A stretch of 47,870 bases of DNA from an uncultured Lachnospiraceae bacterium (GCA_964628455.1 CAZVPD010000002.1:1-47870); one strand, 5' to 3'. Shown: positions 1 to 47,870, numbered from the stretch's first letter. Numbers and translations: made by a program. The notes: a model not told the origin generated them from the letters alone.

Positions 1-393
1 CATTAAATTGCGTACTTCATCCCATAAAGCATTGTAATCCGCGACAGCCGCGTCGTGTTCGATCCGGTCGATGAACGAAGTATCGCCGACGACTGTGTCT
101 GAAGAAGGATATTTATCGGGGAATCTGCTCTTCATGAGCATCATAAACGCGTAATTGATGATCCCGATAAATTCCGCGTCGCGCCCCTCGTCAACGGCCG
201 GCATACCGTCTGTCTGTTCCAGTGTCCGTATGCGCCTGATTTTTATCCAGAGCTGATCAGCCATTGAAACATCGCGGAAAAGGAGCCAGACGGCGCCGTA
301 ATCCTTCAGTTTACAGGAAAAAATAGTGCAGCACTCGGACTGTATATCCGCAACGAGCTTTTCAAAACCCGAAGCGCCGTTATTATAAAGCAT
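1..393 (-). CDS. DUF1599-like protein, N-terminal 131 codons (gene continues past window start)
   Basis: Open minus-strand frame from ATG (393-391) with GGAGGATG just upstream (rc of 401-408). My translation is MLYNNGASGFEKLVADIQSECC..KDYGAVW..ADQLWIKIRRIRTLE..EFIGIINYAFMMLM, which recalls the DUF1599 pattern (DYG..W, K..RI, INY). No stop before position 1, so it is absent from the ORF track. Confidence 0.45.
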   Translation of the reverse strand, partial: MLYNNGASGFEKLVADIQSECCTIFSCKLKDYGAVWLLFRDVSMADQLWIKIRRIRTLEQTDGMPAVDEGRDAEFIGIINYAFMMLMKSRFPDKYPSSDTVVGDTSFIDRIEHDAAVADYNALWDEVRNLM

Positions 394-572
394 ATCGGTT
401 CATCCTCCGTATTTCGAAATTATATCATAACTTTTCATTATTTTCAATACACACCGTTGATTTTTTTAAAAACCGTGGTATAATGTAATTTATGTATCAT
501 CTGAACCAACATAACAAAACACGGATCGCCTGTTTCATATTATATGAATTCTATGTTCAAAGGACAAACGGA

Positions 573-1928
573 ATGCGGATTGTAATCATCGGATGCGGGA
601 AAATCGGAATGACCCTGATCGAATCTCTTTCAAAAGAAGATCACGATATCACGGTTATCGATAACAGCGCCAGAGTCGTGGATAATGCGGTGAACACCTA
701 TGACGTGATAGGCGTCAGGGGAAACGGAGCCAATTACGGCATACAGATCGAAGCGGGAGTGAACCGGGCGGATCTCCTTGTGGCTACGACTTCCTCGGAT
801 GAAATCAACATGCTGTGCTGTCTGGTGGCAAAAAAAGCAGGCGCAAAAAACACCATCGCACGTATCAGGGACCCCGAATATTCTCAGCAGTTTGTCTTTA
901 TGCTGGATGAAATGGGTCTTGATATGGTGGTAAACCCCGAATATGAAGCGGCGAATGAAATATCACGCATTCTGCGTTTTCCCTCTGCGATAAAAACCGA
1001 AACCTTTTCAAAGGGAAGGGTCGACCTTGCCGAACTGATCATAACACCCGAAAATCTGCTGAACGGAAAAAAATTATCGGAATTAAACCGCTTGTTTCAT
1101 ATAAAGATCATCGTCTGTGCCATACAGCGTGAGGACGAAGTGATCATACCGGCAGGCGATTTTATGCTGAAAGCCGGGGACAGGATCCATTTTACCGCTT
1201 CCCATCATGAGCTTGCCGCTTTTTTTAAAGCCATCGGCGCTTACCAGCACAAGCTGCGCAATGTCATCATCATCGGCGGAAGCCGTATAGCGGTTTATCT
1301 CGCAAAGAATCTGCTTGAAGCAGGTATGTCCGTAAAAATCGTCGAGATAGATGAGGAACGCTGCCTTGAACTGAGCGAACTGCTCCCGAATGTCAAGATC
1401 ATCGCGGGAGACGGCAGCGATCAGTCTGTTCTGATGGAGGAAAACATAAAAAGCGCCGACGCCTGCGTAGCCATAACGGGCATGGATGAAGAGAATATTA
1501 TTATTTCATTGTATGCAAAAAGCAATCACGTAAGCAAGGTCATCACGAAAGTCAACAGGTCCTCGCTGATCAGTATGCTCGGTGATATCGGACTTGACAG
1601 TATTATTTCCCCGAAACAGATAACGTCCACCCGCATTCTGCGTTATGTTCGCGCCATGCAGAATTCAAAGGGTTCAAGCGTGCAGACCCTTTACCGTCTT
1701 GTCAACAATCGGGTTGAAGCCCTTGAATTCTATGTTTCGAACAACAGCACCGTCACCGGCATTAAACTGCGCGATTTAAAACTAAAACCGAATCTGCTGA
1801 TATCGACGGTTATCAGACAGAACAGGATCATTTTTCCGGACGGAAACGACTGCATCGAAAACGGAGATAATGTCATTGTTGTAACGGCAAACGAAAGGCT
1901 TCGTGACTTAAACGATATTTTAAAATAA
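573..1928 (+). CDS. trkA: Trk K+ uptake system NAD-binding subunit TrkA (tandem RCK)
   Basis: ORF 492..1928. I prefer ATG 573, because MRIVIIGCGKIGMTL puts the Rossmann GxGxxG at the N-terminus. A second Rossmann motif, IIIGGSRIAVYLAKNL, lies mid-protein. The stop abuts the trkH start (TAAATG). Confidence 0.9.
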   Translation: MRIVIIGCGKIGMTLIESLSKEDHDITVIDNSARVVDNAVNTYDVIGVRGNGANYGIQIEAGVNRADLLVATTSSDEINMLCCLVAKKAGAKNTIARIRDPEYSQQFVFMLDEMGLDMVVNPEYEAANEISRILRFPSAIKTETFSKGRVDLAELIITPENLLNGKKLSELNRLFHIKIIVCAIQREDEVIIPAGDFMLKAGDRIHFTASHHELAAFFKAIGAYQHKLRNVIIIGGSRIAVYLAKNLLEAGMSVKIVEIDEERCLELSELLPNVKIIAGDGSDQSVLMEENIKSADACVAITGMDEENIIISLYAKSNHVSKVITKVNRSSLISMLGDIGLDSIISPKQITSTRILRYVRAMQNSKGSSVQTLYRLVNNRVEALEFYVSNNSTVTGIKLRDLKLKPNLLISTVIRQNRIIFPDGNDCIENGDNVIVVTANERLRDLNDILK

Positions 1929-3371
1929 ATGAACATTAAATTTATCCTGCCCGTGATCGGCAGAATCATCCTTGTCCAGGCTGCGCTGCTCCTTTTGCCG
2001 CTGATGATAGCCGTTGTTTACGGGGAAGCGACCGTAAGCGCTTTTATCCTGACGATCGCCGTGATGACGGTTTTCGGTTTTGCGTGCAGCTTTGTCAGAC
2101 CCGATAACAAAGTGATCTACGCGCGGGACGGCATTGTGATCGTCGGGCTGGCGTGGATTTTCGTTAGCCTTTCCGGCGCGCTCCCGATGTGGCTTTCCGG
2201 GGAAATACCCTCTTACGTCGACAGCTTGTTCGAGATCGTGTCGGGTTTTACGACCACGGGCGCTTCGATCCTGACCGATGTCGAAGTCATATCCTTGAGC
2301 AGTCTTTTCTGGCGCAGTTTCTCGCACTGGATCGGCGGTATGGGCGTTCTCGTATTCGTCCTCGCGATCCTCCCGCAGTCCGAGTCTCATTCCGTCTATC
2401 TGCTGCGTGCGGAAATGCCCGGACCCGTCGTGGATAAGCTTGTCTCAAAAACCAAGCTCACCGCACGCATTTTGTATGCCATCTATATTTGTATGACCGT
2501 AACGGAAATCGTGCTGCTGATGTTTGGCGGTATGTCCCTGTTTGAAAGCGCGGTGCATGCGTTCGGGACAGCGGGGACAGGAGGGTTTTCGGTTAAAAAC
2601 GCGAGCATCGGGTTTTATGACAGCGCTTATATAGACGGGGTCATATCGGCTTTCATGCTGCTTTTTGCGATCAATTTCAACCTGTTCTATCTTTTTATCA
2701 TCGGGAATTTTCGCCAGGCGCTTAAAAGCGAGGAACTGCGGTGGTATTTAATGATCGTTGCAGCCGCCGTACTGGCAATTTCCTTGAATATCATGCACAT
2801 GTATGAAAACTTCGGACAGGCGGTGCGTTATTCTCTGTTTCAGGTTTCTTCGGTCATATCGACAACGGGTTTTGCCACGGCCGATTTTAACCGCTGGCCC
2901 GAATTTTCCAGGACGATTCTGGTCATACTCATGTTTATCGGCGCCTGCGCCGGTTCGACGGGCGGAGGCATCAAGGTCATTCGCATTGTCGTTCTTTTTA
3001 AGACGGCATACCGTCAGATCAAGAAACTGATCTATCCGCGTTCGGTGCTGACGGTCAAGATCGAAGGAAAGATCATCAGTGAAGGCACCTCGGCGGGCAT
3101 TCATTCCTTTGTATTCGCGTATTTTATACTGGTGGCTTTTTCGATTTTGCTGTTATCTCTGGATTCGTTTGATTCCGTCACGAACTTTACCGCTGTCGCC
3201 GCCTGTATCAACAACATCGGTCCCGGACTTGGGGTCGTCGGACCGACAGGCAATTACAGCGGTTTCAGCGTTTTATCCAAAATCGTATTGATCTTTGACA
3301 TGCTTGCGGGACGTCTTGAATTGTTCCCGATCCTGGTTATATTCACACCGTCGGTCTGGCGCAGAAAATAG
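1929..3371 (+). CDS. trkH: Trk-type K+ transporter membrane subunit TrkH/KtrB family
   Basis: 480-aa polytopic membrane protein directly following trkA. Repeated pore-loop-like TTTG/GTAGTGG/STTGFA/GSTGGG motifs are typical of TrkH. Confidence 0.9.
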   Translation: MNIKFILPVIGRIILVQAALLLLPLMIAVVYGEATVSAFILTIAVMTVFGFACSFVRPDNKVIYARDGIVIVGLAWIFVSLSGALPMWLSGEIPSYVDSLFEIVSGFTTTGASILTDVEVISLSSLFWRSFSHWIGGMGVLVFVLAILPQSESHSVYLLRAEMPGPVVDKLVSKTKLTARILYAIYICMTVTEIVLLMFGGMSLFESAVHAFGTAGTGGFSVKNASIGFYDSAYIDGVISAFMLLFAINFNLFYLFIIGNFRQALKSEELRWYLMIVAAAVLAISLNIMHMYENFGQAVRYSLFQVSSVISTTGFATADFNRWPEFSRTILVILMFIGACAGSTGGGIKVIRIVVLFKTAYRQIKKLIYPRSVLTVKIEGKIISEGTSAGIHSFVFAYFILVAFSILLLSLDSFDSVTNFTAVAACINNIGPGLGVVGPTGNYSGFSVLSKIVLIFDMLAGRLELFPILVIFTPSVWRRK

Positions 3372-3395
3372 ATGCGGATTAAAATAACATAAAAC

Positions 3396-3435
3396 AAAAA
3401 AGCGGATGCCCTTTTTACGGTGCATCCGCTTTTTA
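3396..3435. terminator. Bidirectional rho-independent terminator between convergent trkH and GH36 genes
   Basis: Perfect 9-bp stem agcggatgc (3401-3409) / gcatccgct (3422-3430), flanked by an A-run on the 5' side and a T-run on the 3' side. Confidence 0.8.
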
Positions 3436-3441
3436 TTATGA

Positions 3442-5400
3442 TCAGTATTTATAAAACCAGATGATTCCCGTTCTTTTCGGGATGGTTACTGAAAATCCTT
3501 CTCTGAGTTCGTTACCGGATGCCTTAAAACATTCGCCCGATTCCGGATTTTCGAATTCGTATGCATTGCCGCAGAAAAACGGGTTCAGGACGATCTTGTC
3601 TTCGGCAACGGCCACATTACGGATTGCCTGAATGAATCCGATTTGCCTGACCGGGTCGTTAAACTGCATGGCATACCATTCGGCGGGGTTTTTATTGCAT
3701 TCGGTAAGGGGATAATAATCGCCTTTGAGCATGATGTCAGCGGCGCGCCTCCATATCGGATCAAAACGTCTGCCTGTCTCGAAACGTTCTTCGGTGTCGT
3801 CGTGCTCGATCATGGATGTAACGGCGGGGGTCAGCGCACAGTGATACGCAAACAGATCGACGGGCTTTCCTCCGTTTTCGTATCCGCCTTCTCCGTTATC
3901 CCAGTTCATCGTGTGCGCGCGGAAATACGGGATCCATTCGAACATCATTCGGTGCTGCTTCTGTTTGACCGGGTGGTTGCCGTAACCGACGTCGGTATAA
4001 TGAAGCGGTACGGCACGCCGCAGTGTTTCCATCTCGTTTCGCCTGCCGCCCGAAGCGCAGGAATCGATCCACAGATTGGGATTGCGGAACATCAGTTCGT
4101 CCCAGTAACGCAGGTATCCCTGTACATGCGCGTTTTCCATGGCGCCTATGCGGTCGGACGCTTCATTTGCCTCCCAGATCGGGAGTGGGGCAAAGTTAAA
4201 GTCCTGACGGTAAATGCGCACATGGTATCTCTTGATCAGGCGGTCGACACGGTCCGTGATCCACGCGCAGCATTCGGGATTTCCGAGGTCGAGAAGCCGG
4301 TCACCGCCGTCGTTTTCACCGCGTCGGAGAGCCCATTCCGGATGATCCAGATCCAGTTCCGTTCCTTTTCTGATGCGTTCCGGTTCGAACCATAAGAGCA
4401 GCTGTATATCGTTTTCGTCGCACTTCTGCCCGACAGGGTCCAGCCCGCGGGGGAAATGTTTCTCGTTATGAGTCCATGTTCCCGTATGAGGCCAGTCAAA
4501 ATCACAGGGATACCAGCCGGCGTCGATCCACCAGATGTCGGGTTTGTATCCCGCGCTGATGTAGTCATCGATCCCGGATATTTGGTTTGCTTCTGTAGCA
4601 CCGGTAAATTCCGGCTTCCCGTCTACCATCCAGGTGTGCAGACACAGTTTGGGCGGCAGGGGCTGCCCGTATTCACGGGGGAGAATGTGCTTGATATACC
4701 ATCTGCGCCACATATTGCGCCCGCGGTCTTCGCCTCCTGTGAATCCCATAAAATCAATACGCGGGGTTCTGATCGTTTCACCCGGTCTGAGAACCATATG
4801 CGTGCGTTTTTGACCGGCAAAAAAACGAACGCCGTGCTCCGCCGGAGCGACACCCGCTTCCCACATGGCAGGCCAGCCGATGCCTATATTGATTCCGTAT
4901 TCGGCGAAAGTCAGGCGCATAAAGGGAGAGGCGCCATTGCAGGGTGTTCCGTCGACGGGGAACAGCGATTTCGGTGCGGTCACGGGTTCGGTCGTAAATT
5001 CATAACCGGATGTCTGGCAGTTGTCCCCGTTGCCGCAGGTAAAGAACGCGTCCGTTCCGTAAAAGACATCGTCGATGATTTTGATATCCGACAGCATCGC
5101 TGAATTTTCGGCCGAGGTGTTGGTAAAATACGCGATCCACTCGGTAACGGGGAAATCCCTGTATTCGGTATATTCGGCCCGGATCTCAAGTCCCGCGGTA
5201 TTGCGTCCCGTTATCACGGTTCTTGTGATGTTTGCGTCGATAAATTCCCGAGCGGAACCGGGATGAAAATCCGCAGGAATGCCGTGGATTTGAAGACCGC
5301 CGTATTTAAAGCTCAGCGGCATACAGCCCGGGTATGAATACGGAAGCAATTTCGTTATAAGCGCCATGTCTTTTTTACCGACAGCATTAAAATCAGACAT
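3442..5400 (-). CDS. Glycoside hydrolase, GH36-like (clan GH-D alpha-galactosidase family), cytoplasmic
   Basis: 652 aa with no signal peptide. Motifs: WWIDAGWY, LLLWFEPERI, IYRQDFN (matches the GH36 nucleophile block K-W-D-x-N), DSCASGGRR (matches C-x-S-G-G-x-R) and PLHYTD (acid/base block W-x-S-D-like). Confidence 0.7.
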   Translation of the reverse strand: MSDFNAVGKKDMALITKLLPYSYPGCMPLSFKYGGLQIHGIPADFHPGSAREFIDANITRTVITGRNTAGLEIRAEYTEYRDFPVTEWIAYFTNTSAENSAMLSDIKIIDDVFYGTDAFFTCGNGDNCQTSGYEFTTEPVTAPKSLFPVDGTPCNGASPFMRLTFAEYGINIGIGWPAMWEAGVAPAEHGVRFFAGQKRTHMVLRPGETIRTPRIDFMGFTGGEDRGRNMWRRWYIKHILPREYGQPLPPKLCLHTWMVDGKPEFTGATEANQISGIDDYISAGYKPDIWWIDAGWYPCDFDWPHTGTWTHNEKHFPRGLDPVGQKCDENDIQLLLWFEPERIRKGTELDLDHPEWALRRGENDGGDRLLDLGNPECCAWITDRVDRLIKRYHVRIYRQDFNFAPLPIWEANEASDRIGAMENAHVQGYLRYWDELMFRNPNLWIDSCASGGRRNEMETLRRAVPLHYTDVGYGNHPVKQKQHRMMFEWIPYFRAHTMNWDNGEGGYENGGKPVDLFAYHCALTPAVTSMIEHDDTEERFETGRRFDPIWRRAADIMLKGDYYPLTECNKNPAEWYAMQFNDPVRQIGFIQAIRNVAVAEDKIVLNPFFCGNAYEFENPESGECFKASGNELREGFSVTIPKRTGIIWFYKY

Positions 5401-5438
5401 TACGATTACCGCCTTTTTAATGAATTTGGTTCTACTGC

Positions 5439-5467
5439 ATTATAGCACAGGTTTATTATTTTTACAA
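5439..5467 (-). promoter_or_regulatory. Sigma-A type promoter for the GH36-like gene
   Basis: Minus strand reads TTGTAA (rc of 5462-5467), a 17-nt spacer, then TGcTATAAT (rc of 5439-5447). Confidence 0.55.
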
Positions 5468-5480
5468 TATAAAAAAAGAA

Positions 5481-5509
5481 TTGACAACAGGATAAATACA
5501 TGTTATTAT
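5481..5509 (+). promoter_or_regulatory. Sigma-A type promoter for the FG-GAP/GH4/oxidoreductase operon
   Basis: TTGACA (5481-5486), a 17-nt spacer, then TGtTATTAT (5501-5509), about 25 nt upstream of the GGAGG RBS. Confidence 0.65.
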
Positions 5510-5533
5510 CAAAGAAAAACGGAGGTGCGTCTC

Positions 5534-6571
5534 ATGGTTCGGTTTAAAAAGACATTGATTGACAGCGGTACATACGAAGCCGCGTCGGTTTTCGATGTGG
5601 ACGGCGACGGCATTAAAGACATTGTATGCGGAGCTTACTGGTATAAGGGCCCCGACTACAAAGAGAAATACTTTATCTGCGAGGTGAAGCCCGAAGGTGA
5701 ATATTTCGACGATTTCTCCGATTATCCTCTGGATATAAACGGCGACGGCAAGCCCGATATCGTTACGGGCGGCTGGTGGGGCCAGCGTATAAAATGGCGT
5801 GAAAACAACGGCAGGGATCTCTGGAAAGTTCACGAGCTCGACTTATGCGGTTGTATAGAAACGATTCGTTTTTATGACCTTGACAACTGCGGCACGGTTG
5901 AAGTTGTGCCGAACACACCGGGCGAACCGCAGTGCTTTTATAAACTGGAAAAAAACGATCTGATAAAATATGTCATAGGCGATGCTCCGTCCGGTCACGG
6001 TATGGGCGCGGGAGATATCGACGGCGACGGCAGGCTTGAAATCCTGCTTTCAAACGGTTATCTCAGGCAGAAGGGCAGTCCGTATGAAAAATGGGAGTTT
6101 ATTCCCGCTTACAGCTGCGGCTGCGCGGCAAGCGTGCCGATTCTCGCATATGATGTCAACGGCGACGGCCTTTGCGATATCATTTACGGGAACGGACACG
6201 GATACGGCCTATACTGGCTTGAACAAAAACCGGGCGGCAGTTTTGACCGGCATGTCATAGACGGTGCGGCTGCGCAGTATCACGACCTTTGGCTGGTCGA
6301 TATCGACGGAGACGGCGAGCCGGAACTTGTCACAGGCAAGCGCTACCGCGCGCATTGCGGAAACGACTTCGGAGACAACGACCCTGTGGGCTTATATTAC
6401 TATAAAATAGTCAGATCGACATTTGTCAGGCATGTGATCGATTTCGGCGACCCCGGAATCGCTTCGGGTGCGGGCATCTATATGTGGATCGAGGATATCG
6501 GCGGCAGCGGAAGACCGGATATCGTGGCGCCCGGAAAAGAGGGCCTTTATTTGTTCGAGAATCTGGGCTGA
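5534..6571 (+). CDS. FG-GAP/VCBS repeat beta-propeller protein, cytoplasmic, function unknown
   Basis: ORF 5366..6571. ATG 5534 is preferred because GGAGGTG lies 7 nt upstream. 345 aa. Five D-x-[DN]-G-D-G loops (DVDGDG, DINGDG, DIDGDG, DVNGDG, DIDGDG) plus a degenerate DIGGSG. No hydrophobic N-terminus. Confidence 0.75.
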   Translation: MVRFKKTLIDSGTYEAASVFDVDGDGIKDIVCGAYWYKGPDYKEKYFICEVKPEGEYFDDFSDYPLDINGDGKPDIVTGGWWGQRIKWRENNGRDLWKVHELDLCGCIETIRFYDLDNCGTVEVVPNTPGEPQCFYKLEKNDLIKYVIGDAPSGHGMGAGDIDGDGRLEILLSNGYLRQKGSPYEKWEFIPAYSCGCAASVPILAYDVNGDGLCDIIYGNGHGYGLYWLEQKPGGSFDRHVIDGAAAQYHDLWLVDIDGDGEPELVTGKRYRAHCGNDFGDNDPVGLYYYKIVRSTFVRHVIDFGDPGIASGAGIYMWIEDIGGSGRPDIVAPGKEGLYLFENLG

Positions 6572-6617
6572 CGGATATAAACCGTTAAGATAAAACAAGC
6601 GGAGAAGGGAATAGGAT

Positions 6618-8021
6618 ATGAAAATTGCAATAATAGGCGCCGGAAGCATCGTATTCTGCAAAACTTTAATGCTGGATATCATGAATATCAGGGAACTCGG
6701 GCATGTCAGCTTCGCTCTGATGGCGCCTTCAACCAATCGCACGGGTCATGTCAAGGCATTTGCCGACCGCGTCATCGCCGCGAATCATTGCGATGCCGAT
6801 GTTTATGTCACTACCGACCGCCGTGACGCCCTCAGCGGTGCCGATTATGTCATCTGCACGCTTCAGATCGGCGGACTTACGGCATATGAGCATGATATCA
6901 GGATCCCGTTGAAATACGGCGTGGACCAGTGTATCGGTGATACGCTCGGACCCGGCGGAATATTCCGCGCGCTGCGCTCGATCCCCGTTATGAGGGAACT
7001 TGCGGCGGATATGCGCGAACTGTGTCCTGACGCGCTTTTGCTGAACTATGTGAATCCGATGGCTATGATCTGCTGGGCGCTTGCCGATACGGGTATCCGG
7101 TATGTGGGGCTCTGCCACGGAGTGCAGACGACACTGGACCTTATTTCCGGGTACACGGAGGTGCCCAAACGCGAAATCGTTTATGAATGCGCCGGCATCA
7201 ATCATATGGGCTGGTTTTTAAAGCTGGAACACAAAAAAAAGGACCTGTATCCGCTTCTCCGGGAACGCTTCGAACAACCCGAATATTACGCCAATGAAAA
7301 GGTCCGCGGGGAGGTTTTGCGTCACTTCGGTTATTTTATGACCGAATCTACAGGACATCTGTCCGAATATCTGCCGTATTTCCGAAAAAACAAACTCGGG
7401 CTTGATTTATACTGCGATGAACCGGATTTCGGGGGAGAAACCGGCGCCTATCTGAAATGGTGCACCGTTATCGGCAATAAATATAAAGGCGCCGACATCC
7501 TTGCAGGCGAAAAAACCGGTTTGCCCGAAAGAAGCGTCGAATATGGGTCCTATATCATCGAAGCAATAGAAATGAACAGGATGTTCCGTTTTAACGGCAA
7601 TCTGCGCAACAACGGGATGATCACGAACCTGCCCGATGACTGCTGCGCCGAAATGACCGTTTTTGCCGACGGGTCGGGCCTTCACAGGACTTATGTCGGC
7701 GAAATTCCCCCTCAGTGCGCCGCTCTGAATATGACCAACATCAATGTTCAGAGGCTTGCGGTCCTTGCAGCCCTGAGCGGAGACCCGGAGACAGCCGTTC
7801 AGGCATGCGCGTCCGACCCGCTGACTTCAGCCAAACTGACGCTGAGGGAGATCCGCGAAATGACCTCCGAAATGCTGACTGCCGAATCCGAGTGGCTCCC
7901 TCAGTTTAAAGGACGGCTTCCCGAAGCGAAACCGGTCATTTTTATTCCCGCGGATTTGAAACGCGCAAAAGTACCGGTTGATCCTGCTCTCGCAATAAAT
8001 GCCCGTTTCGGGCAGCTTTAA
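6618..8021 (+). CDS. GH4 family NAD+/Mn2+-dependent glycosidase (alpha-galactosidase/alpha-glucosidase/alpha-glucuronidase type)
   Basis: 467 aa. Has the N-terminal MKIAIIGAGSIVF Rossmann plus NYVNPM, GLCHG and GINHMGW blocks characteristic of GH4. Confidence 0.8.
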   Translation: MKIAIIGAGSIVFCKTLMLDIMNIRELGHVSFALMAPSTNRTGHVKAFADRVIAANHCDADVYVTTDRRDALSGADYVICTLQIGGLTAYEHDIRIPLKYGVDQCIGDTLGPGGIFRALRSIPVMRELAADMRELCPDALLLNYVNPMAMICWALADTGIRYVGLCHGVQTTLDLISGYTEVPKREIVYECAGINHMGWFLKLEHKKKDLYPLLRERFEQPEYYANEKVRGEVLRHFGYFMTESTGHLSEYLPYFRKNKLGLDLYCDEPDFGGETGAYLKWCTVIGNKYKGADILAGEKTGLPERSVEYGSYIIEAIEMNRMFRFNGNLRNNGMITNLPDDCCAEMTVFADGSGLHRTYVGEIPPQCAALNMTNINVQRLAVLAALSGDPETAVQACASDPLTSAKLTLREIREMTSEMLTAESEWLPQFKGRLPEAKPVIFIPADLKRAKVPVDPALAINARFGQL

Positions 8022-8053
8022 ATTATACCGGAAGTTTTAAAAGGGGTGAGGTT

Positions 8054-9103
8054 ATGGTAAAAATCGTATTTTTCGGTACGGGCGGCATGGGTCAGATGGC
8101 ACATTTGAAAAATTATGCCGTATTGCCCGATGTAAAGGTTGTCGCTTTGATCGAAGCCAGAAAGAAAATTGCCGATGCCGTGGCGAGGCGTTACGATATT
8201 CCGAATGTATTCTATAGCATGGAAGATTTTGAACGCGCGGAAATAGAATTTGACGGCATCGTAGCGTCCCAGCAATACAGGAATATGATAACGGTCGTTC
8301 CGCTGCTCCTGAAATTCGGCAAACCGCTGTTTACGGAAAAACCGCTCGCGCTTTCTGTCGAATCGGCCGAAAAGCTTGCCTCCGAGGCAGCCGCTCATAA
8401 CACGGTGCACATGGTCGGTTACCACAAGCGCAGCGATCCCGCTATGGAATTCGGCAAGCGCCTCTCTGACGAATGGAGGATTTCGGGAGATTTCGGCAGA
8501 CTGAAATATATCCGTATAACGATGCCTGCGGGCGACTGGGTGGCAAACGGCTTTGACGGCGTGATCATGTCAGACGATCCTTACCCGTCCCAGCCGGGAG
8601 AAGGGAACGTCAGTTACTGGGAAGACAATAATATGAACGCCGAATACGACGTGTTCGTCAATTATTATATCCATCAGGTTAACGCGCTCCGGTTTATTCT
8701 GGGAGAGGATTATTCGGTCAGGTATGCGGACAGATCGCGGGTCATGTTTGCTGCCGAAAGTGTTTCAGGAATCCCGGCTGTCGTGGAAATGTCACCCTGG
8801 ACCACGACGATCGACTGGCAGGAGAGCTATCTGATCGCGTTTGACAAAGGTTGGATCCTGATCGAGCTTCCCGCGCCGCTTGCTTCAAACAAACCCGGAA
8901 AAGTAACCGTTTATGAGGACAGCGGCAGAAAACCAACGCCTGTAACATGGTCTCCTACGCTGCCGCATGTTCATGCGATGAAAAATCAGGCGCAGAATTT
9001 CGTCGATTATATCCGCGGCTGCCGATATGTCCCCTGCGATTCCCATGAGGCTGTCAAGGATCTCAGGACAGCAAAAGAATATATCGGACTGCTGCATTCA
9101 TGA
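8054..9103 (+). CDS. Gfo/Idh/MocA family NAD(P)-dependent oxidoreductase
   Basis: 349 aa. N-terminal VKIVFFGTGGMG Rossmann and the FTEKPLA (EKP) motif. Confidence 0.8.
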   Translation: MVKIVFFGTGGMGQMAHLKNYAVLPDVKVVALIEARKKIADAVARRYDIPNVFYSMEDFERAEIEFDGIVASQQYRNMITVVPLLLKFGKPLFTEKPLALSVESAEKLASEAAAHNTVHMVGYHKRSDPAMEFGKRLSDEWRISGDFGRLKYIRITMPAGDWVANGFDGVIMSDDPYPSQPGEGNVSYWEDNNMNAEYDVFVNYYIHQVNALRFILGEDYSVRYADRSRVMFAAESVSGIPAVVEMSPWTTTIDWQESYLIAFDKGWILIELPAPLASNKPGKVTVYEDSGRKPTPVTWSPTLPHVHAMKNQAQNFVDYIRGCRYVPCDSHEAVKDLRTAKEYIGLLHS

Positions 9104-9130
9104 TCTGAACATCATGGCGATTACTACAGA

Positions 9131-9166
9131 AAAGAGAACCGTGCCGTTAAGGCAGGTTCTCTTTTT
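9131..9166. terminator. Bidirectional terminator between convergent oxidoreductase and clpX genes
   Basis: Stem agagaacc (9133-9140) / ggttctct (9155-9162) with further inner pairing. An A-run lies on the 5' side and a T-run on the 3' side. Confidence 0.7.
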
Positions 9167-9173
9167 CATGGTT

Positions 9174-10502
9174 TTATTCGGCAGTATCCAGCCTGTCGAA
9201 TACATTCAGCTGCAATACAGGTTTATCGGCCAGAATCAGCTGCGGTTTTTCTTCGCGCAATATTACTTTTTCATTGATGACGACTTTGAGGACATCCAGC
9301 CGTGACGGTATTTCATACATGATGTCCGTCATGATATCTTCCATGATTGACCTGAGCCCCCGCGCGCCGGTTTGACGTTCGATAGCCAGTTCCGCTACTT
9401 TGTTCAGGGCTCCGCCGGTAAACTCAAGTTCGGCATTATCCATCGCGAACAATTTGCGGTATTGTTTGACCAGCGAATTTTTTGGTTCGGTCAGGATGCG
9501 TATCAAAGCTTCGACGTCAAGGCTTTCAAGTCCGCATAAGATCGGAAGACGGCCTACAAGTTCCGGAATGAGACCGTATTTGACGATGTCATGAGGGAGA
9601 ACATCCCTGTAGATGTTTCTTTTGGCTTTTTCTTCTTTTTTCAGGACTTCGCCCGCGAAACCGATGGTGGAACCGCCTTTGCGGTTTTCTATGATGCTGT
9701 CGATGTTGTCAAATGAACCGCCGCAGATAAACAGGATGTTTTCCGTATTGATCTGTATAAAATCCTGATTGGGGTGTTTGCGGCCGCCCTGCGGAGGGAC
9801 ATTCGAAACGGTTCCCTCGAGGATCTTTAAAAGTGCCTGCTGAACGCCTTCGCCGGAAACATCGCGGGTGATCGAACGGTTTTCGCTCCGCCTGGATATT
9901 TTATCGATTTCATCTATATAGATGATCCCCTTTTCGGCTTTCTCGACATCGAAATCCGCAGCCTGTATTAGCCGCAGGAGAATGTTTTCCACGTCTTCGC
10001 CGACATAACCCGCTTCGGTCAAAGTAGTCGCATCTGCAATGGCGAAGGGAACCTTCAGCGTTTTTGCGAGTGTCTGGGCCAGAAAGGTTTTTCCGACTCC
10101 TGTCGGACCCAGAAGCAGGACATTGCTTTTCTGTATTTCAACGTCTTCTTCTTTTTTGTTCCGGCCCGAAGGTTTCTTTTTGATCTGCAGAATCCTTTTA
10201 TAATGGTTATAAACGGCAACCGCAAGCGTTTTTTTTGCTTCTTCCTGTCCGATGACGTATTCATCCAGAGTTTCTTTGATTTTCTGCGGTTTAGGCAGCG
10301 TTGAAAGAGAAAGGTCACCGTCGGAGGGAGAGTTGCTCGTATGGTCATGTATGATCTGATTGCAGGCGTCGATGCAGTTGTTGCAGATCATAAGTCCCGT
10401 CGGAGACGGAATGAGATACATGACCTTTGATTCATCACGTCCGCAAAAAGAACAGTGCTGCATACCTGTACCGCGGGAACCGCGCTGACTGTTATTTGCC
10501 AT
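9174..10502 (-). CDS. clpX: ATP-dependent Clp protease ATP-binding subunit ClpX
   Basis: 442 aa. Zn-finger CSFCG..CNNC, Walker A GPTGVGKT, Walker [10 protein letters not shown]. Sits downstream of clpP. Confidence 0.97.
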
Positions 10503-10569
10503 TCTATTACCATATGCCGTGTGTCTCTATTTATCCGTAAGGTAAGGGGACGGCATCCTTTTTTATAAA

Positions 10570-11163
10570 TTATAAACGTTTTGTTATCACGCGGTCAACC
10601 AGACCGTATGCGACGGCTTCTTCCGCGTTGAGGAAATTATCGCGGTCTGTATCGCGTTCTATTATTTCGAGCGATTTGCCGGTATTGAGGGCAAGAATTT
10701 TATTTAACTTTGAGCGTGTCTTGATGATATGCTCGGCGTGTATTTTGATATCGCTCGCCTGACCCTGCATGCCGCCTAAGGGCTGATGGATCAATATATC
10801 GCTGTTCGGAAGCGCAAAACGTTTTCCCTTGGCGCCCGATGAGAGCAGGAAAGCACCCATGCTGGCAGCCATGCCCACGCATATGGTCGATACATCGCAT
10901 TTGATAAAATTCATGGTGTCATAGATCGCAAGGCCCGCGGTTACCGATCCGCCGGGACTGTTGATATAGAAGTTGATGTCTTTATCGGGATCCTGCGCTT
11001 CAAGAAAAAGCAGCTGTGCTACGACAAGGGAGGCTGTAAGGTCGTTGACCTCATCGGAAAGAAATACGATCCGGTCGTTAAGCAGACGCGAAAAGATATC
11101 ATAAGCTCTTTCACCTCTGTTGGTTTGTTCTATGACGGTCGGGACAAGAGGCATATTCTTCAC
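10570..11163 (-). CDS. clpP: ATP-dependent Clp protease proteolytic subunit ClpP
   Basis: 197 aa. RIVFL.., the [11 protein letters not shown] serine block and the LIHQPLGG histidine block. Confidence 0.97.
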
Positions 11164-11185
11164 TCCTTCGTTTTAATTAAAATGA

Positions 11186-12517
11186 TTATTCTTCGTTTTC
11201 TTCTGCGGCTGTCTCATCAGCCGACGGATCGGCTTGTTTTATTGTAATAACCGCATTGGCTTTTATCAAATCGACAGCTTTGCGCACACAGATGTCTTTC
11301 GAGAGCGAACCGGGTAAAACAGCTTCCTTTACTTTATCGGTTTCCATAGTATACATTTTTGCCAGCTTTTCGTATTCCGCTTCTATATCCGCTTCATCGG
11401 CTGTTATGCCTTCGTTTTCAACGATTTTTTCAAGGGCAAGACGTGTCTTCACCTGACGTTCGGCTTCCGGTCTGACCTGTTCACGCATGGATTCCAGGGT
11501 CATACCCGTATACTTGAGATACATGTCGAGATTTAATCCCTGGGAGCGCATGCTGTAATCACGGTCGCGGATGATGTTTTCGGTTTCGGAATCGATCATC
11601 GGAGGCGGTATGTCGGCTTCGAGTTTTGAGAGAAGACTGTCGATCAGTTTTCCTTCCAGCGCGTGATCCGCTGCTTTTTCGTTTCTCTCGTTGATTTTTG
11701 CCTTTAAATCGGCTTTGTATTCATCCAGGGTATCGAATTCCGATACGTCTTTTGCAAACTCGTCGTCAAGTTCGGGCAGTTCCTTGAGTTTAACTTCATG
11801 CAGTATGACTTTGAAAACCGCTTCTTTGCCGGCCAGATCTTCTTTATGATAGTCGGCAGGAAAAGTCACGTTTACATCAAAATTATCTTCGGGGGAGTGA
11901 CCCGCGATCTGTTCCTCAAAACCAGGTATGAAGCTGTTTGAACCCAGAACAAGATTGTATTTTTCCGATTTCCCGCCTTCAAACGGAACTCCGCCGACGG
12001 AACCGTCATAATTTATCACAACCGTATCACCGTTTTGCGCGGGGCGGTCCGTGATATCGATCAGACGGGAGTTGCGTTCTCTCACGCGGTTGAGGTCGGC
12101 TTCCACATCCGCCTCCGATGCAGGCGTTACGATCTTCTCCACCTGCATGCCCATGTAATCGGAAATCCGAACTTCCGGTTTTATATAGAATTTTGCTTTC
12201 ATCAGAACGCCGCTGTCGTCCATGGAAGTCATATCGAATTCCGGACGGCTTACGGCATCAAGGCCGGATTCGCTTAAAGCAGAATCAAAGGAAGAGGGTA
12301 AAATATCATTTAAGGCATCCTCATAAAAAACACTTTTGCCGAACATCTTTTCGATGATGTTTCTGGGTGCTTTGCCTTTTCTGAATCCGGGAACATTCAT
12401 TTTCGAAGCGTTCTTTTTATAAATCTTCGTGACGGATTCTTCAAAGACATCTTTTCCGATCAGAAATTCAAGCTCCGCCTGATTTTTATCTAATTTGGTT
12501 ATGTTTACGACACTCAT
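11186..12517 (-). CDS. tig: Trigger factor
   Basis: 443 aa. Ribosome-binding signature GFRKGKAP and an FKBP-type middle domain. Canonical tig-clpP-clpX order. Confidence 0.95.
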   Translation of the reverse strand: MSVVNITKLDKNQAELEFLIGKDVFEESVTKIYKKNASKMNVPGFRKGKAPRNIIEKMFGKSVFYEDALNDILPSSFDSALSESGLDAVSRPEFDMTSMDDSGVLMKAKFYIKPEVRISDYMGMQVEKIVTPASEADVEADLNRVRERNSRLIDITDRPAQNGDTVVINYDGSVGGVPFEGGKSEKYNLVLGSNSFIPGFEEQIAGHSPEDNFDVNVTFPADYHKEDLAGKEAVFKVILHEVKLKELPELDDEFAKDVSEFDTLDEYKADLKAKINERNEKAADHALEGKLIDSLLSKLEADIPPPMIDSETENIIRDRDYSMRSQGLNLDMYLKYTGMTLESMREQVRPEAERQVKTRLALEKIVENEGITADEADIEAEYEKLAKMYTMETDKVKEAVLPGSLSKDICVRKAVDLIKANAVITIKQADPSADETAAEENEE

Positions 12518-12581
12518 GATTGTTTTCCTCCGTAGTAAGTCTGTATTCTGTATATAAATTAAAAATTTGCCGATTATATAT

Positions 12582-12609
12582 ATTGTACATAAAATTTATC
12601 GCATGTCAA
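12582..12609 (-). promoter_or_regulatory. Sigma-A type promoter for tig
   Basis: Minus strand reads TTGACA (rc of 12604-12609), a 16-nt spacer, then TACAAT (rc of 12582-12587). Confidence 0.5.
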
Positions 12610-12649
12610 GTTCATGTCTCTAAAATTATAAGATTGTTAATGTTAAAGT

Positions 12650-13360
12650 TTAATTATGTTCAGAATCAACATAAAGCGGTGTAAAGTTTAAATAATCCGA
12701 GGAAGTTATTGTAAACAGGATCTCTTCGTATTCAAATGACGGGGGGATATCATAAAGGTTATGGATATGCCCGTAATAACAGCGGTGTATGTTGTGTTTA
12801 TGCAGAACGGATAAAATTTCGCTGCAAATATAGTTTTTAAAAACAGGCGGGAAGTGCAGAAAAACGACCGGGGTCCCGTTCATTTTTTTACCGGCTGTAA
12901 GGGACATTTCGATACGCAGTGCTTCGCGCAATACGATTTTCCTGTAATCGCTTTCTTCGGGTGCGATTTTCTGGTCGTTGTACCAGCCCCTTGAACCGCA
13001 GACGATGATGTCGTTTATTTTATGCGCGTTGTTATAGAGGAACTTCATCGAATTTATATGATTGTCCGTAAAAAAACTGCTCATTTTTTTTACGGTATCC
13101 CACCAGTAATCATGATTGCCGCGTCCGAGTATTTTATCGCCGGGAAGAGAATCGATAAAAAGCAGGTCTTTTTTTGCTTCCTCCAGAGTCATCGCCCAGG
13201 ATACGTCGCCGGTAATAACGACAGTGTCTTCTTCTCCGACAACGGAACGCCAGCCGCTTTCGATTTTTCCGATATGATTGCTCCATCTGGTGCCGAATAT
13301 ATCCATCGGCTTATTGACACCGAGCGAAAGGTGAGTGTCTGACAAAACGAAAAGTGACAT
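12650..13360 (-). CDS. Metallophosphoesterase (calcineurin-like) family protein
   Basis: 236 aa. Motifs LSDTHLS (DxH), TGDVSW (GD) and GNHDYWW (GNHD). Confidence 0.8.
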   Translation of the reverse strand: MSLFVLSDTHLSLGVNKPMDIFGTRWSNHIGKIESGWRSVVGEEDTVVITGDVSWAMTLEEAKKDLLFIDSLPGDKILGRGNHDYWWDTVKKMSSFFTDNHINSMKFLYNNAHKINDIIVCGSRGWYNDQKIAPEESDYRKIVLREALRIEMSLTAGKKMNGTPVVFLHFPPVFKNYICSEILSVLHKHNIHRCYYGHIHNLYDIPPSFEYEEILFTITSSDYLNFTPLYVDSEHN

Positions 13361-13482
13361 AATTTAAACACCGGAAAAAAGAATTTGTCTGTAACAGGCG
13401 TATTTTCAGGAAGACCGAGTGAAGCGGTTATGCCGGTGGGAGGAGCGGGCATGATCCCGTGAAGGACGGATTTATACCCGGT

Positions 13483-14967
13483 TTATCTCAGGGTGTGCAG
13501 CAGTTCGCTTTTCATGTCGTCGGGATTCACGGGCAGACCGGGATCAAAACGGATTATTTTCTTTGACAGTTCGGAAAGGGAAGGCGGAATTTCTGTTTTG
13601 GTCAATTCCGAGAGTGCCGCAATATTGGCAAATTCATCGTCGTACTGCCTGCCTGACAATGCCCTGTAGACATCCGAAGCGAACTTATAGGGACTTGCGG
13701 TCGATACAACCAGCATAGGCGTTTCGTCTCTTGTTTCCTGGATATACTGCCGCGCGCAGCTCATTCCGACTGCCGTATGCGTGTCTGTCAGATATTGATA
13801 TTCACCGAATGTATCGGTGATCGTATGGAGAGTATCTTCCTCATTGCAGAAATAACCCCGGAAAATTCTGTCAAACCCGCTTCTGACGTCGCTCTCGGCC
13901 GTATATGCGCCTTTTTCGGAAAGCCTGCGCATATATTCCGCAGTGCGTGTGCTGCCTGCAGAAAGATACAGCATGCGTTCCAGGTTGCTTGATATCAGAA
14001 TATCCATAGAAGGGGAAGAAGTCGTATAAAAACGGCGGTTGCGGTCGTAAATGCCCGTATTTATGAAATCCGACAGAATATTGTTGCGGTTGGAAGCGCA
14101 AATAAGTTTCCCGACAGGCAGTCCGGCCTGTTCCGCGATATATGCGGCGAAAATATTCCCGAAGTTTCCGGTCGGGACACATATGTTTATTTTTTTATCC
14201 CGTTTCAATTTTCCCTGTTTGACAAGGTCGCAGTAAGCGGAAAAATAATAAACGATCTGAGGTGCGAGTCTTCCCCAGTTGATGGAATTCGCGCTGGACA
14301 AAAAATATCCGCCGTCCGAGAGCAAACCGGCTGTCTCCGGATCCGCAAGAATCTTTTTGATACCGTTCTGAGTGTCGTCGAAATTGCCTTTTACGGAACG
14401 GACTTCAACGTTTTTGCCCTCCTGGGTCGCCATCTGAAGCATTTGAATACGGCTGACTCCGTCTGCCGGATAAAAAACCATTATCCTGACTCTGTCGGTA
14501 TCCCGATATCCCTCAAGAGCCGCTTTTCCGGTATCACCCGAGGTGGCGACCAGGATAAAGGCGTCCCGTTTTTCTCCGGTTTTATACAACGCCCGCGAAA
14601 GCAGACGAGGCATGATCTGAAGCGCTATATCCTTAAAGGCGCAGGTGGGACCGTGCCAGAGCTCCAAAACATGCAGCCTGTCATTCAGCGACTTTACAGG
14701 CGCCGGTCCTCCGGTGAAACGGTCTTCCGCGTATGCCATACGGCAGTCCGCAAGCAATTCGGATTCGGCATAGTCGCTGAGAAAGCGGGAGAGTATAAAG
14801 GCAGCCCTTTCGGGATAATTCATCGCGCATAAAGCATCAAACTGTTCTTTTCCGAATTGCGGGATAAACTCCGGCATGTAGAGACCGCCGTCCGGAGAAA
14901 GTCCCTGTTTGATCGCATAGGCTGAGGCCAGGCGTTCTCTTCCGCCCCGTGTACTTACATATAGCAT
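13483..14967 (-). CDS. thrC: Threonine synthase (long form)
   Basis: 494 aa. PLP-lysine block GPTCAFKD and the SSGNFG-like TGNFGN block. Confidence 0.9.
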   Translation of the reverse strand: MLYVSTRGGRERLASAYAIKQGLSPDGGLYMPEFIPQFGKEQFDALCAMNYPERAAFILSRFLSDYAESELLADCRMAYAEDRFTGGPAPVKSLNDRLHVLELWHGPTCAFKDIALQIMPRLLSRALYKTGEKRDAFILVATSGDTGKAALEGYRDTDRVRIMVFYPADGVSRIQMLQMATQEGKNVEVRSVKGNFDDTQNGIKKILADPETAGLLSDGGYFLSSANSINWGRLAPQIVYYFSAYCDLVKQGKLKRDKKINICVPTGNFGNIFAAYIAEQAGLPVGKLICASNRNNILSDFINTGIYDRNRRFYTTSSPSMDILISSNLERMLYLSAGSTRTAEYMRRLSEKGAYTAESDVRSGFDRIFRGYFCNEEDTLHTITDTFGEYQYLTDTHTAVGMSCARQYIQETRDETPMLVVSTASPYKFASDVYRALSGRQYDDEFANIAALSELTKTEIPPSLSELSKKIIRFDPGLPVNPDDMKSELLHTLR

Positions 14968-15196
14968 ATAATCCGCTCCGGTAATAGATTGTTTTTCTCA
15001 TATAAGAATATGCGCCGTTAAAAACATCCACGGTTATCCCGTTTTAATATTTCTGCCGCAGAGTCTGCAGGTGATTTTAATAAAGATCGTCCGCGCCCGT
15101 AATGCCGAACGGAGAACTGCCGATCTCGTCAGGGTCGCATCCGGGCAAGCCGGTCTTTTCTCCGCCTAAGGCAAGTTTATGATGGTTTTCCTGCTG

Positions 15197-15601
15197 TCAG
15201 CTGTAGTTGTAGTCCCGAACCGCGGCTTTCAAATGATTTATTTTCACCTGTATAAATTCCGTTCCCTCAACCGGTGAAATCAGCTGTTCGATGACATCGA
15301 TGCGGGGACTTTTATCGGGTCGGAATAGCTGCAGGTATTTTTTAACCGTTTTCAGAATATGATCGCGCTTTTTTGCATTGACTGCAAGTGAAGGCCGGCC
15401 ATAAAACGATTGAACCGGCGTTTCGGAACGTGATTTTACTTCAACAAAGATGATAGTCGTTGCGTTTTCCGCAATAATATCGATTTCGCCGTATTTCGAA
15501 CGAAAATTACGCCGGTTGATCACATAACCTTCGCGTTTCAGGAAATCGCATGCGATTTCCTCACCGCGGTTTCCTGCCGCTCTCAGATTGTTCTTTTCCA
15601 T
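15197..15601 (-). CDS. YraN/UPF0102 family endonuclease
   Basis: 134 aa. G..GE..A..FL...GY.I..RN.R...GEIDIIA pattern. Conserved position after rnhB. Confidence 0.8.
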   Translation of the reverse strand: MEKNNLRAAGNRGEEIACDFLKREGYVINRRNFRSKYGEIDIIAENATTIIFVEVKSRSETPVQSFYGRPSLAVNAKKRDHILKTVKKYLQLFRPDKSPRIDVIEQLISPVEGTEFIQVKINHLKAAVRDYNYS

Positions 15602-15619
15602 TTATTTTACACCTGAAAA

Positions 15620-16219
15620 TCAGAGATACATAAATTTTAAAAAACTTTTACGATGACAGGGAGCGGGTCCGAATTTTTTCAGCATTTCACGGTGATAGGC
15701 GGTGGCGTATCCTTTGTGTTTGGCTATGCCGTATCCCGGGTATTTTCTGTCGAGTTCGACGCAAAGTCTGTCGCGGCTGACCTTTGCGAGGACGGATGCG
15801 GCAGCAATGGACGGCGATATCGCATCTCCGCCTATAATCGCGGCTGCGTCTGTTTCAAATCCGCGTATGATGCTGCCGTCTGCGAGAACGACCGAGGGTT
15901 TCGGAGAAAGCAGAGAAACAGCGCGTCTCATCGCAAGCAGGGAAGCGTTTAATATATTGATTTCTTCGATTTCCTCGACTGTGGCATATGCAACGGCATA
16001 AGAAACCGCTTCGGAGGTAATGACATCGTAAAGGATTTCGCGTTTCTTTTCGGATAGTTTTTTTGAATCGTCCAGTCCGGTGATCTGAATGCCGTATGGA
16101 AGGATACAGGCTGCCGCCGCTACAGGGCCGGCCAGCGGTCCCCGGCCGGCTTCATCCGTCCCGCATATAACAGTATAACCGAGTGAACGGTACTCGTTTT
16201 CTATACGCCATGACAGCAT
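15620..16219 (-). CDS. rnhB: Ribonuclease HII
   Basis: 199 aa. GTDEAGRGPLAGPV catalytic block and DDSKKL. Confidence 0.93.
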   Translation of the reverse strand: MLSWRIENEYRSLGYTVICGTDEAGRGPLAGPVAAAACILPYGIQITGLDDSKKLSEKKREILYDVITSEAVSYAVAYATVEEIEEINILNASLLAMRRAVSLLSPKPSVVLADGSIIRGFETDAAAIIGGDAISPSIAAASVLAKVSRDRLCVELDRKYPGYGIAKHKGYATAYHREMLKKFGPAPCHRKSFLKFMYL

Positions 16220-16223
16220 GATC

Positions 16224-17087
16224 TTACGGCCTTTCCAGTGTTATCCTGCCGATTTTTCCGCCCCGGAATTCATCAAGCAGCATGACAGAAGTCCTTCGGT
16301 GATCGACCTCGCCGCCGGATATCAGGTAACCGCGTTTCCTGCCGATGAGTTCAAACAACTCCCGGTCTTCAAGAGCGGAAAAAGAAGCTTCAACGCCGAG
16401 TTTATAGCGTTCCGCTAAAAGTCCGGGATACAGTTTTCGAAGCCGCCGGCATAAAATGACCGCTATATGTTCCGTATCCAGAATATCGTCTTTGATAGCT
16501 CCGGTGACGGCAAGATTTTCACCTGTCGTCTGGTCGTCGAATTTAGGCCACAACACGCCGGGCATATCGAGTAAATCGAGTCCGAAGGATGTCTGAACCC
16601 ACTGCTTTTCCAAAGTAACGCCCGGACGGTCTTCGGTTTTTGCTTTTTTTGTTCCGGCAAGCCTATTGATAAAGGATGATTTCCCCACGTTCGGAATGCC
16701 GATGACCATCGCTTTCAGAGTGCGTCCGGCCATACCGCGGTTTTCATACTTTTCGGTTTTTGCGGATAATGTTTCGGCGACCGCATTTTTTAATTCGCTC
16801 ATTCCGTAACCTGAAATGCAGTCGGTAAAAATACAGCTGCGTCCCGTGCGGTTGAATTCGTTCTTCCATGCGGATGTGATGCTTCCGTCGGCGAGTGACG
16901 CTTTATTCAATACGGATAATAAAGGTTTGGAACCGACGAGGGAAGAAACCTCCGGATTAGCCGAACTCAAAGGTATTCTTGCGTCCAGAATTTCGATCAC
17001 AATATCAACCGACGGCAGATTCTCACGGATCATTCTCCGCGTCTTTGCCATGTGTCCGGGAAACCATTGTATTGTCTGTGAAGGCAT
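16224..17087 (-). CDS. rbgA: Ribosome biogenesis GTPase A (YlqF/RbgA), circularly permuted
   Basis: 287 aa. Starts IQWFPGHM. The G4 motif NKASL precedes G1 GIPNVGKSS and DMPGV. Confidence 0.92.
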   Translation of the reverse strand: MPSQTIQWFPGHMAKTRRMIRENLPSVDIVIEILDARIPLSSANPEVSSLVGSKPLLSVLNKASLADGSITSAWKNEFNRTGRSCIFTDCISGYGMSELKNAVAETLSAKTEKYENRGMAGRTLKAMVIGIPNVGKSSFINRLAGTKKAKTEDRPGVTLEKQWVQTSFGLDLLDMPGVLWPKFDDQTTGENLAVTGAIKDDILDTEHIAVILCRRLRKLYPGLLAERYKLGVEASFSALEDRELFELIGRKRGYLISGGEVDHRRTSVMLLDEFRGGKIGRITLERP

Positions 17088-17102
17088 TTCCTGCTCCTTT
17101 GC

Positions 17103-17732
17103 TCAGTTTACGGGACCTATTTTATCAAAAGGAAAAACCCGGAAGATGACGCGTCCGATAATATACCGGCAGTCGACCAGTCCGACGATCGAATTGCGGC
17201 TGTCAAGCGAATGATTGCGGTTGTCACCCATAACAAAGACGTACCCCTCCGGAATCGTTAACGGAAACTGCATATTCGATGAAAGCATAACGCGTCCCTC
17301 TTCGTAGTTCACATATGTTTCATCGAGTTTTTCACCGTCCACGACAACAGCCCATGACGAAAAATCAATGTTTATTTCCTGTCCGCCCACAGCGATGATG
17401 CGTTTGACCAGCGGTTCGTTATAACCGACGGCAGGAGACTGAAAAACGATAACGTCGTTCTGTGCGGGTTCATACAGTACCCCCGAGACCAGCAGTATGT
17501 CGTTTTCTTCCAGCGTGTGCGCCATGGAAGAACCAATTACGGGTGAATGGCGTACCGCGAAAGTCATAATGATCAGCACAAGTGAAAAAGAAAATACGAA
17601 AAGTTCGATCCATTCGAAGACAGATGAAGTCAGGTCGATTTTCTCGGGACTTCCGCTGCCGTTCCCGCTTTCCTTGTTTATTAAAACAGATTCGGATTTT
17701 TCCACATCGATGAAACCGTTTGCTTTTTCCAT
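17103..17732 (-). CDS. lepB: Signal peptidase I
   Basis: 209 aa. One TM segment, then GSSMAHTL (Ser box), KRIIAVGG (Lys box) and GDNRNHSLDSR. Confidence 0.92.
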   Translation of the reverse strand: MEKANGFIDVEKSESVLINKESGNGSGSPEKIDLTSSVFEWIELFVFSFSLVLIIMTFAVRHSPVIGSSMAHTLEENDILLVSGVLYEPAQNDVIVFQSPAVGYNEPLVKRIIAVGGQEINIDFSSWAVVVDGEKLDETYVNYEEGRVMLSSNMQFPLTIPEGYVFVMGDNRNHSLDSRNSIVGLVDCRYIIGRVIFRVFPFDKIGPVN

Positions 17733-17781
17733 GACGCCAAGAGCATCCTTTCATTCTGATCATTCCGGACATTCCGGTCAT

Positions 17782-18984
17782 TCAGACGTTTTTGATCATA
17801 TAACCCAGAAGATTAAAACCTTGTCCGATAAATAATCCTGTTTTGCCGCATGCCTCTTCCGTGAAGATTTCAACACCGTTGAGAATCAGGTCACTCGAAT
17901 AAATAATAAAGGGAACCGGGTCGGATGTATGTGTACGCAAAGCAACGGGAGTAGGATGATCCGGAAGTATCATCAGCTTAAACGGTTCGCTTCCCGATTG
18001 CAGATAATTCAGGAGCGGGCCTAAAACGAACTTGTCTATATACTCGATCGCTTTAATTTTATTCGCGAGTTCTGCGCGGTGTCCGCATTCGTCCGGAGCT
18101 TCGACATGAATATAGACGAAGTCGGAATCGCTTTCGAAGGCGCGGATTGCGGCTTCGGCTTTGCCTTTATAATTTGTGTGGATGTTTCCGGTTGCACCTT
18201 CGACATTTACAACATTCATTCCGGCGCACAGCCCGATCCCTTTGATCAGATCAACGGCAGAAATCACAGTCGCGTCAAGGTTCCATTTTTCTTTGAAAGA
18301 GGGGAGAGAAGGCTTTTTTCCGGGACTCCACAACCAGATGGAATTTGCCGGTTTTAATCCATTCTTTAAACGAGAAAGATTCAGAGGATGCAGGGATAAT
18401 ATTTTATAACTCTTTTTTTGCATGGTCAGAAAAGGTTCCGGCGGCAGATAATCGCCGATTTTTTGCCCGAGAATGTCATGAGGCCTCATAAAATCCGTAA
18501 AAGAAGGGGCGTTCTTCCACAACAGGCAGTGCCGGTAACTGACTCCGGTATAAAAACGTATGTTTTCGTCACCGACAGCGTCGTTCAGGAATTTGACCAG
18601 AATATCCGCTTCGGAAGTTTCTATTTCGTCCGAACTGTGGTCGGTCATTATAAAAGAATCGTAATCCGTATTTTCCGAACCGAGTGTGACAAGGTTGCAG
18701 CGGAATGCCGTGTCATCGGGCGACATCTCGAGCCCCATGGCAGCCGCTTCGAGAGGAGAACGACCTTTGGAGTATACGGCAGGGTCATAGGACAATATGG
18801 CCAGGTTTGCCGTGTCGCTTTCCGGCACCATGCCCGCGGGGATATTCGAAACCGTTCCCGCCAGTGAAGTTCGCGCAAGCAGGTCCATATTGGGTTTTTG
18901 CGCGATTTCCATCGGCGTTCTGCCGCCTAAAGATTCAATTTTGTAATCAGCCATTCCGTCGCAAATTAAAACACAGTATTTCAT
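17782..18984 (-). CDS. ApgM-type cofactor-independent phosphoglycerate mutase family (alkaline-phosphatase superfamily) protein
   Basis: 400 aa. N-terminus MKYCVLICDGMADY..GGRTPME.A..PNMD and C-terminal ILPDHPTP, both typical of the archaeal-type iPGM family. Confidence 0.75.
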   Translation of the reverse strand: MKYCVLICDGMADYKIESLGGRTPMEIAQKPNMDLLARTSLAGTVSNIPAGMVPESDTANLAILSYDPAVYSKGRSPLEAAAMGLEMSPDDTAFRCNLVTLGSENTDYDSFIMTDHSSDEIETSEADILVKFLNDAVGDENIRFYTGVSYRHCLLWKNAPSFTDFMRPHDILGQKIGDYLPPEPFLTMQKKSYKILSLHPLNLSRLKNGLKPANSIWLWSPGKKPSLPSFKEKWNLDATVISAVDLIKGIGLCAGMNVVNVEGATGNIHTNYKGKAEAAIRAFESDSDFVYIHVEAPDECGHRAELANKIKAIEYIDKFVLGPLLNYLQSGSEPFKLMILPDHPTPVALRTHTSDPVPFIIYSSDLILNGVEIFTEEACGKTGLFIGQGFNLLGYMIKNV

Positions 18985-19098
18985 TGATCGTTAATCTTTT
19001 CTGTTATTAATCGGAATTTATTGATCCCGTATTCTGTTTATTATATCACAGGAAGCAGTTATTAACAATACCAATAAATAAATTTTTTATAAATAAAA

Positions 19099-19127
19099 TT
19101 GACATGCGATGTCCGGGATGATATAAT
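19099..19127 (+). promoter_or_regulatory. Sigma-A type promoter for the glycosyltransferase gene
   Basis: TTGACA (19099-19104), a 17-nt spacer, then TGaTATAAT (19119-19127). Confidence 0.65.
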
Positions 19128-19214
19128 CGTTAAAGAATATAAATCAGAATACGTTAAATAATATGATATAAAACAAAAAAGCGTATATTCATGATTAAAA
19201 TAAAAGGATTATTT

Positions 19215-20435
19215 ATGGAACCTAAAAAGAAGCTGCTGATTATCGGCATTATAATGAACTGTGCCGGAACAGAGAAGTCTTTTCTCTCGTTTGCGAACTG
19301 TCTCGATTATTCGCGTTATGATGTCGACTTGCTGCTTGCCAGGAAAACAGGCGAATTATTCGGAAGCATACCGAAAGAAATAAACGTTATCGAACTGCCT
19401 GACCGGGAACACGCGGATATGTTTTTGTTATCGGGGAAAAATGCGGTCAGAACGATCTGGAACTGTTTTTGCAGAAAAAATCCATTCATTATTTTTATGA
19501 TTTTGCCTTATCTGGTCAGAATTGTTTTAAGTCCGCTGAAACGCGCCGATATTGCCACGGAATTATGGTGTTCTCTTCTGCAGCGATTTGATGTCCTTGA
19601 AAAGGAATATGATATAGCGGCTGCTTACTGGGGAGACAGGACTATGTTTTACATGGCAGATAAGGTCAGGGCGAAAAAGAAGGTCGCATGGCTGCATTTC
19701 GATTACGAAAATCCCCCCCGTAACGATGGGATTTATTTAGGATATTTTAGGAAATGTGACAGGGTCGTCACGGTATCCGAAAAAATCAAGGAAAATCTTG
19801 CCGCAAAATTTCCCGCTATTGCAGACCGTTTTATAACCATAGAAAATATAAACCGGCCCAAACATATATGGAATCTGGCTCTGCAGGGAGAAAGTTATCC
19901 CGACAGGTCTTTCACGGGTAAACGGTTGCTGACCATAGCACGCATCAGCGGACAAAAAGGAATAGACCTTGCAATCGAAGCTCTGAAATTTTTGTGTAAG
20001 GATGAACTGAATGTCAGATGGTATATTATCGGGGGGGGAGAAAAAGAGGAAGTTGACAATATAAAAGCAAAAGCGGTGCAGGAAGGCGTTGCCCATATGC
20101 TTATTCTGCTCGGAACCAAACAGAACCCGTATCCGTTTATAAGAGACTGTGACGTTTATGTCCAGCCGTCAAGATACGAAGGGAAACCGATAACAGTCGA
20201 AGAAGCCAAAATCATGTATAAACCTATTGTCGCAACGAATTATTTATCCGCTGCGGAACAGCTTGAATACGGTGAACTCGGTATCGTCACGGATATAAGC
20301 GGCAGTGCGTTGTATGGGGGTATCCGGCGAATGCTGGATGATATCGCTATCCGTGAAGGATTTACCTCCAGATTGTCGGGACGCGATTTCGGAAATTCCG
20401 ATGAGATCGAAAAATTCTACAGAATTACCGAATAA
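19215..20435 (+). CDS. GT4-family (GT-B, group 1) glycosyltransferase
   Basis: ORF 19191..20435. ATG 19215 is preferred (AAAGGA RBS). The C-terminal half has SRYEGKPITVEEAKIMYKPIV (E-x7-E block). Confidence 0.75.
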   Translation: MEPKKKLLIIGIIMNCAGTEKSFLSFANCLDYSRYDVDLLLARKTGELFGSIPKEINVIELPDREHADMFLLSGKNAVRTIWNCFCRKNPFIIFMILPYLVRIVLSPLKRADIATELWCSLLQRFDVLEKEYDIAAAYWGDRTMFYMADKVRAKKKVAWLHFDYENPPRNDGIYLGYFRKCDRVVTVSEKIKENLAAKFPAIADRFITIENINRPKHIWNLALQGESYPDRSFTGKRLLTIARISGQKGIDLAIEALKFLCKDELNVRWYIIGGGEKEEVDNIKAKAVQEGVAHMLILLGTKQNPYPFIRDCDVYVQPSRYEGKPITVEEAKIMYKPIVATNYLSAAEQLEYGELGIVTDISGSALYGGIRRMLDDIAIREGFTSRLSGRDFGNSDEIEKFYRITE

Positions 20436-20549
20436 ACATACCTGATCCCGCATAAAGAACGGTCGTTCATTCCGGACGGCAGTCTGCGTTCACTGCAATC
20501 TCATATTACCGTAACTGTTTAAACTTTTTATAAACAATTATCAAAACTC

Positions 20550-20578
20550 TTGCATAATATATAATTTTATGATAGAAT
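20550..20578 (+). promoter_or_regulatory. Sigma-A type promoter for rplS
   Basis: TTGCAT (20550-20555), a 17-nt spacer, then TAGAAT (20573-20578). Leaves a leader of about 105 nt. Confidence 0.6.
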
Positions 20579-20689
20579 ACTGTCGCTGTGCAGTATTTTT
20601 AACTTCCGGTTGGTATTTCACAGCATCAATAAGGACAGTCCTCTGCAATGCTCCGCACGAATGTCCACTATATAAGGAGGAAGCCGAAT

Positions 20690-21031
20690 ATGGATAAGAT
20701 ACAGGCTTTTACAAGCGAGCAGTTAAGACAGGACATGCCGGTTTTAAATATCGGAGACAGTGTCAAGGTTTACAACAAGATCAAGGAAGGCGCCAGAGAG
20801 AGAATTCAGATTTTCGAAGGAACGATTATCGCCCGCAGCGGAAGCGGACTTACCGAGACCTTTACCGTCCGTCATATTTCATACGGCATAGGTGTGGAAA
20901 AGATCTTTCCGGTGCATTCACCCAATGTTCAGAAAGTGGAAATTACCCGTCACGGTAAGATAAGGCGTGCAAAACTGTATTATTTGCGCGAAAAAGTGGG
21001 TAAAAAATCAAAAGTCAAGGAACTTATATAA
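20690..21031 (+). CDS. rplS: 50S ribosomal protein L19
   Basis: ORF 20648..21031. ATG 20690 is preferred, with AAGGAGG at 20674-20680. 113 aa; [30 protein letters not shown].. is classic L19. Confidence 0.95.
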
Positions 21032-21079
21032 ATTTCTGCAGAACGGTTTATAGGATCTTTGAGTTGGAAGTATGATCGG

Positions 21080-21140
21080 AAATTCACATAAATCCCATTT
21101 TGCAGTCGACAGATGACAAAGGGTTTATGTGAATTTTTAT
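21080..21140 (+). terminator. Candidate rho-independent terminator of rplS
   Basis: Arms aaattcacataaa(t)ccc (21080-21096) and gggtttatgtgaattt (21121-21136), i.e. 16 bp with one bulge and a 24-nt loop, followed by T-rich sequence. Confidence 0.55.
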
Positions 21141-21158
21141 AATAATATGCAAATTGAA

Positions 21159-21188
21159 TTTTTAATCCTGCCGGCAAGGGATTAAAAA
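21159..21188. repeat. Inverted repeat upstream of the first AlgX-like gene
   Basis: tttttaatcc (21159-21168) / ggattaaaaa (21179-21188), with extra inner pairing cctg/cagg. Confidence 0.6.
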
Positions 21189-21259
21189 TATTATAGATCC
21201 GTATTTGGTATCCCTGTTAAAATTCCACATATTTCATTGCCGGAGAAACGGTCCTTTTC

Positions 21260-23461
21260 ATGAAAATCAGTACGATGATAAAATCCGGGGCAGTCATACT
21301 GCTCGTATCTTTTGTTTTGTTCTCGGCATATTCCTGCGAGTCGGAACCGGATACTGCCGGAACCGGGATTATAATCGGTGAAGACGGCTGGCTTTTTGAA
21401 GAGGAGGACGGCAAGTTCAGCGAACTCGGTGATTATACCGGAAAGACTTTATTTACGGAACAGGAACTGGAACAGATTCTTAAAACGGTTAAGGCCAAAC
21501 GTACTTTTTTCGCAAAAACGAATACCGATCTTATCATAGTGATCATTCCCGATAAAATGAATGTATACAGCGACCGGTTGCCTGCGGAGATCCGGGCGCA
21601 GCGCTCAGCCGATACCCGTATCAAGCAGGTATACGATTATATCAAAAAAAATACGCGGATAACAATGGTCGATTTAAGCGAACTTTTTTCGATGAATTAT
21701 ACGGCTTTTGACCTGTATGAGCGTACCGATTCCATGCTTTCCGATATGGGGGCTTATCTTGCATATACCGAAATAGTAAAAGCCGTCAATTCTTTGAATA
21801 TTGCCGAATTGAATCTTGCCGGACTTGATTCGTTTCTTGTGGATATAGCAGATGATCAGGGATTGGAATTTGCCGAACGTATAGACGCGCAGTCACGCTA
21901 TAAAAACAAAACGATATCTCTGACCTATAAAAACGAGCTGCCTTATATCGTTGAAGAAGCCGGCAAATATGATATCGAAAACCTGAGTGTTACGGTCATA
22001 GACGAAGACAAACGCGACCCCGCATTCAGATATACGAATTTGATGATTTACGGCACGGAAAATTTAAAAAAAATCGGGAATTTCACTTCCCTTACATTTA
22101 AAAGCGCAGGATACACCGAAGGATTCATCACGGATGCGGAGGCAACGACTGCATTGAAACCCAATCAGGCTGTTTTTTTGATCGGCGAAAAGGAATTAAA
22201 TGAACTGCTTGAAAACAAATCGGTCAACGAGGAGTTGCTGGCAAGTTCGGAGACAAATACACCTCCCCCTTCACAAGGACAGGAGAACGATCCCGATCCG
22301 GTACCTACTTCGCTCGAACTCATCCCGCCCGATGAAAACACATGCGCCGCTCCCATTGTAACCGGGAAAACGTTTGCGGACCCGGCGCGTCTTGTTGTCG
22401 CAGGTGTCACCGAAGCGGGTACGACGATTCATGCCTCCGGGGGCAGGGAAGAGCTCGAATATTACGCTTACGACGGAATATTTTTACTCGATATCGAATG
22501 CAGTCCCGAGGTTAAAAAGATCGAACTTTACGCTTATGCCGAAAATAAAAACAACAGCGAAATCACAACCGTTACCGTCACAGGTTCTATGAACAGAGAT
22601 GATAAGGGGGTGTGTATCGGGAAAGACGGTCATCTTCATATAAGCGCAACCATGTATGATTTTCTCGGTTCGAATTTATATCCTGCAGGAACTCTGTCGG
22701 CAAAGCGAAGAAATCTTGAAAAACAACTGTCGGAAATCAGGAAAGTTTCGCCGAATTCCAAACTGATCGTTATGATTGCGCCGAATCATTCGACCATCTA
22801 TCCCGAAACGATGCCGGACTGGCTTCAGGAACAAAGGCAGGAAAATGCGGATTCAAAACTCGGACAAATGTATAAGGAAATGCAGGGATCCGAGGTGATT
22901 TTCCCTAATCTGACAGAACTGCTTCTAAGTAAAAAAACCGACGATACGCTGCTGTATCAGAAAACCGATACGCACTGGAACGAACTGGGGGCGTATTATG
23001 CGTATGAGTATATCATGAATGAATATATAGCGCCCGATTTCCCTGCGGCTGCGGCGATCCCGCTCTCCGAATTCGAAGTTTTTACCAAATCTGTTCCCGG
23101 GGGAGATATGCTGAATTTTTTGGGTTTCAATCTCGATCTTGCACGGGAAATAGCCGTTTATGTGCGGCCTAAAACTTTTACATCGGTTACGGGCTATGAC
23201 AAACCTTTCAGAATGAATTTCGAGAACAACTGGACCAGCGAAACTCATGCGTTTAAAAAAGAAGATCCGGAACTGCCTTCTATGTTTATGACGCGCGATT
23301 CGTTCAGTACGAATCTGATCATGTTTTTTGCCGAAAACTTCAGGGAATCCTATTTTAACGGCATGTGGAGTTATAATATTGACATGGATTATATACGTCA
23401 GAACAAACCGGATTATGTGATCATTGAAGCTGTTGAAAGAAATATAGACGCAATAGGATGA
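21260..23461 (+). CDS. Exported double AlgX/AlgJ-type SGNH-like domain protein (N-terminal copy degenerate), paralog 1
   Basis: 733 aa with an N-terminal signal peptide (..LFSAYSC). N-terminal domain: IGEDGWLF, IIPDKMNVY, TDSML..GAYLAY. Then a PPPSQGQENDPDP linker and an Ig-like segment. C-terminal domain: IGKDGHL, IAPNHSTIYPE, QKTDTHWNELGAYYAY, RDSFS. Confidence 0.7.
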   Translation: MKISTMIKSGAVILLVSFVLFSAYSCESEPDTAGTGIIIGEDGWLFEEEDGKFSELGDYTGKTLFTEQELEQILKTVKAKRTFFAKTNTDLIIVIIPDKMNVYSDRLPAEIRAQRSADTRIKQVYDYIKKNTRITMVDLSELFSMNYTAFDLYERTDSMLSDMGAYLAYTEIVKAVNSLNIAELNLAGLDSFLVDIADDQGLEFAERIDAQSRYKNKTISLTYKNELPYIVEEAGKYDIENLSVTVIDEDKRDPAFRYTNLMIYGTENLKKIGNFTSLTFKSAGYTEGFITDAEATTALKPNQAVFLIGEKELNELLENKSVNEELLASSETNTPPPSQGQENDPDPVPTSLELIPPDENTCAAPIVTGKTFADPARLVVAGVTEAGTTIHASGGREELEYYAYDGIFLLDIECSPEVKKIELYAYAENKNNSEITTVTVTGSMNRDDKGVCIGKDGHLHISATMYDFLGSNLYPAGTLSAKRRNLEKQLSEIRKVSPNSKLIVMIAPNHSTIYPETMPDWLQEQRQENADSKLGQMYKEMQGSEVIFPNLTELLLSKKTDDTLLYQKTDTHWNELGAYYAYEYIMNEYIAPDFPAAAAIPLSEFEVFTKSVPGGDMLNFLGFNLDLAREIAVYVRPKTFTSVTGYDKPFRMNFENNWTSETHAFKKEDPELPSMFMTRDSFSTNLIMFFAENFRESYFNGMWSYNIDMDYIRQNKPDYVIIEAVERNIDAIG

Positions 23462-23498
23462 AAAACAAGCGGAGATCCGTTGTTATCTCATCCGTATC

Positions 23499-25625
23499 AT
23501 GCGAATGCGGGGTGTTGGTTTGAAATATAGGAATTTACGGCGGTTTTTGATGTTGATTATTTTACTTTTAACCGCTGCCGCAGCTTCATGCGGTAAAAAC
23601 GTTTCAAACGGAGTCATATTCGGCAGAAATAATTTTCTCTTCAACACAAATGCCGGCGGTTATGATTATATTGCCGATTTCAACGGTGAAATTCCCTATA
23701 CGGATGATGAGCTTCAGCTGATTTACAATGCGCTGAACAAACGGCAGCTTGCTTACGGCAACAGCGGGATCGCATATATGGTTGCCGTTATTCCGAATTC
23801 GCAGACCGTCTATCCGGAATATATGCCGTCAGAATACGGAGAATTAAGCGGAAGCACGAGACTGAAACAGGTCGCCGCATACGTTGAGCAGATGGGCGGT
23901 ATAAACATGCTCGATCTGACGCAGGTGCTGACGGAATCGAAAAACAAAGGCCAGCTGTATCATAATACCGAAAATTCGCTGAATGCCCTGGGCGCATATT
24001 ACGCGTATGCCGCTGTATACGAGCGGCTTCCGGAAAAAATGCGCACAAAGAATGTGTTGAATTCGGAACTTGTAAAGAAAGTCTCGAAAGAAAAAACAAA
24101 GGGATTGTCTCTTGCCGTCCTGTCCGGAGCCGACATTGAAAACAACACCTATTTTCTGAATATCGGCGATGAGGAAACAGTGTATTCGGTACTCGGCAGC
24201 ACAGAAATTCTGGTGTCGACTTACGTAAAAATCGGCTTCAAGGACAGGATCCCCACGGTGCCCGCAATTCTCCTGGATTTGGCCGATCAGTCCGACCTCG
24301 ATGTTTTTATGCCTTATTTTTCCAGCACTTACGGCAGCGTCGGATATAAGCTGAATTACAATTACAGCCCGGGGGCTGTAAATTCCGTGGCACCCAAAAC
24401 CGCAGTTCAGATTCTGCATGAGGATATGCTTTCCTCGCTCCTTGATGATGAAGTCAATCAGACGTATAACGCTGCCTTGAAGCCCGGAGACGACCCGACG
24501 ACTGCGATGACTCCCGTTCTGCTTTCAAAGGTAATGACCGACAGGAAAACAGCCTGTCTTATCGGAACGGTTGAAGCCGGTTCTGTGATAACGGTTTCCG
24601 GTCCGGGTTTGGAAACTTTCACGGCGTATCCGCAGCACGAACGCTTCTTTATTCCCGTTCCCCTCGATAAGGGCGAAAGCATTACGGTTTCTCTTATTGC
24701 TTCCGTTGAAGGCAAAAACAGCAGTTCCGCGCTTGAAGTACCCGTGGCATATTCCGAAGGTGCGGGAGGACTGACTGTTTTTGCGGGAAAATATTCGCAG
24801 CTGCATTATCCGGATACACTGGCCGATTATTACTGCACAAACCTGTTTACCGACAACCAGATGGTAAAAATGGAAAGCAGACTTTTGAAAAAACTCGCAA
24901 AAATACGCAAGGCGAGCGGCAGGGAAACGAAACTTTTATTTCTGATTCCGCCCGATGCCATCACGGCGTATCCGGAAACAGCAACGGATGAAATGACAGA
25001 AAAGAAAAAAAGCGACTACTCCCGCCTTAAGCAAATAGAGGATTATTATGCGGACAGCAAAGACATCATCATCGTCAACCTGACCGAAACGATGCTTCAG
25101 AATAAAGACAAAGGCAAATTGTATTACCAGACGGATACGCACTGGAATACTCTGGGGTCCTATTTGGGCTATTATAAAATGATGCAGGTTATCTCACGGG
25201 AATTTCCCGCGGCTGCGCCGCGTGAGATATCCGAATATAATATTTATCAGCAGTATGACGCCGGCGGTGACCTTGCGAATTTTCTCGGTGTCGATACCGG
25301 TCTGGTAAGCGAATATAAAACTTTCTGCACACCCTCTTTTACGAACCGGGCTGTCATCACCAACTATTTCAGCGGATCGCCGGATTATGTTTACAGCGAT
25401 CAGATAAAATGTGTCGTCGATAACAAAGAACTTCCCAATGCCATTATGATATGTGATTCATTCGGAGCCAATCTGCTTGATTTTGTAACGGACGCTTTCG
25501 GTATACTGGTTCGCCAGACTATGTGGGAGTATAAAACCGATACGGAACTGATCGCGGAAGTTCAGCCGGACTATTATATACAGGTTATGGTTGAGCGCAA
25601 TATGGCGAGTTTTGTAGTCGGATAA
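23499..25625 (+). CDS. Exported (lipobox) double AlgX/AlgJ-type SGNH-like domain protein, paralog 2
   Basis: 708 aa with signal peptide and lipobox LTAAAASC. Alternative starts are ATG 23505 and TTG 23520. N-terminal domain: VIPNSQTVYPE, NTENSLNALGAYYAY. C-terminal domain: LIPPDAITAYPE, YQTDTHWNTLGSYLGY, CDSFG. Confidence 0.7.
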   Translation: MRMRGVGLKYRNLRRFLMLIILLLTAAAASCGKNVSNGVIFGRNNFLFNTNAGGYDYIADFNGEIPYTDDELQLIYNALNKRQLAYGNSGIAYMVAVIPNSQTVYPEYMPSEYGELSGSTRLKQVAAYVEQMGGINMLDLTQVLTESKNKGQLYHNTENSLNALGAYYAYAAVYERLPEKMRTKNVLNSELVKKVSKEKTKGLSLAVLSGADIENNTYFLNIGDEETVYSVLGSTEILVSTYVKIGFKDRIPTVPAILLDLADQSDLDVFMPYFSSTYGSVGYKLNYNYSPGAVNSVAPKTAVQILHEDMLSSLLDDEVNQTYNAALKPGDDPTTAMTPVLLSKVMTDRKTACLIGTVEAGSVITVSGPGLETFTAYPQHERFFIPVPLDKGESITVSLIASVEGKNSSSALEVPVAYSEGAGGLTVFAGKYSQLHYPDTLADYYCTNLFTDNQMVKMESRLLKKLAKIRKASGRETKLLFLIPPDAITAYPETATDEMTEKKKSDYSRLKQIEDYYADSKDIIIVNLTETMLQNKDKGKLYYQTDTHWNTLGSYLGYYKMMQVISREFPAAAPREISEYNIYQQYDAGGDLANFLGVDTGLVSEYKTFCTPSFTNRAVITNYFSGSPDYVYSDQIKCVVDNKELPNAIMICDSFGANLLDFVTDAFGILVRQTMWEYKTDTELIAEVQPDYYIQVMVERNMASFVVG

Positions 25626-25656
25626 ACGCTGCGGATCAAACATGATAAGATCAAAC

Positions 25657-25703
25657 GGCAAAACAGTCGGGCTTCAAACGGCCTGACTGTTTTGCCGTTT
25701 ATA
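25657..25703. terminator. Bidirectional terminator between convergent AlgX-like and esterase genes
   Basis: Perfect 12-bp stem ggcaaaacagtc (25657-25668) / gactgttttgcc (25685-25696), with T-rich flanks on both strands. Confidence 0.6.
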
Positions 25704-25749
25704 ATTTATTTTTACCCGGATGACCGCGACCTGAAAATGCCGTTATCTT

Positions 25750-26409
25750 TTATTTGGTTTTCTGTGCTGCCAGCCATTCGATCAGGTCTGTTGATTCATA
25801 TGCCTGAGTCCATGAGTCGTGTCCCGTGTTTTTAAAAACAGTAAAGGAGGGATTCCCCCCGGTTTCTTTAATAGCCCCGATCATTTCATGCATGCAGGCG
25901 ACAGGCACGACAGAATCGATATCGCCGTGAAAAGCGCGTATCGGAATGTCGCGTAAAACGGAAGCGCGCCACGACTGACCCCCTCCGCAAACCGGAGCCA
26001 GAGCAGAGAAATATCCCGGAAAGGTAAGACCCATTTCCCATGTTCCGAATCCTCCCATGCTTAATCCCGTCAGGCTTATTCTGCTTCGGTCGGCATTGTA
26101 TTCGGACACTATATGTTCGATAAGTTCCATCAGTTCAAAAGCAAGATGGTTCCAGACTTTGTCCGGAGGGCACTGGGGGGACAGAGTGATAACCCGAAGA
26201 TGATGGTAATTTTCGTCATTTGCGAATAATTTCGGAATGCCGTGGATCTTTACCTGTTCGATATCATATCCGCGTTCACCCGCACCGTGCAGAAAAACAA
26301 TCAGCGGGAGCGATTCTTTTTCGGGATCAAAATCACCGGGTGCCGTTAAAAAATACGGTAAAACCGTTGATTTTTCTTTAAACGGAATATATTGCGCTTG
26401 TTTTTTCAT
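25750..26409 (-). CDS. Alpha/beta-hydrolase esterase (phospholipase/carboxylesterase or CE1-like)
   Basis: 219 aa. LIVFLHGAGERG oxyanion region, nucleophile elbow GLSMGG, and a late HGDIDSVV / GHDSW Asp/His region. Confidence 0.7.
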   Translation of the reverse strand: MKKQAQYIPFKEKSTVLPYFLTAPGDFDPEKESLPLIVFLHGAGERGYDIEQVKIHGIPKLFANDENYHHLRVITLSPQCPPDKVWNHLAFELMELIEHIVSEYNADRSRISLTGLSMGGFGTWEMGLTFPGYFSALAPVCGGGQSWRASVLRDIPIRAFHGDIDSVVPVACMHEMIGAIKETGGNPSFTVFKNTGHDSWTQAYESTDLIEWLAAQKTK

Positions 26410-26506
26410 AATTCAGTAACACTTCCTCTGCAGAGAACAGACGGCGTGCGGTGAACCGGATCGGGACGGAGTCATCACATCGTCCGCTTTTTTTATTCTT
26501 TATAGT

Positions 26507-26535
26507 ATTCTACTTTAAAATAAACCGGATGTCAA
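26507..26535 (-). promoter_or_regulatory. Sigma-A type promoter for the esterase gene
   Basis: Minus strand reads TTGACA (rc of 26530-26535), a 17-nt spacer, then TAGAAT (rc of 26507-26512). Confidence 0.55.
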
Positions 26536-26569
26536 TCAATCATGAAGATTTTTAAATTCATGATTGATT
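26534..26569. repeat. Perfect 13-bp inverted repeat (10-nt spacer) spanning both divergent -35 boxes; candidate operator
   Basis: aatcaatcatgaa (26534-26546) / ttcatgattgatt (26557-26569), followed by a T9 run. Confidence 0.8.
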
Positions 26570-26591
26570 TTTTTTTTATTTCCGTTATAAT
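26564..26591 (+). promoter_or_regulatory. Sigma-A type promoter for the solute-binding protein gene
   Basis: TTGATT (26564-26569), a 16-nt spacer, then TATAAT (26586-26591). The AGAGG RBS follows at about 26609. Confidence 0.5.
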
Positions 26592-26620
26592 GATATTAAA
26601 TAAAACTAAAGAGGTGCGCC

Positions 26621-28075
26621 ATGTTAAACAAACGTATTGTCCCGCTGATGCTTGCATTTATTATGATGATGTCATTTGCCGTGTCATGTGCCGATGAGAA
26701 GACGGAATCGCCGGTTTCAGCACCGGAAACATCATCAGCACCGGCTGAGGTAACCGAACTTGAGCCCGACCTGCCCGATATCGATCTTGATGCGGAAACA
26801 GTCAATTTTTTAACCGAAGAAAATCCGGGTTACGACTGGTATACCAGCAAGGAAATTTATGCCGAGACACAAAACGGCGAGTTGTTTAACGATGCCGTAT
26901 ATACGCGGAATTTATTGATCGAAGAGCGCTTTAATGTTAAAATCACTCAGTCACGGCTGCAGAATGCGACGGCGGCGGCCAGAAAATCTTTGCTGGCCGG
27001 AGAAACAGAATATGATGTGACTATGCCATACATGAATGTCGCAATATCGCTGCCGCAGGAGGGGCTGCTGCTTGATTTGAATAAAGTTCCGTATCTGACG
27101 CTGGAAAATCCATGGTGGGATCAGCGGGCCAACGAAAACCTGAAGATGAACGGAAAACTTTTCTTCACGACAGGGGACATCAGCATACTCGACAACGAAT
27201 GCACCATGGTCATGTTCTTCAATAAAAAACTGATAGGCGACTACAGCCTCGATAATCCGTATGAACTTGTAAAAAGCAGCAAATGGACGCTTGATAAATT
27301 ATTCGAAATGTCTGCCGGCGTGACAAATGACATAGACGGCGACGGAAAACTCACCCAGAAAGATCTTTGGGGATTATCGTGCGCTTCAAACGCTCCTCAT
27401 TCATTCTTCTTCGCTTCGGGTGAACGTATAGCATCCAACAACAGCGAAGGACAGCTCGAACTTGTTATGAATACGACCCGAGCCGCAACGGTCATCGATA
27501 AGATCATGTCGGTATGCCTCGATCCCTCCGTTTTATCCGATCATACCGGAGGTTCGGGTTTCGATCAGGTCTGCATCATGTTTAACGACAGCCGTGTTTT
27601 GTTTGTGACTTTTGCCCTTGTTGATATCAACGGATTGCGCGATGCCGAGTTTGAATTCGGAATACTTCCTTATCCTCTTTATGACGAAAGTCAGCCGGAA
27701 TACAACTGTCTTATCAGTTCGGGAATCGTACCCGCACTCTCTGTTCCTTATAACTGCACCAAACTCGATGCCGTAGGGATTGTTCTCGAGTCAATGGCCT
27801 ATTATTCGGTCGACACTCTGACTGCAGCTTATTATGACAATGCGCTGAAAACACGCTATATACGCGATGAAGAGTCCGGAGAGATGCTTGACATCATCTT
27901 TGCCACTCGTGTTTATGACCTTGGATTCATCTTTGACTGGGGCGGAGCAGGAAATTTGATCTATAATATGTATATGAAGAAAAACAACAATTTCGCCTCG
28001 GCATTTGCCGGAATACAGGAAAAAGCAGAAGCTGCGATGAATAAAACAATCGAAGCATTCAATTCGATCAGCTGA
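26621..28075 (+). CDS. ABC transporter extracellular solute-binding lipoprotein (carbohydrate type)
   Basis: 484 aa. Lipobox signal peptide MSFAVSC followed by a Ser/Pro/Glu-rich tether. Size and composition fit the large sugar-binding SBP family. No permease or ATPase gene is adjacent. Confidence 0.65.
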   Translation: MLNKRIVPLMLAFIMMMSFAVSCADEKTESPVSAPETSSAPAEVTELEPDLPDIDLDAETVNFLTEENPGYDWYTSKEIYAETQNGELFNDAVYTRNLLIEERFNVKITQSRLQNATAAARKSLLAGETEYDVTMPYMNVAISLPQEGLLLDLNKVPYLTLENPWWDQRANENLKMNGKLFFTTGDISILDNECTMVMFFNKKLIGDYSLDNPYELVKSSKWTLDKLFEMSAGVTNDIDGDGKLTQKDLWGLSCASNAPHSFFFASGERIASNNSEGQLELVMNTTRAATVIDKIMSVCLDPSVLSDHTGGSGFDQVCIMFNDSRVLFVTFALVDINGLRDAEFEFGILPYPLYDESQPEYNCLISSGIVPALSVPYNCTKLDAVGIVLESMAYYSVDTLTAAYYDNALKTRYIRDEESGEMLDIIFATRVYDLGFIFDWGGAGNLIYNMYMKKNNNFASAFAGIQEKAEAAMNKTIEAFNSIS

Positions 28076-28088
28076 AAGGTGCATTTAT

Positions 28089-29282
28089 ATGAATAACAAA
28101 ATTAAAATCGGTGTTTTCGGCGTATGGCGCGGCAATGCATATCTGAACGTGCTGAAAAATCTCGATGAAGTGACCATAACGGCAATTTGCGATAAAAATC
28201 CGGCGCGCATTGCAAATGCACTGGGTAATTGTCCTCCCGGCGTTAAAGTTTTCTCCGATTTTGATGATTTTATCTCAAGCGGACTCGACGCAGTCGTCTT
28301 GTGCAATTATTTTAACGAGCACACGTATTATGCAATGAAGGCGATGGAAAAAGGGATTCATGTGCTGAGTGAAACGACCGCGTCGGCGACGCTGAAAGAA
28401 TGCGTCGATCTCTGCCGTTCGGTGGAAAAAACCGGATGCACCTATGTCCTCGCCGAAAATTATCCTCATATGAAGGGCTGTACCGAACTCAAGCGCATCA
28501 TCGATACGGGTACCATGGGCCGGGTTACTTATGCCGAAGGGGAATATGTTCATCCCATGAGCATCCAGGAAAGCGAAAGTTATGCGCCCGAAAAATACCA
28601 CTGGCGCAAATATACGCCGCGCACCTACTATCTGACACATTCTCTGGCTCCTCTGATGTATATAACGGGAACTTTGCCGAAAAAAATAATCGGCAAAACG
28701 GTATTCAATCCCGAATATGCCGCAGAACGCCGCAGAATGAGCGCTGATGTGGCGGGAGTCATGCTGTGTGAAATGGACAACGGAGCGCTTTTCCGGATCA
28801 CAGGTTCCTGCAGTTTCGGTCCGCACGGAAACTGGTACCGTATCGGATGCATAAACGGCGGTGCGGAAACAGTCCGCGGTTCCGATTCTCAGGTCCGTGT
28901 TGTTTACAACTCATGGACGGTGCCGGACGGATTCGAACAATATAAAGTATATAACGCAGAGTGGGATTTTTCCGAAAATACGGTGCTGGCCGAAAAAGCA
29001 GGTCACGGCGGCGGTGATTTCTGGACCACTTATAATTTCATCCTGTGCCTCCTCGGAAAACAAAAACCTTTTTTCGATGTGTATCGCGCGGCATCCATGA
29101 GCGCCGCTGCCATTCTTGGCTGGTACAGTGTTCTTGACAACAGCCGACAGATGGATATCCCCGATTTCCGCATGGAAGCACAGCGCAGCAGATTCGAAAA
29201 TGACGACAGAACCCCTTATCCTGCGGAGAATAAGCCGGCTACGCTTCCTTGTTCGAGCCGTGAGTGGAATCCCGAATATTAA
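28089..29282 (+). CDS. Gfo/Idh/MocA-fold protein, possibly GH109-like NAD-dependent glycosidase
   Basis: 397 aa. N-terminal IKIGVFGVWRGNAY Rossmann-like segment, LSETTAS in the position of the EKP motif, and a late AGHGGGDFW block. Confidence 0.6.
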   Translation: MNNKIKIGVFGVWRGNAYLNVLKNLDEVTITAICDKNPARIANALGNCPPGVKVFSDFDDFISSGLDAVVLCNYFNEHTYYAMKAMEKGIHVLSETTASATLKECVDLCRSVEKTGCTYVLAENYPHMKGCTELKRIIDTGTMGRVTYAEGEYVHPMSIQESESYAPEKYHWRKYTPRTYYLTHSLAPLMYITGTLPKKIIGKTVFNPEYAAERRRMSADVAGVMLCEMDNGALFRITGSCSFGPHGNWYRIGCINGGAETVRGSDSQVRVVYNSWTVPDGFEQYKVYNAEWDFSENTVLAEKAGHGGGDFWTTYNFILCLLGKQKPFFDVYRAASMSAAAILGWYSVLDNSRQMDIPDFRMEAQRSRFENDDRTPYPAENKPATLPCSSREWNPEY

Positions 29283-29310
29283 AGTCATACGAGCCCGTGA
29301 CGGGCAATAA

Positions 29311-29352
29311 AAAAGCCCGGGAATGTCCGTATGGACCGTCCCGGGTTTTTTT
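29311..29352. terminator. Bidirectional terminator between convergent Gfo-like and GH36-like genes
   Basis: aaaaGCCCGGGA (29311-29322) / TCCCGGGttttttt (29339-29352). Confidence 0.75.
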
Positions 29353-29357
29353 ACCGT

Positions 29358-31235
29358 TTAAATTGCGATATATTCTATGACGGCGCTTGAAAATTTTTCA
29401 TCCAGTGTTATTAAGATCCCTTCGGCAAGCTGCTTCCCCGAACAAACCGATTCTTTCCGATTGTAATTTTCGTCTGTCAGAATGACTCTGTAGTTTTTGT
29501 TTTCGTCCATCGCCGACAGAGCGATGGAACGGCTGTGTTCTTCACTGTGACGGCGGCGGAAAACGACCGCAAACCCGTCGTCTCCGAGCTTCAGCTGATA
29601 AGCCGCCCACACCGTTTCATCACAGGTGGTTTCCGTCAGCGCGTAAAAGTCACCGAGCCAATACTTGCGGAGATGAACCAGCTCGCCTGTCGCTTTTATC
29701 GCGGGTATCGGATCGTAATCGTCCTTCATCATATCAAATCCGCAGGCAATACCCATGGTCATGCCGGAACGGAACTCATATGCTTTTTCAAACCAGCTGC
29801 TCGCGAGATGATAGGGCAGGTAGCGCGATAAATGAACGGTTTGATTCTGATGCCATGTGCCGACCGGACGCTCGATTGTATTGGGAGAACAGGCTGTGTC
29901 GCTTCGCCAGCAGGGAACCGAACGGATGCAGGTTTCAAGGTCTATGCGACGTCCGCCGGACGAACAGTTATCGATCATTATATTAGGGAAATGTTCGATA
30001 ATCGCATCCCACATTTTATATAATCCTTCTACAAAACGCATTTCGGTGATCCCTTTGCGTCCCTCCGGGTCATTGTTCTGCCAATAAGGCAGAGGGTCTA
30101 TATTGAAATCCTCGCGATAAATGTCAATGCCGTTATCTGAGATGAATTTTATCAAAGTGTTCGTCAACCATGAGAGCGCTTCGGGATTGCCGAGGTTATA
30201 CAACCTGTTCTCGTTGCTTTCGCCGTAATTCAGCAGCCAGCCGTCCCCGTCGCCGTGAGCCGCATAGATGTCGCTGCCGATGTGAATGCGTTCGGGTTCA
30301 AACCAGATCATGAGTTTCATGTGATTGGCATGAGAAGCGTCGGACAGACTGCGAAGTCCGCCTGAGAATCCGGGTGCGAACGTATAGTTGCCGACACCTG
30401 TGGGAAAACCCTCCCGAAACCATGCGGCATCAAGCCAGAATGTGTTTATATTTCCACCGCATTTCCCGGCATTTCCGATAATTTTCAGCTGACCTTCTTC
30501 GGTGCGGTACAAGGGAGTGTTCCAAAAATAACGGTCAAAATCCTGAACAGAAAGAGGAACATCAAAGTTTTCTCCGAGATATTTTGCCGGACTGTAGTGT
30601 TTCCTTAAAATTCTGCGGAAGTCGTGACGCAGTTTCTGCAGGTTATCACCTGTTAAGATCAGCACGCGGATCGACCGTGCGCTTTCGCCGGGCATCAGGT
30701 AAAAATCGCAATCGGTCTGTCCTGCTTTGAGATGTATTTCACTGCTGCTGCGCCGGATATCGAGATGCCACTGACCTGACCAGCCGATCGCGCAGGCAAT
30801 AATATTTTTGTCGCAGGCAATATCAAAAAAGGGAAAAGCTGTTTCCTGGCTCGGACGGCCGCGCTGAGGCTCGATCGTAACCGCATCGCCGATTCCGATC
30901 TTTTTTTCGAGAGGCATAAAGGATCTGCCGTCGCAGTAATCTCCCTCGAGCCCGCGCCAAACCGTTTCATCCGTTTCAGGACAGGGAACGGTTAAATCCA
31001 TTCCGTTAATCTCAGATATGCGTCCCGAATTTGTTTGTCCGATGTTTTTGAAACGAACGATCCATTCCGATGCCTCAGGAACAACACGGGTAAGCTCAAG
31101 TGTGACTTCAAGGTTGTTTTTTATAACCGTTACATACAAATTCCCATTCTGTATCATGGAAGAGGGTGAAATCCGGTACAGGATTCCGTTATAACGAAAA
31201 CTCGCCGCCGCAGCTGATTTCATATCGATCATCAT
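29358..31235 (-). CDS. Glycoside hydrolase, GH36-like, paralog 2, cytoplasmic
   Basis: 625 aa. Shares the block pattern of 3442..5400: FWLDAAWF, LMIWFEPERI, IYREDFN, DNCSSGGRR, PCWRSD. Confidence 0.7.
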   Translation of the reverse strand: MMIDMKSAAAASFRYNGILYRISPSSMIQNGNLYVTVIKNNLEVTLELTRVVPEASEWIVRFKNIGQTNSGRISEINGMDLTVPCPETDETVWRGLEGDYCDGRSFMPLEKKIGIGDAVTIEPQRGRPSQETAFPFFDIACDKNIIACAIGWSGQWHLDIRRSSSEIHLKAGQTDCDFYLMPGESARSIRVLILTGDNLQKLRHDFRRILRKHYSPAKYLGENFDVPLSVQDFDRYFWNTPLYRTEEGQLKIIGNAGKCGGNINTFWLDAAWFREGFPTGVGNYTFAPGFSGGLRSLSDASHANHMKLMIWFEPERIHIGSDIYAAHGDGDGWLLNYGESNENRLYNLGNPEALSWLTNTLIKFISDNGIDIYREDFNIDPLPYWQNNDPEGRKGITEMRFVEGLYKMWDAIIEHFPNIMIDNCSSGGRRIDLETCIRSVPCWRSDTACSPNTIERPVGTWHQNQTVHLSRYLPYHLASSWFEKAYEFRSGMTMGIACGFDMMKDDYDPIPAIKATGELVHLRKYWLGDFYALTETTCDETVWAAYQLKLGDDGFAVVFRRRHSEEHSRSIALSAMDENKNYRVILTDENYNRKESVCSGKQLAEGILITLDEKFSSAVIEYIAI

Positions 31236-31289
31236 ATTCTGCCTTTCTTTTTTTATGGAATATTTCCTGTGTTTTTCCGACTCGGAATC

Positions 31290-31318
31290 ATTATAATTTA
31301 TTTTGTTATAAATGTCAA
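31290..31318 (-). promoter_or_regulatory. Consensus sigma-A promoter for GH36-like paralog 2
   Basis: Minus strand reads TTGACA (rc of 31313-31318), a 17-nt spacer, then TATAAT (rc of 31290-31295). Confidence 0.65.
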
Positions 31319-31347
31319 TCGACAGCAGTGAGAATTTGTGCTATAAT
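31319..31347 (+). promoter_or_regulatory. Sigma-A type promoter for the SGNH gene, back-to-back with the previous one
   Basis: TCGACA (31319-31324), a 17-nt spacer, then TGcTATAAT (31339-31347). Confidence 0.55.
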
Positions 31348-31375
31348 CATTTCGAAAAGAGGTGCTTATAAGAAC

Positions 31376-31930
31376 ATGAAAAAAGTTATACTTTTAGGAG
31401 ATTCGATCAGACTGAGCTATAACGACCGTGTCAGGCAGCTGCTTGCCGGCCGGGCTGATGTCTGGGGTCCTGCCGACAACTGCCGTTTTGCCAAATACAC
31501 TTTGTGGTGTGTCAACGGCTGGATCAGTGAAGGCGCACAAAATGCGCCCGATGTCATTCACTGGAATAACGGCATATGGGATACTTTCAAAATCAGCGAA
31601 AATCTGCCGGTTTTTACTCCGCTCGATGAATACCTGCATACAATTGAACAGATCCATACGGAATTGAAAAAATTCAATGCTCAAATCCTGTTTGCCACGA
31701 CAACACCCGTAGGTGAAAAATTCACTGCAGACGACAATGCCGTCATAGACCGTTACAACGAAGCGGTGACTCTGCTCATGAGACGTCTGGGTGTGCCTGT
31801 CAACGATTTGAATAAGGTTATAAAAGCCGATATGCAAAGTTATATCGGCGAGGATCTACTTCATCTCAGCGAGGCCGGGGTGGAAGCTGCTGCCCGTCAG
31901 GTGGCTTCTTTTATCGGCAGCTGTTTGTAA
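31376..31930 (+). CDS. SGNH/GDSL hydrolase family esterase
   Basis: ORF 31166..31930. ATG 31376 is preferred because it lies downstream of the promoter and has an AGAGG RBS. 184 aa. Block I LLGDSIR, block III NNGIWD, block V DLLHLS. Confidence 0.75.
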   Translation: MKKVILLGDSIRLSYNDRVRQLLAGRADVWGPADNCRFAKYTLWCVNGWISEGAQNAPDVIHWNNGIWDTFKISENLPVFTPLDEYLHTIEQIHTELKKFNAQILFATTTPVGEKFTADDNAVIDRYNEAVTLLMRRLGVPVNDLNKVIKADMQSYIGEDLLHLSEAGVEAAARQVASFIGSCL

Positions 31931-31937
31931 ATTAAAC

Positions 31938-31987
31938 AAGGATACAGGCATCACGGGTATATCGTGTCGCTGTATCCTTCTTTTTTT
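31938..31987 (+). terminator. Rho-independent terminator of the SGNH gene (overlaps the carB stop)
   Basis: 10-bp stem aaggatacag (31938-31947) / ctgtatcctt (31970-31979), followed by cTTTTTTT. Confidence 0.75.
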
Positions 31988-34900
31988 ATGTTATATCCGC
32001 GTGAAATTCCTGAAGCGATTTTATTTGCGTCTTCGGATGGTTTTTCATTTCGTAAAGCGCGACTGCCGCAGCTTTTGCAGCTGCCATCGTCGTCATATAA
32101 CAGATTTTTTTCCGGATGGCTGATTTACGTATATACGAATCATCGTTTTGTGCCTGAACAGAATGGGGTGCCGGCGTATTGACGACCAATGAAATATTGT
32201 TGTTCATGATATCGTCTGTTATATTCGGTCTGCCCTCAAACAGTTTTTTAATAAAAATGCATTTTACCCCGCCGTCCGTCAGATATTTATAAGTACCGGC
32301 TGTTGCGGTGATCCCAAGGCCCAGTTCTTCGAAAATACGGGCGATCTCAAGAGCTTCGGGTTTATCGGCATCGTTGACGCTGATCAGTACATTGCCGGTA
32401 TCGGGTATCTTAAGCTGGGTCGCTTCCTGCGATTTATAAAAGGCGATTCCGAAAGAATCGCTGATCCCCAGTACTTCACCCGTGGAACGCATTTCGGGAC
32501 CGAGAACGGGATCAACTTCCGGAAACATATTGAAGGGGAATACAGCTTCCTTCACGCCGTAATAGTTGATTTTCCGATTTCGGAGTTCGTCGACGGGAGA
32601 ATCTCCGCCGCAAAATTCATGCATGATTATCCGGGTTGCGATTTTCGCCATCTGTATATTGCATATCTTGGATACAAGCGGAACCGTACGCGAGGCTCTG
32701 GGATTCGCTTCCAGAACATATACGGTATCCTCGGCTATGGCATACTGCATATTCATAAGTCCGCAAACATTAAGACTGTTTGCGATCAGTTCGGTATATC
32801 GGTTGATTGTCGCCATATGCTTTTCGGGAATGTTCAGGGCGGGAATGATACATGCGGAATCACCCGAATGGATACCCGCAAGTTCTATATGCTGCATGAC
32901 CGCAGGAACGAAGGCTTTGCCGTGATCTGCGATCGCATCTGCCTCGGCTTCAATGGCGTTGCTGAGAAAACGGTCGATCAGAATCGGGCGTTCGGGGGTG
33001 ACGCCCGCCGCGTTTTTCATGTAACGGATCAGATTGCTCTCATCGTATACAATTTCCATACCCCGTCCGCCGAGTACATAGGAAGGACGCAGAATCAGCG
33101 GGTATCCGATATCGGTTGCAAGGGTTATCGCTTCTTCCGTTGTTGAAGCCATCCCCGATTCGGGCATCGGAATACCTATCCTGTCCATCATAAATTTAAA
33201 CCTGTCGCGGTCTTCGGCCAGATCTATCGATTCGGGACTTGTCCCCAAAATCCTGCATCCGTTTTTTTCAAGTTCGCGCGCCAGATTCAAAGGTGTTTGT
33301 CCTCCGAACTGCGTGATGATTCCGACAGGTTTTTCACGTTTGTATATGCTTAAAACATCTTCGACCGTAAGGGGTTCAAAATACAGGGTGTCAGACGTGT
33401 CGTAATCCGTGGAAACCGTTTCAGGATTACAGTTGATCATAATGGATTTGTAACCCATTGTACGTAAAGCGAATGCGGCATGCACGCAGCAGTAATCGAA
33501 TTCGATTCCCTGGCCTATCCGGTTCGGTCCGCTGCCGAGAATCATTACTTTTTTGTCTCCGTCATCGGATTTGTAAAATTCCGTTGATTTATTATAAGTG
33601 GAAAAATAATAGGATGCCGGTTCTGCGACACCGCTGACAGGCACCGCCTCCCACGCTTCCTCGATACCGAGTGTGATACGGCGCTGCCGGATTTCTTCCT
33701 CCGGCAGGCTGCGTAATTTCGCGATATACTTATCCGCAAAACCGCTGTGTTTTGCCCGGATCAGCGCCTCGTCGGTCAGTTCGGAAGCTGTCAACGCGTT
33801 CTCTTCGTCAACAAGTTCGAGCATCTGTTCGATGAACCAGCGTTTTATATGAGTAAGTTCAAACAACTGATCGATCGTTGCGCCTTTGCGAAGTGCTTCA
33901 TACATAATAAACTGACGTTCGCTTGACGGATAAACCAGCAGTTTCAGAAGTTCTTCTTTGGTCATGCTGTTATAGTTTTTCACATAACCGAGACCGTAAC
34001 GTCCGTTTTCAAGTGAACGTATTGCTTTTTGAAAGGCTTCTTTATATGTTTTGCCGATGGACATGACTTCGCCGACTGCTTTCATCTGAGTTCCGAGTTT
34101 ATCTTCGGCCTGACTGAATTTATCAAAAGCCCAGCGCGCGAATTTGATAACCACATAATCTCCGCACGGCGTGTATTTGTCAAGGGTACCGTCCCGGTAA
34201 TACGGAATTTCATTGAGGTTTAACCCTACGGCGAGCATTGCCGATATCATGGCGATAGGGAATCCCGTGGCTTTCGATGCGAGCGCCGATGACCGTGATG
34301 TACGGGGATTTATTTCAATGATAATAACGCGTCCCGTGGCGGGATCATGAGCAAACTGTATATTGGTTCCCCCGATGACCTGAATCGCCTCGACAATGGA
34401 ATAGGCATATTTTTGAAGACGTTCCTGCAGTTCCCCGGATATTGTCAGCATCGGTGCGGCGCAGAAGGAATCTCCTGTGTGGACTCCCATCGGATCGATA
34501 TTTTCTATAAAACAGACGGTTACCATATTGTTTTCGGAATCGCGCACAACTTCCAGTTCAAGTTCTTCCCATCCGATCACGGCTTCTTCAACCAGCACCT
34601 GATGGATCAGACTGGCCTGAAGCGCTCTGCCCATCACAGAGACGAGTTCCTCGTGGTTGTAAACAATACCTCCGCCTGTTCCGCCCATAGTATATGCGGG
34701 ACGCAGTACAACGGGGTAACCGAGTTCGATCGCGATCTTTTCGGCATCTTCCAAACTGTAGGCGGGAAAACTGCGGGCCATATCGATGCCCAGTTTTTCC
34801 ATCGTATTTTTAAATTCTATACGGTCTTCGCCGCGTTCGATCGCATCAAGCTGAACACCGATGACTTTAACGCCGTATTTTTCCAGAACACCTGCTTTTG

Positions 34901-35207
34901 CCAGTTCAATGCTTAAATTAAGTCCCGACTGTCCTCCTAAATTCGGTAGAAGAGCATCGGGACGTTCTTTTTCGATAATTTCGGTTAAACGGCTGACATT
35001 CAACGGTTCAATATACGTCACATCCGCCATATCCGTATCGGTCATGATAGTAGCGGGATTGGAATTGACGAGTACGATCTTATAGCCCAGACGGCGAAGC
35101 GCTTTGCATGCCTGTGTGCCGGAATAATCGAATTCACATGCCTGACCGATAATGATCGGTCCGGAGCCAATTATAAGAACTTTTTCGATATCATTTCTTT
35201 TCGGCAT
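31986..35207 (-). CDS. carB: Carbamoyl-phosphate synthase large subunit
   Basis: 1073 aa. N-terminus MPKRNDIEKVLIIGSGPIIIGQACEFDYSGTQA, a duplicated ATP-grasp half (KKVMILGSGPNRIGQGIEFDYCCVHA) and an MGS-like C-terminus. Confidence 0.95.
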   Translation of the reverse strand: MPKRNDIEKVLIIGSGPIIIGQACEFDYSGTQACKALRRLGYKIVLVNSNPATIMTDTDMADVTYIEPLNVSRLTEIIEKERPDALLPNLGGQSGLNLSIELAKAGVLEKYGVKVIGVQLDAIERGEDRIEFKNTMEKLGIDMARSFPAYSLEDAEKIAIELGYPVVLRPAYTMGGTGGGIVYNHEELVSVMGRALQASLIHQVLVEEAVIGWEELELEVVRDSENNMVTVCFIENIDPMGVHTGDSFCAAPMLTISGELQERLQKYAYSIVEAIQVIGGTNIQFAHDPATGRVIIIEINPRTSRSSALASKATGFPIAMISAMLAVGLNLNEIPYYRDGTLDKYTPCGDYVVIKFARWAFDKFSQAEDKLGTQMKAVGEVMSIGKTYKEAFQKAIRSLENGRYGLGYVKNYNSMTKEELLKLLVYPSSERQFIMYEALRKGATIDQLFELTHIKRWFIEQMLELVDEENALTASELTDEALIRAKHSGFADKYIAKLRSLPEEEIRQRRITLGIEEAWEAVPVSGVAEPASYYFSTYNKSTEFYKSDDGDKKVMILGSGPNRIGQGIEFDYCCVHAAFALRTMGYKSIMINCNPETVSTDYDTSDTLYFEPLTVEDVLSIYKREKPVGIITQFGGQTPLNLARELEKNGCRILGTSPESIDLAEDRDRFKFMMDRIGIPMPESGMASTTEEAITLATDIGYPLILRPSYVLGGRGMEIVYDESNLIRYMKNAAGVTPERPILIDRFLSNAIEAEADAIADHGKAFVPAVMQHIELAGIHSGDSACIIPALNIPEKHMATINRYTELIANSLNVCGLMNMQYAIAEDTVYVLEANPRASRTVPLVSKICNIQMAKIATRIIMHEFCGGDSPVDELRNRKINYYGVKEAVFPFNMFPEVDPVLGPEMRSTGEVLGISDSFGIAFYKSQEATQLKIPDTGNVLISVNDADKPEALEIARIFEELGLGITATAGTYKYLTDGGVKCIFIKKLFEGRPNITDDIMNNNISLVVNTPAPHSVQAQNDDSYIRKSAIRKKICYMTTMAAAKAAAVALYEMKNHPKTQIKSLQEFHADIT

Positions 35208-35364
35208 ATTTATTCCCCTCAGATGACATTTTGATTAGTATAACAGAAATATGTTTATATTTTATGTGCGGAAAGTTAACAATAGAATAAATATTCGGAA
35301 CATCCGGGCAAAACAAAACAGCGGAATGCTTATTGTCCGCTTACTTTTTATCCTGGCCGGCGTT

Positions 35365-36450
35365 TCAAAAAGAAGATGGGCTGCTTAAAATAAAATCCAT
35401 ATATCGATTCCAGTCGTAACGGCTCAGAAAATGCCCGCCTGCTCTCAGATGAAATCCTATATTTCCTTGATGGAAAATATCGCCCGCAGCGGGTTCACGG
35501 TCGTGGCAGACAAATCCGTTTGTGTTCAGGAAACGATAAGCTTCGGAGGCTGCATATGCTGCCAGATATTCCGAATAAGGGTCTGCCCAGGTGTCTTCCA
35601 GCGCGGTTCCGAGCAATACACAGCGGGGCGCGCAGGCTGCAATCAGAAAATGCTGGTCAAAAGGCATTTCTTCTTCTTTATCGGCGTATTTTTTATAATT
35701 CGGGCAAAACCAATACGGAAAATTTTTTGTTATATCCTTTACGCGCTCACCTGTCTTGCCGCGGGTAATGGCACCTCCCGAACAGCCGGAGTTGTTTGAA
35801 ATCACATATTTTACACGCGTATCGTTGGCGCCGCACCATAATGCGGTCTTACCGAGTCTGGAATGACCGATCACCGCTATCTGTCCGTCGTCGATGTCGG
35901 AAAGCGATGAAAGATAATCAAGCGCCCGGCTTGCCGCCCACGCCCACATCGAAATTTTCCCCCAATTATATATTTTCCTGTCGTATAAACCCGCTATGCC
36001 GTCATAAAACTCGTCGTTGGAGTCGGATGCGATATCGGTATAACAAAAACTTGCCAGAGCAAAACCCCTGTCCGTTATTTCTTCTGCGGGCATATATTTA
36101 TCGGGTATATCGTCACGGAAAGCAATGTGAAGCAGCAAAGGAACGCGTTTATCGGATTTTGGTATGAATAAATTCAAAGGAAAACTGAAAACGGAATCGG
36201 GAGTCGATATTTTCAGCCGAACGGCTGTAAACTGTACTTTACCTCCGTATTCGTTTTTATTATGCGATATGATCTCATAGGTTACAGGTGCCGGCGGAGG
36301 CATATAACCGTATTCTTCACGGGCGAGTATTTCGATTATTTCGGCACGGCGAAGTTCCCAGCCGTTCGGGTCTGTCATTTGAGTGCCGTTGGCAAATGTC
36401 AGAAGAGAGGGCAAACCTCTTTTTTTTATCTCTTCGTTTAAATACATCAT
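35365..36450 (-). CDS. Alpha/beta hydrolase, glucuronoyl esterase (CE15)-like, cytoplasmic
   Basis: ORF 35365..36534. ATG 36450 is preferred (GGAGGAATC RBS) and removes the overlap with the HIT gene. 361 aa. IGHSRLGKTALWCG resembles the CE15 G-C/H-S-R-x-G-K nucleophile block. No signal peptide. Confidence 0.5.
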   Translation of the reverse strand: MMYLNEEIKKRGLPSLLTFANGTQMTDPNGWELRRAEIIEILAREEYGYMPPPAPVTYEIISHNKNEYGGKVQFTAVRLKISTPDSVFSFPLNLFIPKSDKRVPLLLHIAFRDDIPDKYMPAEEITDRGFALASFCYTDIASDSNDEFYDGIAGLYDRKIYNWGKISMWAWAASRALDYLSSLSDIDDGQIAVIGHSRLGKTALWCGANDTRVKYVISNNSGCSGGAITRGKTGERVKDITKNFPYWFCPNYKKYADKEEEMPFDQHFLIAACAPRCVLLGTALEDTWADPYSEYLAAYAASEAYRFLNTNGFVCHDREPAAGDIFHQGNIGFHLRAGGHFLSRYDWNRYMDFILSSPSSF

Positions 36451-36464
36451 GATTCCTCCGTTTG

Positions 36465-36806
36465 TCAGCCCATATCCGCAGGAAGCTGTTTGCCGCCCAG
36501 AATATGGAAGTGAAGATGTTTGACGGACTGGCATGCGTCGGGTCCGCAGTTTGTAATGACGCGGTAGCCGTTTTTTAATCCTGCATTCTGAGCCATCAGG
36601 GGGATCCGTTCGAAAACAGCCGCGATGATACCGCTGTTTTCCTGATTGATCTCATCGGAAGACGCGATATGTTTTTTCGGGATAACCAGTATATGTACCG
36701 GTGCCTGCGGATGAATATCATAAAACGCGGTTATCATATTGTCTTCATATACTTTTTCGGAAGGGATTTCATCCCTTGCGATTTTACAGAAAATACAGTC
36801 TTTCAT
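36465..36806 (-). CDS. HIT family (histidine triad) nucleotide hydrolase
   Basis: 113 aa. CIFCKI start and HLHFHILGG histidine triad. Confidence 0.9.
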   Translation of the reverse strand: MKDCIFCKIARDEIPSEKVYEDNMITAFYDIHPQAPVHILVIPKKHIASSDEINQENSGIIAAVFERIPLMAQNAGLKNGYRVITNCGPDACQSVKHLHFHILGGKQLPADMG

Positions 36807-36909
36807 ATCCGCACTCCGTTCTTATTGAATCAATTTATATCATTATATAGCAGACACGGTCAAATTACAAGTATTATTGTGAATTAACAAAGAATATTTA
36901 TATTATATG

Positions 36910-36938
36910 TTGACAAGAATATCTGACGGATGTATAAT
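36910..36938 (+). promoter_or_regulatory. Sigma-A type promoter for the DUF1858 gene
   Basis: TTGACA (36910-36915), a 17-nt spacer, then TGTATAAT (36931-36938). Confidence 0.65.
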
Positions 36939-36975
36939 ACCAGTATATAGTTATAAACAGACGGAGGTATATCTG

Positions 36976-37176
36976 ATGGAAGTAACAAAAGAAACGGTCA
37001 TCGGTGACGTGCTTGATTACGACATTGACACCGCGGAATTTTTTCTCGAAATAGGAATGCATTGTTTGGGTTGTCCCGCTTCCCGGGGTGAATCGATTGA
37101 AATGGCCTGCCAGGTCCACGGCACGGACGCCGATGAACTTGTCAGTAAAATCAATGATTTTCTGGCTTCGAAATAA
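36976..37176 (+). CDS. DUF1858 / hybrid-cluster-protein-associated redox disulfide family small protein
   Basis: ORF 36907..37176. ATG 36976 is preferred (GGAGGT RBS). 66 aa with MHCLGCP..ESIE.A...HG.D pattern. Confidence 0.65.
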   Translation: MEVTKETVIGDVLDYDIDTAEFFLEIGMHCLGCPASRGESIEMACQVHGTDADELVSKINDFLASK

Positions 37177-37183
37177 TGGGATC

Positions 37184-37207
37184 GGCGGGCATATGTCCGC
37201 CTTTTTT
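37184..37207 (+). terminator. Rho-independent terminator
   Basis: ggcggg (37184-37189) / tccgcc (37196-37201), followed by TTTTTT. Confidence 0.55.
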
Positions 37208-37230
37208 ATACATAACGGAAAACAGAGAAA

Positions 37231-37914
37231 ATGATCAGGCTGTCAGAAAGGCTTTCCGCAGTTGCTTCTTTTATCCCCCAGAACAGCATAACGGCGGATA
37301 TCGGAACCGATCACGCGTATCTGCCGATATGGCTGATTGAAAATAATATCGCGGCGTCCGTCATTTCAACCGACATTAACGAAGGACCTGTCGTCAAAGC
37401 GAAACAGAATATCGCCGGCTGCGGCCTTTCGGAGAAAATAAAAGTTATAAAAAACGACGGGCTCAACGGCATCGAAAAATATCATCCCGACGTTGTTGTC
37501 ATTGCGGGAATGGGCGGAGAATCAATCCGGGATATTCTAAAAGAAGCATCTTTTTTCATGCATATGCAGAAAAAAATACGGCTTGTTTTGCAGCCTATGA
37601 CACGCGCTCCTCTGCTGAGGCGTTTTTTATATGATAACGGGTTTGATATAACCGGTGAAAAAATTGCTTTCGACGACAGGATTTACGAAATTATATGCGC
37701 GGAATATGACGGTAAAAAACATATTTACAATGACGCGGATCTTCTTTTGGGAAAGAAGAACATCGAAGAACGCGGTCCGTTATTCGGCAGGCTAATACAG
37801 AGAAAACTCCTTGCTCTTGATATTAAAATAAAAGGATGTCGGAAGGCATCCCTTGATGTATCCGCCGATACGGTTCTCCGTACCGAATTGATTAGATTGA
37901 AAGAATCCATATGA
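37231..37914 (+). CDS. trmK: tRNA (adenine22-N1)-methyltransferase TrmK
   Basis: 227 aa. ADIGTDHAYLPIWL and VIAGMGG blocks. ATGA overlap with the downstream nif3 gene, the usual pairing. Confidence 0.85.
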   Translation: MIRLSERLSAVASFIPQNSITADIGTDHAYLPIWLIENNIAASVISTDINEGPVVKAKQNIAGCGLSEKIKVIKNDGLNGIEKYHPDVVVIAGMGGESIRDILKEASFFMHMQKKIRLVLQPMTRAPLLRRFLYDNGFDITGEKIAFDDRIYEIICAEYDGKKHIYNDADLLLGKKNIEERGPLFGRLIQRKLLALDIKIKGCRKASLDVSADTVLRTELIRLKESI

Positions 37915-38654
37915 ATGCTGTCGAATTATACCGGACTTTAAACGATGCGATACCTGCTTCGTTATCACTTGAATGGGACAATGACGGACTTATGTGCTGT
38001 CCGGATAAAGAACGTGAAATAAACGCTGTCCTGTGCGTTCTGGATGTGACAAATGATGCCGTCAGTTATGCGGTCGAAAATAAATTCGATGTGATCCTAT
38101 CGCATCATCCGCTGATATTTCATCCGGTAAAATCACTTTTATCGCCGAAGTTCATCCGTTTGATCAGAAGCGGAATATCCGTCATGAGTTTTCACACAAG
38201 AGCCGATAGAATAAACGGAGGTATCAACGATCTGCTGGCGATAAAAATCGGTCTTGAAGGAATCGGCTCTTTTGCCGCAGGAGCAGGAAGAATCGGCTTG
38301 CTGAAAGAACCCGTGCTGTTTGATGCATTCGGTAGGCATCTGAAAAACATCCTCGGGACCGAAATACTATGCGGAATGAATGCCTGCCGTTATGTATATA
38401 AAGCCGCTGTGGTCAGCGGTTCGGGTTCCGATTTTATCGGAGAAGCTGTTTCTCTCGGAGCGGATACGTTTATCACCGGCGAGTGCGGATACCACAGTTT
38501 ACTCGACGCGGGAGAAACCGGTATCAATGTGTTTGCGGCAGGTCATTTTTTTACCGAAAGACATGCGGCGCGATATTTTATGGATTTATGTATAAATAAG
38601 TATTTCGGACTCAAAGTCGAACTTTTTGAAAAAAACCAACTGATAACGATTTGA
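37911..38654 (+). CDS. Nif3-like dinuclear metal center protein
   Basis: 247 aa. ILSHHPLIF and AAGHFFTE(R)H blocks. Confidence 0.85.
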   Translation: MNAVELYRTLNDAIPASLSLEWDNDGLMCCPDKEREINAVLCVLDVTNDAVSYAVENKFDVILSHHPLIFHPVKSLLSPKFIRLIRSGISVMSFHTRADRINGGINDLLAIKIGLEGIGSFAAGAGRIGLLKEPVLFDAFGRHLKNILGTEILCGMNACRYVYKAAVVSGSGSDFIGEAVSLGADTFITGECGYHSLLDAGETGINVFAAGHFFTERHAARYFMDLCINKYFGLKVELFEKNQLITI

Positions 38655-38726
38655 TTCCGGGTATATCATTTATACGGTACCGATGTTTTTACCCGTTATA
38701 AAATCCTAAATATTTGGAGCAGGAAT

Positions 38727-40481
38727 ATGCGAAAAACAAAAATCATATGCACACTCGGTCCGGCGTCCGATACCGAGGATGTGATACGCGAAATGATTCT
38801 TGCCGGTATGGACGTTGCCCGTATAAATTTTTCTCACGGTGAATACGAAGGACACAGACATAAAGCGGATATCGTTAAAAAGCTGCGGGCGGAAACGGGA
38901 AGACATACGGCTTTGCTTCTTGATACCAAAGGCCCGGAAATTCGCATTAAGAAATTTAAAAACGGCAGGATTACCCTTACCGCAGGTCAGGTATTCACCC
39001 TTTATCTACACGATACCGAGGGAGACGAATCCGGGGTGTCTGTAACATACGGCGATCTGTACCGTGATATTGCCGCAGGCGGCAGGATATTGATCGATGA
39101 CGGTCTGATCGAATTGCGGGTTGACAGCTTCGACTCTGATGCCGTTAAATGCACTGTGGTGAACGGCGGTATCATATCGGACCGCAAGGGAGTGAATATA
39201 CCGGGCGTTCGTCTGTCGATACCTTTTTTAAGTGGTCGTGACAAAGAAGACCTGGCATTCGGCGTACTCGAAGATTTCGATTTTGTAGCTGCTTCATTTA
39301 CACAAAGCGCTGCAAACATAAAAGAAATACGGCGTGAACTGGAAAATCTCGGCTGTGAAAATATGCGGATCATCGCGAAAATAGAAAATGCAGCCGGTGT
39401 TTCCAACATTGAGGAGATCCTTGATGCTTCCGACGGAATCATGGTTGCGCGCGGAGACATGGGAGTCGAAATCAGACTGGAAGAAATCCCGGTCATTCAG
39501 AAGCAGCTTATAACACGATGCTATAATCAGGGTAAGCAGGTCATTACAGCCACTCAGATGCTTGAGAGCATGACCCGTCAGCCCAGGCCTACACGCGCGG
39601 AAGTTACGGATGTAGCCAATGCCATTTATGACGGAACCAGCGCTATTATGCTGTCCGGTGAGACGGCAGCCGGACTCTATCCCGTGGAAGCGGTCAAGAC
39701 GATGGCCCGAATTGCCGAACGTACCGAAAAAGATATCAACTATGCCAAGCGTTTTTCCGAAATCCGTACCGGCGATTTTTCCAATGTTACCACAGCCATA
39801 TCGCATGCCACATGTACCACTGCCAACGACCTTAAGGCATCCTCGATTATTACAGTGACGAAGTCCGGACGAACGGCGCGAATGCTCAGCCGTTACCGGC
39901 CGGAAACACCCATTGTCGGATGTTCTCCCGACTGCAAAACATGCCGTCATCTCAATATGTCCTGGGGTGTGACTCCGCTGCTGATCGACGTTAAAGAAAA
40001 CACGGATGAACTGCTTCAGCATGCGATTGACAGGGTATATGAACAGAAACTGATCCAATACGGTGATATTGTTGTAATAACGGGAGGTTTCCCCCTTGGT
40101 ATTTCGGGAACGACCAATATGCTGAAAGTTCAGATCGTGGGTAATGTGCTTGTTTCGGGGATAGGGGTCGTCAAGTCTTCCGTCTGTGCTACATTGTGTG
40201 TCTGCGGGAGCGAAGAGCAAGCCGCCTCTGCTTTCAACGACGATGAAATTCTGGTCATCCCGTCCGTTACGGTAAAATCTTTACCCGTGCTGCGAAGAGC
40301 GGCAGGTGTTATCTGCGAATCGGGAGACGCGGATTCCTATGCCGCAATAGTCGGCGAAATCTTAAATATTCCTGTTATCGTAGGAGCCGGCGGAGCGACC
40401 AAAGTTCTACACAGCGGAATATCGGTGACGCTTGACGGAGAAAAAGGCCTTGTTTTCAGCGGAAATTTCTGCAGAAATTAA
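38727..40481 (+). CDS. pyk: Pyruvate kinase with C-terminal PEP-utilizer-like domain
   Basis: 584 aa. MRKTKIICTLGPAS, MVARGDMGVEI. The C-terminal ~85 aa resembles the PEP-utilizing mobile domain (..IPVIVG..). Confidence 0.95.
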   Translation: MRKTKIICTLGPASDTEDVIREMILAGMDVARINFSHGEYEGHRHKADIVKKLRAETGRHTALLLDTKGPEIRIKKFKNGRITLTAGQVFTLYLHDTEGDESGVSVTYGDLYRDIAAGGRILIDDGLIELRVDSFDSDAVKCTVVNGGIISDRKGVNIPGVRLSIPFLSGRDKEDLAFGVLEDFDFVAASFTQSAANIKEIRRELENLGCENMRIIAKIENAAGVSNIEEILDASDGIMVARGDMGVEIRLEEIPVIQKQLITRCYNQGKQVITATQMLESMTRQPRPTRAEVTDVANAIYDGTSAIMLSGETAAGLYPVEAVKTMARIAERTEKDINYAKRFSEIRTGDFSNVTTAISHATCTTANDLKASSIITVTKSGRTARMLSRYRPETPIVGCSPDCKTCRHLNMSWGVTPLLIDVKENTDELLQHAIDRVYEQKLIQYGDIVVITGGFPLGISGTTNMLKVQIVGNVLVSGIGVVKSSVCATLCVCGSEEQAASAFNDDEILVIPSVTVKSLPVLRRAAGVICESGDADSYAAIVGEILNIPVIVGAGGATKVLHSGISVTLDGEKGLVFSGNFCRN

Positions 40482-40526
40482 AATAAAAATATTGCCGAAG
40501 CAGAATACGGAGAAGTCAATAAATAT

Positions 40527-41633
40527 ATGATAGTAAAACTTGAAGAGGCGAGATATGCGCTTCAGGCTATACGCAGTGAAGTTACGGACCTGGGGTCGGC
40601 TCTGAAAGTCAATGATCTGAAAAACCGGATCGAAGAACTGGAAATGCAGACGACCGTCGAGAATTTCTGGGAAAATCAAAGTGAATCAAGCAGGATATTG
40701 AAAACAGTAAAAGTATTGAAAAATAAACTCGAAGCTTATGAAAATTTAGTCAGACGACTCGATGACACCGAAATGCTTGCCGATATGGCCATCGAGGAGA
40801 ATGATGAGAGCGTTTCCGATGAAATTATCAGGGATGTCAGTGAAATAAAAGCGGAAGAAAAACGGCAGCGGATCGAAGTCCTTCTTTCCGGCGAATATGA
40901 TTCAAACAACGCAATACTGGCGTTTCACCCCGGTGCAGGCGGTACGGAAGCACAGGACTGGGCTCTTATGCTCTACCGCATGTATGTCCGGTGGGGTGAA
41001 AAACACGGTTATAAAGTAAAGCTTCTCGACTGGCTGGACGGTGAGGAAGCGGGTCTGAAAAGCGCGACGATTTTAGTCGAAGGCATGAACGCTTACGGAT
41101 ATTTGAAAAGCGAAAACGGTGTTCACCGGCTGGTACGCGTTTCTCCTTTTGACGCTTCGGGCCGGCGGCACACGTCCTTTGCTTCGGTTGAGGTAATGCC
41201 CGAATTCGATGATGTTGACGGTAAGATCGAACTTCGCGACGAAGACCTGGAAATCACCGCCCACCGGGCAAGCGGTGCCGGCGGACAGCACATCAATAAA
41301 ACAGATTCCGCGATCAGAATTGTCCATATACCGACCGGTATTGTCGTCGGATGTCAGACAGAACGAAGTCAGCTTCAAAACAAGGAAACAGCATTAAAAA
41401 TGTTGAAATCAAAGCTTCTGGAAATTAAGCAGCGTGAAAATCTGGATAAAATCGATGACATTAAAGGAATAAAAACGAATATCGAATGGGGAGCTCAGAT
41501 ACGGTCATATGTTTTTATGCCTTACACATTGGTTAAAGATACCCGTACAGGCTGGGAAGACGGCGATGTTTCGGCGGTTATGGACGGAGAGATCGATGAA
41601 TTTATCAATGCATATTTAAAAGCCAACACCTAA
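40527..41633 (+). CDS. prfB: Peptide chain release factor 2 (single uninterrupted frame)
   Basis: 368 aa. SPF tripeptide (RVSPFD) and GGQ (SGAGGQHINK). Confidence 0.93.
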   Translation: MIVKLEEARYALQAIRSEVTDLGSALKVNDLKNRIEELEMQTTVENFWENQSESSRILKTVKVLKNKLEAYENLVRRLDDTEMLADMAIEENDESVSDEIIRDVSEIKAEEKRQRIEVLLSGEYDSNNAILAFHPGAGGTEAQDWALMLYRMYVRWGEKHGYKVKLLDWLDGEEAGLKSATILVEGMNAYGYLKSENGVHRLVRVSPFDASGRRHTSFASVEVMPEFDDVDGKIELRDEDLEITAHRASGAGGQHINKTDSAIRIVHIPTGIVVGCQTERSQLQNKETALKMLKSKLLEIKQRENLDKIDDIKGIKTNIEWGAQIRSYVFMPYTLVKDTRTGWEDGDVSAVMDGEIDEFINAYLKANT

Positions 41634-41660
41634 TTTTTAAAACCCGAAAGGAACCTGATT

Positions 41661-42014
41661 ATGTTGATGATTTTCAAGAAGTCGAAGCTTTATATCGGCA
41701 TTACGCTTGTCATTCAGGCGATATCTTTCGTTTCTCTTTTTTTCATGCTGTATTCGAAAAAACGCAGCTTTGCGAATGCTTTTCTGATACTGGGAATCAT
41801 CGGCGGTGCCGTGGGCGCTTATCTTCTTTATATGCAGAAAACAGAAGATGACCTTGAATTTGAAGATGATTTCGGTGAATTTCTCAGGCGGAAATATGAT
41901 GCCAACGAATGTTTCGAAGATGCCGACTTTGATACGGTTGACAAGCCGGAAGATGATTTCGGTGAAATCGTCATACCTGTCGATGATTCCGTAGACGAAA
42001 CGGAATTCAGCTGA
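41661..42014 (+). CDS. Small membrane protein with acidic C-terminal tail, function unknown
   Basis: 117 aa. Two hydrophobic helices, then a D/E-rich tail carrying two EDDFGE motifs. Confidence 0.55.
   Translation: MLMIFKKSKLYIGITLVIQAISFVSLFFMLYSKKRSFANAFLILGIIGGAVGAYLLYMQKTEDDLEFEDDFGEFLRRKYDANECFEDADFDTVDKPEDDFGEIVIPVDDSVDETEFS
41862..41966 (+). repeat. 18-nt perfect direct repeat inside the small membrane protein gene
   Basis: gaagatgatttcggtgaa occurs at 41862-41879 and 41949-41966, spaced 87 nt (29 codons) apart and in frame. Confidence 0.9.
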
Positions 42015-42019
42015 AATTA

Positions 42020-42050
42020 AATCGCCGTATCTGATTGATGCGGCGTTTTA
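42020..42050 (+). terminator. Candidate rho-independent terminator
   Basis: cgccg (42023-42027) / cggcg (42041-42045) with flanking at/at pairs, followed by TTTTA. Confidence 0.45.
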
Positions 42051-42070
42051 CGTAAAAAGAAAAAATAATA

Positions 42071-42099
42071 TTGACAGATATCGATTTATATATTATAAT
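42071..42099 (+). promoter_or_regulatory. Consensus sigma-A promoter of the NDH-2/prenyl/lipoprotein operon
   Basis: TTGACA (42071-42076), a 17-nt spacer, then TATAAT (42094-42099). Confidence 0.7.
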
Positions 42100-42181
42100 T
42101 TATTAATGATTTTATTGATCGCGGAAAATATCTTAATATATTACGTTTATTGCTTCTTGTAAATGTAAAAAGAGGAATATT

Positions 42182-44143
42182 ATGCAGAAAAACATTGTGG
42201 TTATCGGCGCGGGGTATGCCGGTGTATTGACGGCAAAAAAGCTGGCGGGTAAATTAAAAAAGAATTCGGATGTAAACATAACGATTATTGACAAAAATCC
42301 TTTTCATACCATGCTGACCGAACTGCATGAAGTCGCTGCTAACCGGGTTGATGAAGACAGCGTTAAACTCAGTCTTAAAAAAATATTTGCCGGCAGAAAT
42401 GTCGGTGTTAAGCTCGATACGGTCGTTTCCGTGGATTTTATCGGTAAGACAGTTATCGGCACCTGCGATAAATACGCTTATGATATTCTGGTCATGGCTG
42501 CCGGTTCACGGCCTACTTTTTTCGGTGTTCCGGGTGCGGATGAATACTCCTTTAAATTGTGGTCCTATGAAGATGCGGTCCTTTTAAAAAACCATATACA
42601 GAATTGTTTCAGAAAAGCCGCGGTGGAAACGGATATCGGCGCTAAAAAGAAGCTCCTTAGTTTTTTTGTGGTGGGAGCGGGATTTACCGGTACGGAGATG
42701 GCGGGGGAGCTGGCTGAATACGTTCCTATATTATGCGAAAGTTTCGAGATCGACCGGTCGATGGTACAAATCCGTTGTATCGATATCCTTCAGCGTGTGG
42801 TTCCCGCGCTTACGGAAAAACTTTCTGCAAAAGTCGAAAAAAGACTGAAAAAAACAGGGGTGGAATTATCCCTTAATACCGGCGTCGTCCGGATAGACAA
42901 AGATTATATCGAATTAAAAACGAATGATGTCACAACAAAAATGGAGTGCGGCACGGTCATCTGGGCGGCAGGGATCGAGAGCGCGCAAATCACCTGTCAG
43001 GCTTCCCTGGAGTTGCCGTCATCCAGAAGAAACAGACTTGATACCGATCAGTATCTGCGTTCGACAGGTGACAGCAGCGTTTTTGTAGTCGGTGATAATT
43101 TATGTTATACTCCGGAGGGTGAGAAAAATCCCGTTCCCCAGCTGGTTGAAAACTGCGAACAAAGTGCTGCCGTGGCTGCACACAACATCGCATGCGTTAT
43201 AAGCGATAAAACAGATTGCATGAAAGCATACAAACCGAGTTTTCACGGTGTTATGGTAAGTGTCGGAGGACGATACGGAACCGCTTTGGTCGGTATGCCG
43301 AATAAAATGTTCAGTCTGCCTTCGTTTTTAGCGATGTTCGTGAAGCATTTTATAAATATTATTTACTATATACAGGTACTCGGCTGGAATAAAACATTCA
43401 GCTATCTGAGGCACGAGTTTTTCACGATCAGACACAACCGCAGTTTTGTAGGCGGTCATCTTTCAAATAAAACGCCCAGTTTTCTGCTGATTTTCTTAAG
43501 GCTGTGGCTCGGAGCGGTCTGGCTTTTTGAAGGCGTTGTTAAGGTCGCTCAGGGATGGTTTACATCGCCGATGCTTACGGGTTTCTTCGGAGGATCAAAC
43601 GATTATTACAATTCGATTATAAACGGGGTGACAGCTGCCGCAGACGCGTCAAGCTCCGCTACTCCCGCTGCCGAAAGCGCGGTGACCTCGGTCGTTAAAG
43701 CGTTGATCAACTTTGATTTTCTGGGTTTAATTCGTTTTATACTGGTCGGCCCGAATGATATTGCCGTTGCAAAAATCGGAGATTTCGCATTTAAACTGGA
43801 TATTCCCCTTATGAACTGGTTTATCAGTGAAATTATACTGCCTAATAATATTATTCAGCTGGCGATGCAGATCTTTATTGTTGCAGCTGAAATTCTGATC
43901 GGCCTTTCCCTGATCGGCGGATTATTCACAACTCCGTCCGCTGCTTTGTCGCTTGTCCTGCAGGTGATGTTTGTTTGTACTACCGGTCTTTATCTGAATT
44001 CATTCTGGATGATTTTCGCCGCTGTTGCCCTTCTGATCGCTTCGGGCAGAATCCTCGGTCTCGATTATTATGTGATGCCTTATCTGAAAAAACAGTGGAA
44101 AAAAATACCGTTTGTAAAGAAGCTATATATCTACAATGATTAA
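42182..44143 (+). CDS. Type II NADH dehydrogenase (NDH-2) fused to a C-terminal polytopic DoxX/DoxD-like membrane domain
   Basis: 653 aa. IVVIGAGYAG and FVVGAGFTGTEMAGE dinucleotide folds, plus VFVVGDN. From about residue 400 there are several hydrophobic helices (LLIFLRLWLGAVWLFEGVVKV ...). Confidence 0.8.
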   Translation: MQKNIVVIGAGYAGVLTAKKLAGKLKKNSDVNITIIDKNPFHTMLTELHEVAANRVDEDSVKLSLKKIFAGRNVGVKLDTVVSVDFIGKTVIGTCDKYAYDILVMAAGSRPTFFGVPGADEYSFKLWSYEDAVLLKNHIQNCFRKAAVETDIGAKKKLLSFFVVGAGFTGTEMAGELAEYVPILCESFEIDRSMVQIRCIDILQRVVPALTEKLSAKVEKRLKKTGVELSLNTGVVRIDKDYIELKTNDVTTKMECGTVIWAAGIESAQITCQASLELPSSRRNRLDTDQYLRSTGDSSVFVVGDNLCYTPEGEKNPVPQLVENCEQSAAVAAHNIACVISDKTDCMKAYKPSFHGVMVSVGGRYGTALVGMPNKMFSLPSFLAMFVKHFINIIYYIQVLGWNKTFSYLRHEFFTIRHNRSFVGGHLSNKTPSFLLIFLRLWLGAVWLFEGVVKVAQGWFTSPMLTGFFGGSNDYYNSIINGVTAAADASSSATPAAESAVTSVVKALINFDFLGLIRFILVGPNDIAVAKIGDFAFKLDIPLMNWFISEIILPNNIIQLAMQIFIVAAEILIGLSLIGGLFTTPSAALSLVLQVMFVCTTGLYLNSFWMIFAAVALLIASGRILGLDYYVMPYLKKQWKKIPFVKKLYIYND

Positions 44144-45146
44144 TGAAAAAACAGCGTATGAAAATTCCGGTCGTTTTCTGACGTTTGAAGAGGCTAAAAT
44201 CCGGGTTGAATCCGAACTGACGGGAATACTTCTGTCGGCGCCGGATATTATCAGAATTTATACGGAGCATCTGACATTATCGAGAGGTAAATCCATACGC
44301 GCGGCGTCCTGTCTTGCCTGCGCGGAAAACAACGGGAAAGAAATTCATTCTGATGCGGTCAAGATCGCAGCCGCAATAGAATTGCTTCATCTTGCCTCTC
44401 TGGTTCATGACGATGTCATCGACAATGCGGCAACGCGCAGAGGAATCATAACCCTGCAGAAAAAATTCGGTAAAAGGACGGCTGTGATTTGCGGAGATTA
44501 CCTTCTTAGTCTTTGTTTAAAAATCGCCGGTTCTGTTTCCCGCGGAAAAGAGTTTGATAAAATCGATTTTCCGGATTATATAAGCCGGATATGTATCGGA
44601 GAACTGCAGCAGACTGTAAACAACCGGAACTATGATTTATCTTTTTATAATTATTTAAAAATCATATCCGGCAAAACGGCTTCTTTGTTTGAGGCAAGCT
44701 GCAGATCCGGCGCAGAAATATGCGATGATGTCCATAAAGATGAGATACGGCTTTACGCACAATTTGGTCGTTATATCGGACTGATATTTCAGCTGACCGA
44801 CGATTGTATCGATTATAGATCGACCGGCAGACTGGCAAAAAAACCCGTCCTCTCGGATTATAAACAGGGTGTGGTTACATTGCCTCTCATTTATACATTC
44901 GAAAAAAATAAAGAAATAAAAAACAAAGCGAAAACCGGCAAAGCATCCGTATCGGATATCAGTCTGGCGGTAAATAATGCGGAAGGAATTGCTTTTACCC
45001 GCATGATTTCAAAAAAGTATTACGATAAAGCGCTGTCTGTACTAAACCGCATCAGTGCGGGTTCCGAAAAAAAGGAGAAGTTGTATGCCTTATTGGACAG
45101 GGCATATAATTCGGAGATCCTTGGGCAGAATAATTCCGGGAGGTAA
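44136..45146 (+). CDS. Polyprenyl diphosphate synthase (trans-IPPS; DmkB/HepT-like)
   Basis: 336 aa. First Asp-rich motif LVHDDVIDN and second FQLTDDCIDY. 8-nt overlap with the NDH-2 stop. Confidence 0.85.
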   Translation: MINEKTAYENSGRFLTFEEAKIRVESELTGILLSAPDIIRIYTEHLTLSRGKSIRAASCLACAENNGKEIHSDAVKIAAAIELLHLASLVHDDVIDNAATRRGIITLQKKFGKRTAVICGDYLLSLCLKIAGSVSRGKEFDKIDFPDYISRICIGELQQTVNNRNYDLSFYNYLKIISGKTASLFEASCRSGAEICDDVHKDEIRLYAQFGRYIGLIFQLTDDCIDYRSTGRLAKKPVLSDYKQGVVTLPLIYTFEKNKEIKNKAKTGKASVSDISLAVNNAEGIAFTRMISKKYYDKALSVLNRISAGSEKKEKLYALLDRAYNSEILGQNNSGR

Positions 45147-45148
45147 TC

Positions 45149-46054
45149 TTGTTCAAACGCTATTTAAGCTATATCGAGGTATCAACCAAGATTACCAGCC
45201 TTTATGCTTTTTTAATGACGGTTTCATACTTGTTTTCGATCGGTCAGAAACCTGATCTCTTTAAATCTCTTGTGTTTTTTTTGTCGATGCTTCTTTTCGA
45301 TATGACCGCGACGGCGATAAACAATTACGAAGATACAAAAAACAACCGTCAGGAACTGCAGTTCAATCGTAAAACGGCCTTGAAGATCATTATTATTCAG
45401 CTTGCAGTCAGTTCGGGGCTTGGAATTTATCTTGCTTTAATAACCGATGCTGTCGTTCTGCTTCTCGGCATGCTGTGTTTCTTATTCGGAATCATCTATT
45501 CTTTTGGTCCCGTATCCATTTCCAGATTACCGCTCGGAGAATTCTTTTCCGGCTTGTTTTACGGATTGATGATCCCTTTCATACTATTGTATATCAATAT
45601 GCCCGAAGGTACATATCTGACTTATTCCGCAGATACGGTATCTGTTGATTTCTCTTTTAAAATAATACCTATCATACAAGTATTACTGCTTTCGATTGTT
45701 CCGTTTTGTGCGACGGCCGGCATCATGCTGGCAAATAATATATGTGATCTGCAGAAAGACACTGCCGTTAAAAGATTTACCCTGCCGTATTATATCGGGA
45801 CAAAAGCATCGTTGTATTTGTTCGCCGGTTTATATTATCTTATATATCTTGCGCTTATAATAATGGTTATCTTCGGCATGCTGCCGCCGATATGCCTGAT
45901 TTCGCTTTTTACTTTTATCCCGATACAGAAAAACATTGCAAAATTTCATGGCAAACAGGAAAAAGCGGTTACGTTTGTGCTTTCGGTCAAAAATTACCTG
46001 ATAATTATGACTTCTGTTACCGTTTTAATTTTTATAAGCGGATTATTCACATGA
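45149..46054 (+). CDS. UbiA-family aromatic prenyltransferase (MenA/DmkA-like)
   Basis: 301 aa, polytopic. TTG start 5 nt after a GGGAGG RBS. Motifs INNYEDTKNN and NNICDLQKD, resembling the MenA N-x-Y-x-D and NN-x-x-D-x-x-x-D blocks. Confidence 0.75.
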   Translation: MFKRYLSYIEVSTKITSLYAFLMTVSYLFSIGQKPDLFKSLVFFLSMLLFDMTATAINNYEDTKNNRQELQFNRKTALKIIIIQLAVSSGLGIYLALITDAVVLLLGMLCFLFGIIYSFGPVSISRLPLGEFFSGLFYGLMIPFILLYINMPEGTYLTYSADTVSVDFSFKIIPIIQVLLLSIVPFCATAGIMLANNICDLQKDTAVKRFTLPYYIGTKASLYLFAGLYYLIYLALIIMVIFGMLPPICLISLFTFIPIQKNIAKFHGKQEKAVTFVLSVKNYLIIMTSVTVLIFISGLFT

Positions 46055-46449
46055 AATTCGTAAAAAAAACGGATATTATAGTTTTATCCGCGATCATACT
46101 ATTCTGTTTTATTTTGTGGGGGACATACAGACTCCTTTATTCAAAAGCTCCTGCGACGGCGGAGATTTATTACGGCTCCGAACGGATTGAAACCATCTCA
46201 CTGACAGAGGGAACAGACAGAATTTTTTCCGTACCGCAGAATGAAAATGTCGTCTTTCACCTGTTTTCCGACGGAAGCATTTGCTTTGAAGCATCCGACT
46301 GCCGGGATAAAATATGTGTCCGTTCGGGAAAACTGCGTATGGTCGGCGAGACCGCCGTATGTCTTCCCAACAAATTAATATTAAAAATTGTGCGGAATGA
46401 TAAAAGGGTATCCGGAGATATGGATATGGTCATAGGCGCGGGAAGGTAA
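46051..46449 (+). CDS. NusG domain II (DUF1312)-containing membrane-anchored protein
   Basis: ORF 45892..46449. ATG 46051 is preferred (ATGA overlap with the upstream stop). 132 aa: one N-terminal TM segment, then ..EASDCRDKICVRSG....GETAVCLPNKLILKI. Confidence 0.7.
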   Translation: MKFVKKTDIIVLSAIILFCFILWGTYRLLYSKAPATAEIYYGSERIETISLTEGTDRIFSVPQNENVVFHLFSDGSICFEASDCRDKICVRSGKLRMVGETAVCLPNKLILKIVRNDKRVSGDMDMVIGAGR

Positions 46450-46453
46450 TGCA

Positions 46454-47008
46454 GTGGGCAAATATTATGCGCACAATATCACGCAGAATTCATTTAAAAC
46501 CAGAGAAATCGTATTGACCGGTATCTTGTTTGCAGTCGCGATCGTTCTTTCATTTGTGGAAAACTCACTGCAGCTTCCGTTTATCGCTCCCGGAGTTAAA
46601 TTCGGTCTGTCTAATATCGTCGTTATGTATTCATTGTTTTTTCTGGGTAAAAGCAGAGCATTTTTACTTGCACTTCTGAAAGCTCTGTTTGTATTCGCCA
46701 CCAGAGGAGCTGTTTCGGGAATTCTGAGTCTATGCGGAGGGGTGCTTTCGATAGGGATCATGTCCCTGCTGCTGATTGTTTTTAAAGACAGGATTTCTTA
46801 TCTTCTTTTGAGTGTGACCGGTTCTGTTTTTCATAATTTGGGACAGCTGACCGCCGTATCGATTATTTATACAAACATATTGATATGGTTATACCTTCCC
46901 ATATTGCTGATAACGGGGATTATAGCCGGAATTATTACGTCGACTCTTTTAAAAGTTAGCTTGACAGCCTTCAATAAGCTGTTTGAGATAAAAAAAATAA
47001 ATTTATAG
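46454..47008 (+). CDS. Gx-transporter clan protein (Hpre_diP_synt_I family; ECF S-component-like, EetB-like candidate)
   Basis: 184 aa with a GTG start. Five or six TM helices. TREIVLTGILFAVAIVLSFVE....PGVKFGLSNIVVM signature. Confidence 0.65.
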   Translation: MGKYYAHNITQNSFKTREIVLTGILFAVAIVLSFVENSLQLPFIAPGVKFGLSNIVVMYSLFFLGKSRAFLLALLKALFVFATRGAVSGILSLCGGVLSIGIMSLLLIVFKDRISYLLLSVTGSVFHNLGQLTAVSIIYTNILIWLYLPILLITGIIAGIITSTLLKVSLTAFNKLFEIKKINL

Positions 47009-47017
47009 GAGAAATGT

Positions 47018-47870
47018 ATGAAAATTATTGTCGCTTCTTTTGGTTGTGATTTTTGCCGTATCTGCTCTTGCGGGATGCGGCGGTTCTGCGGATTCTGTTA
47101 AAACAGGGCTTGCGGTCGTCAGTTCGATATCAAAATCCAAAGACGTCGCAGACGGAGTCGGTCTTGCAGAGATGGATACGATGGTTTATGCCGTTACAGT
47201 TGATAACGCAGGGAAAATCGTTAAATGCGTGATCGATTCAGTTCAGACAAAAGTAAACTTTGATGATACCGGAAAAATCACGACTCCGCTTGATACGGTT
47301 GTTCAGACAAAGAACGAACTCGGTGACGGATACGGCATGAGATCCTCTTCTGCTATCGGAAAAGAATGGAACGAACAGGCATCCAGCTTTGCCGCTTATG
47401 TTGCAGGCAAAACGGCAGGCGAAATAGCCGGTATCGCCGTGGATGCGGAATCATATCCCACGGGTGCCGACCTTACCTCGTCGGTTACGGTTCATGTAGG
47501 CGATTTTATTACGGGCATACAAAAAGCAATGGAAAATGCAAAAGATATCGGATCCGGCAAAGAAGACAAACTGGGACTCGGTGTTTATACCACCATTGAC
47601 AGATCCGCCGATGCAGGCGAAGAACCCGGCCTGGCACAGGCATATTCATTTTATGCCGTGACGACCACAAACGCAGACGGGCTCATAACCGGCTGTATTT
47701 TAGACGGTTCTCAGACGAATGTGAACTTTGACACAAGCGGAAAGATCACAACCGATTTAAACACCGCATTTAAAACAAAGAACGAACTCGGAAATGATTA
47801 CGGCATGAAAGCGCAGTCCGGTATCGGTAAAGAGTGGTTTGAGTGGCTGATGCTTCAAGAGATTCCGTTT
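47018..47870 (+). CDS. Repeat-domain lipoprotein (PplA-position, FMN-bind-like?), 5' frameshift, 3' end outside window
   Basis: AGGAG (47007-47011) lies 6 nt before ATG 47018, but that frame stops at 47099. The long open frame (47022 to the window end) reads KLLSLLLVVIFAVSALAGCGGS.., a canonical lipobox, and has no ATG. The two frames join across the A4 run at 47021-47024. Two ~156-aa repeats follow. Confidence 0.6.

Follow-up and report, generated by a model that had tools for sequence, protein, structure and literature searches.

Two neighbouring genes of the plus strand, here called P1 and P2, raise the question of how proteins of an O-acyltransferase family might act when no MBOAT partner is encoded nearby. 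They lie in a 47,870-nucleotide stretch of DNA (the window, analysed as a whole), and an earlier note had described them as tandem paralogs that each join an inactive and an active AlgX/AlgJ-type SGNH domain through an Ig-like module.

Architecture of the gene pair

The open reading frames of P1 (733 aa, 21260..23461) and P2 (708 aa, 23499..25625) were aligned over their full length with 27% identity (E 9e-69), and the same order of modules was found in both, namely a lipoprotein signal, an SGNH-like domain A, an Ig-like sandwich, and an SGNH-like domain B. P1 and P2 are diverged tandem paralogs of one architecture, a description on which the reading frames, the Pfam matches, and the AlphaFold2 (AF2) models now agree; the motifs and both Ig-like strings quoted earlier were all located where they had been placed. 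Each protein contained two stretches matching ALGX (PF16822) and a match to DHHW (PF14286), and ALGX was matched by both halves of both proteins (whole-protein E 1e-32 and 8e-28). P2 may start at either ATG 23499 or ATG 23550, the latter being used by the database representative P0010. The features of the locus were assigned as follows.

21260..23461, +: P1 gene, 733 aa, with signal, domain A, disordered linker, Ig-like module and domain B (ORF, Pfam, AF2 pLDDT 88.8, orthologs at 52-80% identity)
21260..21337, +: P1 predicted signal peptide with lipobox, Cys26 (sequence reading; Cys after the hydrophobic region kept in P0002-P0009)
21359..22243, +: P1 domain A, aa ~34-328, SGNH-like (AlgJ 4O8V alignment at aa 34-180; no His; dN 0.14 against saturated dS)
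22244..22345, +: P1 Pro/Ser/acidic linker, predicted disordered (pLDDT < 50 at aa 329-341)
22346..22579, +: P1 predicted Ig-like beta-sandwich, aa ~363-440 (AF2 strands 366-439; weak Big_6 matches in paralogs)
22604..23458, +: P1 domain B, aa ~449-733, PatB1/AlgJ-type (PatB1 alignment, DHHW and DSF blocks)
23499..25625, +: P2 gene, 708 aa (691 aa if ATG 23550), with P1-like architecture (ORF, Pfam, AF2 pLDDT 92.0, 65 homologs)
23499..23591, +: P2 predicted signal peptide with lipobox AAASC, Cys31 (sequence reading; Cys kept across the P2-type clade)
23604..24476, +: P2 domain A, aa ~36-326 (motif census; A-type profile against AlgJ)
24510..24752, +: P2 predicted Ig-like beta-sandwich, aa ~338-418 (AF2 strands 340-417; Foldseek SiiE BIg and FN3)
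24777..25622, +: P2 domain B, aa ~427-708 (AlgJ and PatB1 alignments)
25653..25700, unstranded: hairpin with a 20-bp stem 3' of P2, assigned as terminator of both the P1-P2 unit and a convergent esterase gene (terminator scan)
26621..28075, +: SBP-like lipoprotein, ~490 aa (weak SBP_bac_8 match; paralogs beside Ig-B genes)

P1 and P2 are separated by 37 bp, and the terminator scan gave no hairpin between them comparable to that after P2; the two genes are probably co-transcribed.

Both AF2 models were confident (pLDDT 92.0 for P2 and 88.8 for P1) and each showed two alpha/beta domains with an identical order of secondary-structure elements, separated by a linker followed by a seven-strand beta-sandwich. 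In a Foldseek search, the P2 model matched the DHHW protein 4NZK, PatB1, AlgJ, and AlgX. Domains A and B were homologous over 270 columns by profile-profile comparison (probability 99.9%, E 1e-31), a relationship that plain BLASTP did not detect. The earlier interpretation hinged on an SGNH fold in A, and with this profile match and the B-like alpha/beta model that reading stands. The middle module of P2 matched Ig and FN3 domains in Foldseek, including SiiE BIg and FN3 (E ~1e-3), and paralogs of P1 and P2 matched Big_6 in Pfam (E 4e-4 and 0.07); Pfam returned no Ig match in P1 or P2 themselves. By its modelled fold, the module is classed as a bacterial Ig-like (Big-type) domain.

By fold and sequence, P1 and P2 belong to the AlgX/AlgJ-DHHW family of circularly permuted SGNH-like O-acyltransferases. 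Orthologs at 52-82% identity share the whole architecture, and in the closest genomes the family is multi-copy, with members on four contigs of STF2_11 and on four of EPI_MAG_00124. The duplication into P1-type and P2-type genes is seen repeatedly, in at least four genomic settings unrelated to one another, and is old, with the P2-type keeping an ancestral signature in domain A that the P1-type lost. The proposal that the tandem of A and B predates the gene duplication was likewise upheld.

Catalytic residues of domains A and B

Domain B carries TDTHW at 22964-22978 in P1 and 25131-25145 in P2, as well as a serine block, RDSFS (23294-23308) and CDSFG (25452-25466), respectively. In both proteins these blocks align with the DHHW and KDSF(A) blocks of PatB1 and with TDTHW of AlgJ, so the catalytic signature claimed for B, Asp-x-His and Ser, is intact. 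The triad was invariant throughout the examined clade that shares the Ig-B core.

In domain A, the position of D-x-H-W is occupied by TDSML (21725-21739) in P1 and TENSL (23967-23981) in P2, where the acidic residue is kept as Asp or Glu and His is replaced by Met or Ser, respectively. When AlgJ (4O8V) was aligned with aa 34-180 of P1, TDSML fell on the TDTHW of AlgJ, and the A-type profile placed Glu on the Asp and Ser on the His of AlgJ. Residues 1-330 of P1, which include the whole of domain A, contain no His. A search of A for a nucleophile Ser block was negative; the equivalent column is unconserved, and EWD comes directly after it in the A-type consensus. The loss of His and Trp and of the serine block reported earlier is thus real, with P1-A entirely free of His, and the survey of homologs extended the loss of the triad in A to every two-domain protein examined.

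The view of A as a dead copy holds for its catalytic residues, but A belongs to a separate and strongly conserved clade with signatures of its own. These are NNTE[ND]SLN.LG at the position of TD.HW ([LIV] was also seen for L) and YFSNTF, or more broadly [YF]FSNTF. The first is present in P2-A (HNTENSLNALGA, with NTENSLNALGA) and absent in P1-A (ERTDSMLSDMGA), and orthologs of P1 have TGANL or TGTDL. The second is closely matched by YFSSTYG in P2-A (24315-24335) and degenerate as NFTSLTF in P1-A (22082-22099). The A domains of the L003 lineage have also lost the signature. Values of dN for A were 0.14 in P1 and 0.25 in P2 with dS saturated, and dN stayed well under dS in each of the three modules, showing that A is under purifying selection.

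Stand-alone A-type proteins are anchored by a TM helix, and the gene lies directly downstream of an MBOAT-like gene in all other A-type loci (55/55). The MBOAT-like partners have lost both conserved His residues, which correspond to His289 and His336 of DltB, and in many of them the shuttle Tyr is missing as well. Neither the TM anchor nor an upstream His-less MBOAT-like gene was found for P1 and P2. In two-domain proteins linked to an MBOAT-like gene, A is invariant and the triad of B decays, and the triad of B is strictly retained exactly where the MBOAT-like gene is absent. P2-A, which still has the signature seen in partners of MBOAT-like proteins, may itself dock to such a protein, which would count against an MBOAT-independent role. 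Additionally, A is one of several N-terminal accessories of the Ig-B core, in whose place other members have Big_2 modules or nothing, as would be expected if it served for binding or as a spacer.

Linkage to MBOAT genes and membrane anchoring

Pfam searches with every plausible ORF of 150 aa or more in the 47-kb window returned neither an MBOAT nor an AT3 match. A broad MBOAT HMM applied to six-frame ORFs of at least 80 aa (E <= 10) gave no match in the window or in seven related loci (L001-L004, L012, L070, and L072), and no MBOAT was called in three others (L073, L074, and L075). An MBOAT-like ORF within 6 kb was present at 0/35 further loci of the Ig-B clade, and none was found in the closest genomes sampled. 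As a positive control, the identical scan detected a canonical MBOAT, with the WRRWH motif and C-terminal FIYFRF, immediately upstream in 44/44 canonical single-domain relatives. These results show a clade-wide absence of a linked MBOAT, so the missing partner reported earlier is a property of the Ig-B clade and not an artefact of a fragment. An adjacent MBOAT is the rule for A-type (55/55) and canonical (44/44) homologs but not for the Ig-B clade (0/35), the window, or the other paired loci. The adjacent MBOAT donor with catalytic His and C-terminal FxYxxF that is a trait of the AlgX/AlgJ-DHHW family was therefore not found at P1/P2 or the surveyed Ig-B loci.

At the N-terminus, the MBOAT-linked relatives have a TM helix accompanied by a conserved YFG[IM]T motif. 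This helix is absent from P1, P2, and their orthologs, which have a lipobox in its place (LFSAYSC26 in P1 and TAAAASC31 in P2) with the Cys kept in orthologs. The lipobox previously noted in P2 is accordingly present, but not in P2 alone, as P1 has its own (FSAYSC26). This sequence and its conservation suggest that P1 and P2 are lipoproteins.

Proposed role and alternatives

The nearest characterised counterpart is Bacillus cereus PatB1 (DHHW family, PDB 5V8D/5V8E), an O-acetyltransferase of secondary cell wall polysaccharide. Domain B has the circularly permuted SGNH-like fold of PatB1 (Foldseek E 1e-10), matches its DHHW/TDTHW and KDSF/RDSF blocks residue for residue, and, like PatB1, would be extracytoplasmic in a Gram-positive bacterium. 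However, PatB1 is a single TM-anchored domain whose gene adjoins that of the MBOAT PatA1, whereas P1 and P2 are predicted lipoproteins with an extra disabled domain, an Ig module, and no linked MBOAT. In alginate O-acetylation by Pseudomonas AlgJ and AlgX (ALGX family, PDB 4O8V and 4KNC), two paralogous SGNH-like proteins serve one pathway, as P1 and P2 are paralogs; the ALGX model fits both A and B, AlgJ aligns to both, and AlgX also joins an SGNH-like domain to a non-catalytic carbohydrate-binding module. In AlgJ and AlgX, by contrast, the triad is intact, and both proteins require the MBOAT AlgI from the same operon, whereas P1 and P2 each have one disabled domain, an accessory module that is itself SGNH-like, and no linked MBOAT. 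Structurally, the P2 model was matched best (E 2.5e-11) by EUBSIR_00411 of Eubacterium siraeum (PDB 4NZK), an uncharacterised DHHW protein that is also from a gut Clostridium, but this protein has only one domain (353 aa) and sets no precedent for the A-Ig-B arrangement. MBOAT/SGNH acyl-shuttle pairs such as PatA/PatB and DltB/DltX/DltD (PMC12148441) represent the ancestral type of system; distant relatives of P1 and P2 keep a canonical MBOAT (WRRWH, WHG, C-terminal FxYxxF) directly upstream, whereas the P1/P2 pair has no such partner.

The data favour MBOAT independence of P1 and P2. We give about an even chance (roughly 0.5) to the explanation that they are MBOAT-independent O-acyl esterases or transacylases of the cell surface, with B as the catalyst and A as a membrane-proximal binding or scaffold module, in a clade of Clostridia that descended from MBOAT-coupled acyltransferases. 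Both proteins would be lipoproteins tethered to the outside of the cytoplasmic membrane in this uncultured gut bacterium of the Eubacteriales (Clostridia). The non-catalytic, SGNH-like domain A would lie next to the membrane, followed by the Big-type spacer, which in P1 is preceded by the putatively disordered Pro/Ser/acidic linker, and by the distal, PatB1/AlgJ-type domain B with its predicted Ser-His-Asp triad. B would strip O-acyl groups from a cell-surface glycan, or shift them from glycan to glycan, through an acyl-Ser intermediate and without a membrane acyl-Tyr donor, and A and the Ig module would keep B off the membrane and probably bind the glycan. We infer that the chemistry is that of an esterase or transacylase, that the substrate is a glycan, and that A has a binding role. 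The acyl-Tyr shuttle of PatA/PatB bridges a gap of 10-18 Å at the membrane surface (PMC12148441), whereas B, in the modelled geometry, would be placed beyond A, the linker, and the Ig module.

We consider it rather unlikely that P1 and P2 are true wall or capsular polymer O-acyltransferases supplied in trans by an MBOAT (or AT3) encoded elsewhere, although the biochemically characterised AlgX/DHHW members are all O-acetyltransferases working with an MBOAT (PMC9487903, PMC12148441), a precedent that also counts against the esterase reading. The GT4-rplS-P1-P2 order conserved in the window, L001, and L101 would suit such a supply, and an MBOAT or AT3 donor gene may lie beyond the window and the loci that the searches covered. 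AlgX, by analogy, is encoded several genes away from algI. None of the characterised AlgX/DHHW members is known to be a physiological esterase. However, a lipobox has replaced the TM anchor, the other modules would stand between B and the membrane, and the absence of AT3 and MBOAT matches from 47 kb and of a linked MBOAT from the Ig-B and paired loci differs sharply from the 44/44 and 55/55 linkage of the relatives. The closest GTDB genomes were not among the results of the MBOAT-like gene scan, which is weak evidence in the same direction.

Somewhat less probable again is a reading that puts the core function in A, has P1 and P2 dock to a distant His-less MBOAT-like partner, and leaves B with an accessory activity. 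It would explain why P2-A retains, as NTENSLNALGA and YFSSTYG, the nearly invariant motifs of A-type domains, which are encoded after an MBOAT-like gene in every case, why A is under purifying selection, and why A outlasts the triad of B in MBOAT-like-linked two-domain proteins. Yet P1-A and the L003 lineage have lost that signature, the TM helix with its YFG motif is missing, no MBOAT-like gene lies near any paired locus or in the closest genomes sampled, and B keeps its triad exactly where that gene is missing. Loss of the catalytic residues of A and the low identity between P1 and P2 (27%) might also suggest decaying duplicates without a present function. That candidate was rejected as highly improbable, being already contradicted by frames intact over more than 700 codons, the architecture kept in orthologs at 52-82% identity, a dN much lower than dS in each of the three modules, and the invariant triad of B.

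More broadly, and only tentatively, the classical MBOAT/SGNH machine for envelope acylation may have split in gut and rumen Clostridia into two undescribed derivatives. One would be a widespread pair of an MBOAT-like protein without both His residues and an A-type protein without His and Ser, both strongly conserved, implying a non-enzymatic role or new chemistry. The other would be the MBOAT-free clade including P1 and P2, in which an intact PatB-like domain carried on a disabled A would work by itself as an O-acyl esterase or transacylase on surface glycans, perhaps aided by the neighbouring SBP-like lipoprotein.

Genes for SBP-like lipoproteins adjoin family members at five further loci (L003, L078, L079, L081, and L082), and the ~490-aa lipoprotein is a possible functional partner of Ig-B proteins. 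The neighbours of the Ig-B clade are mostly housekeeping genes, so the genomic context gives no firm substrate. The tie to the upstream GT4 gene drawn in the earlier note is weak, because rplS sits between that gene and P1 and the order is confined to one lineage. In that lineage, GT4 and rplS ahead of the pair would fit a role in modifying a wall polymer of the cell itself.

Architecture and genomic setting of P1 and P2

Two adjacent genes of the window encode the tandem paralogs P1 and P2, which consist of an N-terminal SGNH-like domain (A), an Ig-like module, and a C-terminal SGNH-like domain (B). They lie in an ordinary Clostridial chromosome, arranged as follows.

21260..23461, + strand: P1, ORF of 733 aa
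23499..25625, + strand: P2, ORF of 708 aa
minus strand: trkAH, clpX, tig, thrC, rnhB, ylqF, lepB, gpmI
+ strand: GT4 gene, then rplS, P1, P2
downstream of P2: convergent PHB-depolymerase-type esterase, SBP-like lipoprotein, GFO/IDH/MocA oxidoreductase, two melibiase-like genes
also downstream of P2: carB, CE15-type glucuronoyl esterase, pyk, prfA

P1 and P2 aligned end to end with 27% identity (E 9e-69). Every motif quoted in the earlier note was found in its place, and the paired A/Ig-like/B architecture that it proposed was borne out by Pfam, PDB alignments, AlphaFold2, Foldseek, and an A-B profile alignment. In particular, Pfam identified two ALGX (PF16822) stretches and DHHW (PF14286) in each protein, and PDB sequence searches aligned AlgJ (4O8V) and PatB1 (5V8D/E) to both halves, with TDSML of P1-A falling on TDTHW of AlgJ and TDTHW of B on DHHW of PatB1. 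The AlphaFold2 models, based on 51-53 homologs each, were confident (pLDDT 92.0 for P2 and 88.8 for P1) and predicted two alpha/beta domains with their elements in the same order, separated first by a linker (in P1 disordered at aa 329-341) and then by a seven-strand beta-sandwich. Foldseek against the PDB matched 4NZK (a DHHW protein), PatB1, AlgJ, and AlgX (E 1e-8 to 1e-11), and the middle module matched Ig/FN3 domains. Across 270 columns, the profiles of A and B could be aligned (probability 99.9%, E 1e-31). The similarity escaped self-against-self BLASTP of each protein and emerged only in the profile-profile comparison. No NCBIfam model was found for P1, P2, the SBP-like neighbour, or the A-type proteins, a clade sharing the signature of domain A.

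A lipobox Cys is present in both P1 and P2 and kept in their orthologs, and this conserved sequence suggests that both proteins are anchored as lipoproteins. The genes are separated by 37 bp without a terminator, a hairpin with a 20-bp stem follows P2, and the two are probably co-transcribed. The start of P2 is ambiguous (window 23499-23552): a start at ATG 23499 comes with a positively charged n-region but has its GGAG as far as 24 nt upstream, and gene callers chose ATG 23550, yielding the 691-aa representative P0010.

The link to the GT4 gene drawn in the earlier note was rejected as functional evidence because the arrangement is restricted to one lineage. Additionally, rplS is opposite in strand to the lepB-ylqF-rnhB block, with gpmI and the GT4 gene between (window 17103-21031), an arrangement also found in the related locus L001. 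Glycan-processing genes are abundant in the window, comprising two melibiase-like genes, GH4, the CE15-type glucuronoyl esterase, and the PHB-depolymerase-type esterase (3442-5400, 6618-8021, 29358-31235, 35365-36534, and 25750-26409), which suggests that the host is a plant-glycan degrader.

Conservation of domains A and B in the wider family

The loss of the triad from domain A, seen in P1 and P2 by the earlier note, extends across homologs: motif censuses found the His missing from A in every two-domain protein. A relocated histidine was looked for and is excluded at the sequence level, since P1-A has zero histidines and neither of the two in P2-A is conserved. The column of A that the profile alignment matches to the nucleophile Ser of B is not conserved, and an FSNTF block specific to A is the counterpart of the AEHF/AQSF block in B and PatB1. 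Ser275 of P2-A (YFS) was considered as a nucleophile equivalent and dropped because the alignment puts it on this later block.

Most relatives share a near-invariant signature in A (NNTE[ND]S[LIV]N.LG and [YF]FSNTF), which is kept in P2 (NTENSLNALGA, YFSSTYG) and lost in P1. The same signature is borne by single-domain, TM-anchored proteins of 360-450 aa that align to A and not to B. By its signature P2-A is a member of this A-type clade, yet it lacks the TM anchor and the MBOAT-like neighbour of that clade. Domain A is constrained despite being disabled, with dN of 0.14 (P1) and 0.25 (P2); dS exceeds 2 and is saturated, so that dN/dS is qualitative only. While A retains only the fold of the PatB1/AlgJ family, B has the fold, the Asp-x-His, and the Ser, and differs from PatB1/AlgJ in having no linked MBOAT partner. 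Domain A is clearly suited as a test case for pseudo-enzyme modules that selection has kept.

Both the P1 and P2 clades, along with a few others, have kept the triad of B intact, and in many two-domain relatives it is degenerate. Word-indexed searches identified 9 P1-type and 65 P2-type relatives, all from MAGs of uncultured Eubacteriales/Clostridia and some named 'alginate O-acetyltransferase AlgX-related protein' by NCBI, and a full HMMER search returned 2913 representatives at E < 1e-30. Scanning genomes with P1 alone recovered just one distant locus, and alignments were needed as the query. In a neighbour-joining tree, one clade united the P1-type genes, among them the first gene of L070 and that of L072, and the P2-type genes fell in others, indicating that the duplication is older than these lineages. 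The pair is common and not obligatory, as two adjacent family genes occurred in roughly half of the loci of the Ig-B clade (proteins with the Ig module and a triad-intact B, including P1 and P2). The same Ig-B core carries A, Big_2 modules, or nothing as its N-terminal part; the contig of the Big_2-Ig-B paralog P0104 is just 4 kb, and its context is uninformative. The pair is modified in one lineage, where its second gene encodes a lipoprotein of ~450 aa with Ig-B only and no A (L003 12082-13440; L074 12053-13405; L075 3840-5201; L080 3064-4398), and the A domain of the first gene is without the A-type signature.

MBOAT linkage and a doubly disabled MBOAT-like/A-type pair

The absence of an MBOAT reported in the earlier note holds, as neither an MBOAT nor an AT3 gene is present in the window, and a broad MBOAT HMM found none among all six-frame window ORFs of at least 80 aa, even at E <= 10. 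The first survey, with an HMM derived from three MBOAT neighbours, detected an MBOAT-like ORF directly upstream and on the same strand in 55/55 A-type loci (~35 with a single A domain and ~15 A-Ig-B with a degenerate B), and in 8/9 distant canonical loci fetched in that scan. The same HMM found no such ORF in the window, its syntenic ortholog (L001/L002), L003/L004, or L012. More paired loci without MBOAT were located in unrelated contexts, namely L070/L071/L073, where the pair adjoins rubrerythrin, L072, where it follows a ROK gene and a PlsC-type acyltransferase, and L074/L075. At L072, the PlsC-type gene (PF01553, 392 aa, 6697-7875) lies 2 bp upstream of the P1-type/P2-type pair, a possible alternative acyl-donor link in this single case.

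When the Ig-B region was used to seed a second scan of genomes, 79 loci were obtained. The Ig-B clade accounts for 35, every one of them from Clostridia of the gut or rumen, encoding A-Ig-B, Big_2-Ig-B, or Ig-B with D.HW throughout, and none (0/35) had an MBOAT within 6 kb. The 44 canonical single-domain relatives, from many phyla, all had a canonical MBOAT (WRRWH, C-terminal FIYFRF) immediately upstream, which shows that MBOATs do not escape the method and that enzymes of this type are, as a rule, linked to one. The missing MBOAT is a property of the clade and not a local one, and we hold both the architecture and this clade-wide lack of linkage with high confidence. A TM helix bearing a YFG[IM]T motif is found in the MBOAT-linked relatives, whereas in P1, P2, and their orthologs the lipobox has taken its place.

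Neither conserved MBOAT histidine is present in the MBOAT-like proteins adjoining A-type domains. In canonical neighbours the sequence is FWRRWHISLS…GLWHGA, aligned to His289 (RWH) and the catalytic His336 (WHG) of DltB, and both motifs are replaced in the A-type-linked proteins (e.g., YIDRFFISLN…LWFKAS). In a profile alignment to DltB covering its residues 18-409 (E 1e-22), they have l in place of His289 and f in place of His336. The C-terminal FxYxxF is the MBOAT acyl shuttle motif (PMC12148441); its Tyr is missing in many of these proteins, with PFRDIIF, PFSGITL, or PFWDISL in its place (e.g., L044 8187-9650; L053 2675-4102), and kept in some (FKYITF, FKYFIF), and a new conserved PQ[YF]P motif lies ahead of it. 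Their SGNH-like partners lack the His and the nucleophile Ser. Thus, both partners are without canonical catalytic residues, while other motifs are near-invariant across >50 species-level genomes of gut/rumen Clostridia (L005-L010, L013-L060, L064; e.g., L009 8514-9977 and 10001-11188).

In 23 loci (L005 8305-8610, L014-L022, L033-L050, L064), this pair adjoins a small protein of ~100-140 aa with the motifs ALDMLAVYDTLRLL and DERTVYRRL and no Pfam match, which is probably cytoplasmic and, by its conserved motifs, looks like a sigma-region-4/HTH regulator. A MarR regulator and two ABC_membrane/ABC_tran exporter genes also flank the pair (L007 3466-7554; L009 11309-15382), and an ABC-type neighbour cluster of ~600 aa recurred in 21 loci.

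According to current accounts, acylation of bacterial envelope polymers follows a single universal mechanism, that of the MBOAT/SGNH pairs (PMC12148441). This sizeable Clostridial radiation departs from that rule in two ways, with one branch whose intact PatB/AlgJ-type domains are never MBOAT-linked and a sister branch in which both partners lack the catalytic histidines and are still conserved. In the literature searched, we found no description of histidine-less bacterial MBOATs, the A-Ig-B architecture, the MBOAT-free Ig-B clade, or the doubly disabled pair.

Proposed mechanism, alternatives, and substrate

In the current model, the Ser of the SGNH partner is acylated through an acyl-Tyr shuttle on the MBOAT, and this shuttle spans 10-18 A at the membrane surface (PMC12148441). 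Domain B would be positioned past A, the linker, and the Ig module, and its acyl groups are thus probably not supplied by a membrane protein. With its own Ser-His-Asp triad, B may act as an O-acyl esterase or a glycan-to-glycan transacylase, and A may serve as a binding or scaffold module. We give this full mechanism a probability of about 0.5; the observations of the earlier note stand, and its interpretation is supported in part. A role of the Ig-B proteins as esterases or donor-independent transacylases, if confirmed, would be the first of its kind in the AlgX/DHHW family and would make them candidates for removing O-acetyl groups from wall or dietary glycans in abundant uncultured gut/rumen Firmicutes.

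P1 and P2 could instead be transferases fed in trans by a distant MBOAT or AT3, which seems unlikely given the zero linkage in Ig-B clade loci, the changed anchor, and the geometry. Somewhat less likely still is docking of A to an unlinked MBOAT-like partner: the signature conserved in P2-A speaks for it, but P1-A is degenerate and the TM helix is missing, and the absence of the closest genomes from the A-type and MBOAT-like scans counts weakly against it, as those scans were pattern-limited. Intact frames, conserved orthologs, and low dN contradict the idea of decaying duplicates, which we regard as highly improbable.

For the substrate of the proposed esterase or transacylase, the neighbourhoods lean in two directions. 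At about five loci independent of one another, Ig-B genes adjoin paralogous SBP-like lipoproteins of ~490 aa. No ABC permease genes lay next to these lipoproteins where this was checked, and no solved homolog of the neighbour in the window was detectable by sequence.

window 26621-28075: SBP-like lipoprotein
L078 2190-3653: SBP-like lipoprotein
L079 2782-4317: SBP-like lipoprotein
L081 2533-4023: SBP-like lipoprotein
L082 3994-5499: SBP-like lipoprotein
L003 8277-9800: SBP-like lipoprotein

A GFO/IDH/MocA oxidoreductase is often near the SBP-like or Ig-B genes, and the family shows multi-copy expansion in the closest genomes. These features, together with the glycan-degrading character of the window, lean towards exogenous acetylated glycans, and the GT4-rplS synteny and the housekeeping neighbours elsewhere lean towards the own cell envelope.

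Follow-up and report, generated by a model that had tools for sequence, protein, structure and literature searches.

Introduction

A locus for flavin-based extracellular electron transfer (FLEET, or EET) in Listeria monocytogenes was reportedly described by Light et al. in 2018. It consists of two divergent gene blocks, fmnA-dmkA-fmnB-pplA and ndh2-eetA-eetB-dmkB (PMC9973259). By an operational definition (PMC8238504), EET requires that a gene cluster linked to flavinylation, that is one containing apbE, encode an NADH dehydrogenase (K03885) that has a transmembrane helix. Published genome surveys already include clusters of this kind among the EET systems. In one such survey (Rivera-Lugo et al., 2023; PMC9973259 and its Data Set S1) the EET-type NDH-2 is entered as Pyr_redox_2 plus DoxD, and eetB is defined by PF07456. 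A further type of flavin-carrying domain, FMN-bind2, is described in Huang et al., 2024 (PMC11334425) as ~160 aa long, without an InterPro entry, and occurring two or four times (also six times); its paired beta-sheets build up a pseudo-symmetric unit that holds two flavins.

Here we analyze a 47,870-nt stretch of DNA from an uncultured Lachnospiraceae bacterium (GCA_964628455.1, CAZVPD010000002.1:1-47870; hereafter the window), the end of which had been predicted to hold a six-gene operon resembling a rearranged flavin-based EET module. Judged from the sequence, the locus is probably the Clostridial version of the Listeria FLEET locus, with seven genes expressed from one promoter and a quinone-dependent export of electrons that would include flavinylation of its lipoprotein.

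Results

Layout and boundaries of the operon

The genes, called g1 to g7 here, lie densely packed on the same strand, 3' of a sigma-70-type promoter (Table 1). Much of this layout had been read correctly in the original prediction, including the perfect promoter, the 8-nt overlap of g1 and g2 (44136-44143), the ATGA shared by g3 and g4 (46051-46054) and the end of the window inside g6. The window contains four perfect TTGACA-17-TATAAT sites, where shuffled sequences lead one to expect 0.03, and every one of them lies 5' of a gene. An Rfam search of the 83-nt leader between the promoter and g1 returned no element. On its 5' side the operon is bounded by a terminator-like hairpin further upstream.

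Beyond the window the locus can be followed in a contig (L001) that is 99.75% identical to it; the two diverge over the window's final 28 nt (47843-47870). The longer contig adds the remainder of g6 (332 aa at full length), a gene for an ApbE flavin transferase (g7) 27 nt 3' of g6, and a strong terminator with an 18-bp stem after apbE. The operon therefore has seven genes rather than the six first counted, and the remark that no ApbE gene is visible is true of the window but not of the DNA directly downstream. The full gene order is ndh2-dmkB-dmkA-eetA-eetB-lipoprotein-apbE, all on one strand, and we propose that a single promoter drives seven translationally coupled genes.

Table 1. Positions of the operon features, counted from the first nucleotide of the window.
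Feature	Position	Strand	Basis
Terminator-like hairpin	42023-42045	+	9-bp stem with 6 G-C pairs, then T-run; closes upstream 117-aa gene
Sigma-70-type promoter, TTGACA-17-TATAAT	42071-42099	+	12/12 consensus match
g1, Ndh2-type NADH dehydrogenase, 653 aa, C-terminal membrane domain	42182-44143	+	Pyr_redox_2 at residues 4-328, E 2.8e-39 (Pfam)
g1, DoxX/DoxD-like polytopic membrane domain, aa 381-653	43322-44140	+	Hydrophobic segments, weak DoxD match
g2, DmkB-like long-chain polyprenyl diphosphate synthase	44136-45146	+	polyprenyl_synt, E 8.5e-55 (Pfam)
g2, motif DDVID	44409-44423		
g2, motif DDCID	44799-44813		
g3, DmkA-like DHNA polyprenyltransferase (UbiA family)	45149-46054	+	UbiA, E 1.9e-17 (Pfam)
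g4, EetA homologue	46051-46449	+	NusG_II, 76 bits, E 3.1e-21 (Pfam)
g5, EetB homologue, ECF-S-like, Gx clan, putative FAD export subunit	46454-47008	+	PF07456 (Hpre_diP_synt_I), 121.5 bits, E 3.9e-35
g6, surface lipoprotein, two ~155-aa domains, PplA position	47018-47870	+	Signal peptide, LAGC lipobox; cut by window end
g6 domain 1, predicted flavinylation motif D152-L-T-S-S-V-T158	47469-47489	+	Alignment to SGAT Thr

The arrangement is shared by many relatives. Homologues of g1 were found in 80 Clostridial genomes (full-length identity 59-72%, with residues 1-653 covered in nearly all), and half of the related loci (40/80) have the identical seven-gene order; g7 comes next after g6 in 70 of the 80, and any other neighbor is common to at most 11. 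Cultured bacteria with the operon include Ruminiclostridium cellobioparum and Anaerocolumna jejuensis.

Six of the seven proteins match Listeria FLEET proteins

A Listeria locus (L203) was recovered via the PDB sequence of FmnB, and the proteins of the window were compared with it by BLASTP. Six of the seven match a Listeria FLEET protein pairwise, with E-values from 1e-10 to 5e-113, and the Pfam families are equal in both loci; homologues from Enterococcus casseliflavus also match g1-g5 and g7. The idea of a rearranged EET module is borne out by these matches and by the apbE gene past the window end. Its protein assignments agree with the matches and motifs in Table 1: an NDH-2 with a polytopic C-terminal extension, a polyprenyl synthase with DDVID and DDCID motifs, a MenA-like UbiA protein, a NusG-II protein, a Gx-clan protein resembling ECF S-components, and a lipoprotein built of repeated domains.

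Alignment of g1 with Listeria Ndh2 spans residues 2-653 (34% identity, E 5e-113) and extends into the C-terminal membrane domains, which taken alone are 26% identical (E 3e-22). In g1 this domain consists of hydrophobic segments merging into roughly 4-5 membrane spans. Its match to DoxD is weak (E 0.0027), and among 26 members of the g1 family the C-terminus matches MauE in 17, DoxX in 15 and DoxD in 12; the C-terminus of Listeria Ndh2 itself matches DoxX. With an NDH-2 bearing predicted transmembrane segments and an apbE gene in the same cluster, the locus falls under the EET definition of PMC8238504, g1 being placed there by its C-terminal hydrophobic segments.

The two quinone genes resemble their Listeria counterparts closely, g2 being 36% identical to DmkB (E 6e-50) and g3 39% identical to DmkA over the full length (E 3e-70). 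The nearest NCBIfam models of g2 are hexaprenyl and heptaprenyl synthases, at scores under their cut-offs, and g3 reaches 237.7 bits against NF004752, for which the cut-off is 289.

The NusG-II protein g4 had been left without an assigned role, but we identify it as EetA, since Listeria EetA itself scores 105.7 bits against NusG_II and this family, PF07009, is labelled EetA in Data Set S1 of Rivera-Lugo et al., 2023 (PMC9973259). The two proteins are 29% identical (E 1e-10); in g4 a membrane anchor at the N-terminus precedes the NusG_II domain, and its cysteine triad (C84, C89, C104) is shared by Listeria EetA, with no variation at C-x-D-x-x-C...C-L-P in the alignment. Its neighbor g5 is 35% identical to Listeria EetB (E 6e-22). 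FmnA of Listeria belongs to the CbiQ family, and no CbiQ/ECF-T gene was found in the operon, in the window, in the longer contig or as a conserved neighbor in the 80 loci, in keeping with its reported absence from the original reading; FAD export would therefore have to rely on genes elsewhere. Finally, g7 (Pfam ApbE, 215.9 bits) has a signal peptide with Cys20 and is 30% identical to Listeria FmnB (E 5e-34), and its family profile matches that protein (PDB 7esa) at 175.6 bits (E 1.5e-50).

A proposed route for the electrons

Gene content, gene order, homology and conservation are read directly from the DNA, and from homology to the characterized Listeria proteins we infer each biochemical step that follows, flavinylation of g6 included. 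DmkB (g2) would produce a long polyprenyl diphosphate, which DmkA (g3) would join to DHNA to give a membrane demethylmenaquinone. Ndh2 (g1), probably kept at the membrane by its DoxX-like C-terminal domain, would oxidize cytosolic NADH and reduce this dedicated quinone. EetB (g5), with EetA (g4) as its putative conserved partner, would export FAD, helped by ECF-T and ATPase subunits from housekeeping genes at other loci. The lipoprotein ApbE/FmnB (g7) would draw on this FAD and link FMN covalently to g6 at Thr158 and Thr314. g6 could then accept electrons from the quinol and hand them to acceptors outside the membrane, for which ferric iron, free flavins and flavinylated extracytosolic reductases are candidates.

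Discussion

Alternative explanations

Respiratory quinone pools are the usual destination of NDH-2 electrons, and the NCBIfam models nearest to g2 and g3 are HepT and MenA, as would be expected if the locus served ordinary menaquinone biosynthesis with a respiratory NDH-2, g2 and g3 feeding the general quinone pool and the downstream genes being unrelated passengers. We consider this very unlikely: both proteins stay under the HepT/MenA equivalog cut-offs but align with Listeria DmkB and DmkA from end to end, and the NDH-2 carries the DoxX-like C-terminal domain of the EET type. Furthermore, menF/D/H/C/E/B and menG/ubiE are absent from the window and from the conserved neighbors of the 80 loci, and translational coupling ties g2 and g3 to eetA, eetB, the lipoprotein gene and apbE in a module kept across Clostridia. 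A different concern is that the module may be disabled in this strain, in which case g6 would be a pseudogene or subject to phase variation. In the window the ATG at 47018, placed behind a ribosome-binding site, does not share the frame of g6, which runs from 47022; the A-run after this ATG is A4 in the window against A6 in two independent near-identical assemblies (L001 and L002), and the 2-nt deficit would detach the frame from the ATG and its ribosome-binding site. The sole in-frame start left is a TTG at 47028, ~16 nt from the AGGAG, which would yield a signal peptide without the Lys-Lys of its n-region. However, homopolymer length errors are frequent in assemblies, the mismatched 28 nt at the window's end suggest poor contig-end quality, and the rest of g6 is intact, with just 3 substitutions relative to the longer contig, so that a disabled module appears unlikely.

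If g6 were not a flavoprotein, ApbE and EetA/EetB might mature other substrates, such as RnfG and RnfD, and g6 might serve another role, for example ligand binding; the ApbE-EetA-EetB trio does adjoin Rnf operons in many Clostridia (PMC9973259). g6 matches no Pfam family, none of 64 members of its family matches FMN_bind, and Foldseek searches of the PDB with whole-protein and single-domain models gave no FMN-binding structure among the best 50 matches (best E 0.0019 and 0.028, respectively, with low TM-scores), the models being confident (AlphaFold pLDDT 93.7 for a 94%-identical homologue, 90.1 for the single domain). Its motif also lacks the canonical G-A pair: set against D-x-x-[S/T]-G-A-[S/T], it departs at two positions, with S for G and V for A, and retains the D, the S at position 4 and the last T. 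In one tested ApbE substrate, though, a single G-to-A or A-to-V change in the motif still left ~50% flavinylation (PMC12052999). Against a role without flavin also stands the conservation of the predicted acceptor, which is invariant as Thr in both g6 repeats (the domain 2 motif, with T314, falls past the window end), is T or S in 551 of 554 family domains, with D or E at motif position 1, and aligns with the SGAT Thr of PDB 2kzx and of Listeria PplA; some family members have DLASGAT, DLISGAT or DLSSGAT, the canonical D-L-x-S-G-A-T, in that very column. The likeness to PplA expected from the original prediction stands in part: BLASTP gives no similarity, but hhalign links g6 to the PplA domains with the motifs in register (E 2.8e-5, probability only 74%), and the g6 family profile matches the FMN_bind protein 2kzx (E 8.6e-4). 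One fusion protein combines a g6-family member with a canonical FMN_bind domain, and g6-type genes lie immediately 5' of apbE not only in most Ndh2-type loci but also in Rnf-type loci. We thus regard a function unrelated to flavin as improbable and describe g6 as a lipoprotein that is no canonical PplA but is related remotely to FMN_bind and PplA through profiles.

The g6 family

Homologues of g6 number more than 2000 and are unnamed or called 'hypothetical protein', except for two evidently mis-assigned JGI names. They form ~1,900 clusters at 50% identity; most are from Clostridia, and at least one comes from a spirochaete. Domain copy numbers are two (252 proteins), four (10) or six (2), and the four- and six-domain proteins are encoded directly upstream of apbE, adjoining Rnf operons. 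We put forward only tentatively, as a possibility we would not yet favor, that the family as a whole represents a large set of unannotated extracytosolic flavoproteins with the acceptor motif [DE]-L-x-[SA]-[SG]-[VC]-T rather than the published [S/T]GA[S/T], replacing PplA in Ndh2/quinone modules and extending Rnf complexes outward in the four- and six-domain forms. If the family is flavinylated, the motif now recognized for ApbE would have to be broadened, and so would the tally of flavin-based electron export among anaerobes.

Comparison with known systems

FMN-bind2 is similar to g6 by description (Huang et al., 2024; PMC11334425), the comparison being with the published account rather than with the reference sequence NTW96865.1: domains of ~155 aa in g6, no Pfam match, copies of 2, 4 or 6, and three long strands per domain in the confident g6 model. 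An S-S-V-T type motif, as in g6, is not reported in the available part of that description. The Rnf-associated clusters (PMC9973259) share the apbE, eetA and eetB trio with our locus, as well as multi-domain g6-family proteins directly upstream of apbE, but their electron input is Rnf (ferredoxin/NAD), whereas here it would be Ndh2 with a dedicated quinone.

The Enterococcus faecalis cad (cAD1 precursor)/ndh3 locus and the Lactiplantibacillus plantarum FLEET locus have an equal gene set and proteins of comparable size, for example an NADH dehydrogenase of ~648 aa and an EetB of ~185 aa, but unlike g6 their lipoproteins carry canonical SGAT or TGAT motifs (PMC7074142, PMC9888254); [ST]GA[ST] is found in 35 of 39 Bacilli PplA domains. 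Relative to the Listeria locus, ours encodes homologues of Ndh2 (its C-terminal domain included), DmkA, DmkB, EetA, EetB and FmnB, together with a two-domain surface lipoprotein in the position of PplA. The Listeria locus differs in its gene order, as had been noted from the start, with two divergent blocks in place of one strand, in having FmnA (CbiQ/ECF-T), and in the ~115-aa FMN_bind domains of PplA with their VSGAT motif, in contrast to the ~155-aa domains of g6 with DLTSSVT and no FMN_bind match. The Clostridial locus is a widespread variant of this known system, not a new one.

Results

A seven-gene operon that runs past the end of the window

Near the 3' end of the window, six same-strand ORFs (g1 to g6) follow one another with overlaps or gaps of at most 9 nt, and the coordinates and features that the original prediction gave for them are correct (see the table). 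Profile search assigned a Pfam family to each of g1 to g5, and the last 250 residues of g1 contain overlapping hydrophobic segments that amount to about 4-5 membrane spans by hydropathy. Perfect TTGACA-17-TATAAT promoters, including that of the operon, occur four times in the window, versus 0.03 expected from shuffled sequence; at this number, and with each of them upstream of a gene, they are genuine signals for the organism. Neither a riboswitch nor an obvious operator came up when the operon leader was scanned with Rfam and for inverted repeats. Just 5' of the operon is a 117-aa ORF whose product is hydrophobic in its N-terminal half and very acidic in its C-terminal half. The ORF is conserved in the near-identical Logan contigs L001 and L002 and is followed by a terminator-like hairpin.

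The remainder of the window encodes housekeeping functions and carbohydrate metabolism. It includes a tandem pair of paralogous genes, each encoding about 710-730 aa, which are candidates for polysaccharide O-acetylation proteins, and a release factor 2 gene. Programmed +1 frameshifting is common in prfB; this copy is a single unbroken ORF of 368 aa and thus shows no sign of it.

Features of the window and of the adjoining sequence, with the corresponding proteins of the Listeria reference locus (L203)
Feature	Position	Pfam family or other signal	Listeria counterpart (Pfam)	BLASTP against Listeria
Perfect promoter	19099-19127 (+)			
Tandem paralogous gene pair	21260-25625	AlgX-like SGNH and DHHW domains		
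Perfect promoter	31290-31318 (-)			
Perfect promoter	36910-36938 (+)			
Release factor 2 gene	40527-41633	PCRF, RF-1		
117-aa ORF	41661-42014	no Pfam match		
Terminator-like hairpin	42023-42045	closes upstream gene, just 5' of promoter		
Operon promoter	42071-42099 (+)	TTGACA-17-TATAAT, 12/12 match		
g1 (Ndh2-type)	42182-44143	Pyr_redox_2, residues 4-328	Ndh2 (Pyr_redox_2, DoxX)	34% over residues 2-653, E 5e-113
g2 (DmkB-like)	44136-45146	polyprenyl_synt; DDVID and DDCID motifs	DmkB (polyprenyl_synt)	36%, E 6e-50
g3 (DmkA-like)	45149-46054	UbiA	DmkA (UbiA)	39%, E 3e-70
g4 (EetA)	46051-46449	NusG_II; N-terminal anchor (hydropathy)	EetA (NusG_II, 105.7 bits)	29%, E 1e-10
Cys triad of g4	46300-46362	C84, C89, C104		
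g5 (EetB)	46454-47008	Hpre_diP_synt_I	EetB (PF07456, 171.6 bits)	35%, E 6e-22
g6 (lipoprotein)	~47018 to window end	no Pfam family; signal peptide (hydropathy)	PplA (FMN_bind, two stretches)	no match
A-run after g6 ATG	47018-47030			
In-frame TTG of g6	47028			
Divergent window end	47843-47870			
g7 (ApbE)	past window end, in L001	ApbE, 215.9 bits; signal peptide (hydropathy)	FmnB	30%, E 5e-34
FmnA			FmnA (CbiQ)	

An exact-sequence look-up of g5 retrieved L001 and L002, which are 99.75% identical to the window. L001 extends beyond the window end and contains g6 at its full length of 332 aa, followed after 27 nt by an ApbE gene (g7) with an 18-bp-stem terminator directly after its stop codon; opposite-strand sporulation and ScpA/ScpB genes lie beyond. 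The operon therefore comprises seven genes. The six originally counted begin within the window, and the ApbE-type flavin transferase reported as missing turned up where a downstream search had been proposed, directly after g6.

The window and the Logan contigs differ at the two ends of the g6 segment. Behind the ribosome-binding site, the A-run that follows the g6 ATG is A4 in the window (47021-47024) and A6 in both L001 and L002, and because it is 2 nt shorter this ATG is out of frame with the g6 ORF, leaving a TTG as the sole in-frame start. The window also departs from L001 over its final 28 nt, probably through a contig-end artefact, and this alters ~9 codons at the cut end of g6. Together, these differences look like assembly problems at the contig end; a real frameshift at the A-run in this genome is unlikely.

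Correspondence with the Listeria locus

Listeria and Enterococcus loci were fetched with a Listeria FmnB sequence taken from its profile alignment with PDB 7esa/7f39. The reference locus is from Listeria cossartiae, whose FmnB shares 98% identity with that of L. monocytogenes in PDB 7esa; it carries dmkB, eetB, eetA and ndh2 on one strand and pplA, fmnB, dmkA and fmnA on the other. Similarity between g1 and Listeria Ndh2 extends to their C-terminal membrane domains taken alone (26% identity, E 3e-22). Members of this C-terminal family match the DoxX-clan models MauE, DoxX and DoxD weakly, and the profile of the g1 C-terminal domain matched nothing in the PDB. Published assignments use the same families: eetB is defined as PF07456, and in Data Set S1 of the same study NusG_II proteins bear the label EetA and an EET NDH-2 appears as Pyr_redox_2 plus DoxD (Rivera-Lugo et al. 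2023, PMC9973259). A Cys triad, C-x-D-x-x-C...C-L-P, is invariant in g4, in Listeria and Enterococcus EetA and in PDB 4esn; the first two of these cysteines are absent from the Listeria paralogue Lin0431 (PDB 2kpp). The triad may bind a metal or form a disulfide.

Conservation across Clostridia

Full-length relatives of g1 (59-72% identity, nearly all over residues 1-653) were found in 80 Clostridial genomes, including those of Oscillospiraceae, Lachnospiraceae, Ruminiclostridium, Anaerocolumna, Anaerovoracaceae, Sedimentibacter and Tissierellia. The identical seven-gene order is present in half of these loci (40/80). Operon variants (L076, L034, L078, L049, L055, L059 and about 20 others) include some 20 loci in which no eetA or eetB separates dmkA from the lipoprotein gene, several of which carry divergent copies after apbE, a few without dmkA or dmkB, and one, from Clostridium aminobutyricum (L076), without g6.

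Across the 80 loci, a search for extra conserved neighbours (FmnA, men genes, reductases) found none, and no further neighbour is common to more than 11, which indicates a self-contained module in variable contexts. The window likewise holds no men genes and no CbiQ. The prenyltransferase and polyprenyl synthase genes might also belong to an ordinary menaquinone operon; we reject this reading, as men genes appear neither in the window nor as conserved neighbours.

A lipoprotein family with a non-canonical motif

The g6 protein has an LAGC lipobox and two repeats of ~155 aa that share 52% identity. Its homologues, numbering more than 2000, are unnamed or "hypothetical" save for two evidently mis-assigned JGI names, and among those listed a single one has a Pfam entry, the unrelated PF00541. 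An exhaustive HMMER search placed 1,895 clusters at 50% identity in the family at E <=1e-3, and 743 at E <=1e-30. Domain copies are mostly paired: 252 of 268 members have two, ten have four and two have six. Pfam assigns nothing to g6, and searches of g6 and 64 homologues with Pfam and NCBIfam gave no match to FMN_bind.

Each domain ends in [DE]-L-x-[SA]-[SG]-[VCA]-[TS], which reads D-L-T-S-S-V-T in g6, where T158 and T314 would be the flavinylated residues. Of 554 domains, 551 keep the final T or S. ApbE canonically recognises D-x-x-[S/T]-G-A-[S/T], and a single G-to-A or A-to-V change still allowed ~50% flavinylation in one tested substrate (PMC12052999). Current domain models miss g6, whose putative flavinylation site is non-canonical.

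Several lines of evidence link the family to FMN-binding domains. Its profile has a sole match in the PDB, 2kzx (E 8.6e-4 to 1.1e-3), in which DAISGAT lies opposite DLTSSVT. By Pfam, the matched region of 2kzx is an FMN_bind domain, its 25.7 bits exceeding the cut-off. An hhalign comparison of 541 g6-type domains with 39 Bacilli PplA domains gave E 2.8e-5 and 74% probability, with the motifs in register; it is informative only against this 39-domain profile, the match to a single PplA sequence not being significant (E 0.084). Some members carry DLASGAT, DLISGAT, DLSSGAT or DLLAGAT in the same motif column. In P0141, a 469-aa protein from a Logan contig, an FMN_bind domain (residues 53-125, 56.8 bits) is fused to two g6-type domains, one with the canonical DLISGAT. 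The gene context agrees: apbE immediately follows g6 in 70 of the 80 Ndh2-type loci, and a six-domain relative from Sphaerochaetaceae (L285 8001-18410) and a four-domain one (L286 7063-13824) lie directly upstream of apbE and an rnfCDGEA operon in which eetA and eetB are also present. From this arrangement, the same unannotated domain seems to serve in multi-flavin extensions of Rnf.

Structure searches gave a different picture. With confident AlphaFold models of pLDDT 93.7 (whole protein) and 90.1 (single domain), Foldseek listed no FMN-binding structure among its top 50 PDB matches; these were weak and unrelated (IscU, MHC, NTF2-like proteins). The FMN-bind2 domains (NTW96865.1, WP_312031774.1) are outlined by Huang et al. 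(2024, PMC11334425) as about 160 aa long, lacking an InterPro entry, and occurring in even copy numbers with paired sheets. By description, the g6 family fits this outline; among the cluster members of its six-domain relatives, no accession matched the published Hujiaoplasma 6xFMN_Bind2 protein. We conclude from sequence and gene neighbourhood that g6 takes the functional place of PplA, to which it is remotely homologous, and is very probably a substrate of ApbE. It lies outside the canonical PplA/FMN_bind family.

Discussion

The best-supported reading of the operon is flavin-based extracellular electron transfer (FLEET), each biochemical step of which we infer. DmkB and DmkA would make a dedicated demethylmenaquinone from DHNA, which Ndh2 would reduce as it oxidises NADH. 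L. plantarum depends on DHNA supplied from outside, and carriers of the operon that cannot make DHNA would be expected to do the same. EetB, in Listeria an ECF-S-like FAD exporter required for PplA flavinylation (Rivera-Lugo et al. 2023, PMC9973259), would export FAD together with ECF-T and ATPase subunits encoded elsewhere; these subunits are partly redundant in Listeria (PMC9973259). ApbE would then flavinylate the surface lipoprotein, which could hand electrons to acceptors beyond the membrane. For EetA, deletion in Listeria caused no EET phenotype (PMC9973259), whereas work in L. plantarum implicates it in flavin-dependent transfer.

Clusters of this type are covered by an operational definition of EET systems already in print (PMC8238504) and are known biology, and the co-localisation of eetB with EET genes has already been surveyed across GTDB (PMC9973259). 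The operon extends the FLEET system of Listeria and lactic acid bacteria to a spore-forming Clostridial lineage. Many Clostridia conserve the compact seven-gene version as a self-contained module, among them cultured members of Ruminiclostridium, Anaerocolumna, Sedimentibacter and Sinanaerobacter; Ruminiclostridium cellobioparum DSM 1351, Anaerocolumna jejuensis DSM 15929 and Sinanaerobacter chloroacetimidivorans all carry it. It could serve to predict which anaerobes are able to dump NADH electrons outside the cell, onto iron, electrodes or extracytosolic reductases. The lipoprotein family is the sole part that might surprise a specialist. Since g6 escapes current domain models and its putative site is non-canonical, surveys based on FMN_bind or [S/T]GA[S/T] may undercount flavinylated carriers; flavinylation of the family at S-S-V-T, if real, would broaden the motif known for ApbE and enlarge the census of electron carriers based on flavin.

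In comparison with the Listeria archetype, the operon described here has all its genes on a single strand, is without FmnA, and encodes in the place of PplA the divergent two-domain lipoprotein g6 with its non-canonical putative flavinylation site.
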